Positions 1 to 64,000 of a stretch of DNA of 64,000 nt are shown here, in pieces. Numbering within the stretch: the stretch's first letter is position 1; each line of letters opens with the position of its first letter. Location: assembly GCA_013239625.1 (NCBI GenBank), contig MU053334.1, positions 755,190 through 819,189 on the forward strand, written 5' to 3'. The position numbers were made by a program, and so were the translations under genes. This DNA comes from Lama guanicoe. Its lineage: Eukaryota. The notes under the pieces were generated by a model that did not search any database, was not told the DNA's origin, and saw only the letters and a list, made by a program, of their open reading frames with translations.

Positions 1-200
1 AGTGACGCGCAGGGCGCCGCCTGCTGGGAGATGTAGTCCCGGTGGCCCCGCCCACTCGCCTGCGGCGCCCGGGTCCCCGGGGAGCTGTTCCTTCGCAGCC
101 CGGCTGTCCCCCTGCTCCCCACATTTCCCCCAAGCGCTGGCTGCCCCATCTCGCCAGAGGGAAGCGGCCCCTCCATCCGCCCCTCTCCGCCAGGTACCCT
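1..200. promoter_or_regulatory. Edge of a CpG-island promoter with a ZNF143/THAP11 (SBS) motif; probably the neighbouring gene's promoter (MOB2 by human synteny, not shown by the sequence)
   Basis: Minus strand of ~19-40 reads GGGACTACATCTCCCAGCAGGC, matching the ACTACAnnTCCCA motif; TGACG half-CRE at 3-7; CpG-rich. Confidence 0.6.
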
Positions 201-1399
201 CCTTCCCCGGGCCCTCTCTACAGGCTCAGGAAGCCTCAAATATCAGGCTGAGCGCTCAGTTGCCTTCAACAGATAGGTCTGGGTGGAAAGGAATTTATGC
301 ACGGATACTGGGTAGCTCACAGCACTGCCAGGAGAGCCGGGGAGGTGGAGAACTTCTGAGACCATGGGCCACTCACAGGGGCCTCTTCTGTGACTCTAAG
401 CCCCCGGTCTCCTGCCCTTCCCCCTGGTGGAGACCAGCAAGTGAAACCTTTCCATCCCAGCCTCCCTGGCAGCAGCGGGGGTCCAAGGACGCAGCTACAG
501 TCAAGGGGGTAAACCAGAGGTCTGCTGGGGAGGCTCCCTTCCCCAAAGGAAGGACCAAGCCTGGGGCAGAGAGGTGCTTGGACTTCTGCTGCTTCTGCAG
601 GGGCATGATGCCTGGAGGTACAAGACCACAGGGATGGACGCCTCTGGCTAAGAACAAGGATGGAGAAGACAGAACTTAGGACCCGGCTGACATGCTGCCC
701 GCCGTAGTGTGCCCGCCCTTTAGATACTTGAAACACCACTCACCCCTCCCTGACGGGCCCAACCTGAGTCTTGTCTGGGCCGGTCAGGTGCGCGGAGACA
801 CTGTTCTCCTTTTATTGTCTTCATCCCTGTGTGGCTCACAGGGAAAACCGCACACTTTTCCACCAACCACCTGAGACAGTGAGGAAAGACACTCCCCACA
901 GACAAAGGAAAGTGGGGAACTCGCTTAACACACAGCTGCTCAGAAAGGAGCAACACGCAGATAGCCGCCTGGGGCTCCGTCCATACAGCCCAACAAGTGG
1001 CCGTGGTTGAAATGCACGACTTCGCCTGGTGCCAGGCACTCTGCAGTTGCCTCACTGCCTAGCACAGTGACCCAAAGCATCCTTCCTGAGGAGTGCAAGC
1101 CCTGGGAGTTCCTGTGTGCACCCAGTTGCTACAACCTTCCCTTAACTGTCACTGGAGCTTCAGGCAGTCCTCCAAGGTTGTGTCCACCTTCCTGCCTCAC
1201 TACCAGCAGTCCTGTGTCTCCATGGGAGTCTGGGTTTTGGGTCTGTGCTCTTCCACTTACTGACTGGGTGACTTGGATAAGTTGTTTAATGTCCCAGTGA
1301 CTCAAGGCCTTTATTAGTGTAATGGGAGTAATAATGTGATCAGGTCACAGGTATCGGCTGAAGATGAGGAAGCAGGGAGGTATGACTTGGTGTATCAGG

Positions 1400-1560
1400 A
1401 GGGTGACCCACCTGCTCAGGCAACTTACTTGTGCTCCAGGTCCATCCACTTTCCCCTTGCTGATGGTTTCCTGTGAGGCACACCCCACTTTATGGCTTCA
1501 TGTCAGCCAGTCTGTAATGGGCAGTTCAGATCTCATGGTCATGTGATGTCCCATTGTCTT
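1400..1560 (-). mobile_element. Further ERVL internal fragment (continuation of the pol relic)
   Basis: Minus strand ACCATGAGATCTGAACTGCCCATTA...GCCATAAAGTGGGGTGTG...CACAAGTAAGTTG resembles ERVL pol downstream of RT. Confidence 0.55.
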
Positions 1561-1949
1561 AGGGACAGCCCAGAAATGGACCTCAGTGGCAAGCCCGAAC
1601 TTATATCTCAGAGAATCATGATTTATTTCATAAGACGATATGGCTTTGCTCCAAAAGCCTGGGGCCCTCCTATCTCATTCTTCTATTAGAGTTGCCACAG
1701 TCCCCACAGAGCACCGCTGGATCTGTCGAGTCAGAAGTTCCAAGTGATAGAACTGCTTATAACGCAGCCTCAGCTAAATCTTCTTCTCAGTTCAAAGCTA
1801 GTACACCCTTAGGTCTCTTGATAATTTGATAAGAACCGTACACTCATTGAGTGCTGGTCAGAGACTGTACATTACTTGCCCAATATCCGTATCCTCTTCT
1901 TTCTTCTTCCTTTTCTTCTGATTCTCTTCCGTCGCCACCTCCTCCTTCT

Positions 1950-2290
1950 TTTACTCAGCTTCCCATGTAGACAGGGTGGCCGATGAGATGTAAATGGAAG
2001 TTGTTGGATCGCTTCCAGGAAATCCTTTTTGTCCTTCCTCCCCACCCCCATCCTGGTCCAGCCTCTTGCTTCCTGACAATAACAGGAAAATGATGGCTGG
2101 AGCTTCTGCAGCCATCTTGGACCATGAGGCATGCAAACAATGGCAAGGGCAGAAAGAAAGAATCTGAGTGCCTTTGGAAACTCTGGGACCTCCACAGCAG
2201 TCCTAAACTTCTTACCTCCTTTAACTGAAAAAAAAAAAATCTTAAGCCACTGTTCTTTCCAGTTTCTGTTATTTGAAGTTGAAGGCAACT
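1950..2290 (+). mobile_element. Ancient LTR (LTR16/LTR33/late MLT1-like) interrupting the ERVL relic
   Basis: Motifs gatggctggagct..gcagccatcttggaccatgagg and ttaagccactg...tttctgtta. Confidence 0.5.
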
Positions 2291-3040
2291 GCCTAATTGA
2301 TATACTTATCAAAATGGTTGTGTTCTTCCTAGTGCTGAGGTGCTCAAGGTGTAATAACCTGTCCTTCACTTTGGAGGGAATGTCTTGATATTCCCGGATG
2401 ACTGAGCCCCTCAAATTTCACCTAAGTGTGGCAAGTTCCTAAATTTTGGTGAGATCTGTCCCCTGGGCAAGCATGTCTGTTATTTCAGTGTCTAGACTAC
2501 CGCCAAGTCCTGGGCCCCACAGCCTATCAATGGGACATACCCAGGTAATGGAATGATGTGAGTCCTGAGATAACCTGCATCTGCAGGGACTAAACCCAGG
2601 GGAAGGGCGTAAGGGCTGATGCCCATTTGGCAGGACCGCAGCAGTCTGCCAGTAATCGTGACCAAGGGCAGCTCACTGCTCTGGGCACTCCTGGTTGATG
2701 GGATGGGGTGAGGAGTGTTTGCACAATCTGTAGCTGAGTAATAACTGTGCTGATTTGCTCCAGGAAGGACATCACATCAGGAAGGGCAGCTGCAGCTGGA
2801 ATCATCCTGGCTTTAAACTTGCAATAACCCGCTGTCATCACCAACCTGCCTCCATCTTCTGCACAGACCACACGAGTAAGTAAAACTGGAGTGGGACAGG
2901 AGCCTCGTCCTCTGCACCCTCCGGGTCTCTGGTGGTGGCACTAACCTCCATGACTTCTCTGGAGATGCAGTTCTGCTTGGGGGCCACTGTTTTGGCAGGG
3001 AGGTGCACCTGGAGGGGTTTCCCCTGAGCCCTTCCTCTGT
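2290..3040 (-). mobile_element. ERVL-class endogenous retrovirus internal (pol/RT) relic
   Basis: Broken translations match ERVL Pol motifs as recalled: PKQNCISREVMEVSATTRD, VWSVQKMEAGW, MTAGYCKF...AAALPDVMSFLEQI, DIPSKVKDRLLHL. Multiple frameshifts. Confidence 0.8.
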
Positions 3041-3044
3041 CCAC

Positions 3045-3270
3045 TCATCCAGTCACTTGGCAAATAAGTATTGAGGGCCAGCCACGTGGCAGGCCCTGCT
3101 CGGGTGCCCGGAATGCAGTGGTAGATAAAAAAAAACCCAAAACAACCCCTATGGAGCTTACAGGCTAGTGGGAGTAGATGGTCAAGGAAAAAAGTAAGAG
3201 AGACATATAGTACATTGACAAGTGGTCAGGACTCTGTAGAATGATGACACCTACAATGGGGACAAGGAAA
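3045..3270 (+). mobile_element. L2 3'-end fragment
   Basis: cactcatcca..caaataagtattgagggcca..ggccctgct..atggagcttacaggctagtggg pattern. Confidence 0.55.
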
Positions 3271-3277
3271 GCTGGGG

Positions 3278-3672
3278 GTTGTGGGTCGAATTGGCCCCAC
3301 CCCCTAAAAGAGGTACACTGAAGTCATCAGCCCCCAGACCTCAGAATGTGGCCTTATTTGGAAATAGAATAATTGCAGATTAAATTAGTGAAGATGAGGT
3401 CATCATGGAATAGGGTGGGCACCTAATCAAGTATTGCTAGTGCCCCTGTAAAAAGGGGATATTTGAGCACATAGCAAGGATGGTGAGAAGAGACGGGGGG
3501 AGGATGGCTCTCTGCAAGCCAACGAAAGGCCCGGGCCAGACCCTTCCCCCAGCAGCCCTCAGAAGGAAACAGACTGCCGACGCCACCCACAACCGTGAGA
3601 CAGTAAACTCCTGCTGTTATCGGCCACGCGGTTTGTGGTCCTCTGTTACAGCAGGCCGTCCTCACTGATACA
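3278..3672 (+). mobile_element. MaLR solo LTR (MLT1-type)
   Basis: acctcagaatgtggccttatttggaaatag...gatgaggtcat...agggtgggc..taatc; end gtttgtggtcctctgttacagcag..ctgataca. Confidence 0.8.
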
Positions 3673-5525
3673 CACGCCCATCCCCAACCTTGTCTTTTCC
3701 ACCAGACACTGGCCTTCTGCCCAAATTGTGAGGGGCACCTGGAGCCGTGTGCCAGCTGGGAGTTGCAGGGTGGGGAAACAGGGCCTTGGTTTTCCCAGTT
3801 ATGCTTTGCTCTGGACTGGGGACTTCTTGAGGCAGGACCCCCAGGAATCCCCCAAAGGAAGCTGTCCTCTGTTGTGGGTGGAGGGTGAGGCTTCCAGGGT
3901 AAGAGTGACCACATGGACAAGTCTGAAGGGAGGAAGCTGACTCTCAGCGGCCGATGCTGGGCACCAGCATCGAGCCCTGCTGGGTCCTCCCTTCTCCTGC
4001 ACCGCCTCCAGCCTGACCCTGTCTGTCCGTCCCGCAGGCCCGCTCACTGCCGGCGCTGTGGGCAGAGGGCCGCCCTCCGGCTGCCTTCCCTTCTGCCTGA
4101 CAACCAGTGGGGAGCACGTTCAGTTTGCTGTTCCAGAGCGTCCCCTCCCAGGGCCTGGTTGCCCGGCCAGGAGGCCTTGTCACGGGCCGGGCCACCTGAT
4201 GGTCTTTCTCCTACACTCGGAGGCTCTCTCTTGCCTTCCGAGCTGGTTCTTGTGTCTGGGACAGTCCCAGGTGAGGCTGAGAGTGAGTGACAGCTGGGCC
4301 AGGGCAGCAGAGAGGGCGGCCCTTGTGTCCCTGCCATCACAGAGGTCAGTGTTTCCTTGTCTCAGGGAAGCCGAGGGGTCTGCTTTGGGGAAGGCACTGC
4401 GGGAAGCCAGCCTCCTGGGATCTGCAGAGGTGGGTGGCCCCCCATCGACCCACTGCTGGCCTTCCCCCTCCCAAGGCATAGGCTCTTCCAGTCCCTCAGC
4501 TGCCAGGGAGGATGCCCTCCTGCAGATCCACACTTACTCACTCAGAGATCTCAGGAAGGAGACAAGGACTCTTAGAGGGACAGGGACGTGTCCAGATGCC
4601 TTAGTGAGCAAGTGGGGAGCTGGGATTCCAGAACCATCTGTTCCCAAGCCCGGGATCTTCCCTCTACATTCTGCCTGGCAGAGGGGCTCTCCTCCCTGCA
4701 TCCTGAGCAGACAGTGGAAGAGGTCACCCATGGGAGCAGCCCTTGGAGCGGTCCTGTCTGGCAGTAGCAGAAGGGCTGAGCTGCCTGGAGAGTGCCCCTC
4801 CCCCTGCAGAGAGCAGGAAAACCCCTTTTGGGGGGCAGTCATCTTAGGTTCTGAGGAAGTAGGGGCTGGGATTACTTCTGGGGCACTCACCACCTGTCCA
4901 CCCACGGCCTCTACCCGCTACCCCCTCCCAGCCTCTGCCCTTTTCCATTGCGCCCTCCCCGGCTCAATTTCCTGGGCTGGTCGGGGCAGAGCAGTCTAAG
5001 GTTCCCTATGCCATGGCCCTGGCAGGCGGCAGTGAAAGGAGCAGGCCTGGGAGGGAGTCAGGAGACTGGGCCCTCCTCCCCACATGCCGCTAGCCAGCTC
5101 CAGCTCACCCCTGTCTCCTCCATTCAATGGGCAGGGGCTATTAGACATTGGGGGGGGTCCCCAAATGCTACATCTCCCAGTGTGCACATGCAGCAGGCTC
5201 CCTGGAGAAGCTGGGAATACAGATTCCTGGGCCCTATCTCCCCCCCCGCCTCTGTAGGTCTGGATGGAGCCCAGGAATCTGTGTTTGAAGATGCTCTCAG
5301 GGGACCCTGAAGGGCAAGAAGCCATGGACCAGATGGTCCCTGGTGGCTTTTCCTGGTCCTGACTGAACTGGTGCCTTCTATCTCTGGTCTGAGGGCTCCA
5401 GGCAGTCAGGCCGGCTCCACAGCTGGAAATCCTGGTGCCCAGAGCAGGCTGCTGAGCAGAGCAGTGAGACAGGTGTGCGGGGCCGCCCCTGGTCATGTCC
5501 ATGCCTACTGGCTGATTCCCGCCAT

Positions 5526-5750
5526 TGGCTGCACTCTGTCCTACCCAAAATGATATGTCAGTCCTTACCTCTCCCCTCCCAGTGCCCCAGAATGGGACCT
5601 TACTTGGAAATACGGTCTTTGCAGATAAAATTAGCTAAGATAAGGTCACCAGGTGGGCCCTAATCTTATATGACGGGTGTCCTTATAAACTGGGGACGTT
5701 TGAACACAGACACACACACAGGAGGATGCTTTTGACCATGAAGGCAGAGC
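5526..5750 (+). mobile_element. MaLR LTR 5' part (MLT1-type)
   Basis: agaatgggaccttacttggaaatacggtctttgcagat...ggtgggccctaatc..atgacgggtgtccttataa. Confidence 0.75.
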
Positions 5751-6299
5751 TCTGGGACTGTCAGTGCTGGGCCCTTCTGGGCAGAGCGGGCAGAGGCGGA
5801 CCCCCAACAGAGGGAGACAAGTGTGTCTGCTCAGCAATGGGACGGAGGATTTGAGTGAGGCCCTGCACCTAAGACTGGGGGAGCCACGGAGGAGCATGGA
5901 GTGACACTAGCAGAACCAGGCAGGGGCACCTTCGAGGAAGAGAAGAGGACCTGGCCCCAGGCGGGTTCTTTGTAGGCCGCTCAGTGGAGGGGGGAGGGAC
6001 CAATGGAGGAGGCCAGAAACCAGAGGCCAGGCGGTTGGTGAGAGGTGCAGGGGGGCGGGCTGCGGGCCTAGTCAAGAACGGTGCTGCTTACTGGAGGGCA
6101 GTGGGGTGAGGATGGGGAAGGAGGGGTGAAGGGCTGTGGGCCAGGGGCAGGGAAGGGAGTTGGAGTTGCTGAGAGGGAAGGGAGACTAGGTAGCACCCAG
6201 CAGCTTGGCATTTCCGGGTCTGAAGGCCAAGGATGAAATCTGGCTGGAGACACAGTGGTGGCAGTTGACAGCATTTGTGTCCCTGATGCCTTGGGTATG

Positions 6300-8700
6300 G
6301 CTGCGGGGCAGGGCGGCCAGAGCAGGTGGAGATTGCGGGCAGTTGAAGCTGCAGACCCGCCAAGGGGAGGGCGTCAGAAGGAAGATTGAGGGGAGGGTGC
6401 CGTGGGGCTGGAGGCCGCTGAAGACTCGGACTCCCAGGCCACCCTTCCAGCCTGCAGGGCCCCTGGGATGTGCGGAGGCTGGGGGTCCTGGCCCGAGAAC
6501 CGGCTGCCCCTCTGCTGGCGCGGGCAGCAGGTGGCGCTGCCGGCTGCTCTCGGGGTTCTGGAAGTGTGGGGACGGGTGACCCGCGAGCCCAGGTGGGAGC
6601 CCGAGGCCGGAGAGGAGCGCCCAGTGCGCTGGGCCCGGCGGGCCTAGCCTGGAGGGGCGCTCGCCTCATCCCCGCCCGGCAGGTGTTTAGTTGTCTGGGG
6701 CCGGGCCGGGCCGTGGGCGGGGGCGGAGGCCGGCGATACCCACGGGCTTCCGCGCGGAGCAGGTGCTCACCGCGCCCCTCTCGGCTCGGGGCCCGGGCCA
6801 GCGAGGGTGCGCAGAGGACGGGAGCGCAGGGGCAGCGGCGCTTTGAGGATGAAGGGCGCCGCGGCGGGCCGGGCAGGCAGCGTCCGGGGGTGGGCGCGGC
6901 TTTCCCGGCATGAGCTCCGCGCGAGCCGGCGGCGCACCCACCGCGCCTAGCCTCCAGGCCCTCGGGCCTTGGGGCTGGCCCGGCGGTACCCGCCGGTTGG
7001 GGGGGATCTTGGCTCCTGGGAGGAGGACCCCAGGGTTGAGAATGTGATGGGGGCGCTTCCAGAAAGCCTAGAGGCCGGCTGCTCCCGCCCCAGCTAGGAC
7101 GCTCTGGGCGCCCCTACACCTGGGCTGACGTCGCCGCCCAGCCCAGCAGCCCCGCCGATGCTGGTGGGACCGCGCCCACTCCCCACGCTGGCGTTGCAGC
7201 CGCTTCTTCCCCCTACTGGGTCTTCGGCCTTGGGGAGGAGCAGGGCAGCCACCACCTGCGGGGAGAGGTGAGAGCCCCCATCGTCCCCTCCCCTTCCCCG
7301 TCCTAGGGCCCCAAATCCTGCCCCTCCTGGAGCTTCCTGTTAGGGTTGACTCACAGGGAAGGGCCTTATCAGCTGCTCCCGCGCCACCCTCTTGTTCTTT
7401 ATCCGTTCCCAGCCTGCCAGCTCCCCTCCCCACGGGTGACCACCAGCAGAAACCAGGAGCGGAGAGGGGCGGGCGCCTGGATGGGGGAACCTTAGAAAGG
7501 GTGAACTCCCCGTGGGAACCGTGCGTGAAGTCACGGGGCCAAGGGGAACTCAAGGAGGAAGCCCTGAGGTTCTCTCCTTCACCTCTGTGCCCCGCGTGAG
7601 GTCGCAGTCCTGCAGGCCCTGTTCAGATCCCCAGATAAGATGGTGGGAAAGGGCGGAGTTTCGCTTCTGCCCGTCCTGGGAGACTTCAGGAAGGGGGGCC
7701 GCTCTACCCGCAGGCCCCCTGGGAGCGGGAGGCCGAGAGCCAGGCGGGGAGCTGTGGCCGGCACAAGCCCCATCCCGCCCCGCACCGGCCCCCACCCCCG
7801 CCTCCGGCATCCGGCTGGCTTGACTTCACCCTGCCTCCCCAAACGTTTCCGGGGACGGACACCCCGTTGGACGGCGGCGGGGGTGGGGCTCTAGAACGGG
7901 GCTTTGTTTTCTCCCCTGGCCTCAGGCGTTCCGGTCCTTTCTCCTCCCGTCGGCGCTCCGGGACTCCGGCCCCTTCCCCCCACTTCTATTTCAAGCTCTC
8001 CTTGGCTATTTATAGCTACGTCAGCCGATTGCGTCAGGCTGAGTCTGGCTTCGACCAGCCCCGACGCCAGTGGTGCCACCACCCCGGTCCCGGGCCGTCA
8101 CCTGCCCTGCTGGGTCCCGGGGGCGGCCCCAGGTGTGGACGCTCGGGCGGCGCGCACGGCCTGGGGCCGGGACGCCGCGGGGGTGGGGGTGGGGGAGCCC
8201 TGGGAGGGCACGTGCCGCGGGCCGAAGGGGAGACGCCCCGCCTCATTCGAGGCAGGGAGCGGGTAAGGGGCAGCTCTCCCCGGGCTCCCAGGGTTGCCAC
8301 GCTCGGCTGCCCCGAGGAAAGGCTTTCGCTGCTCAAGTCAAATTTGGCGTTTGCAGAGAGACGGAGAAGCCGATGTCCGCCCGCGGCTGCCTCCCTGAGG
8401 CCAGCCCCTACGCGCGGGCCCCTGGGGGTGACGGTGGAAGGCCTGCTCTGCTTTGAAAGACGGGAGGGAGCTCCCCAGGGACCTGCCTAGGGTTGGCCGA
8501 GGCCTGGCCCAGGCGTCCTCCTGCCCCACAGCCTTTGTGCGCTTGGCGTGGGGGCGGGGGCGGGGCGCGTTTGTCTCCGCCGCCCACCGCCGGCGCTGCC
8601 TCCGGAAGCTGGACCTCTTTCGCCGCCTGGTTCCCTGCTGGCTGCCCAAGACTGGTTTTGGTCCCCTCCTCAGAGGGAGCCACTCCTTGTTGCCCCTTCT
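6300..8700. promoter_or_regulatory. Intergenic CpG island / enhancer downstream of DUSP8 with MEF2, CRE-like, AP-1 and CTCF-like motifs
   Basis: High CpG density; CTATTTATAG 8006-8015; TACGTCA 8017-8023; TTGCGTCA 8029-8036; TGACTCA 7347-7353; GCAGCAGGTGGCGCTG 6524-6539. Confidence 0.7.
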
Positions 8701-8845
8701 CCCTTCTGCCTTCATAAAGCCACCATCACATCGTTAGAGCCAGCTGCCCGTCTGTCTGCCCAGCGCAGCCCCCTCCCAGTCTGGGAGAGTGGGACACCCA
8801 CTGCCCGTTTCCGCTCTTCACACCCTCAGAGGCTCTGCGGCGTCT

Positions 8846-8939
8846 CCTTTTTTCTTTTCTAATTGAAGTATAGTCAGTTTGTGATGTGCCAGTTTCTGGT
8901 GTCCAGCATCATGTCTTGAGCCACACACACACACACACG

Positions 8940-8974
<35 letters not shown>

Positions 8975-9480
8975 GCATTCCTTTTCATGTCCTTGCTCAC
9001 GATAGGGTACCGCAAGACACTGGGTGCCGTCCCTGCGCTCTGCGGAGGAAGCTCGTTTGTTTCATATGTACTAGTGAGTGTCTGCAAACCTAGAACCCCC
9101 GATTTCTCCTTCCCCCACCCTTTCCCCCCAGTAACCATACGTTTGTTCTCTATGTGAGTCTGTTTCTGTTTGGTAAATAAGTTCATTTGTGTCTTTTTTT
9201 TTTAGATCCCACATATGCGTGGTATCACGGTACTTTTCTTTCCCTTTCTGACTTACTTCACTTAGAACGAGGATCTCCAGGTGCATTGATGTTGCTGCAA
9301 GTGGCATTATTTTATTCTGTTTTATAGCTGAGTAGTATTCTGTTGTATAAACACACCACAGCTTATTTACCCAGTCGTCTGTTGATGGACGTTTAGGTTA
9401 TCTCCATGTCTTGGCTGTTGTAAATGCTGCTGCTGTGAACGTTGAGGTGCATTGTCTTTTTGAATTAGAGTTCCCCCTGG
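8846..9480 (-). mobile_element. LINE-1 3' end (artiodactyl/camelid type), with internal CA/CG microsatellite at 8923-8975
   Basis: ttttctaattgaagtatagtcagttt start; tagatcccacatatg..ctgacttacttcactta..atctccaggt..catt..tgttgctgcaa. Confidence 0.85.
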
Positions 9481-10154
9481 ATGTATTATGGCTTCTCCTT
9501 GACTGCAGAAGTCCTCTCCCCTGCCCTAGACAGACCATATTTCATCGGTTTTGCAGAAATTCCCCCACCCCGCCTGCCGTTCAGAGCCGTGCAGAGCCAC
9601 GCCTCACTTCCCATCAGAGGTGGTCCACTTCTGCAAGGCCCCAGCAATGTGCACGCCCACCTCTGCCCTCTCCAAATACAGCCTGGACTTGAGAGCCTCC
9701 CCGAGAACCTGCCTTCTTCACCCCCTGCTCAGAGCTCCCTCAGGTCTGAGCCTCAGAAGCACTGTGACAAATCCATCTGCAAGAAGACTGGTCTGAGCAG
9801 AAGGGGTCTGAGGGCCACTGAGACCAGCTACTTCCTAGATGCTTTCAGAGGCTGCTCTGCCTGGCAGAGTGGAGCTTGGAGATCAGGGAACTGAGTCAGC
9901 CTCCCACTCTACCCTGACTCTGGGGGATGCTGAAGTTGGTTCCCCTCCGTGGGCCTTGGCGAGGGCTGGACTGGGTCTCTACAGTGGTGTGCAGCTCTGA
10001 GACTGGTGATTTGTGGCTTGTTCATTGAACATTTTCTGGCACCTTCTGTACCAAGGACCGGATGCCTGTGTTCCAGTGGGAGAATGGAGGTAAGCACACA
10101 GCTTTGATAAAAGGCCGATTGGTAGAAGTGCACTAGGTGTGTGATAGAATGTTA

Positions 10155-10445
10155 CTATTCACCCACCTTCTTTCCCTCCTTCTCTGCCTTCCATCCATCC
10201 ATCCATCCATCTCCTCACCCACCCTCCCATTTACCCATCTATCCATCTCCACCCTCAACTACCTACCCACCCATTCATCCATCTGCTCATCCACATACCC
10301 CTATCCACCCATCCACTCCTTAATCACCCATCCTCCCAACCATCATCCATCCATGCATCCATCCATCCATCCATCCATGTGCCCTCTCTCCCTCCCAGCC
10401 ACTCACCTACCCACTCATCCATCTATCCACCCACCAGCCGTCCAC
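10155..10445. repeat. (CCAT)n-like low-complexity repeat, probably an L2-tail derivative
   Basis: Runs of ccatccatccat and cacccaccta. Confidence 0.8.
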
Positions 10446-10464
10446 CGCTGCAGTCTAAGTGCCT

Positions 10465-10890
10465 GATAATTAGGTTTTTTGGTTGTCAAGTGCCTGATTG
10501 TTGTCAAGCTTTTGATTATTGAGGTGTCCATCCATTTGGAACAAACACATGGCCACCTACACAACTGAAGAGCCAGGCCGCCCCACCCATGAGGGTCCCT
10601 GTTCAGAAAGCCCTGGATGACAGATAACTGATCCCTTGTGTGACCCCATGTTTCCCGTTCCATACCTTAATTCCCACTTTTGTCTTAATTCACCAATGAA
10701 GAGTAAATTCTCAAAACCCTGGGCCCCCCAGCCTTGACCCCAATAAGAGCAGAACCCCAGGTCTACACTCTCTCTCTTCCTGTGACCTCTCTGTGTGATC
10801 CCCGGTGTGCTGTGTATCTTCCAGGCTCTGTGAGTAACAAACTTTGTTTTTCCGAAGTTCTCTGGCGGTTGTTGTTGAGCGGTGTGGCGG
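10465..10890 (+). mobile_element. Probable ERV solo LTR
   Basis: LTR-like order CCAAT, TATA-like caataagag, pyrimidine tract, poly(A)-like gtaacaaac; it splits the CCAT/L2 tract. Family not identified. Confidence 0.45.
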
Positions 10891-12502
10891 GCAGACGTCT
10901 GTGGGGGCTTCCGTGAGGAGCGCAGGCCCAGGTGAGGGCTGCCAGCTTCCCGGCCCCTAGAGCACGGTCAGCAGGCTGAGACCAGCCTCGAGGATCCCGT
11001 CCCACTCATCTGTCCAGCCATCCAGGACCGATCAAGTGCCTAAATCTCTTGGCTTGGGGGCCAGGGTGACACAGAGGCAGGAGCAGGGGTGCCCAGCATC
11101 AGGGGACCGGGTGTTCGGGGACCAGGCTGTGGAGTCGGGTCGAGAGCAGGTGGAGGCCAGCCCACCAGGCCCAGGTCTTGCCTCCCCACTGCCTTGCTCA
11201 GCCCTTGGCAAATCTGACCTCTGGGAACCTGGGGGACTGGGGAAACGGCCTCCCTGATGCCACTGGCCCCAGGGTCCTGAGGCCTTCTGTACCCCTGCTG
11301 GTCACCTGCCCCTCCCATGTCAGGGCAGGGGAAGTACCACTGTGCCCGTGCAACGACTGTCAGCTTTTTCCAGTTCTGTTTTATGGACTTCAGGGGGCTG
11401 CCAGAGTTATAAATAGACGTTCCTGAGCTAAAGATAGCCTTGCCAGAGCCACAGCCAGTGTCTCTAGCTTTTGGCCTCTTGGAGGACTTCTGAAGATGCA
11501 AGATCTGAGGACCCTACCTCCTCCCGCAGCCTCACCCTTTCATTTTCTCTCGCTTCCTCTTCCTCCCAGGCCTCCGGAAACACACGTACACCACGCACAC
11601 GTGTGTGCTCACCCCCTTGCCCTTGTGCTCATATACACACACGTGTGTGGTCACACCCACAAGCAGAGACACAGGTCTGGCTGTTGTCACTGGTTTGGGC
11701 TACCTGCCTGCTTGAAAAGGGGGAAGGAGCTGTAGGGTGAGCAGGTGAACCCTCCAAGTTGGGGCAGAGGCCCTCCAGGAACTGGTGCTGCGTTAGCCGG
11801 GGGACTGTGGGGCTGGGGCCCAGGTCTGCTGGCGAGGCTGCCTGAAGACTGCGGGCACTAAGTTCTCAGGAAACACAGAGGGGTGCCTGGCGTGTAGTGA
11901 GCGCTCAGTGTATTGGAGCTGCTGCGATGGTAACAACCAGGCCAACTCTGGAGTGACCCGGAGGAGTCGTGTCTAAAATCCGTCCCAGGGCAGCACAGCA
12001 TGGACGCTCAGAGCTACTGTGTAAACCCACATGGGCAGGTGAACCCCAACCCCGCCATGGGGGCTGCTCTAGCGCGTTCCACGCACACACTGTGATCAGG
12101 GAGGGAGGCCTGCCTCTGGGGAGAGAACCCACACTCACGTGTGCACACACTCAGAGCTCTGCAAGGGCGCGTGGAACTGTTCCCATGGGTTACTTCTGGA
12201 GAGGGGTGGGGGGAGCTGAGGGGCAAAACTGAGTTTCCGTTGGACACAGTTTTAAGTTATGTGAATTTTCAGTAGCACGTAGCAACAGAAAGGGTGCTTT
12301 ACATCCCAGGGTGCAGCCAGGGACGTGGGCTCTGCCTGCCCAACCTGCCCGCTGGGCTCAGGGTAGTGAGTCCCGAGCAGTCTGACTTTCCAGGCCCAAC
12401 TCCCCAACCTCCTGGGCCCAGGAAGCCCCTCTCCCACCCACCCACCCTCCCCAGCCTGAAGAAAGAGGCAGTCGAGGCGCAGAGAAAACGTCCAGCTCAG
12501 AA

Positions 12503-12535
12503 TTTATTACAACACGATTCAGTTCAGAATTTATT
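12503..12535 (-). terminator. DUSP8 polyadenylation signals (two AATAAA, 27 nt apart)
   Basis: Plus-strand tttatt at 12503-12508 and 12530-12535; each reads TGTAATAAA on the minus strand. Confidence 0.8.
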
Positions 12536-13186
12536 ACAACACGTTTCCAAATACAAAAGAAGGGGACAGGACAGGGGGCAGAGTGTGGCCGCGCTGGGGG
12601 AGGGGTTCTGAGGAAGGGTGGGCAGCTGGGTGGGTGGCCCAGTCCAGAGAGACCGGGAGCCCTGTCGGGGTACCTGCCACCTCTCCTCTGCTGGACTTCC
12701 CAGCAGATAATAGGAGGGGGCTGGGATGGGACCCCCCATTGCCAGGGCACTGGGCCGGGACAGGAGGGGTGGGAGGGCCGAGAGGCCTGGGGGCCCACCC
12801 CCTCCCTCTTGGACCGTGGGTAGAAGTGACGAGGGAGGGGCTCTTGCCCAGTGCCTGGTTCCCCCAGCACAGGTGGGGGTGCGGCTGAGGCAGGACCTTC
12901 TCCCCTGTCCCAGCTGCTCACTTTGGGGTGACCAGTGTCGCAAGAGCCCCCACGTGCCCCAGGACAGAAGCCACAGAAGGCCCTGCAGCCCTGGAGAAGG
13001 ACGGAAGGAGGGAGGATGGGTGTGGGACCTGCCTCGAGTTCTGGGGCCCAACCAGTGGCCCCGACCACTGTCTCCTGGACAGCACAGGGGTGGGGCGCGG
13101 AGGTGGGGGCCAGTGCATCCTCCACACCCAGGGTCACCTCAGAAACCCAACGCAATAGACAGACAAGAGGCAAATTTACATAATCA

Positions 13187-13206
13187 ATAATAATAATAAT
13201 AATAAT
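13187..13206. repeat. (AAT)n microsatellite = (UUA)n AU-rich tract in DUSP8 3' UTR
   Basis: aataataataataataataa. Confidence 0.85.
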
Positions 13207-13264
13207 TAACCAATAATAATAAATACTTAAACCTCTAATCCATGGATTGCAAATACAACAATGA

Positions 13265-13272
13265 TAGCTTAT
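13265..13272 (-). promoter_or_regulatory. miR-21-5p 8mer target site (ATAAGCTA) in DUSP8 3' UTR
   Basis: Plus tagcttat = minus ATAAGCTA, the exact complement of the miR-21 seed AGCUUAU plus A1, in AU-rich context. Confidence 0.7.
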
Positions 13273-15012
13273 TTTCTGGGGGATGGGCGGGGACAGAGGG
13301 GAGAGGAACAGGACTTCAGGTCATAGGAGGGAGGACAGGGACATAGGGCTGGGGGTCAAAAGAAGAACAAATAGAAGAAACAGCCAGAGAACAGCTGGGG
13401 GGGCAGGCACCCCCCCCATGCCTGAGGACTCAGTCCTGCCCGGGTCACCCCTCCTGCCAAGCCCCTGACCTAGTCCCAAGGTGACCAGCCCCTACTCCTA
13501 GACTCTCTAGGACATCAGGTTGGAGGACGTTAATTCCTGCCTCCCAAAGCCTTGGGTCCCACCGACCCAAGAGGGTGGGGGCGGCTGGGGCTTTTCTCCT
13601 GCCCTCACCCCCAGGCTGGCCCGCCTGGGCCAAAAAGCCACCTGCGGGTGGGGACTGGCACGTCACCTCAAAGATACCAGGGAGACTTCAGAGAGGAGAG
13701 CTCCCCGGGAAAGGGGTGTACGGGGTGGGGGGCTCTCTCCTCCGAGGTCCTTGTGGGGCTTGGGGCAGACATAGGCCCCCTTCATCTGCTTACATCAGGG
13801 ACCTTTACCTGCCTGGAGATGGCTCTCCCAAAACTAAGGGCCTCACCCTCTAGGAGTGAAAGGGTCTGACAGGCATTTAACTGCCCACTTCCTCCGCAAA
13901 GCGGTCACTCGTGGAGGTACCTCAACCCGCAGGACCTTCCTGAACTCTAGGTCTGACCTGGGGCCTAGGGGGGTGGGACAAGAGCCCACACCAAGCCTCT
14001 AAGTCCCTCTGCCCTCTGCTCAGTGGCGCGGGCACTGGCTGGCCCAGCTCCTCTCGCTTGACACCTGCAGGGGCCAAGCCCCCCTCCTGCTGTTCCCCAC
14101 CTGGCAGCTGGCGCTAGGGGGCACCCATGAAGCAGAGGAGAGGGGAACAGCTTCCTCTGAACTGGTGAAACTAGACCCAGGCTCAGGCAGGAGTGGAGAC
14201 ATTCCATCTCCAGCCCGCCCTGGGGACCCAAATCATCAGACACTCCGGGGGCCCCCTTCACTGCACTCCGGCCCTGTTCCACACCCCAGCCGTCTCAACA
14301 CCCCGGTCTCCTCAGGCCCAAGCCCTCAACACCCGCCAGGCCACAGGCCCGGGGGGGGGGTGGGCAGTGGAGGTGCCCTCAGTGGCACCAAGCTTTGGCT
14401 CCTGGAGCTGACAGGCTGCTAGAAGTGCCCCCTCCACTACACCCCGGCTCCTGGAGACACTGCCTCCCACCTATGGCTTTGGCGCAGAGCCCAGAAGACG
14501 CAGGGGAGCTGGAAGAGGTTGGGGAGGACGGGGCGGGCAGGGAGGTTCTGCGGCTCAGTTTGTGGCAAAGTTTTTTTTTTATCCTTTTTTCCCCCTTTTT
14601 CTTATGTAAAAAGTGCACAAAAGCTCAGCAGCCTCTTTGCATCGATCAGCAGTGTTTCCTGGGGGAGCGGGTGGAGGGGACCCCAGGCCTGGCACCCCAG
14701 CCTGCAACTGAAGGTGGCCTCATATTGCTTAGAAACGTGGGTTTCAGTTTAAATACCAGACAGTAAAAATAGAGCTCAGAGGGCCGCCCGCAGTGTTGCC
14801 AAATCATTGCCAGAATGAACAGCTCAAATAAATAAAAAATTGAAATATTTACTTCTCGATAAAAATCGCAGTAAAACCATTTACCTTTCTTTGCGATACA
14901 TATACTATATATTTATAGCGGGCCGGCTGCTGGCGGCCCAGCCGAGGGAGCGGACGGCGGCAAAGGCGCTCGGGGCGCTGGGTCCCCGCGGAAAGGCCGC
15001 GCCCGGCCGCGG

Positions 15013-15234
15013 TCAGGACACCTCGATGACCTCCACGCTGCCGGAGAAGCTGGCCTGCTTGCCCAGGGCGGCCAGCTCCTCGCCGCGTGCGCGCCCCTCC
15101 ACCATGCCCTCCTCGAACTCCATCTGGCAGCTCCGGCGCTTGAACTGCGTCTCCGGGGCCGGCTCGTCCGGCCAGCCGGTCCTCGCGTCCCGGGCCTCGG
15201 GCCTCGCCGCCTCCCGCCGCCGCTGGCCGCCACT
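15013..15234 (-). CDS. DUSP8: DUSP8 conserved C-terminus (SGGQRRREAARPEARDARTGWPDEPAPETQFKRRSCQMEFEEGMVEGRARGEELAALGKQASFSGSVEVIEVS*), out of frame with the upstream part as assembled
   Basis: Direct translation gives the DUSP8/DUSP16-type ending KRRSCQMEF...SFSGSVEVIEVS with TGA at 15013-15015. Only 2 nt (15235-15236) separate it from the upstream frame. Confidence 0.88.
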   Translation of the reverse strand, partial: SGGQRRREAARPEARDARTGWPDEPAPETQFKRRSCQMEFEEGMVEGRARGEELAALGKQASFSGSVEVIEVS

Positions 15235-15236
15235 AA

Positions 15237-15966
15237 CGGCGTGCCCGGGGAGTCGAGCGGTGGAGCCCAGCCCCCGGGGCCGGCCGGCTGGCCTGGGCCA
15301 GGCAGCCCGGGCGCCGACAGGGCCGAGAGGCCGTGCCGCGGAGTGTGCCGGGGGGCGTCGCCGAAGTTCAGGCCGAGGCCGTGGGCTGGGGAGCGCGCGG
15401 GGGAGCCCGCTGGAGGCCTGGGCCGCCTGCGGAGCCTCGGGCGCGTCTCCGGCGCCGCGTCCGGGCTGTCGGGGCTGGGCGAGGGCAGGCCCAGCGCACC
15501 CCCCGACGGACTGTCCAGCTTGCAGAGCTTGGGGGCCTCGCCGGGGTCCGGGGGCCCGGGGTGGTCGGGCCGCCGGCTGGGGGCGTAGGCCGACTTGATG
15601 TCCAGCGAGAAGGAGCGCTTGAGGCGGTTGGTGTCCTGCAGGCGGTCGGAGGAGAGGTGCAGGCCCCGCAGGCCCTGCTGCAGCGCGCTGGTGGCCGGGG
15701 CTGGGGCCAGGGCCTCGCCCCCTGCCGTCTGGGCGCCCTCCCTGGCTGCAGCAGCCGCTGCGCTCCCGGTGGCAGCGCTCTCTGAGGTAGGTGGTGGCAG
15801 CGGTGGCAGTGGGGCCGCAGGGCCTGGGAGGGGCTCCGGGGTCCCCGGGTAGGGAGCCCCGTCGCCCTGCAGGGCGGCCAGCAGCTTCAGGCTGCGCTCA
15901 TACTCCAGCAGCTGGCCCAGGAAGTTGAAGTTGGGCGAGATGGACGGGCGCCGGTCCTTCACGAAC
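15237..15966 (-). CDS. DUSP8: DUSP8 exon 7, 5' part (RFVKDRRPSISPNFNFLGQLLEYE...LQQGLRGLHL...LDSPGTP), up to the apparent frameshift
   Basis: Acceptor ccccag|G at 15966. Contains the DUSP motif RPSISPNFNFLGQL, an NES-like LQQGLRGLHL and a PEST-like tail. As assembled, this frame runs on to TAA at 14913-14915. Confidence 0.93.
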
Positions 15967-16159
15967 CTGGGGGAGGGGCAGCTCCGTGGGGCGAGGCTCC
16001 TTCTGGGCCAGGCTGCCGGCCGGACTTGCCTGGCACCCACGGCCCACGCCGGGGCACACACACCAACGTGCAGATCTGAGTGTGTGGGGCTAGGCTCAGG
16101 CCTCCCCCTCCCCTGAAGGGGCTGTTAGTGGCTAGAGGGGGAGGGGAGGGAGGGGCTAC

Positions 16160-16283
16160 CTGTAGGCGTCGTCTGAGGACATGCCCATGGTCTTCATGAT
16201 ATACGCGATGGCGATGGTGGCAGAGCGGGAGATGCCGGCCAGACAGTGGACGATGACTTGGCAGCTGGACAGCTTGGCTTTAT
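16160..16283 (-). CDS. DUSP8: DUSP8 exon 6 with PTP active-site signature VHCLAGISRS
   Basis: Acceptor cctctag|AT; donor CAG|GTAGCC; 124 nt; intact HCxxGxxRS motif. Confidence 0.98.
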
Positions 16284-16445
16284 CTAGAGGCAGATGAGGG
16301 CTGGGATAGCACGGTCCTTCCCCAAGCCCAGGCTCGGGCCCCACCCTCCCTACTGCCCATAACTCCAGCTCCTTCCTGGGAAGAGCACCTCCCAGGCCCC
16401 CTCCTTCAGGCCGCCCTCAGGCCCCCACCCGCCCGGCCAGCTCAC

Positions 16446-16605
16446 CGATGAACTCGATGGACTTGTCCAGCCAGGGCAGCAGCTTGTCACAGTAGTTGTC
16501 ATTAATGGGGATGCGCAGGAAGCGGCTCTCGCAGATGAAGTCGGGCTTGGGGCAGGAGCTGCTGGCGTTGAGAACGTAGCTGATCCCGTTCTGGGTCATC
16601 AGATC
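16446..16605 (-). CDS. DUSP8: DUSP8 exon 5 (DLMTQNGISYVLNASSSCPKPDFICESRFLRIPINDNYCDKLLPWLDKSIEFI-D)
   Basis: Acceptor cccccag|GAT; donor TCG|GTGAGC; 160 nt; includes the general-acid Asp loop (INDN). Confidence 0.97.
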
Positions 16606-17191
16606 CTGGGGGAGGGGAGAGCGGAAGAGCAGGCTGGAAGGGGGTGCTGCCCAGCAGGAGGTCCGAAGCCCGGGATGTGTTCAACGTAGGAGCCCGTGGC
16701 TCCTGGAGCCCGGGGCATCTGTCCAAAGGGCTGGGCCTGGGACCCCCCAGGGTTCCCACCCAGAGTCTGCAGCCCGGCCTGGCGCTGGGGCTGAGGGCCG
16801 CTGGTGGCCCACCGCGAGCCCCGCCCACAGCCTGCGGTAGGCTCCCAGGAATTTTACGGCCGCCTGGGCGTGGCTCCACCCTCCTCCCTCGTCACCATTT
16901 TTAAAATACGGGGTTCTTTCAGGGCTGGCCAGGGGCCCAGTGACATCGGCAGTCTGGCATGTGGGCTCTGCCGCCAAAGGGGCAGGGAGCTGCTTCCCGA
17001 CCCGGCCCTGCCAGGCCGGGCCCCTGGGCTCTGCTCCGGTGCTGCCAGCCCCCTTGGGTCCTCCTGTGCCCCCCAGGCCATGCTTTGCCCACACCGTCAG
17101 CGTCCATCCCGAGTTGGGAGTGGGCAGACATCAGCGCCCTGCCTCCCCCAGCCCGCCCAGGAGCTGCTCTGGGCTCTAGCCATGCACACAC

Positions 17192-17358
17192 CTTGTTCAG
17201 GACGTCCTTCTGAGAGCCCAGGTACAGATGGGGCAGGATGCGGGTCAGGCCCACGCTTGGCACGGGCAGACAGGGCTGGGAGATGCTCATGGGCAGCAGG
17301 GCAGTAGGCTTGCCCTCACAGAGGCCAGGGAAGCAGGAGGAGAAGGTGGCAAAGCCCC
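17192..17358 (-). CDS. DUSP8: DUSP8 exon 4 (GGFATFSSCFPGLCEGKPTALLPMSISQPCLPVPSVGLTRILPHLYLGSQKDVLNK)
   Basis: Acceptor ttctgcag|GG; donor AAG|GTGTGT; 167 nt. Confidence 0.97.
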
Positions 17359-20215
17359 CTGCAGAAGGAGCAGAGAGGGATGTGCGTCAGGGGCCCAGCC
17401 AGCTGGGGTGGGAGAGCCAGAGCACCCCCCTCGACACGTTTCAGCCACACCCGGCCCGGACCCCCAGTCCACATGATGGCAGCCACGGAGCCTCTGCCCT
17501 GAGCACCTGGAGGGCGGCTCTTATGGCGATGGCGCTGCGTGCTGTGCACGTTTACAGCCTGCCCCACAACCACATTCCTCTTCACACTAATTAGGGGCTG
17601 GCCCCATCAAGGACGCCGCTGTGATGCCCGTAAAAGCAGGCTGAGGAGGCTGACCAGCACAGCACGCTAGGGGCCGGGGCAGCAGGGGCTCAGAGGCCAT
17701 GGGGGCCTTCCCAGCAAGGGTTTGTATTCCCAGCCCCTCCACACCCATGCCCTGGGGCTAGGCTGAGCCCTTCTGCCTCTCCCTCCTTGCTTCCCGTTGG
17801 CCGGGAGTCCCAGGCCAGGCTTGGATGCCAAGGCTGGGAGGCAAGGGCATCTGAGGGGGCCCTTCCCCAACCCGGGCATGACATCACCCATGGGAGCTGG
17901 CACAGCCGCAGGGGCACTGGCACTCTGGTTCTGGCTCCATTCCACCCAGCAGAAACTGGGCTGAGAGCTGGGAACCCTGGGGGCTGGGAGCACATGGGCC
18001 ACACGCTCTACACGTGGTTGGTATGTGTCCAGTGGCCTTCCCCGCACGCCTCCTCCTGGGGTACAGGTCCCGGGAGACCCCCTGCCATTCAGAAAGGCCT
18101 GAGAGGGACCCACTGGCACCGTCTGACTCAGCGTGTGACACAGGCCTCCATTTCCTTGTCCTGCCTGTCCCAGGCCCTGCTGCGAGGCTCACAGAAGATG
18201 ACCATGAAACAACCTGGCTGCATGAAGCGGGGGGTGAGGCGGGGGGGTGAGGCGGGGTCCCCAGCACCCTTGCCTGCCCTGGTCCCCAGAAGCAGCTGGT
18301 GCTGGAGACCTGTGTTCCCGAGGACCGAGCTGCCTGGTGACCTCCACCTTCACCCCGGGCCCCGCTCAGTGGCCGTTCTGTACAAGCATCTGACCAGAAT
18401 GCTGGCCATGTGTGCTCCTGTGCCCCCAACCAAAGCATGACTTTGGGGAGCCATTGAGGTGGGGCGCCATCAGCCTTGGAGGGGAAGGGGTCCCTTCCTT
18501 GGGCACCTGCTGGTCGGGCAGGGAGAAGCTGGCGACTGGCACCATGTACAATGTCACAGCTCTCAGGTCCCCACAAGAGGAGGCTGGGCTGAGCTGGGCG
18601 TGGTCAGCTCCTGCTCACCATCCAGAGCTGGGGGACCCCTGGACGCTTCAGCTGCAGGACAGGCCCCAGGAGGCACGGGGTCTGCTCTCCCAGCAGCAAA
18701 GCTGGGCAAGTACGGGGGTGCAGGGAGTTCCACCAGGAACCTCCCTGATCAAAGGACAGTTCTGGCAGGTGCAGAGACCAGTCGGCTCTGCTGCAGTTCC
18801 TCAGGTAAGGCCCCCAGGAAGCCAGTCCAGGCAGAGCAAGGCAGCTAGGGGTGCCCCTACAAACTCCCTATAGACGCCAGTCCTTCCGCAATATCAGGGC
18901 CACCCCAGGCCCTGGGGATGGGTGACAAGGGAGGGCCACCTGGGACAGCACCAGTGCCAGCAACCCGACCCTCTGCTCCCTGCACTCTCAGGGCCTGAGG
19001 TGCCCCTGGCCGTGGCGCTCTCCAGGACACCCGTGCCTCAGGAGGGACCCCGCCACCAACCCTGCTCTCTCTGCTGCGCAGGTCAGAGGAAGCCACACGG
19101 CAGCTCCCAGCCCCTCACAAAGAAATCCCCGACCGGCACAAATGCGCGTGTGGGGGAGGCACTCACTACGCGGCCACCGCCCCCACCGCCCCCACGCGCC
19201 TCCTCTCGCACCACACGCTCCTGCCTGGGTTGGGGGGGTGCCCCCGGTAGCGCCCACCACCCTGCCGCGGCTCCCGGGCTGGGGCTGCACCCACCCTCCG
19301 CGCAGGGGGGCTGCTCTCGCCACGGTCCCTGGCCAGGGTCCGAGGGTGGCGTGCACAGGGCAGGATGGCCTGCAGCGACAACACCAGCCCGCATTCCGCA
19401 GCAGTAGCACAGGGCGCAGGGGCGCAGCCAGCTCCAGGCGGGGCGCCTGCCGCTTAAAGGGCCAGGTTCCCTTTCCCGTCCCTGTCCCTGCTGGACGTCA
19501 CCAGCCGAGCAGCTGTGGGGGAGGGGGGCGTGGCGGTGGTCGCAGCCACGGGTTCTAGGACCGCAGCATGGTCTGTCCCCACTGCCCTCTCCCGCGAACC
19601 TCCCTGTCCTGGAGCTCCCTTCTCTCCCGCTGTGACAGGTGCGCTTCCTTGATGCTCCTCAGCCCCACCCACGGGGGGCGGGGTCTGGTCCTCTCTTCTG
19701 GCCTCTACTGAGGACCCGCCCACCGTGCCAGTGATCCTCAAGAGCCCCTTTCCCCCTTTGGGGTGAGCAGCACCCCTCTAACCTTGCCCCCACCCCTCCC
19801 ATTCTCCATGGTTCAGGCAGGAGCTGTGGGCAAGGCCAGGGGGCTGTCCCCAAGTCTCGGTCCGATATGCTGTCACTATGAGCCATCCTCATACAGTGGG
19901 GTGTGCGGAGGGGTGTCATGACTCCTCCTTGGCCCAGCCCTCAGAGAAATAGGGGCAAATACTCTAACCTTGCAGGGTGACGCAGCTCCAAAGGCTGAGT
20001 GAGCCAGGTGGCCCAGCCAGGTCCCCGTGAGCCCCCTTGGGGCATCCCACCCAACCCAGGCCTGCCTTGCCAAGTTTTGGGTGAGGGCACTGCGCCCCCA
20101 GGGAGACAGACCTTTAGGGAGACAGACCTTTAGAGGCTCCGAGCTTTCGGGGCTCCTCTGGGACCCTCTTCTCAGACTCCCAGAAGGGCCTCTGCTTCCA
20201 CTTCCCTCCAGAATG

Positions 20216-20216
<1 letters not shown>

Positions 20217-20268
<52 letters not shown>
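20217..20268. repeat. (AC)26 microsatellite in DUSP8 intron 3
   Basis: Direct reading. Confidence 0.95.
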
Positions 20269-20271
<3 letters not shown>

Positions 20272-21116
20272 CCCAGCTGGGCCCTGGGAGAGTCCTGTTC
20301 TGCTTAGGGCACCTGCAAAAATCGCAGAACTTCTATCCTCTCTCCCCTCCACTCTTCACCTGCTTAGTCCCATACTGAACCCAGGGCAGTGGTGGAATCC
20401 GAGGGTCTGTAATTCTGCAGCTTCTGGTTCCCCACAAACGATGCACACAAATCCCATATTCCACCCCAACAAACTCAGGACCACCAGAGGTGGGACCCCC
20501 CGCCCCCGACCGTACACACACACTGGAGGAGCAGATGCTGACCGCCCTGTAACCACGTGGACTGTGACACACGGAGGGTTCCATCGGTGCCGGGACACCT
20601 GCGGAGAGCAGCACGCACACCGCCCACGGTGCTGGCCTACCCCACTGCCTGCCACACGCCCTTCAGGGCTGGCTCCTACAGCGCCTCCTCTGCGAAGTCG
20701 GCCCAGGGCTGCCTGGCTCCGGCAGTTGATGGACCCTGCCCACATCCTCTCCATAACATGGGCTGTGCTGAAGGCCATGGTGTCCCTGGACACTTGCACA
20801 AGGCCAGCCTGGCGCCCATCGACCGCCCCTCATGTCTGTGTCCAGGAGGTGCTCAGGGCAGACGGATATGCAGAATGAACACAAGCGTCCCGCCAGCGGA
20901 TGCCGGGGTGGCCCTCCACATCCTCCACCAGCCCGCCACAGCCCACGCACAGAGGCCAGGGGCACGTGCGGAGAAGGGCGCACATCCCAGGCACAGGCCG
21001 GCTCCACCTGGCCCCAGGACCTGGGCCACCTATGTGGGGTGCGGGGTGGGTTCCACAGAAGCACGCCAGCCCCTGCCTACAGGATGAAGGAGCCAGTGGG
21101 AACCACAGCACAAGCC

Positions 21117-21158
21117 GTGTGTGTGTGTGTGTGTGTGTGTGTGCACGTGCACACACAC
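21117..21158. repeat. (GT)13 microsatellite ending in a 24-bp palindrome
   Basis: gtgtgtgtgcac|gtgcacacacac at 21135-21158. Confidence 0.9.
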
Positions 21159-21760
21159 GCATGGGCTGGGGAGGGTCAGGCTGCTCTTGGGGAGAGGGAA
21201 GCCCCGTGGGGACCTCTGCTGGCCCCGGGACTGCAGTCCTGATCAAGTAAGCTATTGCCAGGCCACCTGTGCCAGCTGGAGTACGCAAAGGACCTGCCTG
21301 TTTGGGGCCACTTCTGGCCCAGACCAACGTCCTAGTTTCCCGAGGATGGGGCCTCTGTCCCCTCCCTCAGACAGGCATTGTGTGTGTCTGTTGGGGGGTG
21401 GGGGGACGCATTTCCACAGCAGAGCCGCATCTTTGCCCAGATTCCCCCTCCTTGCCACAGGCCTGTGCTGGGGTTTCCTCCTGTCCCCCTCTTCACCTGC
21501 TAGTGGAGGAGGGGTGGGCCTATGCTGGAGGGGGTCCTGAAGTGTGGGGCACAGGGGAGGGGTTGGTGGAGCCCCTGAGAACTCCAGAGCACCTGAGATC
21601 CCCTCCTGTCCCTTCAGTGGCCCCAGCATATGCTGGTCTCTGGGCTTCGAGAAGAGAGTAGAGAGGGACCCAGAATTTTGTTTCCTGGAACAGCCCCCCT
21701 GCCCCACCCCTGCCCAGCTGATGGCGTGGGGAGAGCCTGCTCACAGCGTCCAGAACTCAC

Positions 21761-21899
21761 CCGTGAGGATGGCCACACTGTCAAAGCAGCCGTCCAGCTT
21801 GCTGAGCAGGATGGAGAGGAAGCTGTCTGCGGCCAGCACGCTGGCGTCCCGGGTGCTCTGGTCATAGACCACCACGTCCTGTGGCTCTGCGGCCTCCAC
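21761..21899 (-). CDS. DUSP8: DUSP8 exon 3 (VEAAEPQDVVVYDQSTRDASVLAADSFLSILLSKLDGCFDSVAILT-G)
   Basis: Acceptor cccccag|GTG; donor CGG|GTGAGT; 139 nt. Confidence 0.97.
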
Positions 21900-23199
21900 C
21901 TGGGGGCCGTGAGGGAGGAGGTCAGGGCACCGCCAGGTACCTGCCACCTGCTGGCCGGCCCATCCCCGCTGCGGCAGTCCAGATGGAAAGGAGGGGCTGC
22001 TGCCACCCTGGTGCCTCGAGGGGGAGGCAAGCTCCCAGCTGAGGTTCACACCTGGACAGGTATAGATGCTGACAGCCACACAGGTGGACCCTCAGAGCTG
22101 GTAGGGCAGGGGACACTCACCCCCATGCAGCCTGCCCCACGCGCACTCACACCGTGAAGGTGACTGAGACGGGGGTAAAGGCAGTGGGGCGCCCCAGGAG
22201 GCGCACACAGGTGCCCGCAAGGGCAGGGGCACGTGGATGAGGCCTGGACGGGCTCCCAGGGCACCTGAGGGAAACAGGCTCTTCCTCAGGCATGTGTCGG
22301 TGGTTTTGAAGGTGGGGTGCCTTTGTGTCTGGGCTCCTTCCCTCCCCAGCTAGTGACTGGGAAACTGAGGACGCAGCAAGCCTTCCCTGCCCGCCCCATA
22401 AGGATTCAGGCAGCAGCCGGAGGCTGGGGCTCCACCTGCTCTCCCCGCCCGCAGTGCCCGCTGGGGCCCAGATGTTGAGTGGCTCCTGCGCAGAGAGCAG
22501 CTGATGCCCCCGCCCCCAAGCACACACAGCCCTTAAGCCAGCTGAGCTGCCAACCCTGGGCCAGATGATGTCACCAGCGGCCAATGGGAGGGCGCTCTGG
22601 CCGGGAGTCCTCGCTGGGGGTTATTAATCACCGGATTCCCCTCATTGGAGGCTGTGGGGAGCCTGTGCTGCCTCGGGGTGGGAGGCTCCCAGCTGGGTCC
22701 TCTCACGTCCCAGCCTGGCACGGGGCAGGGCCTGTGACCAGGACCCCTCCCTCAGCCTCCGGGCTGCCGGGCATGCCACCCCTCCCCCAGCGGAGGAGCC
22801 ACTGCCTTCCCAGGTCCCTGGCCCAGCGGCCCGACCCCAGCACTGGACTTCATACTCCTGGGGTGGGGGAGGCAGAGGCAGGGCTGTCTACTGCAGGCGA
22901 CTGAGCCATTCTTGGGGGCCACAGAGAGAATTCCTGGTCCTCCAGACTCCAGAGGGGAAAGAACGGGGGCTGAGAACACAGACTGCTTGTGTGAGCTCCT
23001 TGGCTACCCCTCCCATCCTCTTCCAAGTCCTCACAGCAGTCAGAGTGAGCCTGAGCCGGCTGCCTACCCCCCCGCCCACCCCCCCGCTGCCCCTCTGCCG
23101 CCTGCCCGCCCCTACCTGGCTGCCCCTGTGCAGGCCACACACGTCCCCTCATCCAGTGCCCCCAGAGCCCTCGCTGGGCCGCGCGGGGCGGGGCGGTAC

Positions 23200-23430
23200 C
23201 TGGCCGCGCACGGCGGGCTGGATCAGCTCGGCGATGGTCACCTTGCCCTGCTGCAGCCGCCGCTTCACCAGCTTGGAGCAGCAGATGTTGACGGAGCTGA
23301 GCACGTGCCCGCTGTTGTACTCCACGAAGGAGCGGCTGTCGATGACCAGCGGCCCCCCGGGCCCGCCCCGCAGCAGGCTGGCCAGTTTCCTGGCGTCCAT
23401 CACCTTCCGAGGGAGCCGGTCCCCGGCCAT
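23200..23430 (-). CDS. DUSP8: DUSP8 exon 2 coding part (whole exon 23200-23537): MAGDRLPRKVMDARKLASLLRGG...KLVKRRLQQGKVTIAELIQPAVRGQ, rhodanese/CH2 domain with MAPK docking motif
   Basis: ATG in GCCATGG context; acceptor ctccctgcag|G at 23537; donor CAG|GTACCG at 23200; 231 nt, phase 0. Confidence 0.97.
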
Positions 23431-24664
23431 GGCGTGGCAGTGGGCAGTGCGGAGGGGAGACCCCCAGAGCGAGCGGGGGCTGCTCCGAAGGCCAGGGTGT
23501 GGCCTAGGGTTCCAAGCGACCGGGCATGGCGCCAGACCTGCAGGGAGAGGCAGATGGTCAGCAGCGGGTGGGCACCGGGCCAGTGCCCCAGACGGGAGTG
23601 ACCTCAGAGGGGCCGGTGGTGGGGCTGACCCCAGGGCACCAGAGAATCTGGGCCTGATGTGTGCCTGTGGGGCCCCGCCCCCTCTGGGTGGTCAGCGTCC
23701 CTCTGGCTCCTCCATGGAGGTCGAGCTCCCTGACCCCTCAGCTCTTGAGCTGGAACCTGTGAAGTGTGCTCAGTGAGTGGCCATCCAGTTTCGCACCCTC
23801 CAGGTCACAGTGTCAGCCTCCAGCAGGACGCAGCAAGGCAGATGGGGGACTTACAGATGGAGGGGCCTTGGGGCCTGGGCTGGAGAGGTGGGATGAAGCC
23901 TGAGGGCCCCCTCCTCTGGGCCTTTGGGTCTACGGACCCTTACTTATTCCAGAACACTTCTTTCTGACCCTGTGGCTCCTGTCGCCTCATCCCTGGGAGG
24001 CAGACCCCTCCCCAGTCTGGCCTCCACGTCTTCTCAGTTCCCAGGACCCCAGGGCAAGACAGGGGTCCAGAACATGCCCCCCACCCTCCCTTGCTGCCAA
24101 GCCCTCCCCTCCCCGGCACACCCTTGCTTCCCAACCCCGCTCAGCCCCATGGCTCCAGAAGCCAGTTATCTGGATGGGGTGAGTGGGGGGTCTCCTGGAC
24201 GTGGTGGCCAGGGTGGGGCGCTGGAGGGGGTTCAAGAGTGGAGTTCTGCTCCTGGGTTCTGCAGGCCAAGACTTAGACACGCCACGGGCCAATGTCTGCC
24301 TCCTGCAGGGACATGACACGTGCTCACAGAACAGGGGTGACACATGGCCTAAGGTCCCAGGCACAGCAGTAGCCTGGGGTCTAGGGCACTCTTTTTGGGA
24401 CTGGTAGGTCCAGGGATGGGGTGTGGCAGGGGGCACCCAAGGTCGCTGTGGGTGGCCTGTATGTAGGACCCTCAGGCTCAGGGGTGCTTGGAAGGAGCAG
24501 GAGGTGGATGGGGTCATGGGGACTCCAGAGCCCTGGGCAGAAGCTCCCCCTACAATTTGGTGCCAAACCTCTGCCCCACCTGTTACCTGTCAGAACTGGC
24601 CTTCCTCTAGGCCCACTCAGGCCTCACAGCCCTCTCCCCCTGGAGGCATTTGGCATCGGGATGA

Positions 24665-24750
24665 TGAGTTTGCTTTAAAGATGGGGAAACTGAGGAGGGG
24701 GTGGGATCAACTCAAGGTCACATGAAGCAGACTGGACAGAACCCAGGGCC
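24665..24750. mobile_element. MIR core fragment
   Basis: agatggggaaactgagg...caaggtcaca...gaacccagg. Confidence 0.6.
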
Positions 24751-25715
24751 ACTCAGTCAGGGCCTTCCCTCGACCATATCCCCAGCCAGTGGGGGGGGGG
24801 CTGGGAGACGGCTGCCCCCCAGGGCACAGAGAAGACCCCCTCGGCGGGGCCCCAGCTGCAGGGGCAGAGGGTGTTGGTGTGAGGGGACGTGTCGCCCTTC
24901 AAGCAGCGCTGATGACACTGCCGCAGCTGCCCCATCCCTGGGCCGCCCTCTTGGGGGAGCTCCCTGGCTGGAACTCTGGGCTTCTCAGTGGTGGGGGGGG
25001 AGGCCTGGGGGTGCAGCTGGGGCTGCTCCCCACTCCACGCCAAGCAAGTCTGACAGCAACAGGGCCCACCTCATGGGGGGACCTGCCTGTGAGCCAAGGG
25101 GTCCCTGATTTGATTCCTGTACCAGCTTTTTCCAGAAGCTTCTCATGAGTTCTAACCCAAATCTTGTCAAGGCTGTGATGGGTCATGGCCACCAGGCCCC
25201 CTCCCACATGCGGCTCCTGCAGGCCTGGGCAGGGCCTCCCCACCTTGGATGTGGGACCAAGAGGCCAGTTCAGAGGCCCAGGGACTGGAGAGGGGTGAAG
25301 CAGGGTGGGGACACTGGGGGTCCAGAGGGTCCCAGCTGAGCCCCTGACCTCAGAATCTTCATCAGCCAGCTGGGGGCGACTCCCTTTCACCTGAAACAAT
25401 AGAAGCCAAACGGAATTTGGTGCAGGGAGGATGGAGGGGACTGGTAGGGAGAGGCCTTCACTCTGCCTGCAGCCGGCCTGCACTGGGTTACCGCCCCCGG
25501 GTCCTTCAACAACCAGAGAAGGGCTGGGGTGTGGAGGGGTGCCCACTCCGCAGAGGGGCATGGAGGCTGGGGAAGGGGTGGGCGGCTGGCTCCCAGGCCC
25601 AGTACCTGGGCCCAGCCCCCGCCTCCCAAGGAACCCTCCAGCTCGGCCCTATTAACCACTGTAGTATTGTTATTTGCAGCCGAGGGGGACTCATTAGCAA
25701 GTTGGCACCTCCACC

Positions 25716-25729
25716 GTCGCCATGGCAAC
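25716..25729. promoter_or_regulatory. RFX X-box in DUSP8 intron 1
   Basis: GTCGCCATGGCAAC, one mismatch from the palindrome GTTGCCATGGCAAC. Confidence 0.55.
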
Positions 25730-28700
25730 AGCAGAGGTGCCAGGCAACCGCTGCTCCTGCGGCAGCCGCTCAGAGCAGCTCACTCTGCAGAGCCAGGTCC
25801 CCTCCTCACTGGCTCCCACCCCTCCCTGGCACTGCAGGTGCCCAGTAGCTGAGCCTGGGACCACCCCCAGCCAGGCCACCCCTCTTCCCCCCCAACCCTC
25901 GACCCCCAGTCCCAAAGATCAGAGGGGTGGATGGATTCCTCCAGGCCCCTCCCTGTCTGCTCCACCTGGTCTTAACCCTTCTCACTGTGGGCACCCACGT
26001 GCACAGACTCATGCCCGGCAGCCCTCTCTCTCCCACCCCTAGGAGGCCTGGCCTGAAAGGCCGGGGTCTGGCTGGAGGGCCTCTCCTGCAGACCTGTGGC
26101 ACTCAGCTGGCTTTCTGGGAGTGCACCCTCATCCACAGGGCCTCCCTGGGCCTGGAGCTCCTGGGGGGCAGACCCCTCACCTCCCGAAAGTGCAACAGAG
26201 ATCGGGGCTCAGAGCTGGGCACTGGGGGGCGGCTGGAGAAAGTCGGGACAGCCTTGGGGACACCAGGTGGGCAGAGAGGAAAGAGACTGTAGGGCGTGGG
26301 CCACCCCCCTTTCAAGGACCCACCCCAGGCTCAACCGAGACCCCTTCCCTGGGAGCTGAGGGGGAGAACATCCAGAGCCTGGGGCGGGTGGGAGGGAGGA
26401 ACAGCCCTGCTTGCCCCAACCAAGGGGACAGCAGTACCCAGTCCAGAAGCAGAAGGAAGGCCCTCCCCTCCCTGCCCTGGCTGGGCGTGGCCTGGGAAGC
26501 CACAGGCAGCCCCCCTTTCCCTGGGGAGGCCAGGTACCCGGGCTGCCTGGCCCCTGTGCGGTGGGCAGGTCAGACATGCCCCTTTGCACACTGACCGCAC
26601 GCGGGACCTCGTACTTACCCCATTCCCACAATGCACCCCACTCCTGTGCGCACTGTCTCACGTGACAACACGTGTGCACGTTCACGTGGTCGCTGGATGC
26701 ACACATCCCCACCTTCTCCATGCCAAGCACCCCAAGCTCCAGGAAGCCCAAGCCCCAGTGCCAGCTACAGCACCTCCTTGCACCATCGGCTGCGGCGGCC
26801 TGCACTTGGCACATCCCTGTCCCTGAGCACATGTGTGACCAGAAAGCTCCCAATTCAGGGCAGCCTCATCAGATTCTACTCAGAGTCTAGGGAACGCACG
26901 CCCCCAGGGCGCAGACAGCAACTGCAGCTCTCACGCAGACGGCGACTCCGGCCCGAGTGGTGCCTGGTACACACAGGCAGGCCTTCAGGAAGAGCTGCCA
27001 GTGGAGGGACCCACAGTGCTGAGACGTCCAGCTCACTCTGACCCAGGCAGGGGCTTTGGAGGCAGAAACTGCTACACTGAGGAGGCCAGGAGAGACTGTG
27101 AGGGGGTGACCTCCAGGAGTCAGGGGGCCCGAGTGCTCACCCTCAACTGCTGTCATCAGGGACCCCCAAATGTTCTTGCCCCTGCTCTCCCCCCGCCCCG
27201 TACTGGCCCTAGTTCTCGGGGATGTGTGGCACGGGACCCAAGCTGGCCTTCACTTTGTCCTGGATGAACTTGGCAACACCAAGCAGAACCAGCCTAGTAT
27301 GGGGAGGCAGTGGGCTTGGGAGACAGTGAGGTAAGGCTCCTGCCCTGCCCAGGGGTCTGGGCTGAGCCTGGGCTAGGGGGGCTTGGCACGTGGGTCCTTA
27401 AAAGGGCAGGCCCAGGACCCTACACATGGAGATCTCCTGTTTCTGCCTGGCTTGTTCTAGCCCCACTGATGTGCAGAACTTCCACTGGTCACTGTCCCCC
27501 ATGCTACACACCTGGGCCAGCGTCTACCGGTCATTGTCCCAAGGGGTTCAGGCAGAGGTGGCTCAGCCTGTGCAGTCCTGATGGCCAGAGTCTGAGCTAC
27601 GTCTCTCTGGCAGTGGGTTTGGCTGCCTCCACTCCTTTCCCTCCGAGCTGCATGTCTAGGAGCCGAGCGGACACCCTCTGGCTTCCTCTGGCCCTGGCCC
27701 ATGGCCCCACGAGCTCTGTCTGGTTGAAACCTCTGGGCCCTGAGGTCGGCCTCAGCCTGAGGGGTGAGGCGATGCTGGGAAGGGTCCTGGAGCAGATGAC
27801 TCCTGCATCTCTGTTCCTGGGAACCCACTCTTCCCAGAGGCAGCCTCTGGGGCCCAGGCGCCTTTCCAGGGGCCAAGGGCAGCAGGGGACTAGAACTGCC
27901 CAGCAACTCTCCTGAGGGCCGCAGGCGGCCTACAGCAGGAGGCATTTCAGTCAGACTTCAGGACGAACTCCCAGCTCCTGGTCGCACGGTCTGGCCATCT
28001 TTGGCAGGTGCTTATCAACTATCTGCGGAGCAAAGGAACATCTGTCCTCCCTGAGCAGGACAGGGACACTGGAAGCTACCCTCATTCCCTGGGCTGTGCT
28101 GGGAGCAAGGAGTTCTGAGGGAGTCGACGAGGAGCGCATGGACCCTCAGACCATTGTGGACCCCTGGGAGCAGGGGCACAGGGCAGGAAGAACACTGCTT
28201 CCGTGGCCTGCAACATCCCCACCCCCACCCCAAGCAGCACAGGAACACGGCAGACGCCGCACTAGATCCGGCCACCTCTCTCCTCCACCCGACAAAGTAG
28301 CCCCAACATTGCAGCACCCAGGCCCCAACACCCCCATTTCAGAAGCCAGTACAATTTTGCAGCAGGAAGTCAGAAGTCAATTCTCCCAGAAGGGATGACC
28401 TGGTGGCGGCTGGGCCCATTGTCACCCCCTCCCCTTCAGGCTGGACCAGTAGGTACCCTCCACCCCTAGGTGGGCGGATAGGCTTTAGGGGGCTGGGTAC
28501 ACTCGGCCTGGCGGTGCCAACCCCTCCCCCAGCACCCGCCGCGGCTTCTGCAGCAGGCTGGCGGATGGTCTTTATTCCTCAGAGACCAGCTGAGCACCCC
28601 GACGTGGGGGTGCGCTTCGCAGCTTGGCTAGACAGGGGAGATGGCTCCGCAGTCCTTCCCCACCGGACACAGAATGAGCCCTTTCCTGAGGCTCCCGCGG

Positions 28701-28849
28701 GCCAAGGCCTCCGCATCTCCCCGCCGGGCCCGGGGAACGGACAATTTCCTCCAATTCCGGGGCCCAGCGTGGTGCCGTTCGGGGACGTCTGGGGCTCGGG
28801 AAGGGGCTAGGACAGATTCAAGCTGGATCTCAAACGGCCCTTCTCGTTC

Positions 28850-30060
28850 TTAATTCGTGCCCCTCCCCCACCAAATTAAGAAAGCACTGCAAGAGAAAAG
28901 CGGCGAAGCCGTGGCCGGGTGTGGGCTGGGCCGGGGTCCGCAGGGCGATGCGGGAGGCGGGGGAAGAGCTTATCGGTCCGGTCAGTAGCGTCCCTGCGTG
29001 AGGGGTTAGGGGCCCGCGGGCCGGCACCGCTCACCTCGAGGCCGCCTCCTCCTCCCGGGTGCCCGCCGGGCGCAGCCCCCGAGCGCTCCTGATGCGGCGC
29101 CCACCTAGCCGGGCGCAAGGGCTCCGCGCCGGTTAACCCCCACTCCGCCGGCGCCCCGCGCGCCCCCCGCCCCGCTCACCTCGCTCACGCTCGCCTCCCG
29201 GGCGCACAGGGGACCTGAGCCGCGCTCAGCGCGCCCACTCCTCCGCGCCGCCCATGGGCCCGGCGGGGACCCGCTCAGCTGGGGCCGGGGTCGGGGGAGC
29301 GTGCGGGCCGCGTCGCCGCCGCCGCCGCCGCCGAGCTCTCGCGGCGCGCATCCCACCCCGCGGCTCGGCGGGCGCGGCCGGTGCGACTCCGGCTCGGGCT
29401 CGGGCTCGGGCTCCGGCTCCGGCGTCCGGCAAGGGGGGGCGGGGGGTGAGCCGCGGAGCCGGCTCGGCAGCCGAGCTCGGCCGCGAGTGACAGGCCCGGG
29501 GCGGAGGGCGGGGCCGCCGGCGGGGATGAGGTCATGCCGAGCGAAAAAAGCCCCTGACGTCACCTGCAGCCAATCAACGCGCACGGCTCCGGGGCAGGTG
29601 ACGTCAGCCGGAGCCCGGGCTTCGGGTGCTGATTAGAGGCGGCGGCCGCCAGAGCCAGGGGCGGGCGAGGTAGGGTAGGGGGAGCCGGGCTCAGCGCCGC
29701 CGCCCTGCGCCCTCGGCCCTCAGCCCTCAGCCCTCAGCCCTCACCGGCTCTTAAAGGGGCCGCAAGGCGTTGGGACGTGCCTGAAGCCCGCCTCCGGGAA
29801 GCCCTCCCAGCCCCAGCGCTCGGCCCCACAAAGGGACTCCCCCCTCAGCTTCGCTGCACACACACCCGCAGAGGGTCCGCCTGACCCGGCCCCGAGCGCG
29901 AAGGTCCTCTCCCCGCCGGCCTGGCCGGAGTTGGCCTCCCCTCTTGCGCCCCACAGCCTTTGTTCGTGCGGGGCCTGCCTCCGGGAGAGCCTTCGCTAGC
30001 CGGGGGCCCGGCGCGAGCGCGCACCGCGAGCCCGGCTCTGCGCCGCGCTTTACCTGCGGC
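28850..30060. promoter_or_regulatory. DUSP8 promoter CpG island: two palindromic CREs (29555-29562, 29599-29606), CCAAT (29570-29574), TGAGGTCA (29527-29534), GC boxes
   Basis: Very high CpG density; motifs read directly. Confidence 0.9.
29180..29490 (-). other. DUSP8: DUSP8 exon 1 (5' UTR, in CpG island)
   Basis: Donor GAG|GTGAGC at 29180/29179, just downstream of the CRE/CCAAT/GC-box promoter. A second identical donor lies at 29035. 5' end inferred. Confidence 0.65.
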
Positions 30061-31246
30061 ATCTGCGCTTACCCTCTCCACGACCCCTGGAGGTGGGAGC
30101 CTGGGTCTGCACTTTACTTGGAAGGAAATTAAAAGCTCAGAGGAGAGATGGTTTGCCTCAGGTCGCACATCTCAGGAAGTCTGGAGGAGGGAGTCCCCTG
30201 TGCAGTGGTGTCCCCCAGCCCCACCCATGACCCCCAGCCTTTGTCGCGTCCAGTGAAAAGCCGCCCCTAAGCAGCGCTCAAGGTGACCCATCCTGATCAT
30301 GCGACCCCTAACCCCATAAAGGCAGTTGAGGGACCGCCCCCAGCTGGCCGCTGTTGAAACACAACCATTTGGCTGCTTGGATGCTGGCTGTCCAGCGCGG
30401 GAGCAAACATAGGTAATTACACCTTGGGCAAGCGTCCGGTGGAAGCACACTGGAGCGGGTGAACGTCCCAGAGGCCACCCCAGGATGGGACATGCAAGCC
30501 GTGACTGGAAGCCAAGGCAGCGCCCTGGTGCAGAAGGGACCACCCTGGGCAGGACAGGTCTTGTCCCTCCACCAGGAGGTCAGGGTGCTGGAGTCACTAA
30601 GGGGGAGCCGGGAGAGGTGTGACAGGGCACTCTGTCTGGGGTCCACCCTCACGGCAGGTGTTTACTGAGAACCTGTGCCGGGCACTGGGGACTTAACTCT
30701 GAGAAAGGAAACAAAGACCCTTGCCGAGGGAGCCAAGGAGCCCTGAGAGCCTTTGAAGGTAATTATTTTGGGGGGAGGTGTGACCAGACAGCCTAGACAT
30801 TCCTAAAACCACTCCTCCCACCCCGGGCTGCCTGGTGGAGAGTGAGGGCCGTTTCTCCTCCAGCCTGGAGCCCCCAGCCATCACAGGGCTCCCAGGGCCA
30901 ACCTGGGCTCTGAGGGAGGCTTTGGCCCCCAGGAAGTGCAGCCCCTTCCCATGTAGGGTGGGATCTGGGAGGCCATAGCAGTTTGAATGAAGGATCCTAT
31001 TGCAGGGGGCTGTGTCCTGTACCCTCCTGGGCTAGGTGGGCACTCAGGACCCCAGAACTCAGAGTTGTAGTGGGAGAGGGCAGCAGGCAGCAGGTGGATG
31101 CTAGGCAGGGCTCCGGAGGGCCCTCTGACTTCCCGTGCTTGGTTCTCCTGACCTCCTGCCCAAGAACTTTGCACGCAGTAGGTGCTTACTAAGTGCTTGG
31201 CCCACTCCCTTGCTAGCTTGAGGAGTGCCCAAGTAGTTGTATCTGG

Positions 31247-31269
31247 TGTGTGTGTGTGTGTGTGTGTGT
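31247..31269. repeat. (GT)n microsatellite
   Basis: Direct reading. Confidence 0.9.
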
Positions 31270-32199
31270 CTTGCAGGGGGAGGAGTGTGTTCCTGGCTCA
31301 GAGCCAGCACCTAGGATAACAAATATTACTGGGGTGGAGGAGGGTGGGGAGTGGGGCTGTCCTGGAAGAAAGCACTGGTAACCTAGGGGTTATTTGTGTC
31401 AGGCTGGGTTCAGGTCCTTCCTCTTTCCTACCCCAGGCTGGGCCTCAAAGGAGGAAAGGCCTGCTGAGGAGAGAGGCCCTGGATAGAGGTGGTCCCTGAG
31501 CTCGGGGAGATGCCCAGCCCTGATACATGGCCAGGTCAGGTCAGCGATGGAGTGTGCGGTGTGGTGGGGCTCACTCCATGTCTGAAAAGTGGGGAGGCTG
31601 GGTCCTGGGAGGGTGAGGAGGATTCAGGTGGAGCCTCGCTGCGGTCCTGGTGGCGGGAGCAGGTACTTGAGGCCCTTGGGGAAGCAAGGACAGACCCCCA
31701 AAGGGCCTGGGACCCATAGGAGTGGGAGGATGCAGGCACTGTCCCCTGGGCTGGGAGGATGCTCAGCTCAGTTTGCCCCCCTGCCAGGCCCAGGATGAGC
31801 CCAGTAGAGAGAAGGAAGACAGACCGCCCAAGTGGGCTCTTCTGCTCAGCCTAGATGTGGTCAGTGCCTGCATGTGGCCCCCCGGGCAACTCCCAGCTCC
31901 AGGCCTGAGCAGGGACAGTAAGCTGAGAGGAGGGGTTGGTGTCCTTGTGCCTCTTCTGGGAGAGTGGGGGTGGCATGCAGTACGCCCCACCCCCCGCCCC
32001 ACTGTGTCTGGGCAGCGGAATTTGGGCCATGATTATTTTATTCCTCTGAGAGTCACTTCTCCTGCAAATAAGCATTTAAAGCCTGGGGTTCTGCAAGGAT
32101 GGGGCGGAGGGGGGCGTGGTACCTCCTCTGGAGAGGACAGTGACTGCCAAGGCGACCAACTCTGGCCCTGGGTTCTTTGCAGCCCCAGACCCCGCCAAC

Positions 32200-32580
32200 T
32201 CAGCGCGGCGTCCCCACCTCCCAGGGGCACGGGCGGCTTGGGGAGCGGGCTGCGCGTGGAAGGGACACCTCGCGGCGGTGACTGTTCCCCCGGGGCCCAG
32301 CCTCAGGCTGGGGAGGCCGTGCGGGGCGGGGCCAGCTCCAGGCCTGGTAGGCGCTCGAGGGCGCCCGGCCCGCGCGTGCGGATGCCGCCTCGGGGTCTCC
32401 GCGGTGGAGCAGGGCCCCGCGCAGGGACCGGGAGGCACCGTGGCCGCGCGTGGGGCGGGCCACGCCGGACCTTCGCGATCGCTGCGCGCAGCCCTCGGCA
32501 GGACCCGCGCCTACAGCGGCCAGGTCGGAGTGCGGCTGCCCGGGAGGTCCGTGCGCGCCCCCTGCCGGCCACGTGCGTTC
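32200..32580. other. Orphan CpG island
   Basis: Abrupt CpG-dense 380 bp with no recognisable gene start. Confidence 0.65.
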
Positions 32581-33200
32581 TTTTCTTTCTTTTTCCGTTG
32601 AAGTTAATTTACAACGTTGTGGTAATTTCTGATGTACTACGTAGTGATTCAGTTGTACGTATATCCACGTTTTCACATTATTTTCCATCGTAGGATATTA
32701 TGAGATATTGAATACAGTTTCGTGAGCTATATATACAGTAGGACCTTGTTTATTTTATATGTGGTAGTCTCTGCAATTTTATTTTTAAATTTTATTTATT
32801 TATTTTTAGTTTTATATTTTTTGAAGGGGGAGGTAACTAGGTTTATTTATTTTTAGAAGCGGCACTGGGGATTGAACCCAAGACCCTGTGTATGCTAAGC
32901 ATGAACTCTACCATTTGAGCTATGCCCTCCCCCCCAGTATCTGCAAATTTCAAACTCCCAGTTTATCCCTTCCCACCCCCTTCCCCGCTGGTCGCCGTAA
33001 GTTTGTTTTCTGTTTGTGAGCCTATCTCTGTTTTGTAAATAAGTTCATTTGTGTCATTTTTTAAAGATTCCACATATGAGTGGTATCATATGTTTTTCTT
33101 TCTCTTTCTGGCTTACTTCACTTAGAATGATGATCTCCAGGTCCACCCATGTTGCTGCAAAGGGCATTATTTCATTCTTTTTTATGGCTGAGTACTATTC
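32579..33200 (-). mobile_element. LINE-1 3' end interrupted by a SINE
   Basis: Same L1 3' UTR family as 8846-9480; resumes after the SINE at agtatctgcaaa. Confidence 0.8.
32780..32936 (-). mobile_element. tRNA-derived SINE (Vic-1-like) inserted in L1
   Basis: Minus strand GGGGAGGGCATAGCTCAAATGGTAGAG (A box)...GGGTTCAATCCCC (B box), A-rich tail; candidate TSD agt(c/a)tctgcaa on both sides. Confidence 0.85.
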
Positions 33201-34429
33201 CCACCGGGACATTTCTTAATGCTTCTTTCTGGGCAAAAGGATTAGCAGGGTTCACTTATTTTTTGTTGATGCTCAATTCTGTGTTCCACATAATGGCATA
33301 CGGTAAACATGTATCCATGGCGTTACGTTTTTCGCAACCTGATTCTTTTTTCAGTCAAGGCATAGTTGATAGAATGCACATTCAGCCACGTGTTCAAGCA
33401 GTGGATTTTGACAACTGTCACCGCCCATAACAAGTGCTCTAGAAAGTTCCCTCACAACCCTTGCAGGCAGACCCCCCTCACCTCTGAGCTATCACCATCA
33501 GTGCTGTTGCCTGTTCTTGAACTTCACAGACATGGGAACGTGCTGTGTGGATTCCTTTGTGTCTGACTCCTCTCACTCCAGGAGGTACTTCTGAGGCTCA
33601 TTCTCATTCCTGTTTCCCACAACCTGGTGATAAATGTCTGTGTGAGTGGTGTTTTGTGGACGTATGGTGATATGTGAACCACTTCTCCATTTTTATATAT
33701 TAGATTATTTCCATATCTCAGCTATTAAAACCAGCAGTGAGTAGGTTCCTTCTATATGCTTTTAATACCACATTTCAGATTATTTTCTTTCTGAGTATGA
33801 CATTTAAAAAATGGACAAATAAACACAGAGAATGACAGAACAGACACCTGGCTCCTTACAGCCAGACCTGTCAGCCCTTTCCCAGTTTGCTTCAGGTTAG
33901 AAAACAACAGTACAGATGGGGGCAGTGCTCCCGGTGCCTCCCCTGCCTCCCTGTTCGGAGGCAGCCTCCGCGGAAGGTGGCGGCCATCTTCCCGGCTGGC
34001 TGTGTGTGTGAGTCTGTGTACGCCACGTTGTATTGTCTCATGCGCTTTAAAATATTCGTATGAGTATCATAGGAGCGGTTCTCCTTCAATTTGCTTTTTT
34101 TTTTTCACATCTCAGTCCGCTCATCCTTGCTGATGCAGGTGAGCCTAGTTTATGCACTGGGGCTGCTGTACAGGTTTCCATGGCATGAACAGATCTCCTC
34201 TGCGCCCTTTAGCTTGTTTTCCTGCACGTGGCAGTGCCGCGAGGGACGTTATAGTAGCTATCTCCTGGCGCCTTGAGACCCCGGCCAGCTGTGTCAGCGT
34301 TGCCTGCAAGCGGGTTACAGGTGCAGACTCTCAGCTCCCACCCCAAGCCTGCTGAGCTGCAATCTGTGTTTTAACAACGCCAGGAGATTCGTATGCACCT
34401 GTCGTTTTTCGCTTTTCTTTTTTTGCATC

Positions 34430-35130
34430 GTTTTATTTAATTTTTATGATTATTATGTAGTGAAATTGACTTTTTGTTGACTTTCTATATGTGTAAAATC
34501 TATATAACATAAACTTTACCATCCTAGCCATTTTTAAGTGCAGCCCTAAGCACATTCACACTGTTGTGCAACCATGACACCATCCACGTCCAGAACTTTC
34601 CATCTTCCCAAGCTGACTCTCTGTCCCATTGAACACTCAGTCCCTCCCCCCTCCCCCAGGCCCTGGCCCCTCAACCTACTTTCTATCTCAATGGAATTGA
34701 CCCCTCTAGGGACCTTATATGAGTGCGATCCGACAGGATTTGTTCTTTTTTGCCTGGCTCATTGCACTTAAGGCAATGTTTTCAAGATTCATCCACGTGG
34801 TAGCACATGTCAGAATTTCATTCTTTCTTATGATTGAATAATAGCTCATTGTATGGATGGACCGCATTGTGTATCCAATCACCAGTCAGACGCCTGGGTT
34901 ATTGCTTTTAGCTACTGCGAATAATGCTGCTAGGAACACGGGTGTGCAATTATTTGAAACCGTACTTTGAGTTATTTAGGGGAGACACCCAGAAGTGAAA
35001 TTACTGGATCATATGATGACTTTAACTTGTGTTTAACTTTTGAAGAACCACCAAACTGTCACAGCACTGCATCGTTTTGTGTTCCCAACAGCAGTTCCTT
35101 AGGGTTCAAATTTCTCAACATTCTTGGCAA
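34430..35130 (-). mobile_element. Older LINE-1 (L1M) 3' region
   Basis: taacataaactttaccatcctagccatttttaagtg..cacattcacactgttgtgcaacc..ccagaactttccatcttccca. Confidence 0.75.
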
Positions 35131-35519
35131 AATGGACTCTTTTGAATTCTAACCCATGTGTAGTTCTGTGCCTTTTAACACATGTACAGATTCGTGTATT
35201 GTCATCATACTTAGGACACAGAACAGCGCTACCACCCCAAGACTCTCCCTGGAGCTATTCCTTCATGGTGATGCCCCTCCTGCTGGCCTGTCTCCATCAC
35301 CGGGACCTTTGTCTTTTGAGATTGTGGTGGGGATGGAGTCATGGAGGAGGCGAGCTTCCGAGTCTCACGTGCCCAGGCAGCTCCTCCGGACTGTTTCATA
35401 TAACAGCAGGTCATCCCTCTGTGCTGCTGGGAAGTACTCAATGGCATGTTTAAACCAAAGTTTACTCTTGCTGAAGAACATTTGGGTTGTTTTCAGTTTT
35501 TTTTAAGCACTTTTTTTTT

Positions 35520-35674
35520 TACAATTTCACATTAAAATTTTTTTGTTGTTGTTGAGGGGAGGTAATTAGGTTCTTATTTATTTTTAATGGAGGTACTGGG
35601 AATTGAACCTGGGACCTTAATGCAAGCTAAGCACACGCTCTACCACCTGAGCTATACACCCCGCCCTCCCCCCA
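35520..35674 (-). mobile_element. tRNA-derived SINE (Vic-1-like)
   Basis: ggaggtactgggaattgaacctgggacct..gctaagcacacgctctaccacctgagctata. Confidence 0.85.
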
Positions 35675-36539
35675 TTTTCAGTTTTTGGAGATGACAAATG
35701 AAGCCACTGTAAACATTCGTGTGCATCACAGCCTCCTGGGACAGAGGACCTCTGGCTGCTAACGGGAAGGTGGTGGACTGTTCCTTGTGGGGGCAGATCT
35801 AGACAACCCATGAGGGCGAGGGCTGGTTGTTCCCAGTGACGGGCTCTTCCTCGGGCTGTTTGTCTGTCCCCAGGGTGGCCAGTCCAGAGCAGCCACAGCC
35901 CTCAGGCTTGGGACAGCTCTCCCCACACTGTCCATGGATTCTCCTAGCCTCAGGGATGTCTCCTGGGTTGGCCACACTGCTGTTGCTCAGACAGAAACCC
36001 GACAGCGCCTGCAGAGTGGATAGTGGGAGATGCCTGGCGGTGCCACCGCCCACGGGGGAGTACGACCTTTGCCAGCCCCTGGGCATCCGGACCAGTCCGT
36101 CGGCCCAGGTGGCTTGTTCCCTCCTCCGCTGCTCTCCAGGTCTGCATCTTGGTCCTCTCTGCAGGGTCAGTGCCCTTGGGGATGGTCCTGCTCGTGGCTG
36201 TCGGGACAGGGTGTGGGTGTGCTTTCTCTGCGGGGGCCTCGGGGTGCTCCTGGTCCTGATGTCACAGGAGAGCCAGCAACAGTCAGGTGGCACTCGAGGG
36301 CTTCTTTAAATCCTTCTTGCCACTCAGCCTCCAACCAGGTACTCAACTCTCCATTAACAGGGAGCACAGTGAGGGGCCACTTACTCACCGCCCCGCCCAC
36401 CGCTCACTGCCGGCCGCTGGAAATCTCACAGGAGGCTGTTAACTGTATTTCCTTCTGTTTCTGGTTTCTGCGGAGCTTTTTTTTTTTAAATCATGAATAG
36501 GCGTTGATTGTTTTAAACGTGTGTGTCTGGTTTTTTCCC

Positions 36540-36636
36540 CCCTCGGGGGTAGTTATTTATTTATTTCTTAAAAAATTTTAAACGGAGGTACCGGAGACGG
36601 AACGCAGGACACGCGCCTGCCGCTGAGCTGCGCCCT
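36540..36636 (-). mobile_element. Degenerate, GC-shifted copy of the same SINE
   Basis: ggggtagttatttatttat..aacggaggtaccggagacggaacgcaggac..gccgctgagctgcgccc aligns to the other copies. Confidence 0.65.
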
Positions 36637-36998
36637 TGGCCCGCGTTGGGCTCGCAACATGCTTTCTCCGCACCTACCGGGGTGATCCTATGCGGCTTCT
36701 CCTTTATTCGGTATGTGTGATGAGCTGAGTTGATCAAACTTGGGACATCAAGTCAACCTGTCATTGCTGGTTGTGACATAATAACCCTTTCCTATAACTG
36801 AGTCTTGTTGGACGTTTGCGTATGTCTGCGAGACGTTTCGGCATGTCGTGTTTTCTTGTTTTATCTACAGATTGGGTGTCAAGTGCATGCTGGCTTCATG
36901 AAGTAAGTTGGGTAGCCTTACCTCTTCTCTCATCTCCGAAAGAGTTTGTGAAAGATTTGTGTGTCGGTTTCTCGTTGTTGTTGTTAAACGTGACCACA

Positions 36999-37122
36999 GG
37001 GGTGGGGAGGGTAGAGCTCAGTGGTGGAGTGCGTGCTTAGCACGCACAAGGCCCTGGGTTCAATCCCCAGGACGCTATTAAATCAGTAAACCTAATTACC
37101 TGCTCCCCACCCCCCAAAAAAG
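36999..37122 (+). mobile_element. tRNA-derived SINE (Vic-1-like)
   Basis: ggggagggtagagctcagtggtggagtgcgtgcttagcacgcacaaggccctgggttcaatcccc..aaacctaattacc. Confidence 0.88.
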
Positions 37123-37229
37123 GCAATCTACGAATGGGAGAAATCTTCACCGCTGAAGAAACAAAATCTGTGTTAGGAGTAAACAAACTGGTGCCCATGG
37201 AGCAAATCTAGCCCTCTGCCCAAGTGAAA

Positions 37230-37665
37230 AAGAGTGACCACAAATTCAGTGGCTTAAAACAACACACATTTGTCACCTGGTAGTTCCTAAGTACCCAATA
37301 GGTCTTACAGCCTGAAATCAGGCCGTGTTCACAGCCGAGTGGGGTTTCTTCTGGAGGCGCTGGGGAGGACCCGTTCCTGGCCTCGAGCAGATTGTACACG
37401 CCAGCTGCATTCCGGGGTCACGGCCCCTTCCTCCATCTCCAGACACATCACTCCACGCTCAGCGTTTCCTCAGCGTCTCGTTGCGTCTCCTTCTCTGATT
37501 TGGACCCTCCTGCCTCCCACGTAATAAGGATGATTGTGACAACAGTGGGCCTGCCTTGACAGCCCAGGACAGTCTCCTCGTTTCAAGGTCCTCGACTAAG
37601 CCATGTCTTAAAGCCTCCGTTATTCACTGGTTCTGAGGGTTAGGATGTGGGCAGCTTTGGGTGTC
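37230..37665 (-). mobile_element. MaLR LTR (MLT1-type)
   Basis: accacaaattcagtggcttaaaacaacacacattt...ggttctgagggttaggatgtgg. Confidence 0.75.
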
Positions 37666-37689
37666 TGCTCTCCCTTCTCCCACCATTGG

Positions 37690-40100
37690 CACTACCGCTC
37701 CCTTAAGTGCCTGGAAGTGTTCACTCTCGGAGACATTGGCCCTCTGCTTTCTTTGTGGGAAAGTTTTCCATTACAGACTCAATTTCTTTGACAGAGAAAG
37801 GACTCGTCACACGTTCTGTTTCTTCTGATGTCAGTTGCGATGAACTTGTGTTTTTCAGGGAATTCACGTATTTCATCTAAAGCTTGAAGTTATTCGTGTA
37901 GATTTGTCCTCACACCTAGTTATGGTTTTATTGTGTGCAGAGTATGTCATAGTGTCCCCTTTGCATTTCTTTTAGTTGTGATTTACCTTTTCCTCTGTTT
38001 TCTGGATCAGCATTGCTAGTGGTTTGTGCATTTTATTAATCTTTATGAAGAGCAAACGACTTGGCGATGTTAATTTTCTCTGTTTTACATCTGATTCCGT
38101 TCATTGATTTCTGCTCCCACTTTTATTATTTCCTTTCTTCTCCTTTATTTGAATTCAGTTTGCTTTTCTTTTTCCAGCTCCTTGAGATGGAAGTTTAGAC
38201 AGCTGATTTTCACCTGCTCTCCTTTTCTAATACACGTGTTTTGAGCTGTAGCCTTTTCTCTAAGCACAATGTAGCCGAAGCCAGCAGACTTTGATGTCAT
38301 ATTTACATTGTAAGGCAGTCCAAAATATATCTCAATTTCCACTGGGATTTCTTAGACTTCTGGGTTATATTGAAGTCTCTGACTTAATTTTCGTACATGT
38401 GGGGATTACAGTGAGCTGTCTTTCTCTTACTGAGTCCAAGTTTGACTCCTCTCTGTGAAAGGACATACTCTGTAAGATTTCAATATACATCAATTAGGCA
38501 AGTTGGCTCCTTATGTTGTTCGGGTCGCCTGTATCTTTGCTGACTTTTTATCTCCTTGTTATATCACTTACTGAGAGAGAGTTATTAAAATTCTCAATTC
38601 TGTTTGTGAATTTGTGTACCACTTCTCTTGGTTTTGTCAACATCTGCTTTATGTGTTTGGCAGCTTTGTTATTTGGTGCATAGAAACTGAGGGTCCTTTT
38701 CCTTTTGATCGCATGGCTCTTCCAGCATCGTTGGCTGTTCTTTGTTGTCTCTGATAAGTTTCGTCTTAAAGTCTGTATTACCTGATATTAATATAGCTAC
38801 ACTAGCTTTTTTAGAAAATAAAATTAGTGTTTATAGGATATATCTTTCCCATCTTTTCACTTTCTTCCTTTCTGGGTCCTGATGTTTAAAGCGTATCTTT
38901 TGTAAGTAGTGTGTGGTCGAGTGTCCTTTTAATGTCCCTGCCTGACAGTTGCCTTTTATTGGACTGTTCAGAGTACTAGCATCTACTGTGGTTGCCAACC
39001 TTGTTGGGCTTAAATGGCTGTTTTTATGTTGTATTTCTCTCATCTCTTCTTCCTTTATTCCTCCTTTTCTGTCTTCTTTCGGATTCATCAAATATTTTCT
39101 ATTCAGCTTATCTCTTCTATTGGCTTTTGAGCTATATATTCATATATTATTTCTTAATGGCTATCCTAGAGATTACATTTTACTTTCTTGAAGTCTCATG
39201 ACTTCCTGAACAAGGAGAGAACCTCACCTTTTAATTCCATGTGTTTAATTTCATGTGTTTGCTTATATTTTACGTCTGTGAATGTTAACGATCTTACTGG
39301 ACATTAATGTACTGTTTTAGGCAGTTAATTTTCTTTTGTTCTTACCAGCCTATTTAGCCTCTCCATCGCGCTTTACTCACTCCTGAGGTTCACTCCCGTA
39401 CAGCTACTTTCCTCCAGCTCGAAGAGCTTCCTTTAGTGTTTCTTGTGGTGGAGATCTTTCAGCTGAAGACAGCTATATTCCACTTACATTTTGAAGGTGA
39501 TTTTCATTAGGCATAAAATTCCACATTGGCAGTTTTCCCTTTCAGCCCTGAAAAATGTCTTTCCATTTTCTTCTGGATTCCATCATTTCTGTTAAAAAGT
39601 CCACCGTCATTCTTACAATTGCTCCTTCAGAGATAATGTGTCCTTGTCCTCCTGTTGCTTTTACAATTTTTAAAAATTGACCTTTTGTGCTTGAAAGGTG
39701 CCCTGTGGTTAGCCCCTGTGTGATTTTCTATTTATTTACTCTGCTGTGAGTGTGCTGAGCCTCTTGAATCTGTAGGCTCATGGTTTTCATGAATTCTGGA
39801 AAAATATACCATTATACTATGTCTTCAACATAGCCCTTGCTCCATTATTCCTCCCTTCTCTCTCTGGGAGTTCAGAAATGTGTTTTAAACTATGTTTTGC
39901 ATTTCTCATGCTCCATTCTATTTTTATTTTCAACATTTTTTCTTTCTGTGTTTCAATTAGCGTATTTTCTATTTATATATCTTTGAGTTCTCTGAACTTA
40001 TTTTTTGTTGTTAAATTTGTCCCATGAGTCATGAATTTTAGGCATTTCCACATAGTGCATTTTTCAATATTAGAATGTCCATTAACATTTAAAAGTATAT
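37690..40100 (-). mobile_element. Ancient LINE-1 ORF2 remnant
   Basis: T-rich plus strand with L1 antisense motifs (gatattaatatagctacactagcttt, atatctttcccatcttttcactttc); no intact ORF. Confidence 0.7.
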
Positions 40101-40944
40101 TCTATATTTTGGTCTGGCTGCTTCAGTAAAGACAATGCTCTGCTCATCACTGAGCCAGGAGTGTGTGCAGAAATTACCCAGGCCCCCATCTCACCATGTC
40201 CCACCTCACACAGCTGCTTTACCGTTTATAGGGAAGGTGCTATTAACTGCCCGTTTCACAGATGTGGACACTGAGGTTCTAGGAGAAAAAGTGATTTGCT
40301 CAAAGCTGCTCAGATAGTTGGCTGTAGAAAACACACACAAAGTACTTGGGGGATGGGGAGCAGGCCAGCACTCTCTGGGGACACTCTGGGAAACTTGGAC
40401 AGGTGGGCTGTGAGCAGGTCCAGGGATGAGTGTAGCCACAGGTGATATTCCGATGTGCACCCCCTCCCACCCCACCAGAGGACTAGAGACAGACAAATGT
40501 ACCAACACAGAAATAGGGTTCTGGGTGAGTGGCTTTATTAGACACTTAAAGGACAGAGAGATCTGAGCAACTAGCGACCAAGAAGGAGCAGAGCTGAGGG
40601 AACGTGTGCTGTCTGCTCAGAAGTCCTTACTGGAGCAGGTGCCAGGTGGGCAGGGCTTGGGACAGGCCTTTGCTGCAGGTGATTCAGGAAGGTCTCCAGA
40701 TGCCGAGAAGGGGGCTCTGGAAGTCATTCTTGGACACAAGTGCCTGAAGCATTTCTTAGCAAAAGGTCAAATAGGAAAAATTGTACTTGGCAAGAGAGGA
40801 GGATTCAAAACAGGGAAGTTGGGTAGGGAAGGAGAGTCTGCTTCAGAGGGGGTCGGGAATAGGCAGATGGTGACTGTGCTGGAGCCCATGACCCCTGACC
40901 AGGGATGGCACTGGCTTCAGTAAGAATCCCTGCAAAACTGATAA

Positions 40945-41310
40945 TCAGATCTTGCGCTGGCAGCAAACGGGGACACAGCAGCTGGACTGGGAGCAGCAGG
41001 GTTTGCAGCAGCTGGACTGGCAGCAAACGGGGACACAGCAGCTGGACTGGGAGCAGCCACAGGAGCCACAGCCCCCTTTGCCACAGCTGGAGCAGGAGCA
41101 GGTGGGCACACAGCAGCACACGGGCACACAGCAGCTGGAGCCACAGCCCCCCTTGCAGCCCCCGCAGGAGCCACAGTCCCCCTTGCCACAGCTGGAGCAG
41201 GAGCCACAGCCCCCCTTGCCACAGCTGGAGCAGGAGCAGGCGGGCACACAGCGGCACACGGGCACACAGCAGCTGGAGCCACAGCCCCCGGAACAGCCAC
41301 AGTGACTCAT
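40945..41310 (-). CDS. KRTAP5: Keratin-associated protein 5 family member (ultra-high-sulfur), 121 aa, intronless
   Basis: [19 protein letters not shown]...CGKGGCGSC...[27 protein letters not shown] start; TATAAA at 41402-41407; AATAAA at 40534-40539. Paralogue number cannot be assigned. Confidence 0.95.
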
Positions 41311-43409
41311 GGTTCTGGTGGGTGGAGAGTGGAGGAGGTCAGAGGAGCAGGTGAAGAGAGAGGGGAGGTGTTCAGATGTGGAGCCTCCAGGGCCAGGGGC
41401 ATTTATACCCCTGCCAGGGTCAGGTGAGATGCTGGGCGCAGGGTCACTTCCTCGTGACTGTTGATACTGTTTGTCTAAGCCCTGCTTTTTCCCTATGCTT
41501 GTGCCTTCCCCCTGGCTCAGGTGAGCATCCACTTTCTGTATTTCCTATTTGTCCTCTTCCCCTTTGTTTTGGCCCCGTTACCAGGACCTCAGCTCCAGGC
41601 TCCCGGTGCTTCCTCCCAGGTGCTGGTCACACGGCTTCTCTGCTGACCTCAGGGGACCTCTGGATGACAGAGTCCACCCAGGTGCTCTTCCCTTTGCTGT
41701 GCTGGCTTCTCCATGACAGTGTTAACCTTACTTGTGTACAGTTTAAAAGTCATCCATGGTGTCTACTGGAGACAATAAGAAACGAGAGAAGAAAGCAGAT
41801 TACCCACAATCCTGTCCGCTGGAGATGGCACTGTGGTTGACTTCCCTCTGAAGGAGTACGTGTGTCTGTGTTCAGGTTGCCTCACTTCACCCAGGCCTTT
41901 GTCAGCTTTTTGGGGATCTCCTTTTCTTTAGTACCCAAATAAGGAGGATCTAGTCCCTATCCCGGTGTTCAGAAGAAACCCCCCCCCATCCTTGAGTAGT
42001 TCTTAAATCCTGACGAATGCCTCTGGTTCCTGCTCTTCTCTTCCCCCTTCTCCACTCAGACCACCCCCTCCTCCTGAGGCTGCTGCTTCCAGCTGCTGGT
42101 CCACCTCCCTCCTCAGCCTTGCTCCGTGGAAGAAACCAGGTTCCTCTCTAATCACCAAGCCATTGCTGATTCAGGCCACTTCGTTGAAGGGATGGTTCTA
42201 AGCTTGGAAGAGGGGATAAGAGGATTACTTTACTGAAAAGGAGAACTTAAGCTTGCATTCCAGGTGTTGCTGCTCCTGAATCCTCTTGGGCACCGGGTCC
42301 CACTGGACGCCTTCCTCCTCAGCCCTCCACCCACTGCCTTTTTGGCTGGACCTCCTCCCTTTTGCATGAGAAGTCTCCTCCTTTTCTTCCATGTTTCTTT
42401 CAGTCTCCACCTCTGAGGCTTGTCCTGACAGGGGATCCTCCAAATTAGCAAAGTATACGATGACCTTGGCAGAGATGCACCCTTCTACTCGTGAAGTTAG
42501 CCTTTCCCTTGATTACACGGTGAAGTTAACGCACCGGTCTGCAGCATCTTATCTCAGGGCTTCCTGACACGCGGTCAGATGGTCACCTCTGCATCTGTCC
42601 GTTTGACTAGAGTTCCTGATATTGAACCATCCTCACATGCCTGAAAAAACCCAGCTGGGTCATAGTGTATGTTTATCTTGATACACTGTTGGAGTCTATT
42701 GATTACTATTTAGAAAATTTGCATTGATATTCAGAAGTAAAATTCGGAGGGGATTCTTGGAAGATGACAGGTGACTATGCAGCATCTGCCTTCTACTGCC
42801 AACTTTGATTCCTACCCCTGTGTCTTTCAAGGGCAGCAGGTAGGGATGTCATGGGTGGGGGTCATGGACGAAGTTGCAGGCTCTCCTTGAAACTCTGGGA
42901 TTGATGAGAACTCGGGAAGGAGTTAGAGACGGCCTGAGGAAGGATCAGGACTTAGGGGGTCTGGAGAGGGACTTGGACCACAGAGAGACAGAGAGCAGAG
43001 TGAGAGTCAAGGTTTCCTCACTCCTGTCCCCAGGGAGCCAAGAAAAATGTGGAATGAGTCCTCTGACTTCTGGAAGAACCTTGAAACACGTGGGAGCAGA
43101 GTGGATTCCACCTGATGTCCTGATGGGGGTCTTGTGTTGTGCGATGGTGCACGGGGCCAGAGCCACGGTGCCTTCCACATCCTGTGAGAGTGCAGCCAGT
43201 ACAGATATCCTAGCAGGTGGAGTGGACGCCGTGGGGCAGCAGGAGAGCTCACATCACAGGTGATGTGAGTTGGAGGAATGGGGAGACCGGGCACCAGCTC
43301 CCTGTAAAAAGGAATTTCTAGTGGAGATGAATGACAGTTAGGCAACAATAAAAAGGAGGAGTGGCCAAGGGGAGTCAAATGCAGGCACACACACAGGTTT
43401 AAAAACATT

Positions 43410-45810
43410 CAATAGACTGTATTATTTTTAAAAACGGTTTTAGGTTTACAGAAAAAAATGGAGTGAGAAGGTCAGAGTACTCCCATATACGCCCTTTGCC
43501 CTCACCCTCGCGGTTTCCCACATTTCTAACATTTTGCATTAATGTGGTACATGTGTTACAACAGAGGAGCCAATATTGATGTATTACTATTTAGCCAAAG
43601 TCCATGGTTTACTTCAGAGGTCACTGTGTGCTTTACATTCTGTGGGTTCTGAAAAAAGTTTAATCCCATTTATCCACCATTATGTATCTTACAGAATAAT
43701 AGTCTCACCGCCCTAAACATTCGCTGTGCTCCATTTATTCCTCTCACCTCCTCACACCCCCACCCCCACCCCTCGTCTTTTCATTGTCTCCGTAACTTTG
43801 CCTTTTCCAGAATGCCACGTGGGTGGAATCACACAGTCTGTCAACTATCCAGACGGGCTTCTTTCGCTTCGTAACATGCTTTCACGTTTCCTCCATGTCT
43901 TTTCATGGCTTGATAGCTCTTTTTTTTCTTTTTAAAGCACGGAATAATATTTTGTTGTCTGGATGAACCACGGTCTATTCAGCCACTTGCCAACACAAGA
44001 GCATCTTTGTGGCTTCCAATTTTTGATGATTGTGAATAATACTGCTATGAACATCTATGTGCAGTTTTTTCTGTGGACATGTTTTTCACTCACTTGGGTA
44101 CCAAGGAGTGTGATTACTGAATCACATGGTAAGAGCATGTTTAGTTTTGTAGGAAACTGCCAAACTATCTTCCAAAGTGGCTGCACCATTTTGCACTCAC
44201 ACCAGGGTGCGTGTAGTGGTATCTCATGTCATTTTAATTTGCAGTTCTCGAGGGACATATGATGTGAAGCATCTTTTTGTGTGCTTATGGGCCATCTGAG
44301 CATTCTCTTTGGTGATGTGTACTTCCAGATCCTTTGCCCACTTTTAAATTGAGTTGTTTGTTTCTGTATTGTCGAGTTTTAAGGATTCTTTGTATATTTT
44401 TGATACTAGTCCTGTATCTGATATGTCTTTCGGAAAGTTTTTAACTTTTTCCCCAGGCTTGTTTTTCATCTCTTAACATTTTTTTTTTGCAAAGTAGATA
44501 TTTTTAATTTTAATGAAGTACAGCTTATCAAATTTTTTAAAATTGAAGTGTAGTTGATTTACACTTTTGTGTCAGTTTCTGGTGTATAGCATAACAGTTC
44601 AGGCATACATATACACACATACAGTCTTTTTCACATTCCTTTTCTTTATACGTTACTACAAGGTATTGAATATAGTTCCCTGTGCTGTATATAGTACAAA
44701 CTTAAAAATTTCTGTGGGGGGGAGGGAATTTGGTTTATTTATTTATTTAATGGAAGTCCTGGGGATTGAACCCAGGACCTCGTGCGTGCTAAGCACACAC
44801 TCTACCACTGAGCTGTAATTCTCCCCACTTTGCCTTTGTTCTTTCTTCTCCAAAATGGTTGGGCTCTCTCTCCATTGATTTGGTTCTCTGGTTTCATTCA
44901 TCAGAGTTTTGTAGTTTTCCTCGTATAAACCTTGTACATATTTCATTAGATTTGTATCTAAGTGGTTCACTTTTTCGGGTGCAAAGCTAAGCGTCATTGT
45001 GTTTCACTTGCTGGTGTGAAGGCAGGTGGCTGACTTATTACGTCAGCCTCGCTCACTGTGGCCCTGACGTGACTGCTCGCTCCTTCCAGGGGGTCGTTCT
45101 GGGCTGTTTTTGGTGATTTTGGATTTTCTAACGTGGATGGTCACACCATCCGTGAACAAAGATCATTTTATTTCTTCCCTCCCAATCTGTATACCTTTGA
45201 TTTCTTTTTCTTGTCTTATTGCGTTAGCTAGGACTTCCAGTGTGATGTGGAGAGCAGTGGTGAGAGGGCACGTCTCTGCCTCGTCTCTGATCGTAGTGGG
45301 AAGGCTCGGCATTTCTTATCATGAAGTATGATGTCAGCTGTAGGTCTTTTGTAGATATTTCTTTATCAAGTTGAGGAAGTTCCCCTCTATTTCTAATTTC
45401 CTGGGAGGAAATCACTGGTAATCATAGTCAGTCAGGTGAGTTTGTGGACGTCAGATAAAAGCCCACTGTCAGATTTGCAAACATCTCCCACCATTCTGTG
45501 CTCGCGCTCCACTTTCACAGTGGCATCCGTTGAAGCACAAGCATCTTTGGTTTTGCAGAGGTCCAGTTTACCCACTTTCTTTTGTTGCTTGTGCTTTTGG
45601 CGTCATTTCTAAGAATGCTTTGCCAAATCCAAGGTCACGAAGACTTAAACCTATATTTTCTTCTAAGACTATCATAGTTTTAGCTCTTAAATTTAGGTCT
45701 TGGATCTATTTTTAGCTATTTTTGCATAGGGTGTGAAGTGAGGGCCCAGCTTCATACTTTGGCATGTGGATATCCACTTGTCCCAGGGCCGTTTGTGGAA
45801 AGACTCTTCT
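43410..45810 (-). mobile_element. Fragmented older LINE-1 (3' UTR + ORF2) with younger insertions
   Basis: tttaggtttacagaaaaa; aggaaactgccaaactatcttccaaagtggctgcaccattttgcactc; tttatcaagttgaggaagttcccctctatt. Confidence 0.75.
44715..44827 (-). mobile_element. tRNA-derived SINE (Vic-1-like) abutting a short young L1 3' tail (44535-44705)
   Basis: ggggattgaacccaggacctcgtgcgtgctaagcacacactctaccactgagct. Confidence 0.85.
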
Positions 45811-47455
45811 CTCCCCAGTAGGTAAGTCTGCCACGTACTTCCTTGGTTGATGGTGGTCGCCAGTGAGTGGTGCTGGGTCGCTGTTCCTGGGTCCAGAGGG
45901 GTATCACCCTTGCCCCTGGCACACACCAGTCCTGCCTGCAGAACCCACCTTGACACCCATCCCCTTTTGGTAGTTGGCTGTACAGTCTTTTTTTCCCCTT
46001 TCCTGCCAGGTGTTTGGCCTGGGCCCCTACGGTGCCTCCAAAGATTCCCCTAACTTGGAGTCTGTGGGAGACCGGGTCGGATCTCACAAGAGGTTTCAGG
46101 CTTCTCAGGAAAAGTGTTGCAGCTCTTCTCTGGCGTTGACATCACCAATAATTCCTGTAGCAGCAGCATAATTGGAAAGCTAGACACAGGGACATTCTCT
46201 TTGCTGGTTCTGTTTCTGGTATAACCAGGCAGTGGACTCAGTGTAACCTGTTTTTCATGTATGACTTAAGAGCATGCACATAATTTATTTTCATTTTTGT
46301 GTTTTGCTTTTGATTTGAGTTGGGAAAGTCTACCTATCTTAGAAGTTTACGACTCACTGAACTTTTGTACCTGTGTAATCACCACTCATTCCAGGATAAA
46401 GAATGCTCACAGTGTCCCAAATCTGCATATTTAAAAAAAGTATTAATTTTTAAAATTAAAGATACAAATATTAGAGAATCCTCACCTCATCCATCTCTTG
46501 CACGAACACGGTTGTGACCACATGCTCTGTAATGTTTTGCATCCTGACGTTTTTCTGTGACACAACAACAAAACCACATCCCCGGGTTATAAAACTCCCA
46601 CAGGCATTTGCACTGCCTGCTTCCCCCTGCCCCCAAAGAATAAATCATGTCACGTCATTTGCAGCCATTCAATTTTAGGTGGTTGCTAATTCCATCCTCT
46701 CATGAATAATTTCGTGTTAACCAAACTTGTCCACGAAGTCTGTGAACATCCAGTATCTTTTCCTCTAGATAAATACTGAGAACTCAAGGCGCAGAGCACA
46801 GAGGTCAGCACGTGCCAAACGTTAGTAAATACTGCTGGCGCACCACGGCCTCTGCTGCCACGAACGGTGCACCAGACGTTCAGGAACGTTTCTCGCCAGG
46901 AAAGCGGTGAGGAAGGAATCACAGTGAGACATGGCTTGTCGAGACTTTGTTTATTTAGAGGCCTCACAAAGTCCAGAGTGGAATTTGCTAGAGCGAGAGT
47001 CAGAATGAGCTGGTGTCAGGGGAGAGGCGAGGGGCGTGTGATGGATGTGGCCCCCCAGGTTCCGGGGAATCAGCACCAGCCCTGAGGTTATGTGAGAATG
47101 AGGACTGAGCAGGAAGGAACCGGGAGTAGGGAAATGGTAGCACAGCTCTGTGCCCCATTCGGAGCATGAGGAGTGGGCCTTCTGAGGTTCAGTACGTGAA
47201 GAGCCTACAGATGGTAAAGTTCAGCTGCCAAGGACGAAGATTCCTCTGAGTTGTGTGTAGTAGTGAATCCCCGGATGGCTCAAAGCACATGAGGGGGACC
47301 CCTTTCTCCATCACGAAGTGTGGAGCGGGAACTCTGGTCCTGAAGATTCAGACTCCATGACTCCTGCAGGGGATGGACAAAGAACTATGCACTGGGGGTA
47401 TGGGGCGTGACAAGATGCATGGCCAGGGAGCGTGCATTGGTCTGATTTCAGATTC

Positions 47456-48046
47456 TCAGATCTTGCACTGGCAGCAAATGGGGACACAGCAGCTGGACTG
47501 GGAGCAGCAGGGTTTGCAGCAGCTGGACTGACAGCAAACGGGGACACAGCAGCTGGACTGGGAGCAGCAGGGTTTGCAGCAGCTGGACTGACAGCAAACG
47601 GGGACACAGCAGCTGGACTGGGAGCAGCCACAGGAGCCACAGCCCCCTTTGCCACAGCTGGAGCAGGAGCAGGTGGGCACACAGCAGCAGATGGGCACAC
47701 AGCAGCCAGAGCCACAGCCCCCCTTGCAGCCCCCGCAGGAGCCACAGCCCCCCTTGCAGCCCCCACAGGAGCCACAGCCCCCTTTGCCACAGCTGGAGCA
47801 GGAGCAGGCGGGCACACAGCGGCACACGGGCACACAGCAGCTGGAGCCACAGCCCCCCTTGCAGCCCCCGCAGGAGCTACAGCCCCCCTTGCAGCCCCCA
47901 CAGGAGCCACAGCCCCCCTTGCCACAGCTGGAGCAGGAGCCACAGCCCCCCTTGCCACAGCTGGAGCAGGAGCAGGCGGGCACACAGCGGCACACGGGCA
48001 CACAGCAGCTGGAGCCACAGCCCCCGGAACAGCCACAGTGACTCAT
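47456..48046 (-). CDS. KRTAP5: Keratin-associated protein 5 family member, 196 aa, intronless
   Basis: Cys/Gly/Ser repeats [26 protein letters not shown], ending CCQCKI*; TATAAA at 48138-48143; AATAAA at 46950-46955. Confidence 0.95.
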
Positions 48047-48679
48047 GGTTCTGGTGGGTGGAGAGTGGAGGTGGTCAGAGGAGCAGGTGGAGAGAGAGGG
48101 GAGGTGTTCAGGTGTGGAGCCTCCAGGGCCAGGGGCCTTTATAGCCCTGCCAGGGTCAGGTGAGATCTGGGCGCAGGCCACTTCCTGGTTCCTGCTTGTG
48201 GCGTGTTTGTTTCTTCTCGTCCCCGAACCCTCACTGACTCAGGCAGCATCGGCTTTCCTAGGTTTCTAAATTTGGTGTCTTCCCCTTTTTTGGTCCCTAA
48301 AGCTAGGAGCTCGGCTTGTGTTTGCTCAGTGTATCCCTGGCCTCCCAAGGAAGTGGTCACCCAGCGTTTGTGCCCATCGCAAGTGACCTTCCGGAGGATG
48401 GCCCAGGCCTGTACCCCGGCAGCGTCTAAGGAACGTCCCCAGGTGTCAACATCTCGGCAGCTGCTCACGCGGGGAGAGGCACGTGGCACCAAGCAGACGA
48501 GCTGGATTTAGTCCCAGCACCCTGAGTCCAATTCCTTTCCACTTATTGAGAAGACTGTTAAATTCCAATTGCTCTTTTGCCCTGATTTTAGTATTCACTA
48601 TCTAAGAATTACTTTTAATGTTTTAAATCAAAGTAATACACATACAGTTTTAAAATTCTCATGAGGCTTTCCCCCAGGA

Positions 48680-49420
48680 ATTCAAGGTCTGTGTACCATT
48701 CTGAAAGGAATCCATGTAATTAACTATGCGAGTGGAATAGAGGAGAGAAGCCGCCTGATCATATCACACGCTCAGAACAAGCATTAGGCAGAAGCCAGTA
48801 CCCGTTCATGATTTTTACCAAAATCTCTCAGAAAACTAGGAGGGAGCTTCCTTAACCTGATAGAGCAAATGTCCAGAACTGTGAAGTGACTGAGGCATTT
48901 TTTCAGTTGCAAACTGCAAGCTATACTGCCTCGGTTTCACAGGTCCTGGTAAAAGACATGAGACCCTTGGGTCAGAGACAAAGCACTGCTTGTCACTCGC
49001 CGCAGAACCAGCAGACAAGGACCAACCTTTAACGCCAGTTCCTTGAATTCCAGTTCCCACAGGGCGACCCATGTGACACCTGTGTACTTGGAGGTACCTT
49101 ACAGGGTAGGAGCCCTGAGCTTTGAGAATCTGAGCCTTTTATAATAGGCAGTAAACACGCCCACCCTTTGCTTCAGAGGGAGACAGTGCTCTCTCCCAAG
49201 GCTGTTTGCTATACAAACACTCATGGAAAAATCATGCGGAGCTAAACACAGCTGTATCTCTATTCTTGAGACGCACAGAAATGAGAGACCCATGGTGCAT
49301 TGTATCCCAATGTTTTTCTAAGAAAACATTACAGCAAACATCATACTCAGAGGTAAAACAAAAGGCTTTCTCCCTGAGACTGGGAACACGGGGAAAATGC
49401 TCACTATTACACTTGTAGTC
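48680..49420 (+). mobile_element. L1 ORF2 fragment split by an LTR-like insertion (~48880-49310)
   Basis: L1 aaactagga..cttccttaacctgata resumes as acagcaaacatcatactc..gctttctccctgaga..ggaaca after ~430 bp that begin with TG. Confidence 0.55.
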
Positions 49421-49439
49421 AAGATAAGTTAGCAAGTGA

Positions 49440-51420
49440 AAAAAAAATCTGCTGGGATTTTAATTGACTGCAATAATCAATGTTTGGAAAACTGACATCT
49501 TGGCAACATTGAGCCATGAAATCTGGGAATAGGAGATAGCTTTCCATTTTTAAATTCCTCTTCAATATCTTTCAATAATGTTTTGTGATTTTCATTTTAG
49601 GGGTTGTGTATTATTTTATACAATTTATATTGCTAGGTGAATGATTTTGGGGGGATGAGTTAGAAACGATTTTTAGATTTTAATATAAATAACTATGTAT
49701 TTTAAAATTTAACTTAAATTTCTAATTGCTGTTCTTAGCATATATGGAAAATTAATTTTGTATTGATTGGTTATCCAGTGATCTCGCTAAATTTACTTGC
49801 TTATTGCAATACTTTATTTATAGATTATTTTGGATTTTATTTTGTGTTTATCCATATCTTACCTTCCAGGAATTTCTTGCCAGATTATAGTCTACATTAA
49901 AAATTATGACTTTACTCCTTCACAAAGAAACCAAGAAAAGCACAAGAGTTCGGCTCCGTCCGCCCTGCTGCTGACTTGCCCTCACGTGTTTCTCTTGTCC
50001 ATGTATTGCAAACCCCAGAAGCTGTATTTTTAAGCTGTTACTTTGAATGGTCATTGTACGAGCCTGCTTTGGCTGGAATGCCAAGGCACCACAGCCCCGG
50101 TGTCTTAACAACAGGCACTTATCTTCCTAAAGTTCTGGAGGCTGGCGGTCCAAGCTCAAGGACGATTCTGGGCGAGACCCCGCTTTCTGGCTTGCAGCTC
50201 GCCGCCTTCGCGCTGTGCTGTCACAGGCCCCCCTTGTGTGAGGGGACACTGCGGGGCAGGCTCAGTTGTCTGGCGTCTCTTCCTCTTCTTCTCGGGACAC
50301 TAGTCCTATAGAGTTAGGACCCACCCTATTACCTCATTTAACCTTAATTTCCCCTTAAGGGCCGTCTTTCCGAATACCGCATTAGGGCTTCAACCTGTAA
50401 ATGTGGGGGGCACGACTCAGCCCATACATGGTCGTTACTCCTTTGTATTTACCCGCAGACTCACACTTTGTAGTGGTCTTCCTGGAAATGTCTGTTTTTT
50501 ATGAGACCACTTCCCTTCAACCTGAAGAACTTCTTTCAGTATTTCTGGAAGTGTGAGTCTGCTTGTGAAGCATTTTAGTTTTGTCTTCCTGAAGATGTCT
50601 TTATGTAATCTTCATTTTTGAAAAATTACTTTTTTTGAAAATGGAATTTTCAACACAGAATTGTTCACTAACCATTTTCGTCGTTCATTCCTTTAGAGAC
50701 GGCGTTCCACTGCCTTCTGGCCCCCATAGTTTTTCCTGCAGAGTCAGCTCTACATTTTACTGTTCCTTCTTTGGGAGTCATGTGCCATTTGTTATGCTCT
50801 TAAAATTTAAAAAAACCCTTTGTTTTTCAGAAGGTGGTCATTATGTAGCTAGGGTTTTAAAGATGTGTTCTTCTCGGGTGTTACTGAGCCTCCTGAAGCT
50901 GTGGGTTGGTGTCTTCTGTCAGTTCTAGACCCTACGTAACCCCTGTCCTTTCAGTATTGCGTTTGCCCATTTCTTTCTCCTTTCCCTCTGAGCTGCCAGT
51001 TATACTTCTGTTTCTGTCTGATGCACCTTTTGCACCCATTGATTTGTTCCCGTTCTTATTTCTCTCTGTGCTTTAGCTTGGGTGTTTTCCCGTGGACTCA
51101 TTTTCGCGTTCCCTAATCCCGTCTTTTGCTGTGTCCAGTCAGCTGTGAAAGCTAGCCAGTCAGTTCTGAGTTTTATATATTATACTTTCCAGCTTTAGAA
51201 TGTCCATTTGATTCTATTTTTATGGATACCATTTTGGTAGAATTTTTTCATTTTTTTCATCTAGTTTGTCCATCTTTTCTCCACAGTATATTTAATTTCA
51301 GGTCCTTGCCAGTTAACAGCAAATTCTGAGTCATTTTTGTCTGCTTTTATTACATTTTTTCTTTTGATTATTAGTCCCATTTTCGTATTTCCTTTTATGT
51401 CTAGTAATGTTTCGCTGTAC
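49440..51420 (-). mobile_element. Ancient LINE-1 remnant with nested MaLR LTR (~50070-50430)
   Basis: ctgctgggattttaattg..aactgacatctt; MLT motif cttaacaacagg..ttat..agttctggaggctgg..gtccaag. Confidence 0.65.
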
Positions 51421-51959
51421 GCTGGCTCTTGCGTGTAGAAGAGTCACAGAGGTTGTGTGTGATGTAATCTCCCATCAGGGGAGAGCACTCTTTTTTTTTG
51501 GAAAGGTTTCTGCTTCAGGAATCCCATTCATCTAGTTCTTACTACACTCACATTTCCCCATTGTCTTTAAAACACGATGTTTGTAAATCACCTGGGTTCG
51601 CTTCGTTGTTGTAGGGGCATTCGGGATGCTGCCACTTACTACATTCCACCTGGCGGCAGAAGCCCATTTCCATTCATCTGCAATATCCCACAGTTTCGCT
51701 ACGATGTGATCTATTTGTGCATTTTCTTGTTCTTCCTCCTAGGGACCCATTATGTGCTTTTAATCTGAAGCGTCTTTGTGTATTGTCTCTTTGAATATTG
51801 CTTTCCTCCCGTTTCTTTTGATCTCTGCGTGGACGATGGAGCCTTGCAATCTGCCTCCCACGTTTCCTAGCTTCTGTCTGATGGCTCCACTCTCGTGACT
51901 CCACGCTGCATTCTGGGAGAGTTCCTCATCCTGTCCTCCTGCCTTCTGTTCTGTGCCCC

Positions 51960-52262
51960 TCACTTAGCTTCTGGGGATTTGCCAGCAGTTTTGGTGTCCC
52001 TTGGCTTATAGAAGCCTGCCCTGAACCTCTGCCTCCATCTTCGTGTGATGTTCCCCGCGATGAGCGAGTCTGCCTCTAAATTCCCCTTTTGTAAGAGGGC
52101 AGCAGTCCTGCTGGGCTAGGAGCCCGCCCTGCTCCGTTCTGACCTCATCTTGTCTTAGCTGACTGTATCTGCAGAAACTCTTCTCAAATAAGGTCGTGTT
52201 CTGGGGCACAAGGAACTTGGACTTCAACATACAAATTGTGGGGGCTACAATTCAGCCCACAG
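51960..52262 (-). mobile_element. MaLR LTR fragment (MLT1-type)
   Basis: agcttctgggg..gccagca..ttggtgtcccttggctt..gacctcatctt..atctgcaga..caaataaggtc. Confidence 0.75.
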
Positions 52263-52729
52263 AGAGTCTGAGTAGACCTGGTACAGGGTCTCACTGGGAG
52301 GGAAGGACAGAGGCGGTGGGTGACCCGGGAGGCCTGGTTCTCCCTGAGGTCTATGGACAGATGGGTGGTGTGAGGGCCACACCCATGTCGCTCCCTCTGA
52401 GGGAGAGAGTGTAACCAGACCTGAGGGCCACCCCAGAGTCAATGTCTGTGGTCAGGCCAAGGGACACCTACCATGGACCTGCGAGCTCTGTGACTTTGCT
52501 GAACCTCCTTGGACACAGTCGAACAGGCATGAAATCTGGCATCTTGGAGCACCAGCTCTGGGAGGGAACCCGGTGCAGCCCAGGGAAGGGGGATCGTGAG
52601 TTCTCACTCTTAGACCCGTGCCCGGGGTGTCAGGACTGGCGGGGCCCCGACACTGATGTACCGAGGCCTCTGAGTCAGTCGGGGCCCGTCAGGCACGGCA
52701 GACCACACGCACTGTGCTCATTTCCTGTG

Positions 52730-53200
52730 CCTGCTGTGACACGTCGCCACAAATTAGTGGCTTAAAACAGCGTACATTTGTTTTTTTTTTTTTGGTCATT
52801 TAAAAAACATTTTTCTATTGAGTACATTTGTTACTTTACAGTTCTCAGTGTCAGAAATTGAAAATAGGTCTTCCGGGCTAAAATCGAGGTGTTGGCAGGC
52901 CCCCACTCATGAGTAGATGTTCTGAGGAGAGCCCGTTCCCCTGGGGTGCCGGGGCCTCGGCTCACGGCTCCTCTCCTTTCCCCATCATCCAAGCCAGCAG
53001 TGGCCAGTCCAGTCCTCCTCCAGCCACCGTCTGTCTGCTTGTGACCCTCCTGTCTCCCTCTTCCCCATTTCAGGGCCCCTGTGACTGTACTGGACAATCC
53101 AGTAGAATCTCCCCATCCAAGATCAGCTGGTCAGCAGGCTGAAATTTCTTGCCACGTGAGCCAACATAGTCACCAGTCCTGGAGGTTAGGAATGTATGTC
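52730..53200 (-). mobile_element. MaLR LTR (MLT1-type)
   Basis: gctgtgaca..ccacaaattagtggcttaaaaca..ttacagttct..gggctaaaatcgaggtgttggcagg. Confidence 0.7.
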
Positions 53201-54288
53201 TGTGGCCACAGTGGGACTGAACACAGTGAGCCAGGTGGTTCCAGAACCACTGAAAGGGGCAGAGATGTGGGCTTCAGGCTGAGCATCCTGGACAAGCATG
53301 ACGCCCATGGCTGGACAATGGGATGCAGTTAATGGCACAGCACTAAGGTCCAAGATGCCCTTACTTGCTTCTGCCTTATTTTTCTTTCCAAATCACATGA
53401 GAAGGCAGTGCAGGGCGGCTGAGCCTGTTGCAGCTGGAACCGCGTGCAAGGGAGTCAAGACAATGCTTTCCAGCCCCTGTGAGATGGGAGGGAAGGAGCG
53501 CAGAGAGGCTGCTGTCCCCCGCAGTAAGTTTACTGCCCCAAAGGGAAACCCCCACTGCCGGGCGGTCGCAGACACAGGACGCAAGCCCCACATCCTGACC
53601 TGCAGGCCGGTCGTGCCTCGTAAGGTCCCCTTGCCAGAACATCAGTGGAGGACAGTCACGGGTGGAGGCAGCCGGGACAGCTGGACGTAAACGGGGTCAG
53701 TGCCCGGGAGACAGGCGTGGGCTGCCAGGAGTGCATTCCGACCCAGGCTCCTTATTCATCAGCCCTTGGTGCAGAGGCGGCAGTGAGCTACTCTGTGACT
53801 TAAATTGTTTTGCAGTGACAGAGATAGTTTTATTGAAAAAGCATTTTGTCGTACTTTAGCAGACAAGTGTAGACCCCTGCTATCAGGCAGGGGGCGCTGC
53901 GGGGCTAGGCTTTGTCGGGGAAGGACGCATGGATGTGATCCGAGCAACATCTTTCCTCATGGAGGAGCCGGGAGGGATGTTCTCGACTGGCCACTGGTAG
54001 ACCCCTCACGTGGCAGCTAGTGGCCCTTAGAAGGGTCAGAAAGACATGCAGTGGCCACTTGCTTTTTAGAGACTGTTAGAACATGGCCTTCTTCTGGGTA
54101 TTGATATCTGGGAGGGACAAGGACAGAGCCATTGCCACTCATGTGAATGGTGTTTCCTGTGCTGGACACAGGACAGTGAAGGAAGGAGGTGTGCAGGGCA
54201 AGAAGTGTTCAGGGGAGTGACAAGACCATGGGCCTCATGAGCTGCTGCAAGTGGAAGAAGCTAGCTGAATACCGGACTGGCCACTACA

Positions 54289-54530
54289 TCTGGGCTTGTC
54301 CTGGCAGCAAATGGGGACACAGCAGCTGGACTGGGAGCAGCCACAGGTGCCACAGCCCCCTTTGCCACAGCTGGAGCAGGAGCAGACAGCCGCCACTGCT
54401 GGAGCCACAGCGGCCCACGGTTCTGCTGGGTGGGGGTGGGGGGGCAGTCCAAGGAGCAGATGGAGAGAGAGGGGGTTGTTCAGGTGTGGAGCCTCCGGGG
54501 CCAGGAAACTACACACCTGCCAGGGTGTGT
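54289..54530 (-). pseudogene. KRTAP5 pseudogene
   Basis: Homologous leader AGAACC is followed by GTG instead of ATG (54416-54418). There is a large internal deletion with frameshift, residual [28 protein letters not shown], a lost stop (CAG GAC AAG CCC AGA vs CAG TGC AAG ATC TGA) and a destroyed TATA box. Confidence 0.88.
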
Positions 54531-54724
54531 GCTGGGCACCCACTCACCTCCTTGTGTCTGGACTGTTTGCCAGGATCAGGTTTTTGCTTGTTTCTTTTTC
54601 CATGAGTTCCTACTGCCTGTGTCACTAACAACTTTCTTAGGTTCCAGATTTGACGTCTTCCTCATCCATGCTAGATTTCAGTCTGTCCTTCCCCAGTGTC
54701 CCTGTCAACTGGTCCCAAGCCTTG

Positions 54725-55900
54725 GTGTGGACTGCACGTGACCTGTGACGACAGCCTTGCATCCAGGTTCCCTTACCTCGGATCTACTGGGAATTTTGCA
54801 GGTGTGATTAAATTCAGTCCTGCGGTAGAGAGACCATCCTGGGGGTTCTGGGTGGGCCTGAACGTAAGCCCATGTATCATCATGGGACAGAGGCGGGGGG
54901 AGCCTGGCGCACGCAGAGGAGGAAAAGGCGGTGTGCAGACGCTGCCTTGACCGTTCGAGTGGTGTGGCCACAAGCCACGGAGGCTGGCAGCCACCAGAAG
55001 GGAGGGGAGGTTTGCAGAGGGAGTGCAGCCTTGCTGACAGCTGCCTTAGTGGGACGAATGGCCTCCAGGACTGTGAGGGTGAGAATATATTTCTGTTATT
55101 TCAAGCCATCATATTTGTGATGACTTGTTGCAATGGCCACAAGAAAAAAAAAATACAGATTTTGGTGACGGGAAGCAGTTTGCTGTTGTAAGTACCTGAA
55201 AACGTGGAGGTGGCTTTGTTAAGAGGGTCATGGGTGGGGGCTGCAAGGCTTTTGAGGTGTATGGTAGCAAAAGCCTGGATTACCTCAAACGAGCGTTCGG
55301 TAGGAATACGGACGTAAAGGTGCTTTATGACAGAACACACGCACGTGAGAAACATGCTATTGGAGACCGGAGGAGGGGGGACCCTCGTTACAGACCGGCA
55401 GAAAACAAAGATGAATGTTTTCTGGACTTTCTAGGCACCACTTAGAAAGTGATGAATTTGGCTGTTAGCTGAGGGGTTTCCTAGCAAAGAGTTGGAACCT
55501 AGTTTCTTCTTGCTCCTTACAGTAAGACGTGAGGGGAATGAGGTAAATCTAGGAAAGAACTGTTAAGCCAAGAGGAACCAGCCCTTGAATATTTGGGAAT
55601 ATTCCAGCGTGTTCAGATTGCAACAGATGCTAAGAGTAGCCGTTCGGAAGGCGCGCCCCGCGGAGGAGGCCGGCGCGCGCCGGGACAAACTGTTCCTGAA
55701 GGGACTGGGCCGGCGGTTCCTGGACCGGCTCAGCCGCGGCCCAGAAGTCAGTCCAGAGGCTGGGCTGCTCGGCGAGGGGCCGCGAGGACCCGCTGGTCCA
55801 GCTGCGCGCGCGCGGCGCGGCCCCCCGCGTGGGTGAGCCGGGCTGTCTCCGCGCAGACGGCCGCCCTCCCGCCTGGATGGCAGAGCCTGCGTGAGACGCT
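54725..55900 (+). mobile_element. MaLR element: LTR (~54725-55155) followed by internal sequence
   Basis: LTR end tttctgttatttcaagcca..tttgtga..ttgttgcaatggccac..aataca is directly followed by the MLT1-internal start gattttggt..gctgttgtaagtacctgaaaacgtggaggtggctttg. Confidence 0.75.
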
Positions 55901-56075
55901 GGGGCCCGGTGCTCTTCACGAGCACACAGCCCGGGACGGTAGCATTTGCGGGTCTGGCTTTCCACGCACCGCGTCGTCCTGGCGGCCGGGGCCGCGAGGC
56001 CCGGAGCCCCCGCGGGCGCCGCGCGGCCCGCTGCTTCGCGCACAGAGGCGTCGCGCTTGCTTGAGCGAATCTGGC
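55640..56075. other. Orphan CpG island within MaLR internal sequence
   Basis: CpG-dense block in AT-rich repeat DNA. Confidence 0.75.
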
Positions 56076-56229
56076 ATCGTTTCGAGCTGAAACTCTTGGT
56101 TTTAAGATCTCTGTGCGTCCTCTGGTTTTTGGGGCCCAACTCAGAAAGAGTGTGCATATATCTGAGTTGATAATTAGAATAAGAAATCACAGTAATTTAC
56201 AGATTTAAAGAACTGACGAATACCGACAA

Positions 56230-59200
56230 ACGTGGGAAAAACCCTTATATTTTGTTGAATGAATTGCCTGAACTCCCCCCGCCCCGCCCACCTCACAGCA
56301 CTTTTCCCCACTGGTTTTTGGCCACACGTCCTTCCGTCACTTCTTCATATGACAGCAATTTTATAACTTCGTTTTCTAAAGAGGGACTAGGAAAACATAC
56401 TAGTTTCTCAACTCTATCGTGGCTGCGTAAGATTTGTTTTTTTTTACTGTCGATTTTGAAAATTTCTTTTAGTCTCATGGTATTGTCATACAGGTTTTTA
56501 GGTTTGCTGTCAAATCTGGGAAAATACTAATTCAAACTTCAGGACAGCGGCATTCTGTGTGCTGGTTAGTCTTACATTCTCTTCTGCTTAACTACACTCG
56601 TCGATCTGTTCACGATGACGTCCTCGTTAGAGTGGGCTGTTATGGGTTTTATAACACCTTTGGCTGCATCAATATTTTTACGTCCAATTAGCAGGAAACT
56701 TAAATCTTTCCCAAAATATTTAAATGATTCACTGTTATACATCAATCAGATTTTCAAATAATCTATGAGCCTTTATTACTTCTGCTTGAATGTCTCTCTT
56801 TATGAATTCTGCTGTTGGTGTGATATGAAAATTTTGCTACATTTGGGTCTCCTGTCGAAATGATTTATAGCTTGTTTTTATCATGTTTATTTCACATTTT
56901 ATTACTTTTGGTGAGAAGTACCTCTCAGTTCTTTCATAAATAAACGTAAAGATGACAAAGGAATGCTTGCTTTATATACGTTCAACCCAGCGTCCCGTAC
57001 TTCCTCCCTTTTTAACTGGAAAGTTCAAAAGGTATTTCCGAACTGCAGTTCAGAAGGCACATTGGTACTGGAACAACTTTTTTTTCTTGAACAACTTTTG
57101 TATACTGTTTGTGTTCAGCTTTCTCTTCTGAATTTTTGAAGACACGTTTCAGAGTTTTTAGAGTATTGAACCCATGTTGTAAGCCTTGAACAGCCTTATG
57201 CTGGGCAGACCACCGTTACCTCTAGATTCTTTAGAGAAAAATGCCAGTTGACACGTGGCTTCTTAAGGATGGACCTGGAGCAAGTTAGGAAGGAGCTGCC
57301 TTCAGTGGCCTGGGGGCAGCCTTGTTCTGCTGTGACCGAGGCCAGGAGGTGGCTGGGCACGGCGCTCTGCGTGGACACCCTTACCTACGTGGTGTTCTGT
57401 GATCGTGAATGCCCTCCAAGGAAGGGCTGGTTACAGTCATCTGCAAGTTTTTTCACTTTTTGAATAAAGCTGTGGGTGGATGGTGCTGAGTTGGTGGAGA
57501 TGTTCAGTGCAGCCGATAAGGTCTTCTGTTTCCGCTGCAACGCGCAAGTCTTGCGGGCGAATCAGGGACCACCGTTTGCGAAGGAGGACGTTTGGCAGTG
57601 GGGATGTATTTCGTATCTGGCTTATTTTATTTCATGTATCGGTTTATTTTGTACACGTCCTTATTTAATTGGGTTGACTTTTCATCAACTGTTTTGGATA
57701 AATGAGGCACACGTGCTTTTACATTTTGACATCTTTTTAAGGGCTCTGCGAAATGGATCCAGCCCAGGATTTGGTTAATTTTGATCAACGTTCCAAAATG
57801 TCTTTAAGAAAAAAAATATACGCTCTCTTGGTGTTGGGAACCGTGCTCTGTATACGTTCAGGAGGCTAAGCTGCTGTTGGATGATTTGAATTTTCGGTCA
57901 TTGTGCTGACGTTTTATATTTTCAGTCTCATAATTACTGAGAGAAGCTTGTTAAAAACCTGCAGTGCTTGTAACCGCGGGGTCATCACTTTCTCCGTGTA
58001 ACCCTCCCATTTTTGTCTTCGATATTTTTGTGTGCTTTATATATTTGAATGCATGCAGTTTCAGGAACGAACGTCTTACCTTCCTTGTGAATTTGCCCTT
58101 TGATCATGAATTGAGAGGCGTTTATCACCGTCTCCTTTTCCATTCTTCCCACCCCCACCTCCCTCTTCTGTAACTTTGCCTTGAAAGCCTGCTTTGATGT
58201 TAAAACATAACTATATGCATTTTCCTTGGTTAATATGTTCCTATTTCTTTATTCTCAGCATTTCCATGGCATTTTGTTTTACAACTATTCTCTTAACAGA
58301 TTAAAGAAAACGAACCTGCAGATTTGTCTTTGAAGTGATGACTTCACTTCCTTTTGGGGGGAGGGGAGTGTTGATACATTTTTCTTTCTTTCTTTGCGGG
58401 GGAGGGATGTTTTCCAGTCACCGTACTTTTTCTTTGCTTCCTTGTTGTATTAATCTAGCTTTTCATTTTTTATGTTCACCCCAGCTGGAGCCTCCAGGCT
58501 CTGTGAAGGTGTGTAATTTATTTCTCCTGCTTTGGTGGGAGGTCTTAGCTGCGTGCCCGGAGACCTGCTGTGGGTGACTTGTGGGCGTGGCGTGGAGAGC
58601 TCACCGGCCGCTCCCTGCAGGCTCGCCCCGAAGGCGAAGGCGGGAGCCTGAGCAGGGGAGGGGCGGCTACGAGCGCGCAGCCCGGGGAGGAGGCGCCGTC
58701 CGCGCGGCTCCCGCCAGCGCTGCTGGCCCCTCGCTGGGCGCTGGTCCCCACACCGGGCGCTGGTCCCGCGCCGCACCGGGCGCGGCCCCGGCCCCGGGCC
58801 CCGCTGCGCCGCCGGGACCTGGGAGGGCTGCGCCCCCGAAGCAGACCCGTGGGGGCCCTGCTCCCCGCACCATTAGTCTCTGATGCGGTGCCCGGGGCCG
58901 GCTAGGTGGGCAAGCCTCGGCCTATGTCCCCCTGAGAGGACGGTCAGGAGGGAGGCTATCGGCCCTCTGACTTCCGTCCTGAGAGACAGGGCCGTCCTCT
59001 CCCGGAAGCGTCCCTGAGGAACCCCCCAGACACAGGAGGCGGCGCCGGAGCCCGTCGGCCCGCCGCCACGACGCCCTCCGCCACCGCCTTCAACACGGAG
59101 CGAGCGCGGGGCTGGGTCCGAGCCCGGGGCCCCCGGGCAGGCCTGTGAGCCGAGTGGCCAGAGGGTCCCGGCTCCCGCGACCGACCCCCGGGGCCACGCG

Positions 59201-60100
59201 AGCCGCCTCGCCGGGGTGCTGGCTCGGGCGCTCTCCGCGCGCGTCCTGCTCTGCGCCGTCCGCAGGCCACGTGGCTTGCGCGCGCGCGCGCCCCCGGACT
59301 GGGCTTTCCCGCCTCCCCAAGGGCCTGCGGGGCCCGGGGGGCCGGCCACGGGGCGGCGGCGGCGGGCTCTCTCGTCTGAGCGGAGCGGAGCGGCGTTTCC
59401 ACTTCGCGCCTAGCTGGTGCAGACGGCCTTGCTGGGCGTAGAACCCCAGACCGACAGCGGTCCGCTTCCTCCTGGTGCTCGATGTCCCCCGCGTCTCCCG
59501 CCCCCTCCTTTCCAGTTGAGAAGTCTGTTGCCAATGGAAGCATTAGTTAGTCTTTCTGCTCTGGTAGTTCCAGAGGTTTGCTATTTGCCGTCGTGTTCTG
59601 AAGTTTTACTGTGATGTGGCCAGGTTTGGATTTATGTAAATTTTGTTTATCATGTTTTGGCCTTGAGATTATTCAGTGTGAAATCCATCCTTTTATCCAT
59701 TCTGGATAACTGTTGTTTCCAAATGTCGGATTTTATCCGTAATCTCTGTTCTCTCCCTCCGCAGCTTGTGTAAGAAGTATGTTGAAACTTTTCATTGTAT
59801 TCTTCATGTGTCTTAAGGTTGTTTTCATATTTAAACATTTTTCTATGCTGCATTCCAATCAATTTTCTTTAACATTTGCCCTCTGTTCAGCATCTCTCTC
59901 TGAAGCTGTATCTACTCTTCTGTTTACTGGTCCTTTGGAGTTTTAATTTTAGTGACATTGTGTTTATATTGATAATTCTCTATGAACATTCTTACAAAAT
60001 TTTCTGTTTGTTCTTTAAATATTTAAACCTTTGATAGATCCCAAGTTTTCCTCTTTAAAAGTCATGTGTGATAGCTCTCCTTGTGCATAAGTCTTTGTGT
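56230..60100 (-). mobile_element. Ancient LINE-1 remnant(s) enclosing a CpG island at ~58540-59510
   Basis: L1 antisense motifs on both sides (aattactgagagaagcttgttaaaa; gttgagaagtctgttgcca; tccattctggataactg). Confidence 0.6.
58540..59510. other. Orphan CpG island within old L1-derived DNA
   Basis: ~1 kb CpG-dense block flanked by AT-rich L1 sequence. Confidence 0.8.
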
Positions 60101-60234
60101 TCATTTGCAGTTTTTCCCTTAGAATATATTTCTCGAAGGCTCATTGCCAGGCAAGTGGGTGCGCACATCTAAAGTGCTGATAAATGTGTGTCTCAAGCTG
60201 GTTAGTTTTGGTGAGTCGTAACCACCCATATAGT

Positions 60235-60700
60235 GCATGGGTTCAAGTCCTACCGCTGCAGCACAAGTCACCACAAACACGGTGTCTCAGCACAGCCCCT
60301 GGAGGCCAGAGCATCGCCAGGCGGCGGCCAAGGAACACAGGGCCGTGTTCCCGCTGGAGGCTGGAAGGAAGGCTCTGCTCCTTTGCCTCCTCTGATTTCA
60401 GGAGTCCACCTGCTTCCCTAGGCTCCTGGCTCTCTTCTGTCTTCCAACTGCAGCACCCTGACCTCTGCTTTTGTGGTCACATCTCCCTTTCTGACTCTCA
60501 AAGGACCTTGGTATAAAGCTTCTGTCTTTTAAGACCCTGATGGTTACACTGGGCATACCAGAATAATCCAGGACAGCCTCGCATCTCAGCCCTCAGCTTA
60601 AGCACACCTGCAAAGCGACCCTTGCCACATGTGGTAACATATTCACAGGTTCCCCAGGTCAGAACATGCATGTCCTCGAGGGGCCGTTATTCTGCTGCCA
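60235..60700 (-). mobile_element. MaLR LTR (MLT1-type)
   Basis: ttttaagaccctgatggttacactgggc..ataatccaggaca..cacctgcaaag..ttgccacatgtggtaacatattcacaggttcc. Confidence 0.75.
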
Positions 60701-61309
60701 CGGTAAATTTGAAAGATAACCCGGTGAGAGGTAAATGTGTTTCTCCCACCCACGCCCCACTGCCTACTTGCCTTCCTCAGAGCCAGCGTAAAGGGTTGCA
60801 CCTTCTACACATGATCTGCACCTTGATTTTTTTCACTTAACACATTCTAGGCGCCAGGCTAAACCATTACACCCAGGGCTGCTTCATTTTTGGGCATCAC
60901 TGCTGATTACTTCATTTTTGACTGTGTTATATATTTCACGTAGCTTATTGTTACAGGATGTTCAAGTCATTATGGCTCCTTTGGAAGCTTGGACGAATAA
61001 TGAAATAATAATCCCTGTGTTGACTTCCTAGAACTGGGGTTTCCGGGGCAAACGATATGGACACTTAAAATTCTTGATAAATGCTGTCAAATTTCCATCA
61101 TTAGAAACCGATTAATATTCCCCAAAAGGTGTGAACATGCCCATCTTTGACAATTCATTGTATTGTCAAACTTTCTGAGTAAGTTTGTCTGATAGCTGAG
61201 AAATTACGTATCTTAGGGTTCTAATGTGCATTTTTGTGTCATTTAAGACCCATTTGTATTTCTTCCCATAATCAGACTGTCCATGTTCTTTGCTCATTTT
61301 CAATATTGA

Positions 61310-63760
61310 ATTTTAAAAAATTTTTTGGTAAGAAATACATACCATAAAATTTAAAATCTTAGCCATTTTAAAACGTACAGTCCAGCAGTGTTAGGCATAT
61401 TTACATGGTTGGGAAACAGGTCTCCAGAACCTTTCCATCTTGCAGAACTGAGACTCTATACCCATCAAAGCCAGCTGCCCTCCCCCTCCCCCTCTTCCCA
61501 GCCCCTACAGCCACCACTGTACTTTCTACATCCATGAATTTGGCTACTTTGGAGACCTCATATAATTGGAATTACATACTATTTGTTTTTTTGTGACCGA
61601 CTTTTTTCATTAGTCTAAAATCCTCAAGGTTCATCCATGCTGTAGCCTACGGCGGGACATTCCCCTTTTGCGTCTCCATTCACCCACCTGTGGACACTGT
61701 GTTGCTTCCACTTCTTGGATGCTGTGAATAGTGCTGTTATGAACATGGGTGTGCAGACATTTCTTTGAGACTGTCCTTTTGATTCTTTTGGATGTATACC
61801 CAGAAGGGGAGTTGCTGGATCGTATAGTGGTTCTATTTTTAATTGTTTTGAGGTGCTGCCGTACAGTTTTCCACAGTGGCTGCGTCATTTTATAATCTCG
61901 CAAAGTGTGCACGAGGATTCTGACTTCTCTGCATCCCTGCCAACACCTGCTGTTTTCTGTTTCTTTAATGGCATGCATCTTCCTGGGGATGAGGCAATAT
62001 TTGTCAGACACACAACTTGCAAATGCTTTCTCCCATTCTGCAGCTGCCTTTTCACTCTGTTGCTTGCTCCCGTTGCCGTGCAGAAGCTTTTCGCTTTGAC
62101 GCGATATCGCTTGTCTGGTTTTGCTCCTGCTGCCTGTGTTTTTGGTGTCTTATGCATGAAACAATTGTCAAAACCAATATCATAAAGATTCCCCCTATGT
62201 TTTCTTCTAGGAGTTGTGTAGTTTTGGGGTTATGTTTAGGTCTTGAATCCATTCTGAGCTGAATTTTGTATATGGCACAAGGTAAGGGTGCAGTTTTGCT
62301 CTTTTGAATGTGGAGATCCAGCTTTCCTAATGCCATGTGTTGCCTAGATCGTCCTGTTCCCGAGGGGTTCTCTTAGTGCCCTGGTCGAAGGGCATTCGAT
62401 CCTGTATGTGAGGGTTTACTTCTGGACTCTCTGTTCTTCCCATCTCTGTCTCTATGCCAGTGTCACACTGTTTTGATTACTGTAGCTTTGTAACCTGTTT
62501 TTGGAATCAGGAAATGTGAGTCCTCCAATTTTGTTCTTTTCCCCAAGCTGTTTGGCTGTTTACTGACAGTTTATTGAGGGTTTTTGCAGCAATGTCCGTT
62601 GAAAGTATTGGTCTTTAGCTTTCCTTTCTTGTTGTGTCTTTGGTTTTGGTGTCAAGATAATGCTGGTCTCAGAATGAATTTGGAAGTGCTCCCTCCTCTT
62701 CAGTTCTTTGGGAAAGTCTGAGAAGGAGTGGTGCTAATTCTTCCTCAAGTGTTTGATAGAATTCTGGTTCACTCTCTGGTCCTGGGCTTTGTCAGGAGGC
62801 TTTGAGTTCCTGATTTAATCTCGTTGCTAGCTATCGTTCTGTTTAGAGCTTCCTTTTCTGCACAGTTCGGTCTTCGGAGATCGTGTATTTCCAGGAACTT
62901 ACCCCTTCCTCTAGGTTATCCAACTTGCTGGCACACGATTGCTCACAGTATTCTGTTATAATCTTTCTTTAGTTTCTGTGGCATCATTTGTAATATTCCC
63001 TTTCACTTCTGATTTAGTTACTTGAGTCTTCTTTCTGTTTCCTTAGTTAATCTAGCTACGGGCTTGTCCGTTTTTCTACTGGCTTTCTATTCTGCAGTTC
63101 ATTAATTTGTGCTCTAATATTTATTATTTCCTTCCTTCTGCTGGCTTTTGATTTCGCTCTCCTTCTTTCTGTAGTTCCTGTAGAGCTAGTTTGTTAATTT
63201 GAGACCTTTTTTCTTTTGTAATGTACGAGTTTATAGCGAAACTCTCACCCGCACGGCCGTCTCTTCTTTTGCTATGTTTTAGTGTGTTGTGTGTTCATTT
63301 TCATTAGTCTCTTGGTATTTTCCAATTCCTCTTATGACTTCTTTACTCATTGGTTATTTGAGAGTGTGTTGTTTAATTTTCACAGACGTACAGATTTTCC
63401 AGTCTTCCTTCTGTTATGGATTTTAAACTTCACCCTGTTGTGGTTGGAGGAGATACTTCATATGGTATCTGGTGTTTTACACCTGTTGAGCCTGTTCTGT
63501 GGCCTGACATGTGGTCTGTTCTGCAAAGGGTTCCATGTGCACGTGAGAAGAATTCGTACTCGGTCTTCTTTGAGTAGAGTGTTCTGTGCACGCCTGTGAG
63601 GTCCGGTTTTTAAGCCGTGTGGCGCCTCTGCCTCCTTTCGCTCCTCCGTCTTGCTGCCTGCCGTTGTTGAGAGCGAGGCACCGCAGCCTCCTGCTCGTGT
63701 TGTGCTGCGGCTTCTCCTTTCAGTTCTGCCAAAGTTCGCTTCATGTATTTAGGCCGATGT
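61310..63760 (-). mobile_element. LINE-1 (L1M) 3' UTR + ORF2 remnant
   Basis: catacataccataaaattt..tagccattttaaa; ggatgtatacccagaagg..gttgctggatcgtatag; minus-strand peptide QLLEENIG. Confidence 0.8.
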
Positions 63761-63784
63761 TTCAAACTCTGTCTGTGTTACTAA

Positions 63785-64000
63785 TTTTAGTTGAAATATA
63801 GTTGATGTACAACATTATCTTAGTTTCAGGTGTACTTCCTACGTTTGCACACATCATGAAGTGGCCCCCACGGTAAGTCCAGGAACCACCTGTCCCCATA
63901 CAGAAGCTATTACAGTGCTGTTGCCCTGTTCCTCGTGCTGTGCCTCACACCCCCGCGGCGTATTTATGTAACAGCTGGAGGTTTGTACCTACTAACCCCT
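63785..64000 (-). mobile_element. LINE-1 3' end running off the window
   Basis: ttgaaatatagttgatgtacaacattat..agtttcaggtgtac. Confidence 0.7.

Follow-up and report, generated by a model that had tools for sequence, protein, structure and literature searches.

In assemblies built from Sanger and Illumina reads, GC-rich coding DNA has been shown to contain false indels and to lack sequence, errors for which gene models compensate with false mini-introns (Kim et al. 2022, Genome Biol 23:204, PMC9516821). The cases described in the relevant parts of that paper resemble the locus reported here, in that a GC-extreme exon of a draft assembly carries an apparent frameshift while a near relative with a better assembly has the exon intact. 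They differ from it in scale and position, since only indels of less than 10 bp are counted as frameshifts there and the bias is seen mainly at 5' exons, whereas here about 97 nt of a last exon are involved. They also relied on read mapping, whereas the present case is known from the comparison of assemblies and proteins. The gene concerned is DUSP8, and the passages on this phosphatase in a review (PMC6227380) describe virtually nothing as known about its physiological function.

The window analysed here, a single stretch of 64 kb, contains the six coding exons of DUSP8 on its minus strand, all with GT-AG borders. The alpaca protein XP_072826651.1 (P0121, 623 aa) served as the guide, and the dromedary protein XP_064348037.1 (P0138, 622 aa) as a second reference. 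The features of the locus as assembled are as follows.

23200..23430, minus strand: coding exon 1, with the ATG at 23430 and a GT donor after 23200; 75/78 residues identical to P0121 (tblastn).
23200..23430, minus strand: content of exon 1, part of the rhodanese-like domain (Pfam PF00581, E 2e-4) and the basic motif LVKRRLQQGK.
21761..21899, minus strand: coding exon 2, placed by the peptide anchors EAAEPQDVV and SVAILT and by its AG/GT borders.
17192..17358, minus strand: coding exon 3; 56/56 residues identical to P0121, borders checked.
16446..16605, minus strand: coding exon 4, first part of the DSPc domain (PF00782, E 1.9e-7, profile positions 13-66), borders checked.
16160..16283, minus strand: coding exon 5 with the catalytic loop VHCLAGISRS (PF00782, E 2.4e-15, profile positions 69-107; translation and borders).
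15237..15966, minus strand: native part of the last exon, FVKDRRPS...LDSPGTP, up to residue 517; A478P is one of four differences from P0121.
15223..15236, minus strand: junction of 14 nt, TTAGTGGCGGCCAG, where relatives have 111 nt (37 codons, SPDGPWCF...GGGDL).
15013..15222, minus strand: conserved C-terminal module RRREAARPEAR...KRRSCQMEF...SFSGSVEVIEVS plus TGA, in a frame that differs from that of the upstream exon part.
14913..15236, minus strand: assembled reading frame of a 107-aa Arg/Ala/Pro-rich tail, with TAA at 14915-14913, 100 nt past the canonical stop.

Everything upstream of the junction has the expected form. The rhodanese-like family PF00581 was found in exon 1 with a score equal to the 22.2-bit cut-off that applies to this fragment, and the motif LVKRRLQQGK in the same exon is taken here to be the docking (kinase-interaction) motif of DUSP8. 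The dual-specificity phosphatase profile PF00782 matches three pieces, in exon 4, in exon 5 and at the start of exon 6, which together account for positions 13-132 of 133, and a catalytic loop of the HCxxGxxR type is present in the translation of exon 5. Among the 120 database matches listed, the named proteins are overwhelmingly DUSP8. The locus is best explained as an ordinary, functional DUSP8 gene, encoding a JNK/p38 MAP-kinase phosphatase, of a lamine camelid. The tblastn and Pfam results leave the exon with the docking motif and the catalytic exons intact, as an earlier reading made from the sequence alone (the sequence-only reading) had claimed for the docking site and the catalytic domain. 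Elsewhere in the window (1-14000 and 24000-64000), none of the 131 stop-to-stop open reading frames of at least 110 aa matched a Pfam family at E<=0.001, so the window offers no second gene by which the quality of the assembly could be judged. The GC content of the window, about 0.65 at first, falls to about 0.45 beyond 32 kb.

The reading frame is broken within the last exon. The final proline of LDSPGTP is encoded by CCG at 15239-15237, followed by TT (15236-15235) and then by AGT GGC GGC CAG CGG CGG CGG. The frame that begins with AGT reads SGGQRRREAAR...KRRSCQMEF...SFSGSVEVIEVS and ends at the TGA at 15015-15013, so that the C-terminal extension KRRSCQMEF...SFSGSxEVIEVS is encoded whole at 15222-15016 and lies out of frame with the catalytic domain. 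Exons 1-5 sum to 821 nt, and the coding sequence up to the canonical TGA amounts to 1775 nt, which leaves a remainder of 2 on division by 3. Translation as assembled continues to the TAA at 14915-14913, giving a coding sequence of 1875 nt and a protein of 624 aa without internal stops. This protein consists of 517 native residues and the 107-aa tail, which contains 23 Arg, 21 Ala and 19 Pro and matched no Pfam family. The sequence-only reading was accurate on each of these points: its frameshift with two nucleotides after the CCG holds to the base, its length of 1775 nt agrees with the sum of the exons, and its 624-aa product with an Arg-rich tail of 107 aa is reproduced by translation. All of this follows deterministically from the letters, so that chance plays no part in it.

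In the closest relatives the same exon is intact. The alpaca and dromedary RefSeq proteins and a camel-like protein from a Logan contig (P0001), which resembles the dromedary sequence, all read LDSPGTP, 37 further residues and RRREAAR in a single frame. Compared with these sequences, the window has 14 nt in place of 111 nt, a net loss of 97 nt, which equals the difference between the alpaca coding sequence (1872 nt including the stop) and the 1775 nt found here. The earlier estimate, which drew on recall of the human protein, had put the loss at about 34 residues or about 100 nt; the loss itself stands, and the estimate was close to the exact figures. Camelid DUSP8 orthologues share with the window a coding structure of six exons and a C-terminus of 69 residues that is identical or differs by one change; unlike the window, they have the full 111 nt, and the two halves of the last exon, which are out of frame in the window, are not so in them. 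The intact alpaca and dromedary proteins derive from contigs 75 Mb and 73 Mb long, so that the complete sequence is found in an independent, better assembly of the same species or of a sister species. Both camelid tribes are represented by chromosome-scale assemblies with an undamaged gene.

The 517 native residues are identical to alpaca P0121 at 513 positions and to dromedary P0138 at 512, with a gap of one residue in the latter case. The 69 residues of the out-of-frame C-terminus are identical to alpaca at 69/69 positions and to dromedary and reindeer at 68/69 each, which agrees with the perfect preservation that had been noted from the sequence alone. The four differences from alpaca lie at residues 10, 22, 45 and 478, and the window and alpaca have the lamine-type residues Y313, A444 and H481 in common; the window is thereby placed in the llama/alpaca group, although its sequence is distinct from the alpaca RefSeq model. 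In exon 1, the alpaca RefSeq protein has A10, A22 and R45, where the window, the dromedary RefSeq protein and other mammals have V, G and S; these may be either alpaca-specific changes or errors of the alpaca model. The comparisons with alpaca, dromedary and the Logan contig protein, taken with the preserved C-terminus, exclude an old camelid-wide change. Together with the intact docking-motif and catalytic exons, they bear out the preference of the sequence-only reading for a recent allele or an assembly drop-out over an old change of the lineage.

The module that is out of frame here is conserved from reptiles and birds to mammals. The ending GSxExIxVS was found in 147 of 150 compared proteins of at least 480 aa; every one of the 150 was a hit to a DUSP8 query, and many belong to closely related species and are therefore not independent of one another. 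Three proteins end differently: one from a mole (...AEAIRVS), a UniRef isoform of chimpanzee with another end, and one ending in ...VEVIEMS. The distance from LDSPxxP to QFKRRSCQMEF is an in-frame 40-70 residues in 115 of these proteins, with a mode of 62 (55 proteins); 15 others matched an earlier anchor and are uninformative in this count, and 20 had no anchor. Because the spacing varies in frame and the module is present in 147/150, the missing segment is thus a length-variable linker rich in Gly, Ala and Pro, with a module behind it that appears always to be kept in frame. The module is also encoded, as KQFKRRSCQMEF...SSFSGSMEVIEVS and then a stop, at a paralogous locus of the same genome (L004 1501-1809; G000:C6145:7043345-7043653) in an open frame of 431 aa; this locus is presumably DUSP16-like. 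The near-universal presence of the module among DUSP8 proteins and at the paralogous locus supports an error of assembly and speaks against a real replacement of the C-terminus. Conversely, the tolerance of the linker for in-frame changes of length suggests a mutable, repeat-like stretch and counts in favour of a recent real deletion. In the same sense, DUSP8 is described in the review as having a complex trinucleotide repeat that is translated (PMC6227380); sequence of this kind mutates readily, which weighs against the artefact.

An older dromedary gene model provides a second example of damage in this segment. The protein KAB1251601.1 (P0088, Camelus dromedarius, 556 aa) leaves the frame after LDSPGTPSPD and returns to it at WPDEP. 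The 49 residues that follow LDSPGTPSPD match no orthologue, and 19 of them (WRPAAAGGGEARGPGREDR) correspond to the third frame of the window (14849-15232, minus strand), which identifies P0088 as frame-shifted in the same segment. About 50 residues further upstream (GALGLPSP...TPRHG) are also omitted from this model. P0088 is like the window in that precisely this segment of the last exon is garbled; unlike it, P0088 has 49 residues there against 50, a length that indicates small indels instead of a loss near 100 nt. The apparent behaviour of this model resembles the tiny compensating introns described in the portions of Kim et al. 2022 (PMC9516821) that deal with gene models. Since P0088 is garbled at a place where the dromedary RefSeq model, which is later, has no damage, the segment is technically difficult, and its having defeated another camelid assembly supports the same cause in the window.

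The junction itself is untidy. When its 14 nt are compared with the codons for GGDL or AGGQ, about 3 of 12 positions are mismatched and the TT remains as filler; the relatives' codons used here are inferred from proteins, those for GGDL being deduced from the correspondence between the wrong-frame reading of P0088 and the third frame of the window. Judged by this comparison, the junction does not seem to represent a clean deletion. Real deletions with short filler insertions do occur, which counts against an artefact. Ten of the filler bases on the coding strand, GGCGGCCAGC (15222-15231), are the exact reverse complement of 15067-15076, 145 nt downstream. A templated origin of the filler was considered on this account and rejected as probable chance, because the inverted match does not extend beyond 10 nt; 15 inverted pairs occur in 601 nt, this one included.

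Searches for the junction and for the missing DNA returned little beyond the locus itself. A 22-mer spanning the junction occurs once in the genome, at the locus, with up to 2 mismatches allowed, and a 27-mer across it was absent from metagenome contigs, in which 596 pattern matches to the relatives' DNA gave no confirmed case. A DNA search of the assembly for the missing piece recovered the window and one paralogue only, and when 106 residues of P0001 were compared with the genome, nothing matched the missing part significantly and the remaining hits had E>1. The missing piece is therefore not present elsewhere as a stray contig, which is a point against the artefact. Parts of the stretch were detected in 21 of 24 sequencing runs, with a best sampled-word share of 0.85 (X1), and six runs of 'organism A' gave shares of 0.77-0.85; these shares are uninformative on the junction.

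No DNA of the locus is richer in GC than that at the junction. The 100-nt windows at 15150-15249 and 15200-15299 have GC contents of 0.83 and 0.84, and in about 268 kb of the contig values of at least 0.83 are reached in just 23 of the 4042 windows of this size. The draft assembly comprises 2.05 Gb in 55,231 contigs. Two N gaps (40 N and 119 N) occur in the 268 kb, both in GC-rich or repetitive DNA and with flanks of 0.65-0.75 GC, so that a GC-extreme site is combined here with an assembly that has gaps in DNA of this kind. The 40-N gap (L013 1996-2035; G000:C650:677185-677224) has flanks of 0.74-0.75 GC that by eye look coding, KYDGRKADVWSCGVILFA and GALPFDDDN, which we take to be a BRSK2-like pair of protein-kinase exons. 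The 119-N gap (L021 3383-3501; G000:C650:822572-822690) lies inside a repeat of the CAGCTGGAGCAGGAGCCACAGCC type, apparently the reverse strand of a gene for a Cys/Gly/Ser-rich keratin-associated protein. Within the 64-kb window there is no N gap, which counts against an artefact. In addition, the 730 nt upstream of the junction (0.77-0.84 GC) and the 207 nt downstream contain no errors relative to alpaca; the assembly has thus coped with very GC-rich DNA elsewhere in the exon, a point that favours a real allele.

The shifted tail was not recovered from the databases searched. For the open reading frame as assembled, none of the 120 matches listed (proteins of 221-706 aa) covers more than 78%, and a query with the tail gave no match at E<=0.01 among 8000 candidates of 89-284 aa. 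Among short fragments there were 21 hits of 30-341 aa, and of the 12 examined none was lamine-like across the junction and none carried the tail. The short protein P0184, for which no source is given, is the window's own small open reading frame. A search of the literature for DUSP8 with camel or alpaca gave no paper on camelid DUSP8, as judged by title and abstract.

On this indirect evidence, the frameshift in DUSP8 is probably caused by a drop-out of sequence or a fault of assembly in extremely GC-rich DNA. A local assembly error is the likeliest cause because the closest relatives have an intact exon, and the lack of decay in the downstream frame, the absence of the shifted tail from the database matches listed, the untidy junction and the garbled older dromedary model all point in the same direction. 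The GC-linked false indels documented for Sanger and Illumina assemblies in the corresponding sections of Kim et al. 2022 (PMC9516821) provide the precedent. During sequencing or assembly, the last exon would have lost about 111 nt where it is richest in GC and codes for Gly, Ala and Pro, with too few or error-laden reads over DNA of more than 83% GC leaving a gap. The flanks would then have been joined through 14 nt of poor consensus, either as a local join or in the course of gap closure, and both the net loss of 97 nt and the tail of 107 aa would be false. The anatomy of the locus, the intact exon of the relatives and the extreme GC content are demonstrated here; from them we infer that the join was made in the assembly rather than in the germ line.

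The main competitor of an assembly fault is a real and very recent germ-line event, in which 111 nt were deleted and 14 nt inserted, private to the animal or polymorphic in its population. Such an event would explain the clean reading through the junction, which has no N and is accompanied by no other frame error in the exon, as well as the accurate flanks of similar GC content; perfect conservation downstream would be predicted equally. Since four native residues differ from the alpaca RefSeq protein, the DNA could also belong to a different species or individual, and there a private deletion may have arisen. Nevertheless, the event is considered unlikely, as the nearest relatives are intact, the tail appears in no database protein matched, the junction is messy and the module is nearly universal (147/150). 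Furthermore, a genome has far fewer deletions of about 100 nt in the exons of constrained genes than assembly faults linked to GC content. That an animal of the llama/alpaca group carries a real allele, perhaps in the heterozygous state, with docking and catalytic domains kept and the module exchanged for the tail, is only marginally less unlikely. In this case, the last 106 residues (37 + 69 in alpaca) would be replaced by the Arg-rich tail of 107 aa. A stop codon in the last exon should allow the mRNA to escape nonsense-mediated decay.

A change fixed in this camelid species, whose DUSP8 would then normally end in the Arg-rich tail, is very improbable. The four differences from the alpaca RefSeq protein among 517 native residues, which may indicate a different lamine species, are its sole support. 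Against it, the C-terminal frame, which would no longer be translated, is identical to alpaca at 69/69 and to dromedary at 68/69 positions, although such close kin give this comparison little power; moreover, a protein of this kind is absent from the databases searched, and both camelid tribes are intact. Rescue by the cell, through a cryptic intron or ribosomal frameshifting that restores the frame so that the conserved C-terminus is still made, has the intact downstream frame as its only pointer and can be dismissed as extremely improbable, since no GT...AG pair removing 3n+2 nt was evident by eye around 15223-15240, and the device is ad hoc and needed by no relative.

Under the leading explanation, an assembly fault, the frameshift is not real biology, and its consequences concern annotation. 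Gene models built on this assembly would receive a false C-terminus of DUSP8 or a false mini-intron, and comparative or gene-loss screens could score a false change in a camelid gene. If the frameshift were real, it would represent a rare natural swap of the C-terminus in one of the least studied MAP-kinase phosphatases, and it would offer a natural experiment on the function of the conserved C-terminal module that DUSP8 shares with its paralogue.

Follow-up and report, generated by a model that had tools for sequence, protein, structure and literature searches.

A CpG island apparently rewritten in part from an old LINE-1 fossil in Lama guanicoe: a candidate product of GC-biased gene conversion

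A gene-distal CpG island set in what appears to be an AT-rich transposon fossil raises the question of whether it was inserted there, preserved there, or made in place by directional change of the fossil itself. The window analyzed here is a stretch of 64,000 nucleotides from the camelid Lama guanicoe (contig MU053334.1 of assembly GCA_013239625.1), in which three KRTAP5-type genes and DUSP8 lie upstream of the island. The orphan island proposed in a preliminary description of this DNA does exist: at 58540-59530, with no strand assigned, it spans 991 bp and holds 123 CpG, with a GC content of 0.759 and a CpG observed/expected ratio (o/e) of 0.86, between flanks of GC 0.41-0.42 on either side. 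CpG islands are commonly defined by a length of at least 500 bp, GC above 0.55 and o/e above 0.65, and the sequence passes on length, GC and o/e. The ratio of GC in 500 bp to that in the surrounding 10 kb reaches 1.60 at centre 59250 (where the background loses 250 bp to the end of the window) with a runner-up of 1.47, the island being the sole peak of at least 1.5 among the 8 top GC peaks listed for the window. Outward from the island, in 100-bp steps, GC falls through 78-56-44-40-28% to the left and through 80-68-48-34% to the right.

The label "gene-less" holds as far as it was tested. Pfam searches with six frames of the core gave no E value below 0.9, a word-based protein search found no homologue of the 195-aa island ORF, which is a chance product expected of GC-rich DNA, and Rfam returned nothing inside the island and a single sub-threshold match outside it. 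Internal duplication of the island was not significant either (28, 243, 235, and 230 of 300 shuffles).

The AT-rich homologues previously reported at ~39470-39605 and ~50580-50750 were recovered as parts of two minus-strand remnants of old L1 elements matching ORF1p, which served as references: copy A (38470-40090), comprising the end of ORF1, the inter-ORF region and the start of ORF2, and copy B (50505-51215), an ORF1 remnant. Positions 39441-39832 of copy A (minus strand) match the solved LINE-1 ORF1p 2ldy (E 1.4e-7), nhmmer aligns copy A with copy B (E 8.8e-20), and an ORF1 profile scores 107 bits on A and 36 bits on B. Pfam searches over 1 + 24 frames gave nothing meaningful, copy A included, and a word-based protein search with copy A gave no match; motif scans for L1 copies outside the window returned 0 loci in viral contigs and 6 metagenome loci, all non-L1 and none matching the window. 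We take the fossil to be an L1M-type old mammalian LINE-1.

The right edge of the island, where the strings quoted earlier were located (59430-59533), carries a putative remnant of the L1 ORF1 C-terminal coding region on the minus strand (59331-59533). L1 homology at this edge, on whose absence the preliminary description was prepared to fall, is present, with a modest signal. By nhmmer, copy A matches 59431-59862 collinearly (E 6e-4), and composition-corrected local alignment places copy A on 59331-59468 and 59407-59533, in each case with 0 of 100 local shuffles scoring as well. Within these alignments, a near-ungapped block (copy A 39481-39609 against 59407-59533) has 64 of 127 positions identical, a value reached by none of 500 shuffles, the best of which had 63 identities, and its share of transitions was equalled by 14 of 500. 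The ORF1p P0022, from outside the window, scores higher on the island minus strand than on 300 of 300 local shuffles, in a match ending at 59349, although its score of 22 is no higher than the top chance matches elsewhere in the window (22.4 and 22.6). Shuffling blocks of 59350-59549 lowers the score by 13-19 units. Several searches were silent: copy B alone gave no match at 0 of 100 shuffles in the island block test, a PDB search with the island frame gave 0 matches, the ORF1 profile (24/25 proteins) missed the rewritten part and scored, at 1-3 bits, the AT-rich shoulder 59565-59648 alone, and a plain blastn search of the window with 57000-60300 found nothing beyond matches to low-complexity GC sequence and a single piece of L1 (E 0.03). 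The island L1 is about 50-68% identical to its window paralogues in the best blocks.

On both sides the fossil appears to continue. To the right, 59534-59990 (minus strand) is the AT-rich continuation of the same ORF1, with 59773-59862 aligning at 0 of 100 shuffles and a weak BLASTP match to P0022 (E 0.045). To the left, a minus-strand remnant at 57809-57960 is collinear with copies A and C, a third L1 copy in the window: 57877-57960 aligns with copy A and 57809-57872 with copy C, each at 0 of 100 shuffles, with a further match at E 0.07 and no Pfam match. This remnant, judged by its position, is presumably the 5′ part of ORF2. To the right of it, 58030-58600, which reaches into the island, gave no significant alignment with copy A (88-92 of 300 shuffles).

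The core of the island (58560-59330, no strand assigned) occupies the putative inter-ORF position and behaves differently. Its GC content is 0.71-0.82, and blocks of 150 bp from copies A, B and C (29 + 11 + 13) gave no significant match in 58450-59330, a region that only one window paralogue spans. Shuffling core blocks costs at most 4.2 score units, and the pyrimidine skew has gone, with a pyrimidine fraction of 0.50-0.52 against 0.66. Comparison of the core with the other islands of the window gave no convincing match. A 55-base core match to 32120-32178, seen in 1-2 of 1000 shuffles, was taken as chance because it came from one of 12 comparisons and falls on bases that are not as rich in GC. 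The missing homology of the core is not decisive, since saturation would erase the L1 signal and one old paralogue alone spans the core. From sequence comparison, then, an L1 origin is established for about 59331-59533 only, roughly a fifth of the island: the claim that the island was built out of an L1 stands for its right ~200 bp and fails to find detectable L1 homology in the 770-bp core.

Within the right edge, the differences from the paralogues run mainly from A or T to G or C (W>S), as had been proposed. With polarity taken from paralogues A and B, which are ~55-60% alike, and not from orthologues, the W>S:S>W counts on the island lineage were 47:4, 45:4, and 36:4 under three aligner settings, whereas the distal flank, used as control, gave 35:34, 35:34, and 30:29 (Fisher p 9e-7 and 4e-5). 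The shoulder at 59536-59650 showed a mild W>S excess (14:5, 14:5, and 15:9), with balance beyond it. Expressed per column, 47 of 78 ancestral W positions turned S in the island against 35 of 124 distally, and 4 of 36 ancestral S positions were lost against 34 of 61. The near-ungapped block alone has 45 W>S changes (30 of them transitions) and 8 S>W. GC at 59331-59533 is 0.71 compared with 0.39 in copy A and 0.37 in copy B, and these ~200 bp of ORF1 contain 25 CpG compared with 2-4 in the paralogues. Any GC-rich sequence aligned to an AT-rich one will automatically show a W>S excess, and it is therefore the homology, with its modest signal, that carries the case.

The explanation favored here, to which we give a probability of about 0.62, invokes GC-biased gene conversion (gBGC), the known source of such directional change with tapering GC shoulders, at a recombination site that would be long-lived and probably hypomethylated, and for which a GC-rich core of different origin may have acted as seed. 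An old L1, inserted in antisense across ~57800-60000 and evident at both ends, would have harbored a site that became a long-lived focus of meiotic recombination. Gene conversion would there favor G/C alleles, and a hypomethylated germline patch would lose few CpG, so that GC would have been pushed from ~37% to 70-80%, tapering over 200-300 bp per side. We infer the recombination, gBGC as the cause, the hypomethylation and the independence from PRDM9. The core may be inter-ORF DNA of the L1, saturated and expanded, or else an inserted GC-rich sequence from which the hotspot started.

The second of these options can be put more strongly, and in that form it is a tentative but serious competitor, held somewhat short of even odds: a GC-rich insert of ~500-600 bp, such as the 5′ end of a retrocopy, the promoter of another element, or GC repeats expanded by slippage, would have landed in the L1, stayed unmethylated and drawn recombination, the flanking L1 alone being rewritten. 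The offset to copy A indeed changes from 19366 on one side of the island to about 19915 on the other, making the element ~550 bp longer than copy A, and the core lacks both L1 signal and pyrimidine skew. Micro-repeats that change length also vary between camelids, as in a short tandem-like GC segment (58748-58808, plus strand) of 59 bases here and 18 in the camelid run X17. Against such an insert, no source was found among the Pfam, protein and Rfam searches, GC climbs gradually from both sides with no sharp edge, a single window copy spans the inter-ORF region, and saturation would erase the skew too. Inter-ORF length may, moreover, vary among old L1 subfamilies. The seeded island is a variant of the favored explanation, and it runs against the idea of an island built out of L1.

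A cause other than a stable hotspot, namely germline loss of methylation combined with a regional GC-favoring regime, or repeated short-lived PRDM9 hotspots, seems unlikely. The end of CpG decay alone cannot drive GC to 0.8. Nevertheless, W>S bias recurs across the window, whose overall GC is 0.55: copy C shows 42:13, and in rough alignments the L1 tails at 8850 (22:3) and 63785 (15:4) are biased as well. The effect at the island is focal, however, with the distal flank 120 bp away balanced and four SINE copies, presumably of a camelid SINE, unbiased (5:5, 4:5, 2:4, and 4:3). In favor of such a cause, strong gBGC in episodes is to be expected genome-wide (PMC4510005).

Comparison with relatives bears on the age of the island and on whether it has been conserved. 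The island was found in 16 whole-genome runs of 5 organisms, with 0.83-0.96 of its words, and the more distant camelid run X17, ~4% diverged in the flanks, already carries it, so it is not recent. The rate estimate requires 3-13 times the split time from X17 for its formation, and most of the change is older than that split; the description of the island as new is therefore doubtful. Divergence from X17 is 54/871 (6.2%) at 58408-59337 against 39/1042 (3.7%) in the left flank (p 0.014), which indicates a raised local substitution rate. GC-rich DNA diverges faster through composition alone, and this explains part of the increase. The 125 differences from X17 overall are close to even in direction: 58 have S in the window and W in the other, and 46 the reverse. 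Among the core differences listed, 6 of 10 hit a CpG of the window, a pattern that decay of CpG in the other lineage would explain as well as gain here would; at 59040, the single listed core site where the window stands alone against three concordant runs, a T>C gain creates a CpG. Outgroup-type polarity was available from camelids at 5 positions common to X17 and a close run (among the 40 of 139 variant positions listed), giving 3 W>S, 1 S>W and 1 W>W on the window lineage.

The age of the island would also suit an old conserved regulatory island, orthologous to a CpG-rich element of the DUSP8-KRTAP5-IFITM10 interval, with its GC held by selection and hypomethylation. It predates the camelid split, with a rate estimate that implies a much earlier start, and the human element OREG0020670, 3 kb telomeric to KRTAP5-6, is described as having CTCF sites and differential methylation (PMC8282625). 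This reading is nonetheless quite improbable: divergence lies above that of the flanks and not below, promoter and CTCF motifs are not enriched over shuffles, and selection acting on a handful of motifs would leave the conversion of 60% of W columns unexplained.

The proto-promoter suggested in the preliminary description likewise found no support, in either motif enrichment or a splice joint. Among 7 motifs, including CTCF-core, GC-box, E-box, ETS and NRF1, none exceeded shuffles, a weak test because the DUSP8 island, used as control, also showed none. The RNA-type runs X17 and X19, examined as contigs, which cannot show starts or strand, contained no splice joint, the only joint being a 59-base replacement. 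In RNA from X17 all 30 of the 30 bins are covered to an even depth, as DNA carry-over would give, and in that from X19 23 of 30 are covered, with deeper pieces at 57459-57806 and 58567-58748 and none over 58810-59373; loose ends in X19 look like template-switch adaptor. These data are evidence neither for nor against transcription. Also quite improbable is the most ambitious form of the hypothesis, in which the whole kilobase, core included, would be inter-ORF and ORF1 DNA of the L1, saturated by a self-reinforcing PRDM9-independent hotspot that the camelid line kept at a single position over tens of millions of years. The island would by now be a working promoter or enhancer beside the KRTAP5 genes, close to where the H19/IGF2/INS chromatin domain ends. 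GC gain would yield an unmethylated island that attracts more breaks. If true, the making of a regulatory island by a neutral process could here be dated and read base by base.

That the L1 likeness of the right edge arose by chance, or that the island is an assembly error, is very improbable despite the modest homology scores and one stray, non-collinear block that also reached 0 of 100 shuffles, because three approaches put the match collinear, with L1 matches of the same offset flanking it, and the whole stretch is contained in one contig of run X16, which differs at 13 positions.

On the favored reading, the island clearly illustrates, at one site, a recombination-linked process that is already known, and it is not a new kind of element; orphan islands made by gBGC have been reported in dog and suggested for further mammals. 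GC-peaks in dog, defined as 500-bp windows at least 50% above their 10-kb background, and dog-specific CpG islands have been explained by gBGC (Berglund et al., 2014, PMC4350167). The present island resembles them at a ratio of 1.60, being ~1 kb long, non-genic, CpG-rich and W>S-biased, but its host is a camelid and not a PRDM9-null canid. The word "repeat" is absent from the main text of the dog paper, whose islands are not traced to transposon fossils. gBGC has also been proposed as a source in the turnover of orphan CpG islands (Kocher et al., 2024, PMC11170920); those covered there are similarly gene-distal, whereas here an AT-rich transposon would have been rewritten after insertion instead of bringing in a CpG-rich promoter. 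Placental mammals have been reported to carry PRDM9-independent hotspots at hypomethylated loci (Joseph et al., 2024, PMC11161765), and the slow-moving, hypomethylation-dependent gBGC predicted there to make CpG islands GC-rich would fit this island, although the estimator of that study is, by its own statement, not suited to a single locus. Camelids were not found in its main text or supplement, as far as these were covered, and a literature search surfaced no camelid study of such hotspots; the present case points to this group. Taken alone it is one further example, with only a fifth of the island apparently traced to L1. Repeats supply the ancestral sequence without outgroups, however, so islands lying in AT-rich fossils directly reveal the building of CpG islands by gBGC and allow it to be dated. 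With other old LINE-1 fossils this one shares a minus-strand ORF1 remnant and a collinear downstream remnant; it differs from them in carrying ~200 bp of ORF1 at GC 0.71 and ~550 bp of extra sequence.

The CpG island at 58540-59530 has a GC content of 0.759, 123 CpG and a CpG o/e of 0.86, against a GC of 0.41-0.42 in either flank, with GC declining across 200-300 bp both to its left and to its right. The surrounding DNA is mammalian and contains a DUSP8-like gene on the minus strand (exon ORFs at 23149-23430 and 16919-17290), so named from its peptides, and a large CpG island near 29000-30000. Cysteine-rich, KRTAP5-type ORFs are located at 40945-41310 and 47456-48046, and tRNA-like SINEs, presumably resembling camelid SINE, at 35588 and 44751. 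A partial KRTAP5-like repeat about 4 kb left of the island (54289-54400), with no full ORF among those listed, is probably a pseudogene fragment.

Two AT-rich old L1 copies on the minus strand, copy A (38470-40090) and copy B (50505-51215), match each other and an ORF1 profile made from 24 of the 25 retrieved proteins, and copy A also matches the solved LINE-1 ORF1p (39441-39832, minus strand; E 1.4e-7). Used as query, copy A recovered 59431-59862 (E 6e-4) and 57885-57973 (E 0.07). Since an alignment of GC-rich with AT-rich DNA always appears biased toward A/T to G/C changes (W>S), log-odds scores corrected for local composition were used and judged against 11 control stretches and 100 shuffles of the blocks. 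Five of the 29 copy A blocks were equalled in 0/100 shuffles: one was a non-collinear stray and four were collinear, falling at 57877-57960 (offset 19366) and at 59331-59468, 59407-59533 and 59773-59862 (offsets 19899-19926). In this composition-corrected test the same held for none of the 11 copy B blocks and for one of the 13 blocks of copy C, another L1 in the window (57809-57872). Within the near-ungapped block at 59407-59533, 64 of 127 positions are identical, a count reached by 0/500 shuffles (best, 63). A near-complete outside ORF1p (P0022), applied as a codon model, scored 21.9 on the minus strand of the island, above 300/300 shuffles, and the match ends at 59349. The same model gave 41.7 for copy A and 33.6 for copy B, and because unrelated places in the window reach up to 22.4-22.6, the island score is supportive only through its position. 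PDB and profile searches did not detect 59331-59533. Modest but concordant, this similarity shows that about 59331-59533 is the C-terminal part of L1 ORF1. Six loci picked from metagenomes by an L1 motif scan, five of them related microbial loci of ~43-50% GC with the scan motif in common (L001, L002, L003, L004 and L006) and one AT-rich (L005), had no match in the window.

In three-way alignments with copies A and B, where the ancestral state is that of old paralogues and not of orthologues, W>S exceeded the reverse changes (S>W) on the island lineage by 47:4, 45:4 and 36:4 at 59331-59535 under three MAFFT modes. Over the 115 bp that follow, the ratio dropped to 14:5, 14:5 and 15:9, and farther out to 35:34, 35:34 and 30:29 (Fisher p 9e-7 and 4e-5, 59331-59535 versus the distal part). 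The direction claimed for this L1 edge in the preliminary description is therefore borne out, with 36-47 changes versus 4 and about 1:1 distally. Roughly three in four W>S changes at the right edge are transitions; this segment has a GC of 0.71 and 25 CpG, as compared to 0.39 and 2 in copy A and 0.37 and 4 in copy B.

The same description had derived the island as a whole from L1. The island is real and its right edge L1-derived, but an L1 origin of the core (58560-59330) was not recovered, no block of copies A, B or C (29, 11 and 13 blocks) matching 58450-59330 significantly. In global alignment, shuffling any 100 bp in 58450-59349 costs at most 4.2 units, versus 19 and 13 in 59350-59549, and the core has no match among proteins, Pfam or Rfam. 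Saturated L1 is possible, since the core occupies the place proper to the inter-ORF region; a GC-rich insert or a slippage expansion is about as likely. The element exceeds copy A by 550-600 bp between anchor matches. The pyrimidine fraction is 0.50-0.52 in the core, as against 0.66 in the inter-ORF region of copy A and 0.56 where ORF1 has been rewritten; transition-driven rewriting should retain such a skew unless saturated. Moreover, a 59-base tandem-like segment is 18 bases long in X17, a sequencing run from a distant relative, so length does change in the core. Seeding of the core by other DNA, a variant within the reading based on GC-biased gene conversion (gBGC), receives somewhat less than even odds. 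No internal duplication was found as its source. An assembly artefact is ruled out, because 0.83-0.96 of the words of 57400-60200 are present in 16 of the 24 listed runs (five coded organisms) and a single contig of run X16 covers the whole island stretch with 13 differences from the window.

X17 carries the island with identical layout, and its 125 differences are near balance (58 with S in the window and W in X17, 46 the reverse), so the island is older than the split from that lineage. Should X17 belong to the other camelid tribe, as it may, the split would date to 11-25 million years ago (PMC4884201). Under a simple rate model, today's ORF1 composition takes 13, 6.5 and 3.3 split times when the W>S boost is set to 5, 10 and 20, respectively, so that rewriting either set in well ahead of the divergence of living camelids or was exceptionally strong. 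In the left flank, 39 of 1042 bases (3.7%) differ between X17 and the window, versus 54 of 871 (6.2%) in 58408-59337 (p 0.014); with the right shoulder included, the approximate figures are ~95/1400 versus 50/1378 (p 2e-4), one piece being a subtraction across two runs. This faster divergence, in part expected from composition, argues against strong constraint. The site-level comparison covers 40 of the 139 variant positions. Among these, ten lie in the core (seven S in the window and W in X17, one the reverse, two S/S) and six of the ten touch a window CpG, a pattern compatible with continued gain here or with CpG decay in the other lineage. At five of the 40, a close run shares the X17 state and the window stands apart; on the window lineage three of these are W>S (59040, 59570 and 59678), one S>W and one W>W, too few to decide.

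The locus combines L1 ancestry of the right edge, directional change, taper, persistence and raised divergence. Most likely, with a probability of roughly 0.62, these result from gBGC at a putative long-lived focus of recombination, probably PRDM9-independent, in DNA that would be hypomethylated in the germline. Berglund et al. described 28,947 GC-peaks in dog, of which 72% are CpG islands, and concluded that gBGC likely generates new islands in dog (PMC4350167); under the same definition the camelid island is a GC-peak with a ratio of 1.60, the runner-up in the window reaching 1.47. In their work on the turnover of orphan CpG islands, Kocher et al. proposed gBGC as a source of such islands (PMC11170920). 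PRDM9-independent, hypomethylation-dependent gBGC has been reported across placentals by Joseph et al. (PMC11161765), in whose main text and four supplementary files, among possibly more, camelid terms do not occur, and episodic strong gBGC was predicted by Glemin et al. (PMC4510005). Among open-access papers, judged by titles and abstract openings, none dealt with this locus or with gBGC in camelids.

As to the interpretation advanced earlier, L1 ancestry and W>S direction hold at the right edge, but nothing supports a proto-promoter. None of seven promoter motifs exceeded shuffles in the island, a weak test in which the DUSP8 island likewise had none, and RNA-type contigs over the island, which cannot show starts, contain no splice joint. 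Run X19, whose RNA nature is a guess, has short contigs at 57459-57806 and 58567-58748 (depth 60 and 65, more than in the pieces around them); the loose end at 57459 resembles an adaptor, and no joint connects the two. A conceivable orthologue in human is OREG0020670, a CpG-rich CTCF element with a differentially methylated island, found 3 kb to the telomeric side of KRTAP5-6 (PMC8282625).

Within the region, the island is the most extreme case of a more general tendency. In copy C, W>S:S>W is 42:13 at 63550-63720, versus 17:15 for copy A and 14:19 for the island left flank there; this patch lies in a younger L1 copy and reaches 66% GC. Rough four-way alignments gave biased L1 tails at 8850-9085 (22:3) and 63785-63990 (15:4) and two further tails without bias (8:6 and 2:5), and the bias was absent in all four SINEs compared. 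A second gene-less patch at 55600-56100 (GC 62-80 and 10-17 CpG per 100 bp, peak ratio 1.40), without paralogue within the window and in surroundings which we take to resemble MaLR-type LTR-element internal sequence, may have been rewritten like the island. The tail at 8850 adjoins an island at 7700-8700. A small CpG island at 32200-32560 abuts an L1 tail and a SINE, and the L1 tail at 32595 has 7 CpG versus 1 in the 44540 copy, its W>S count being unremarkable (8:6).
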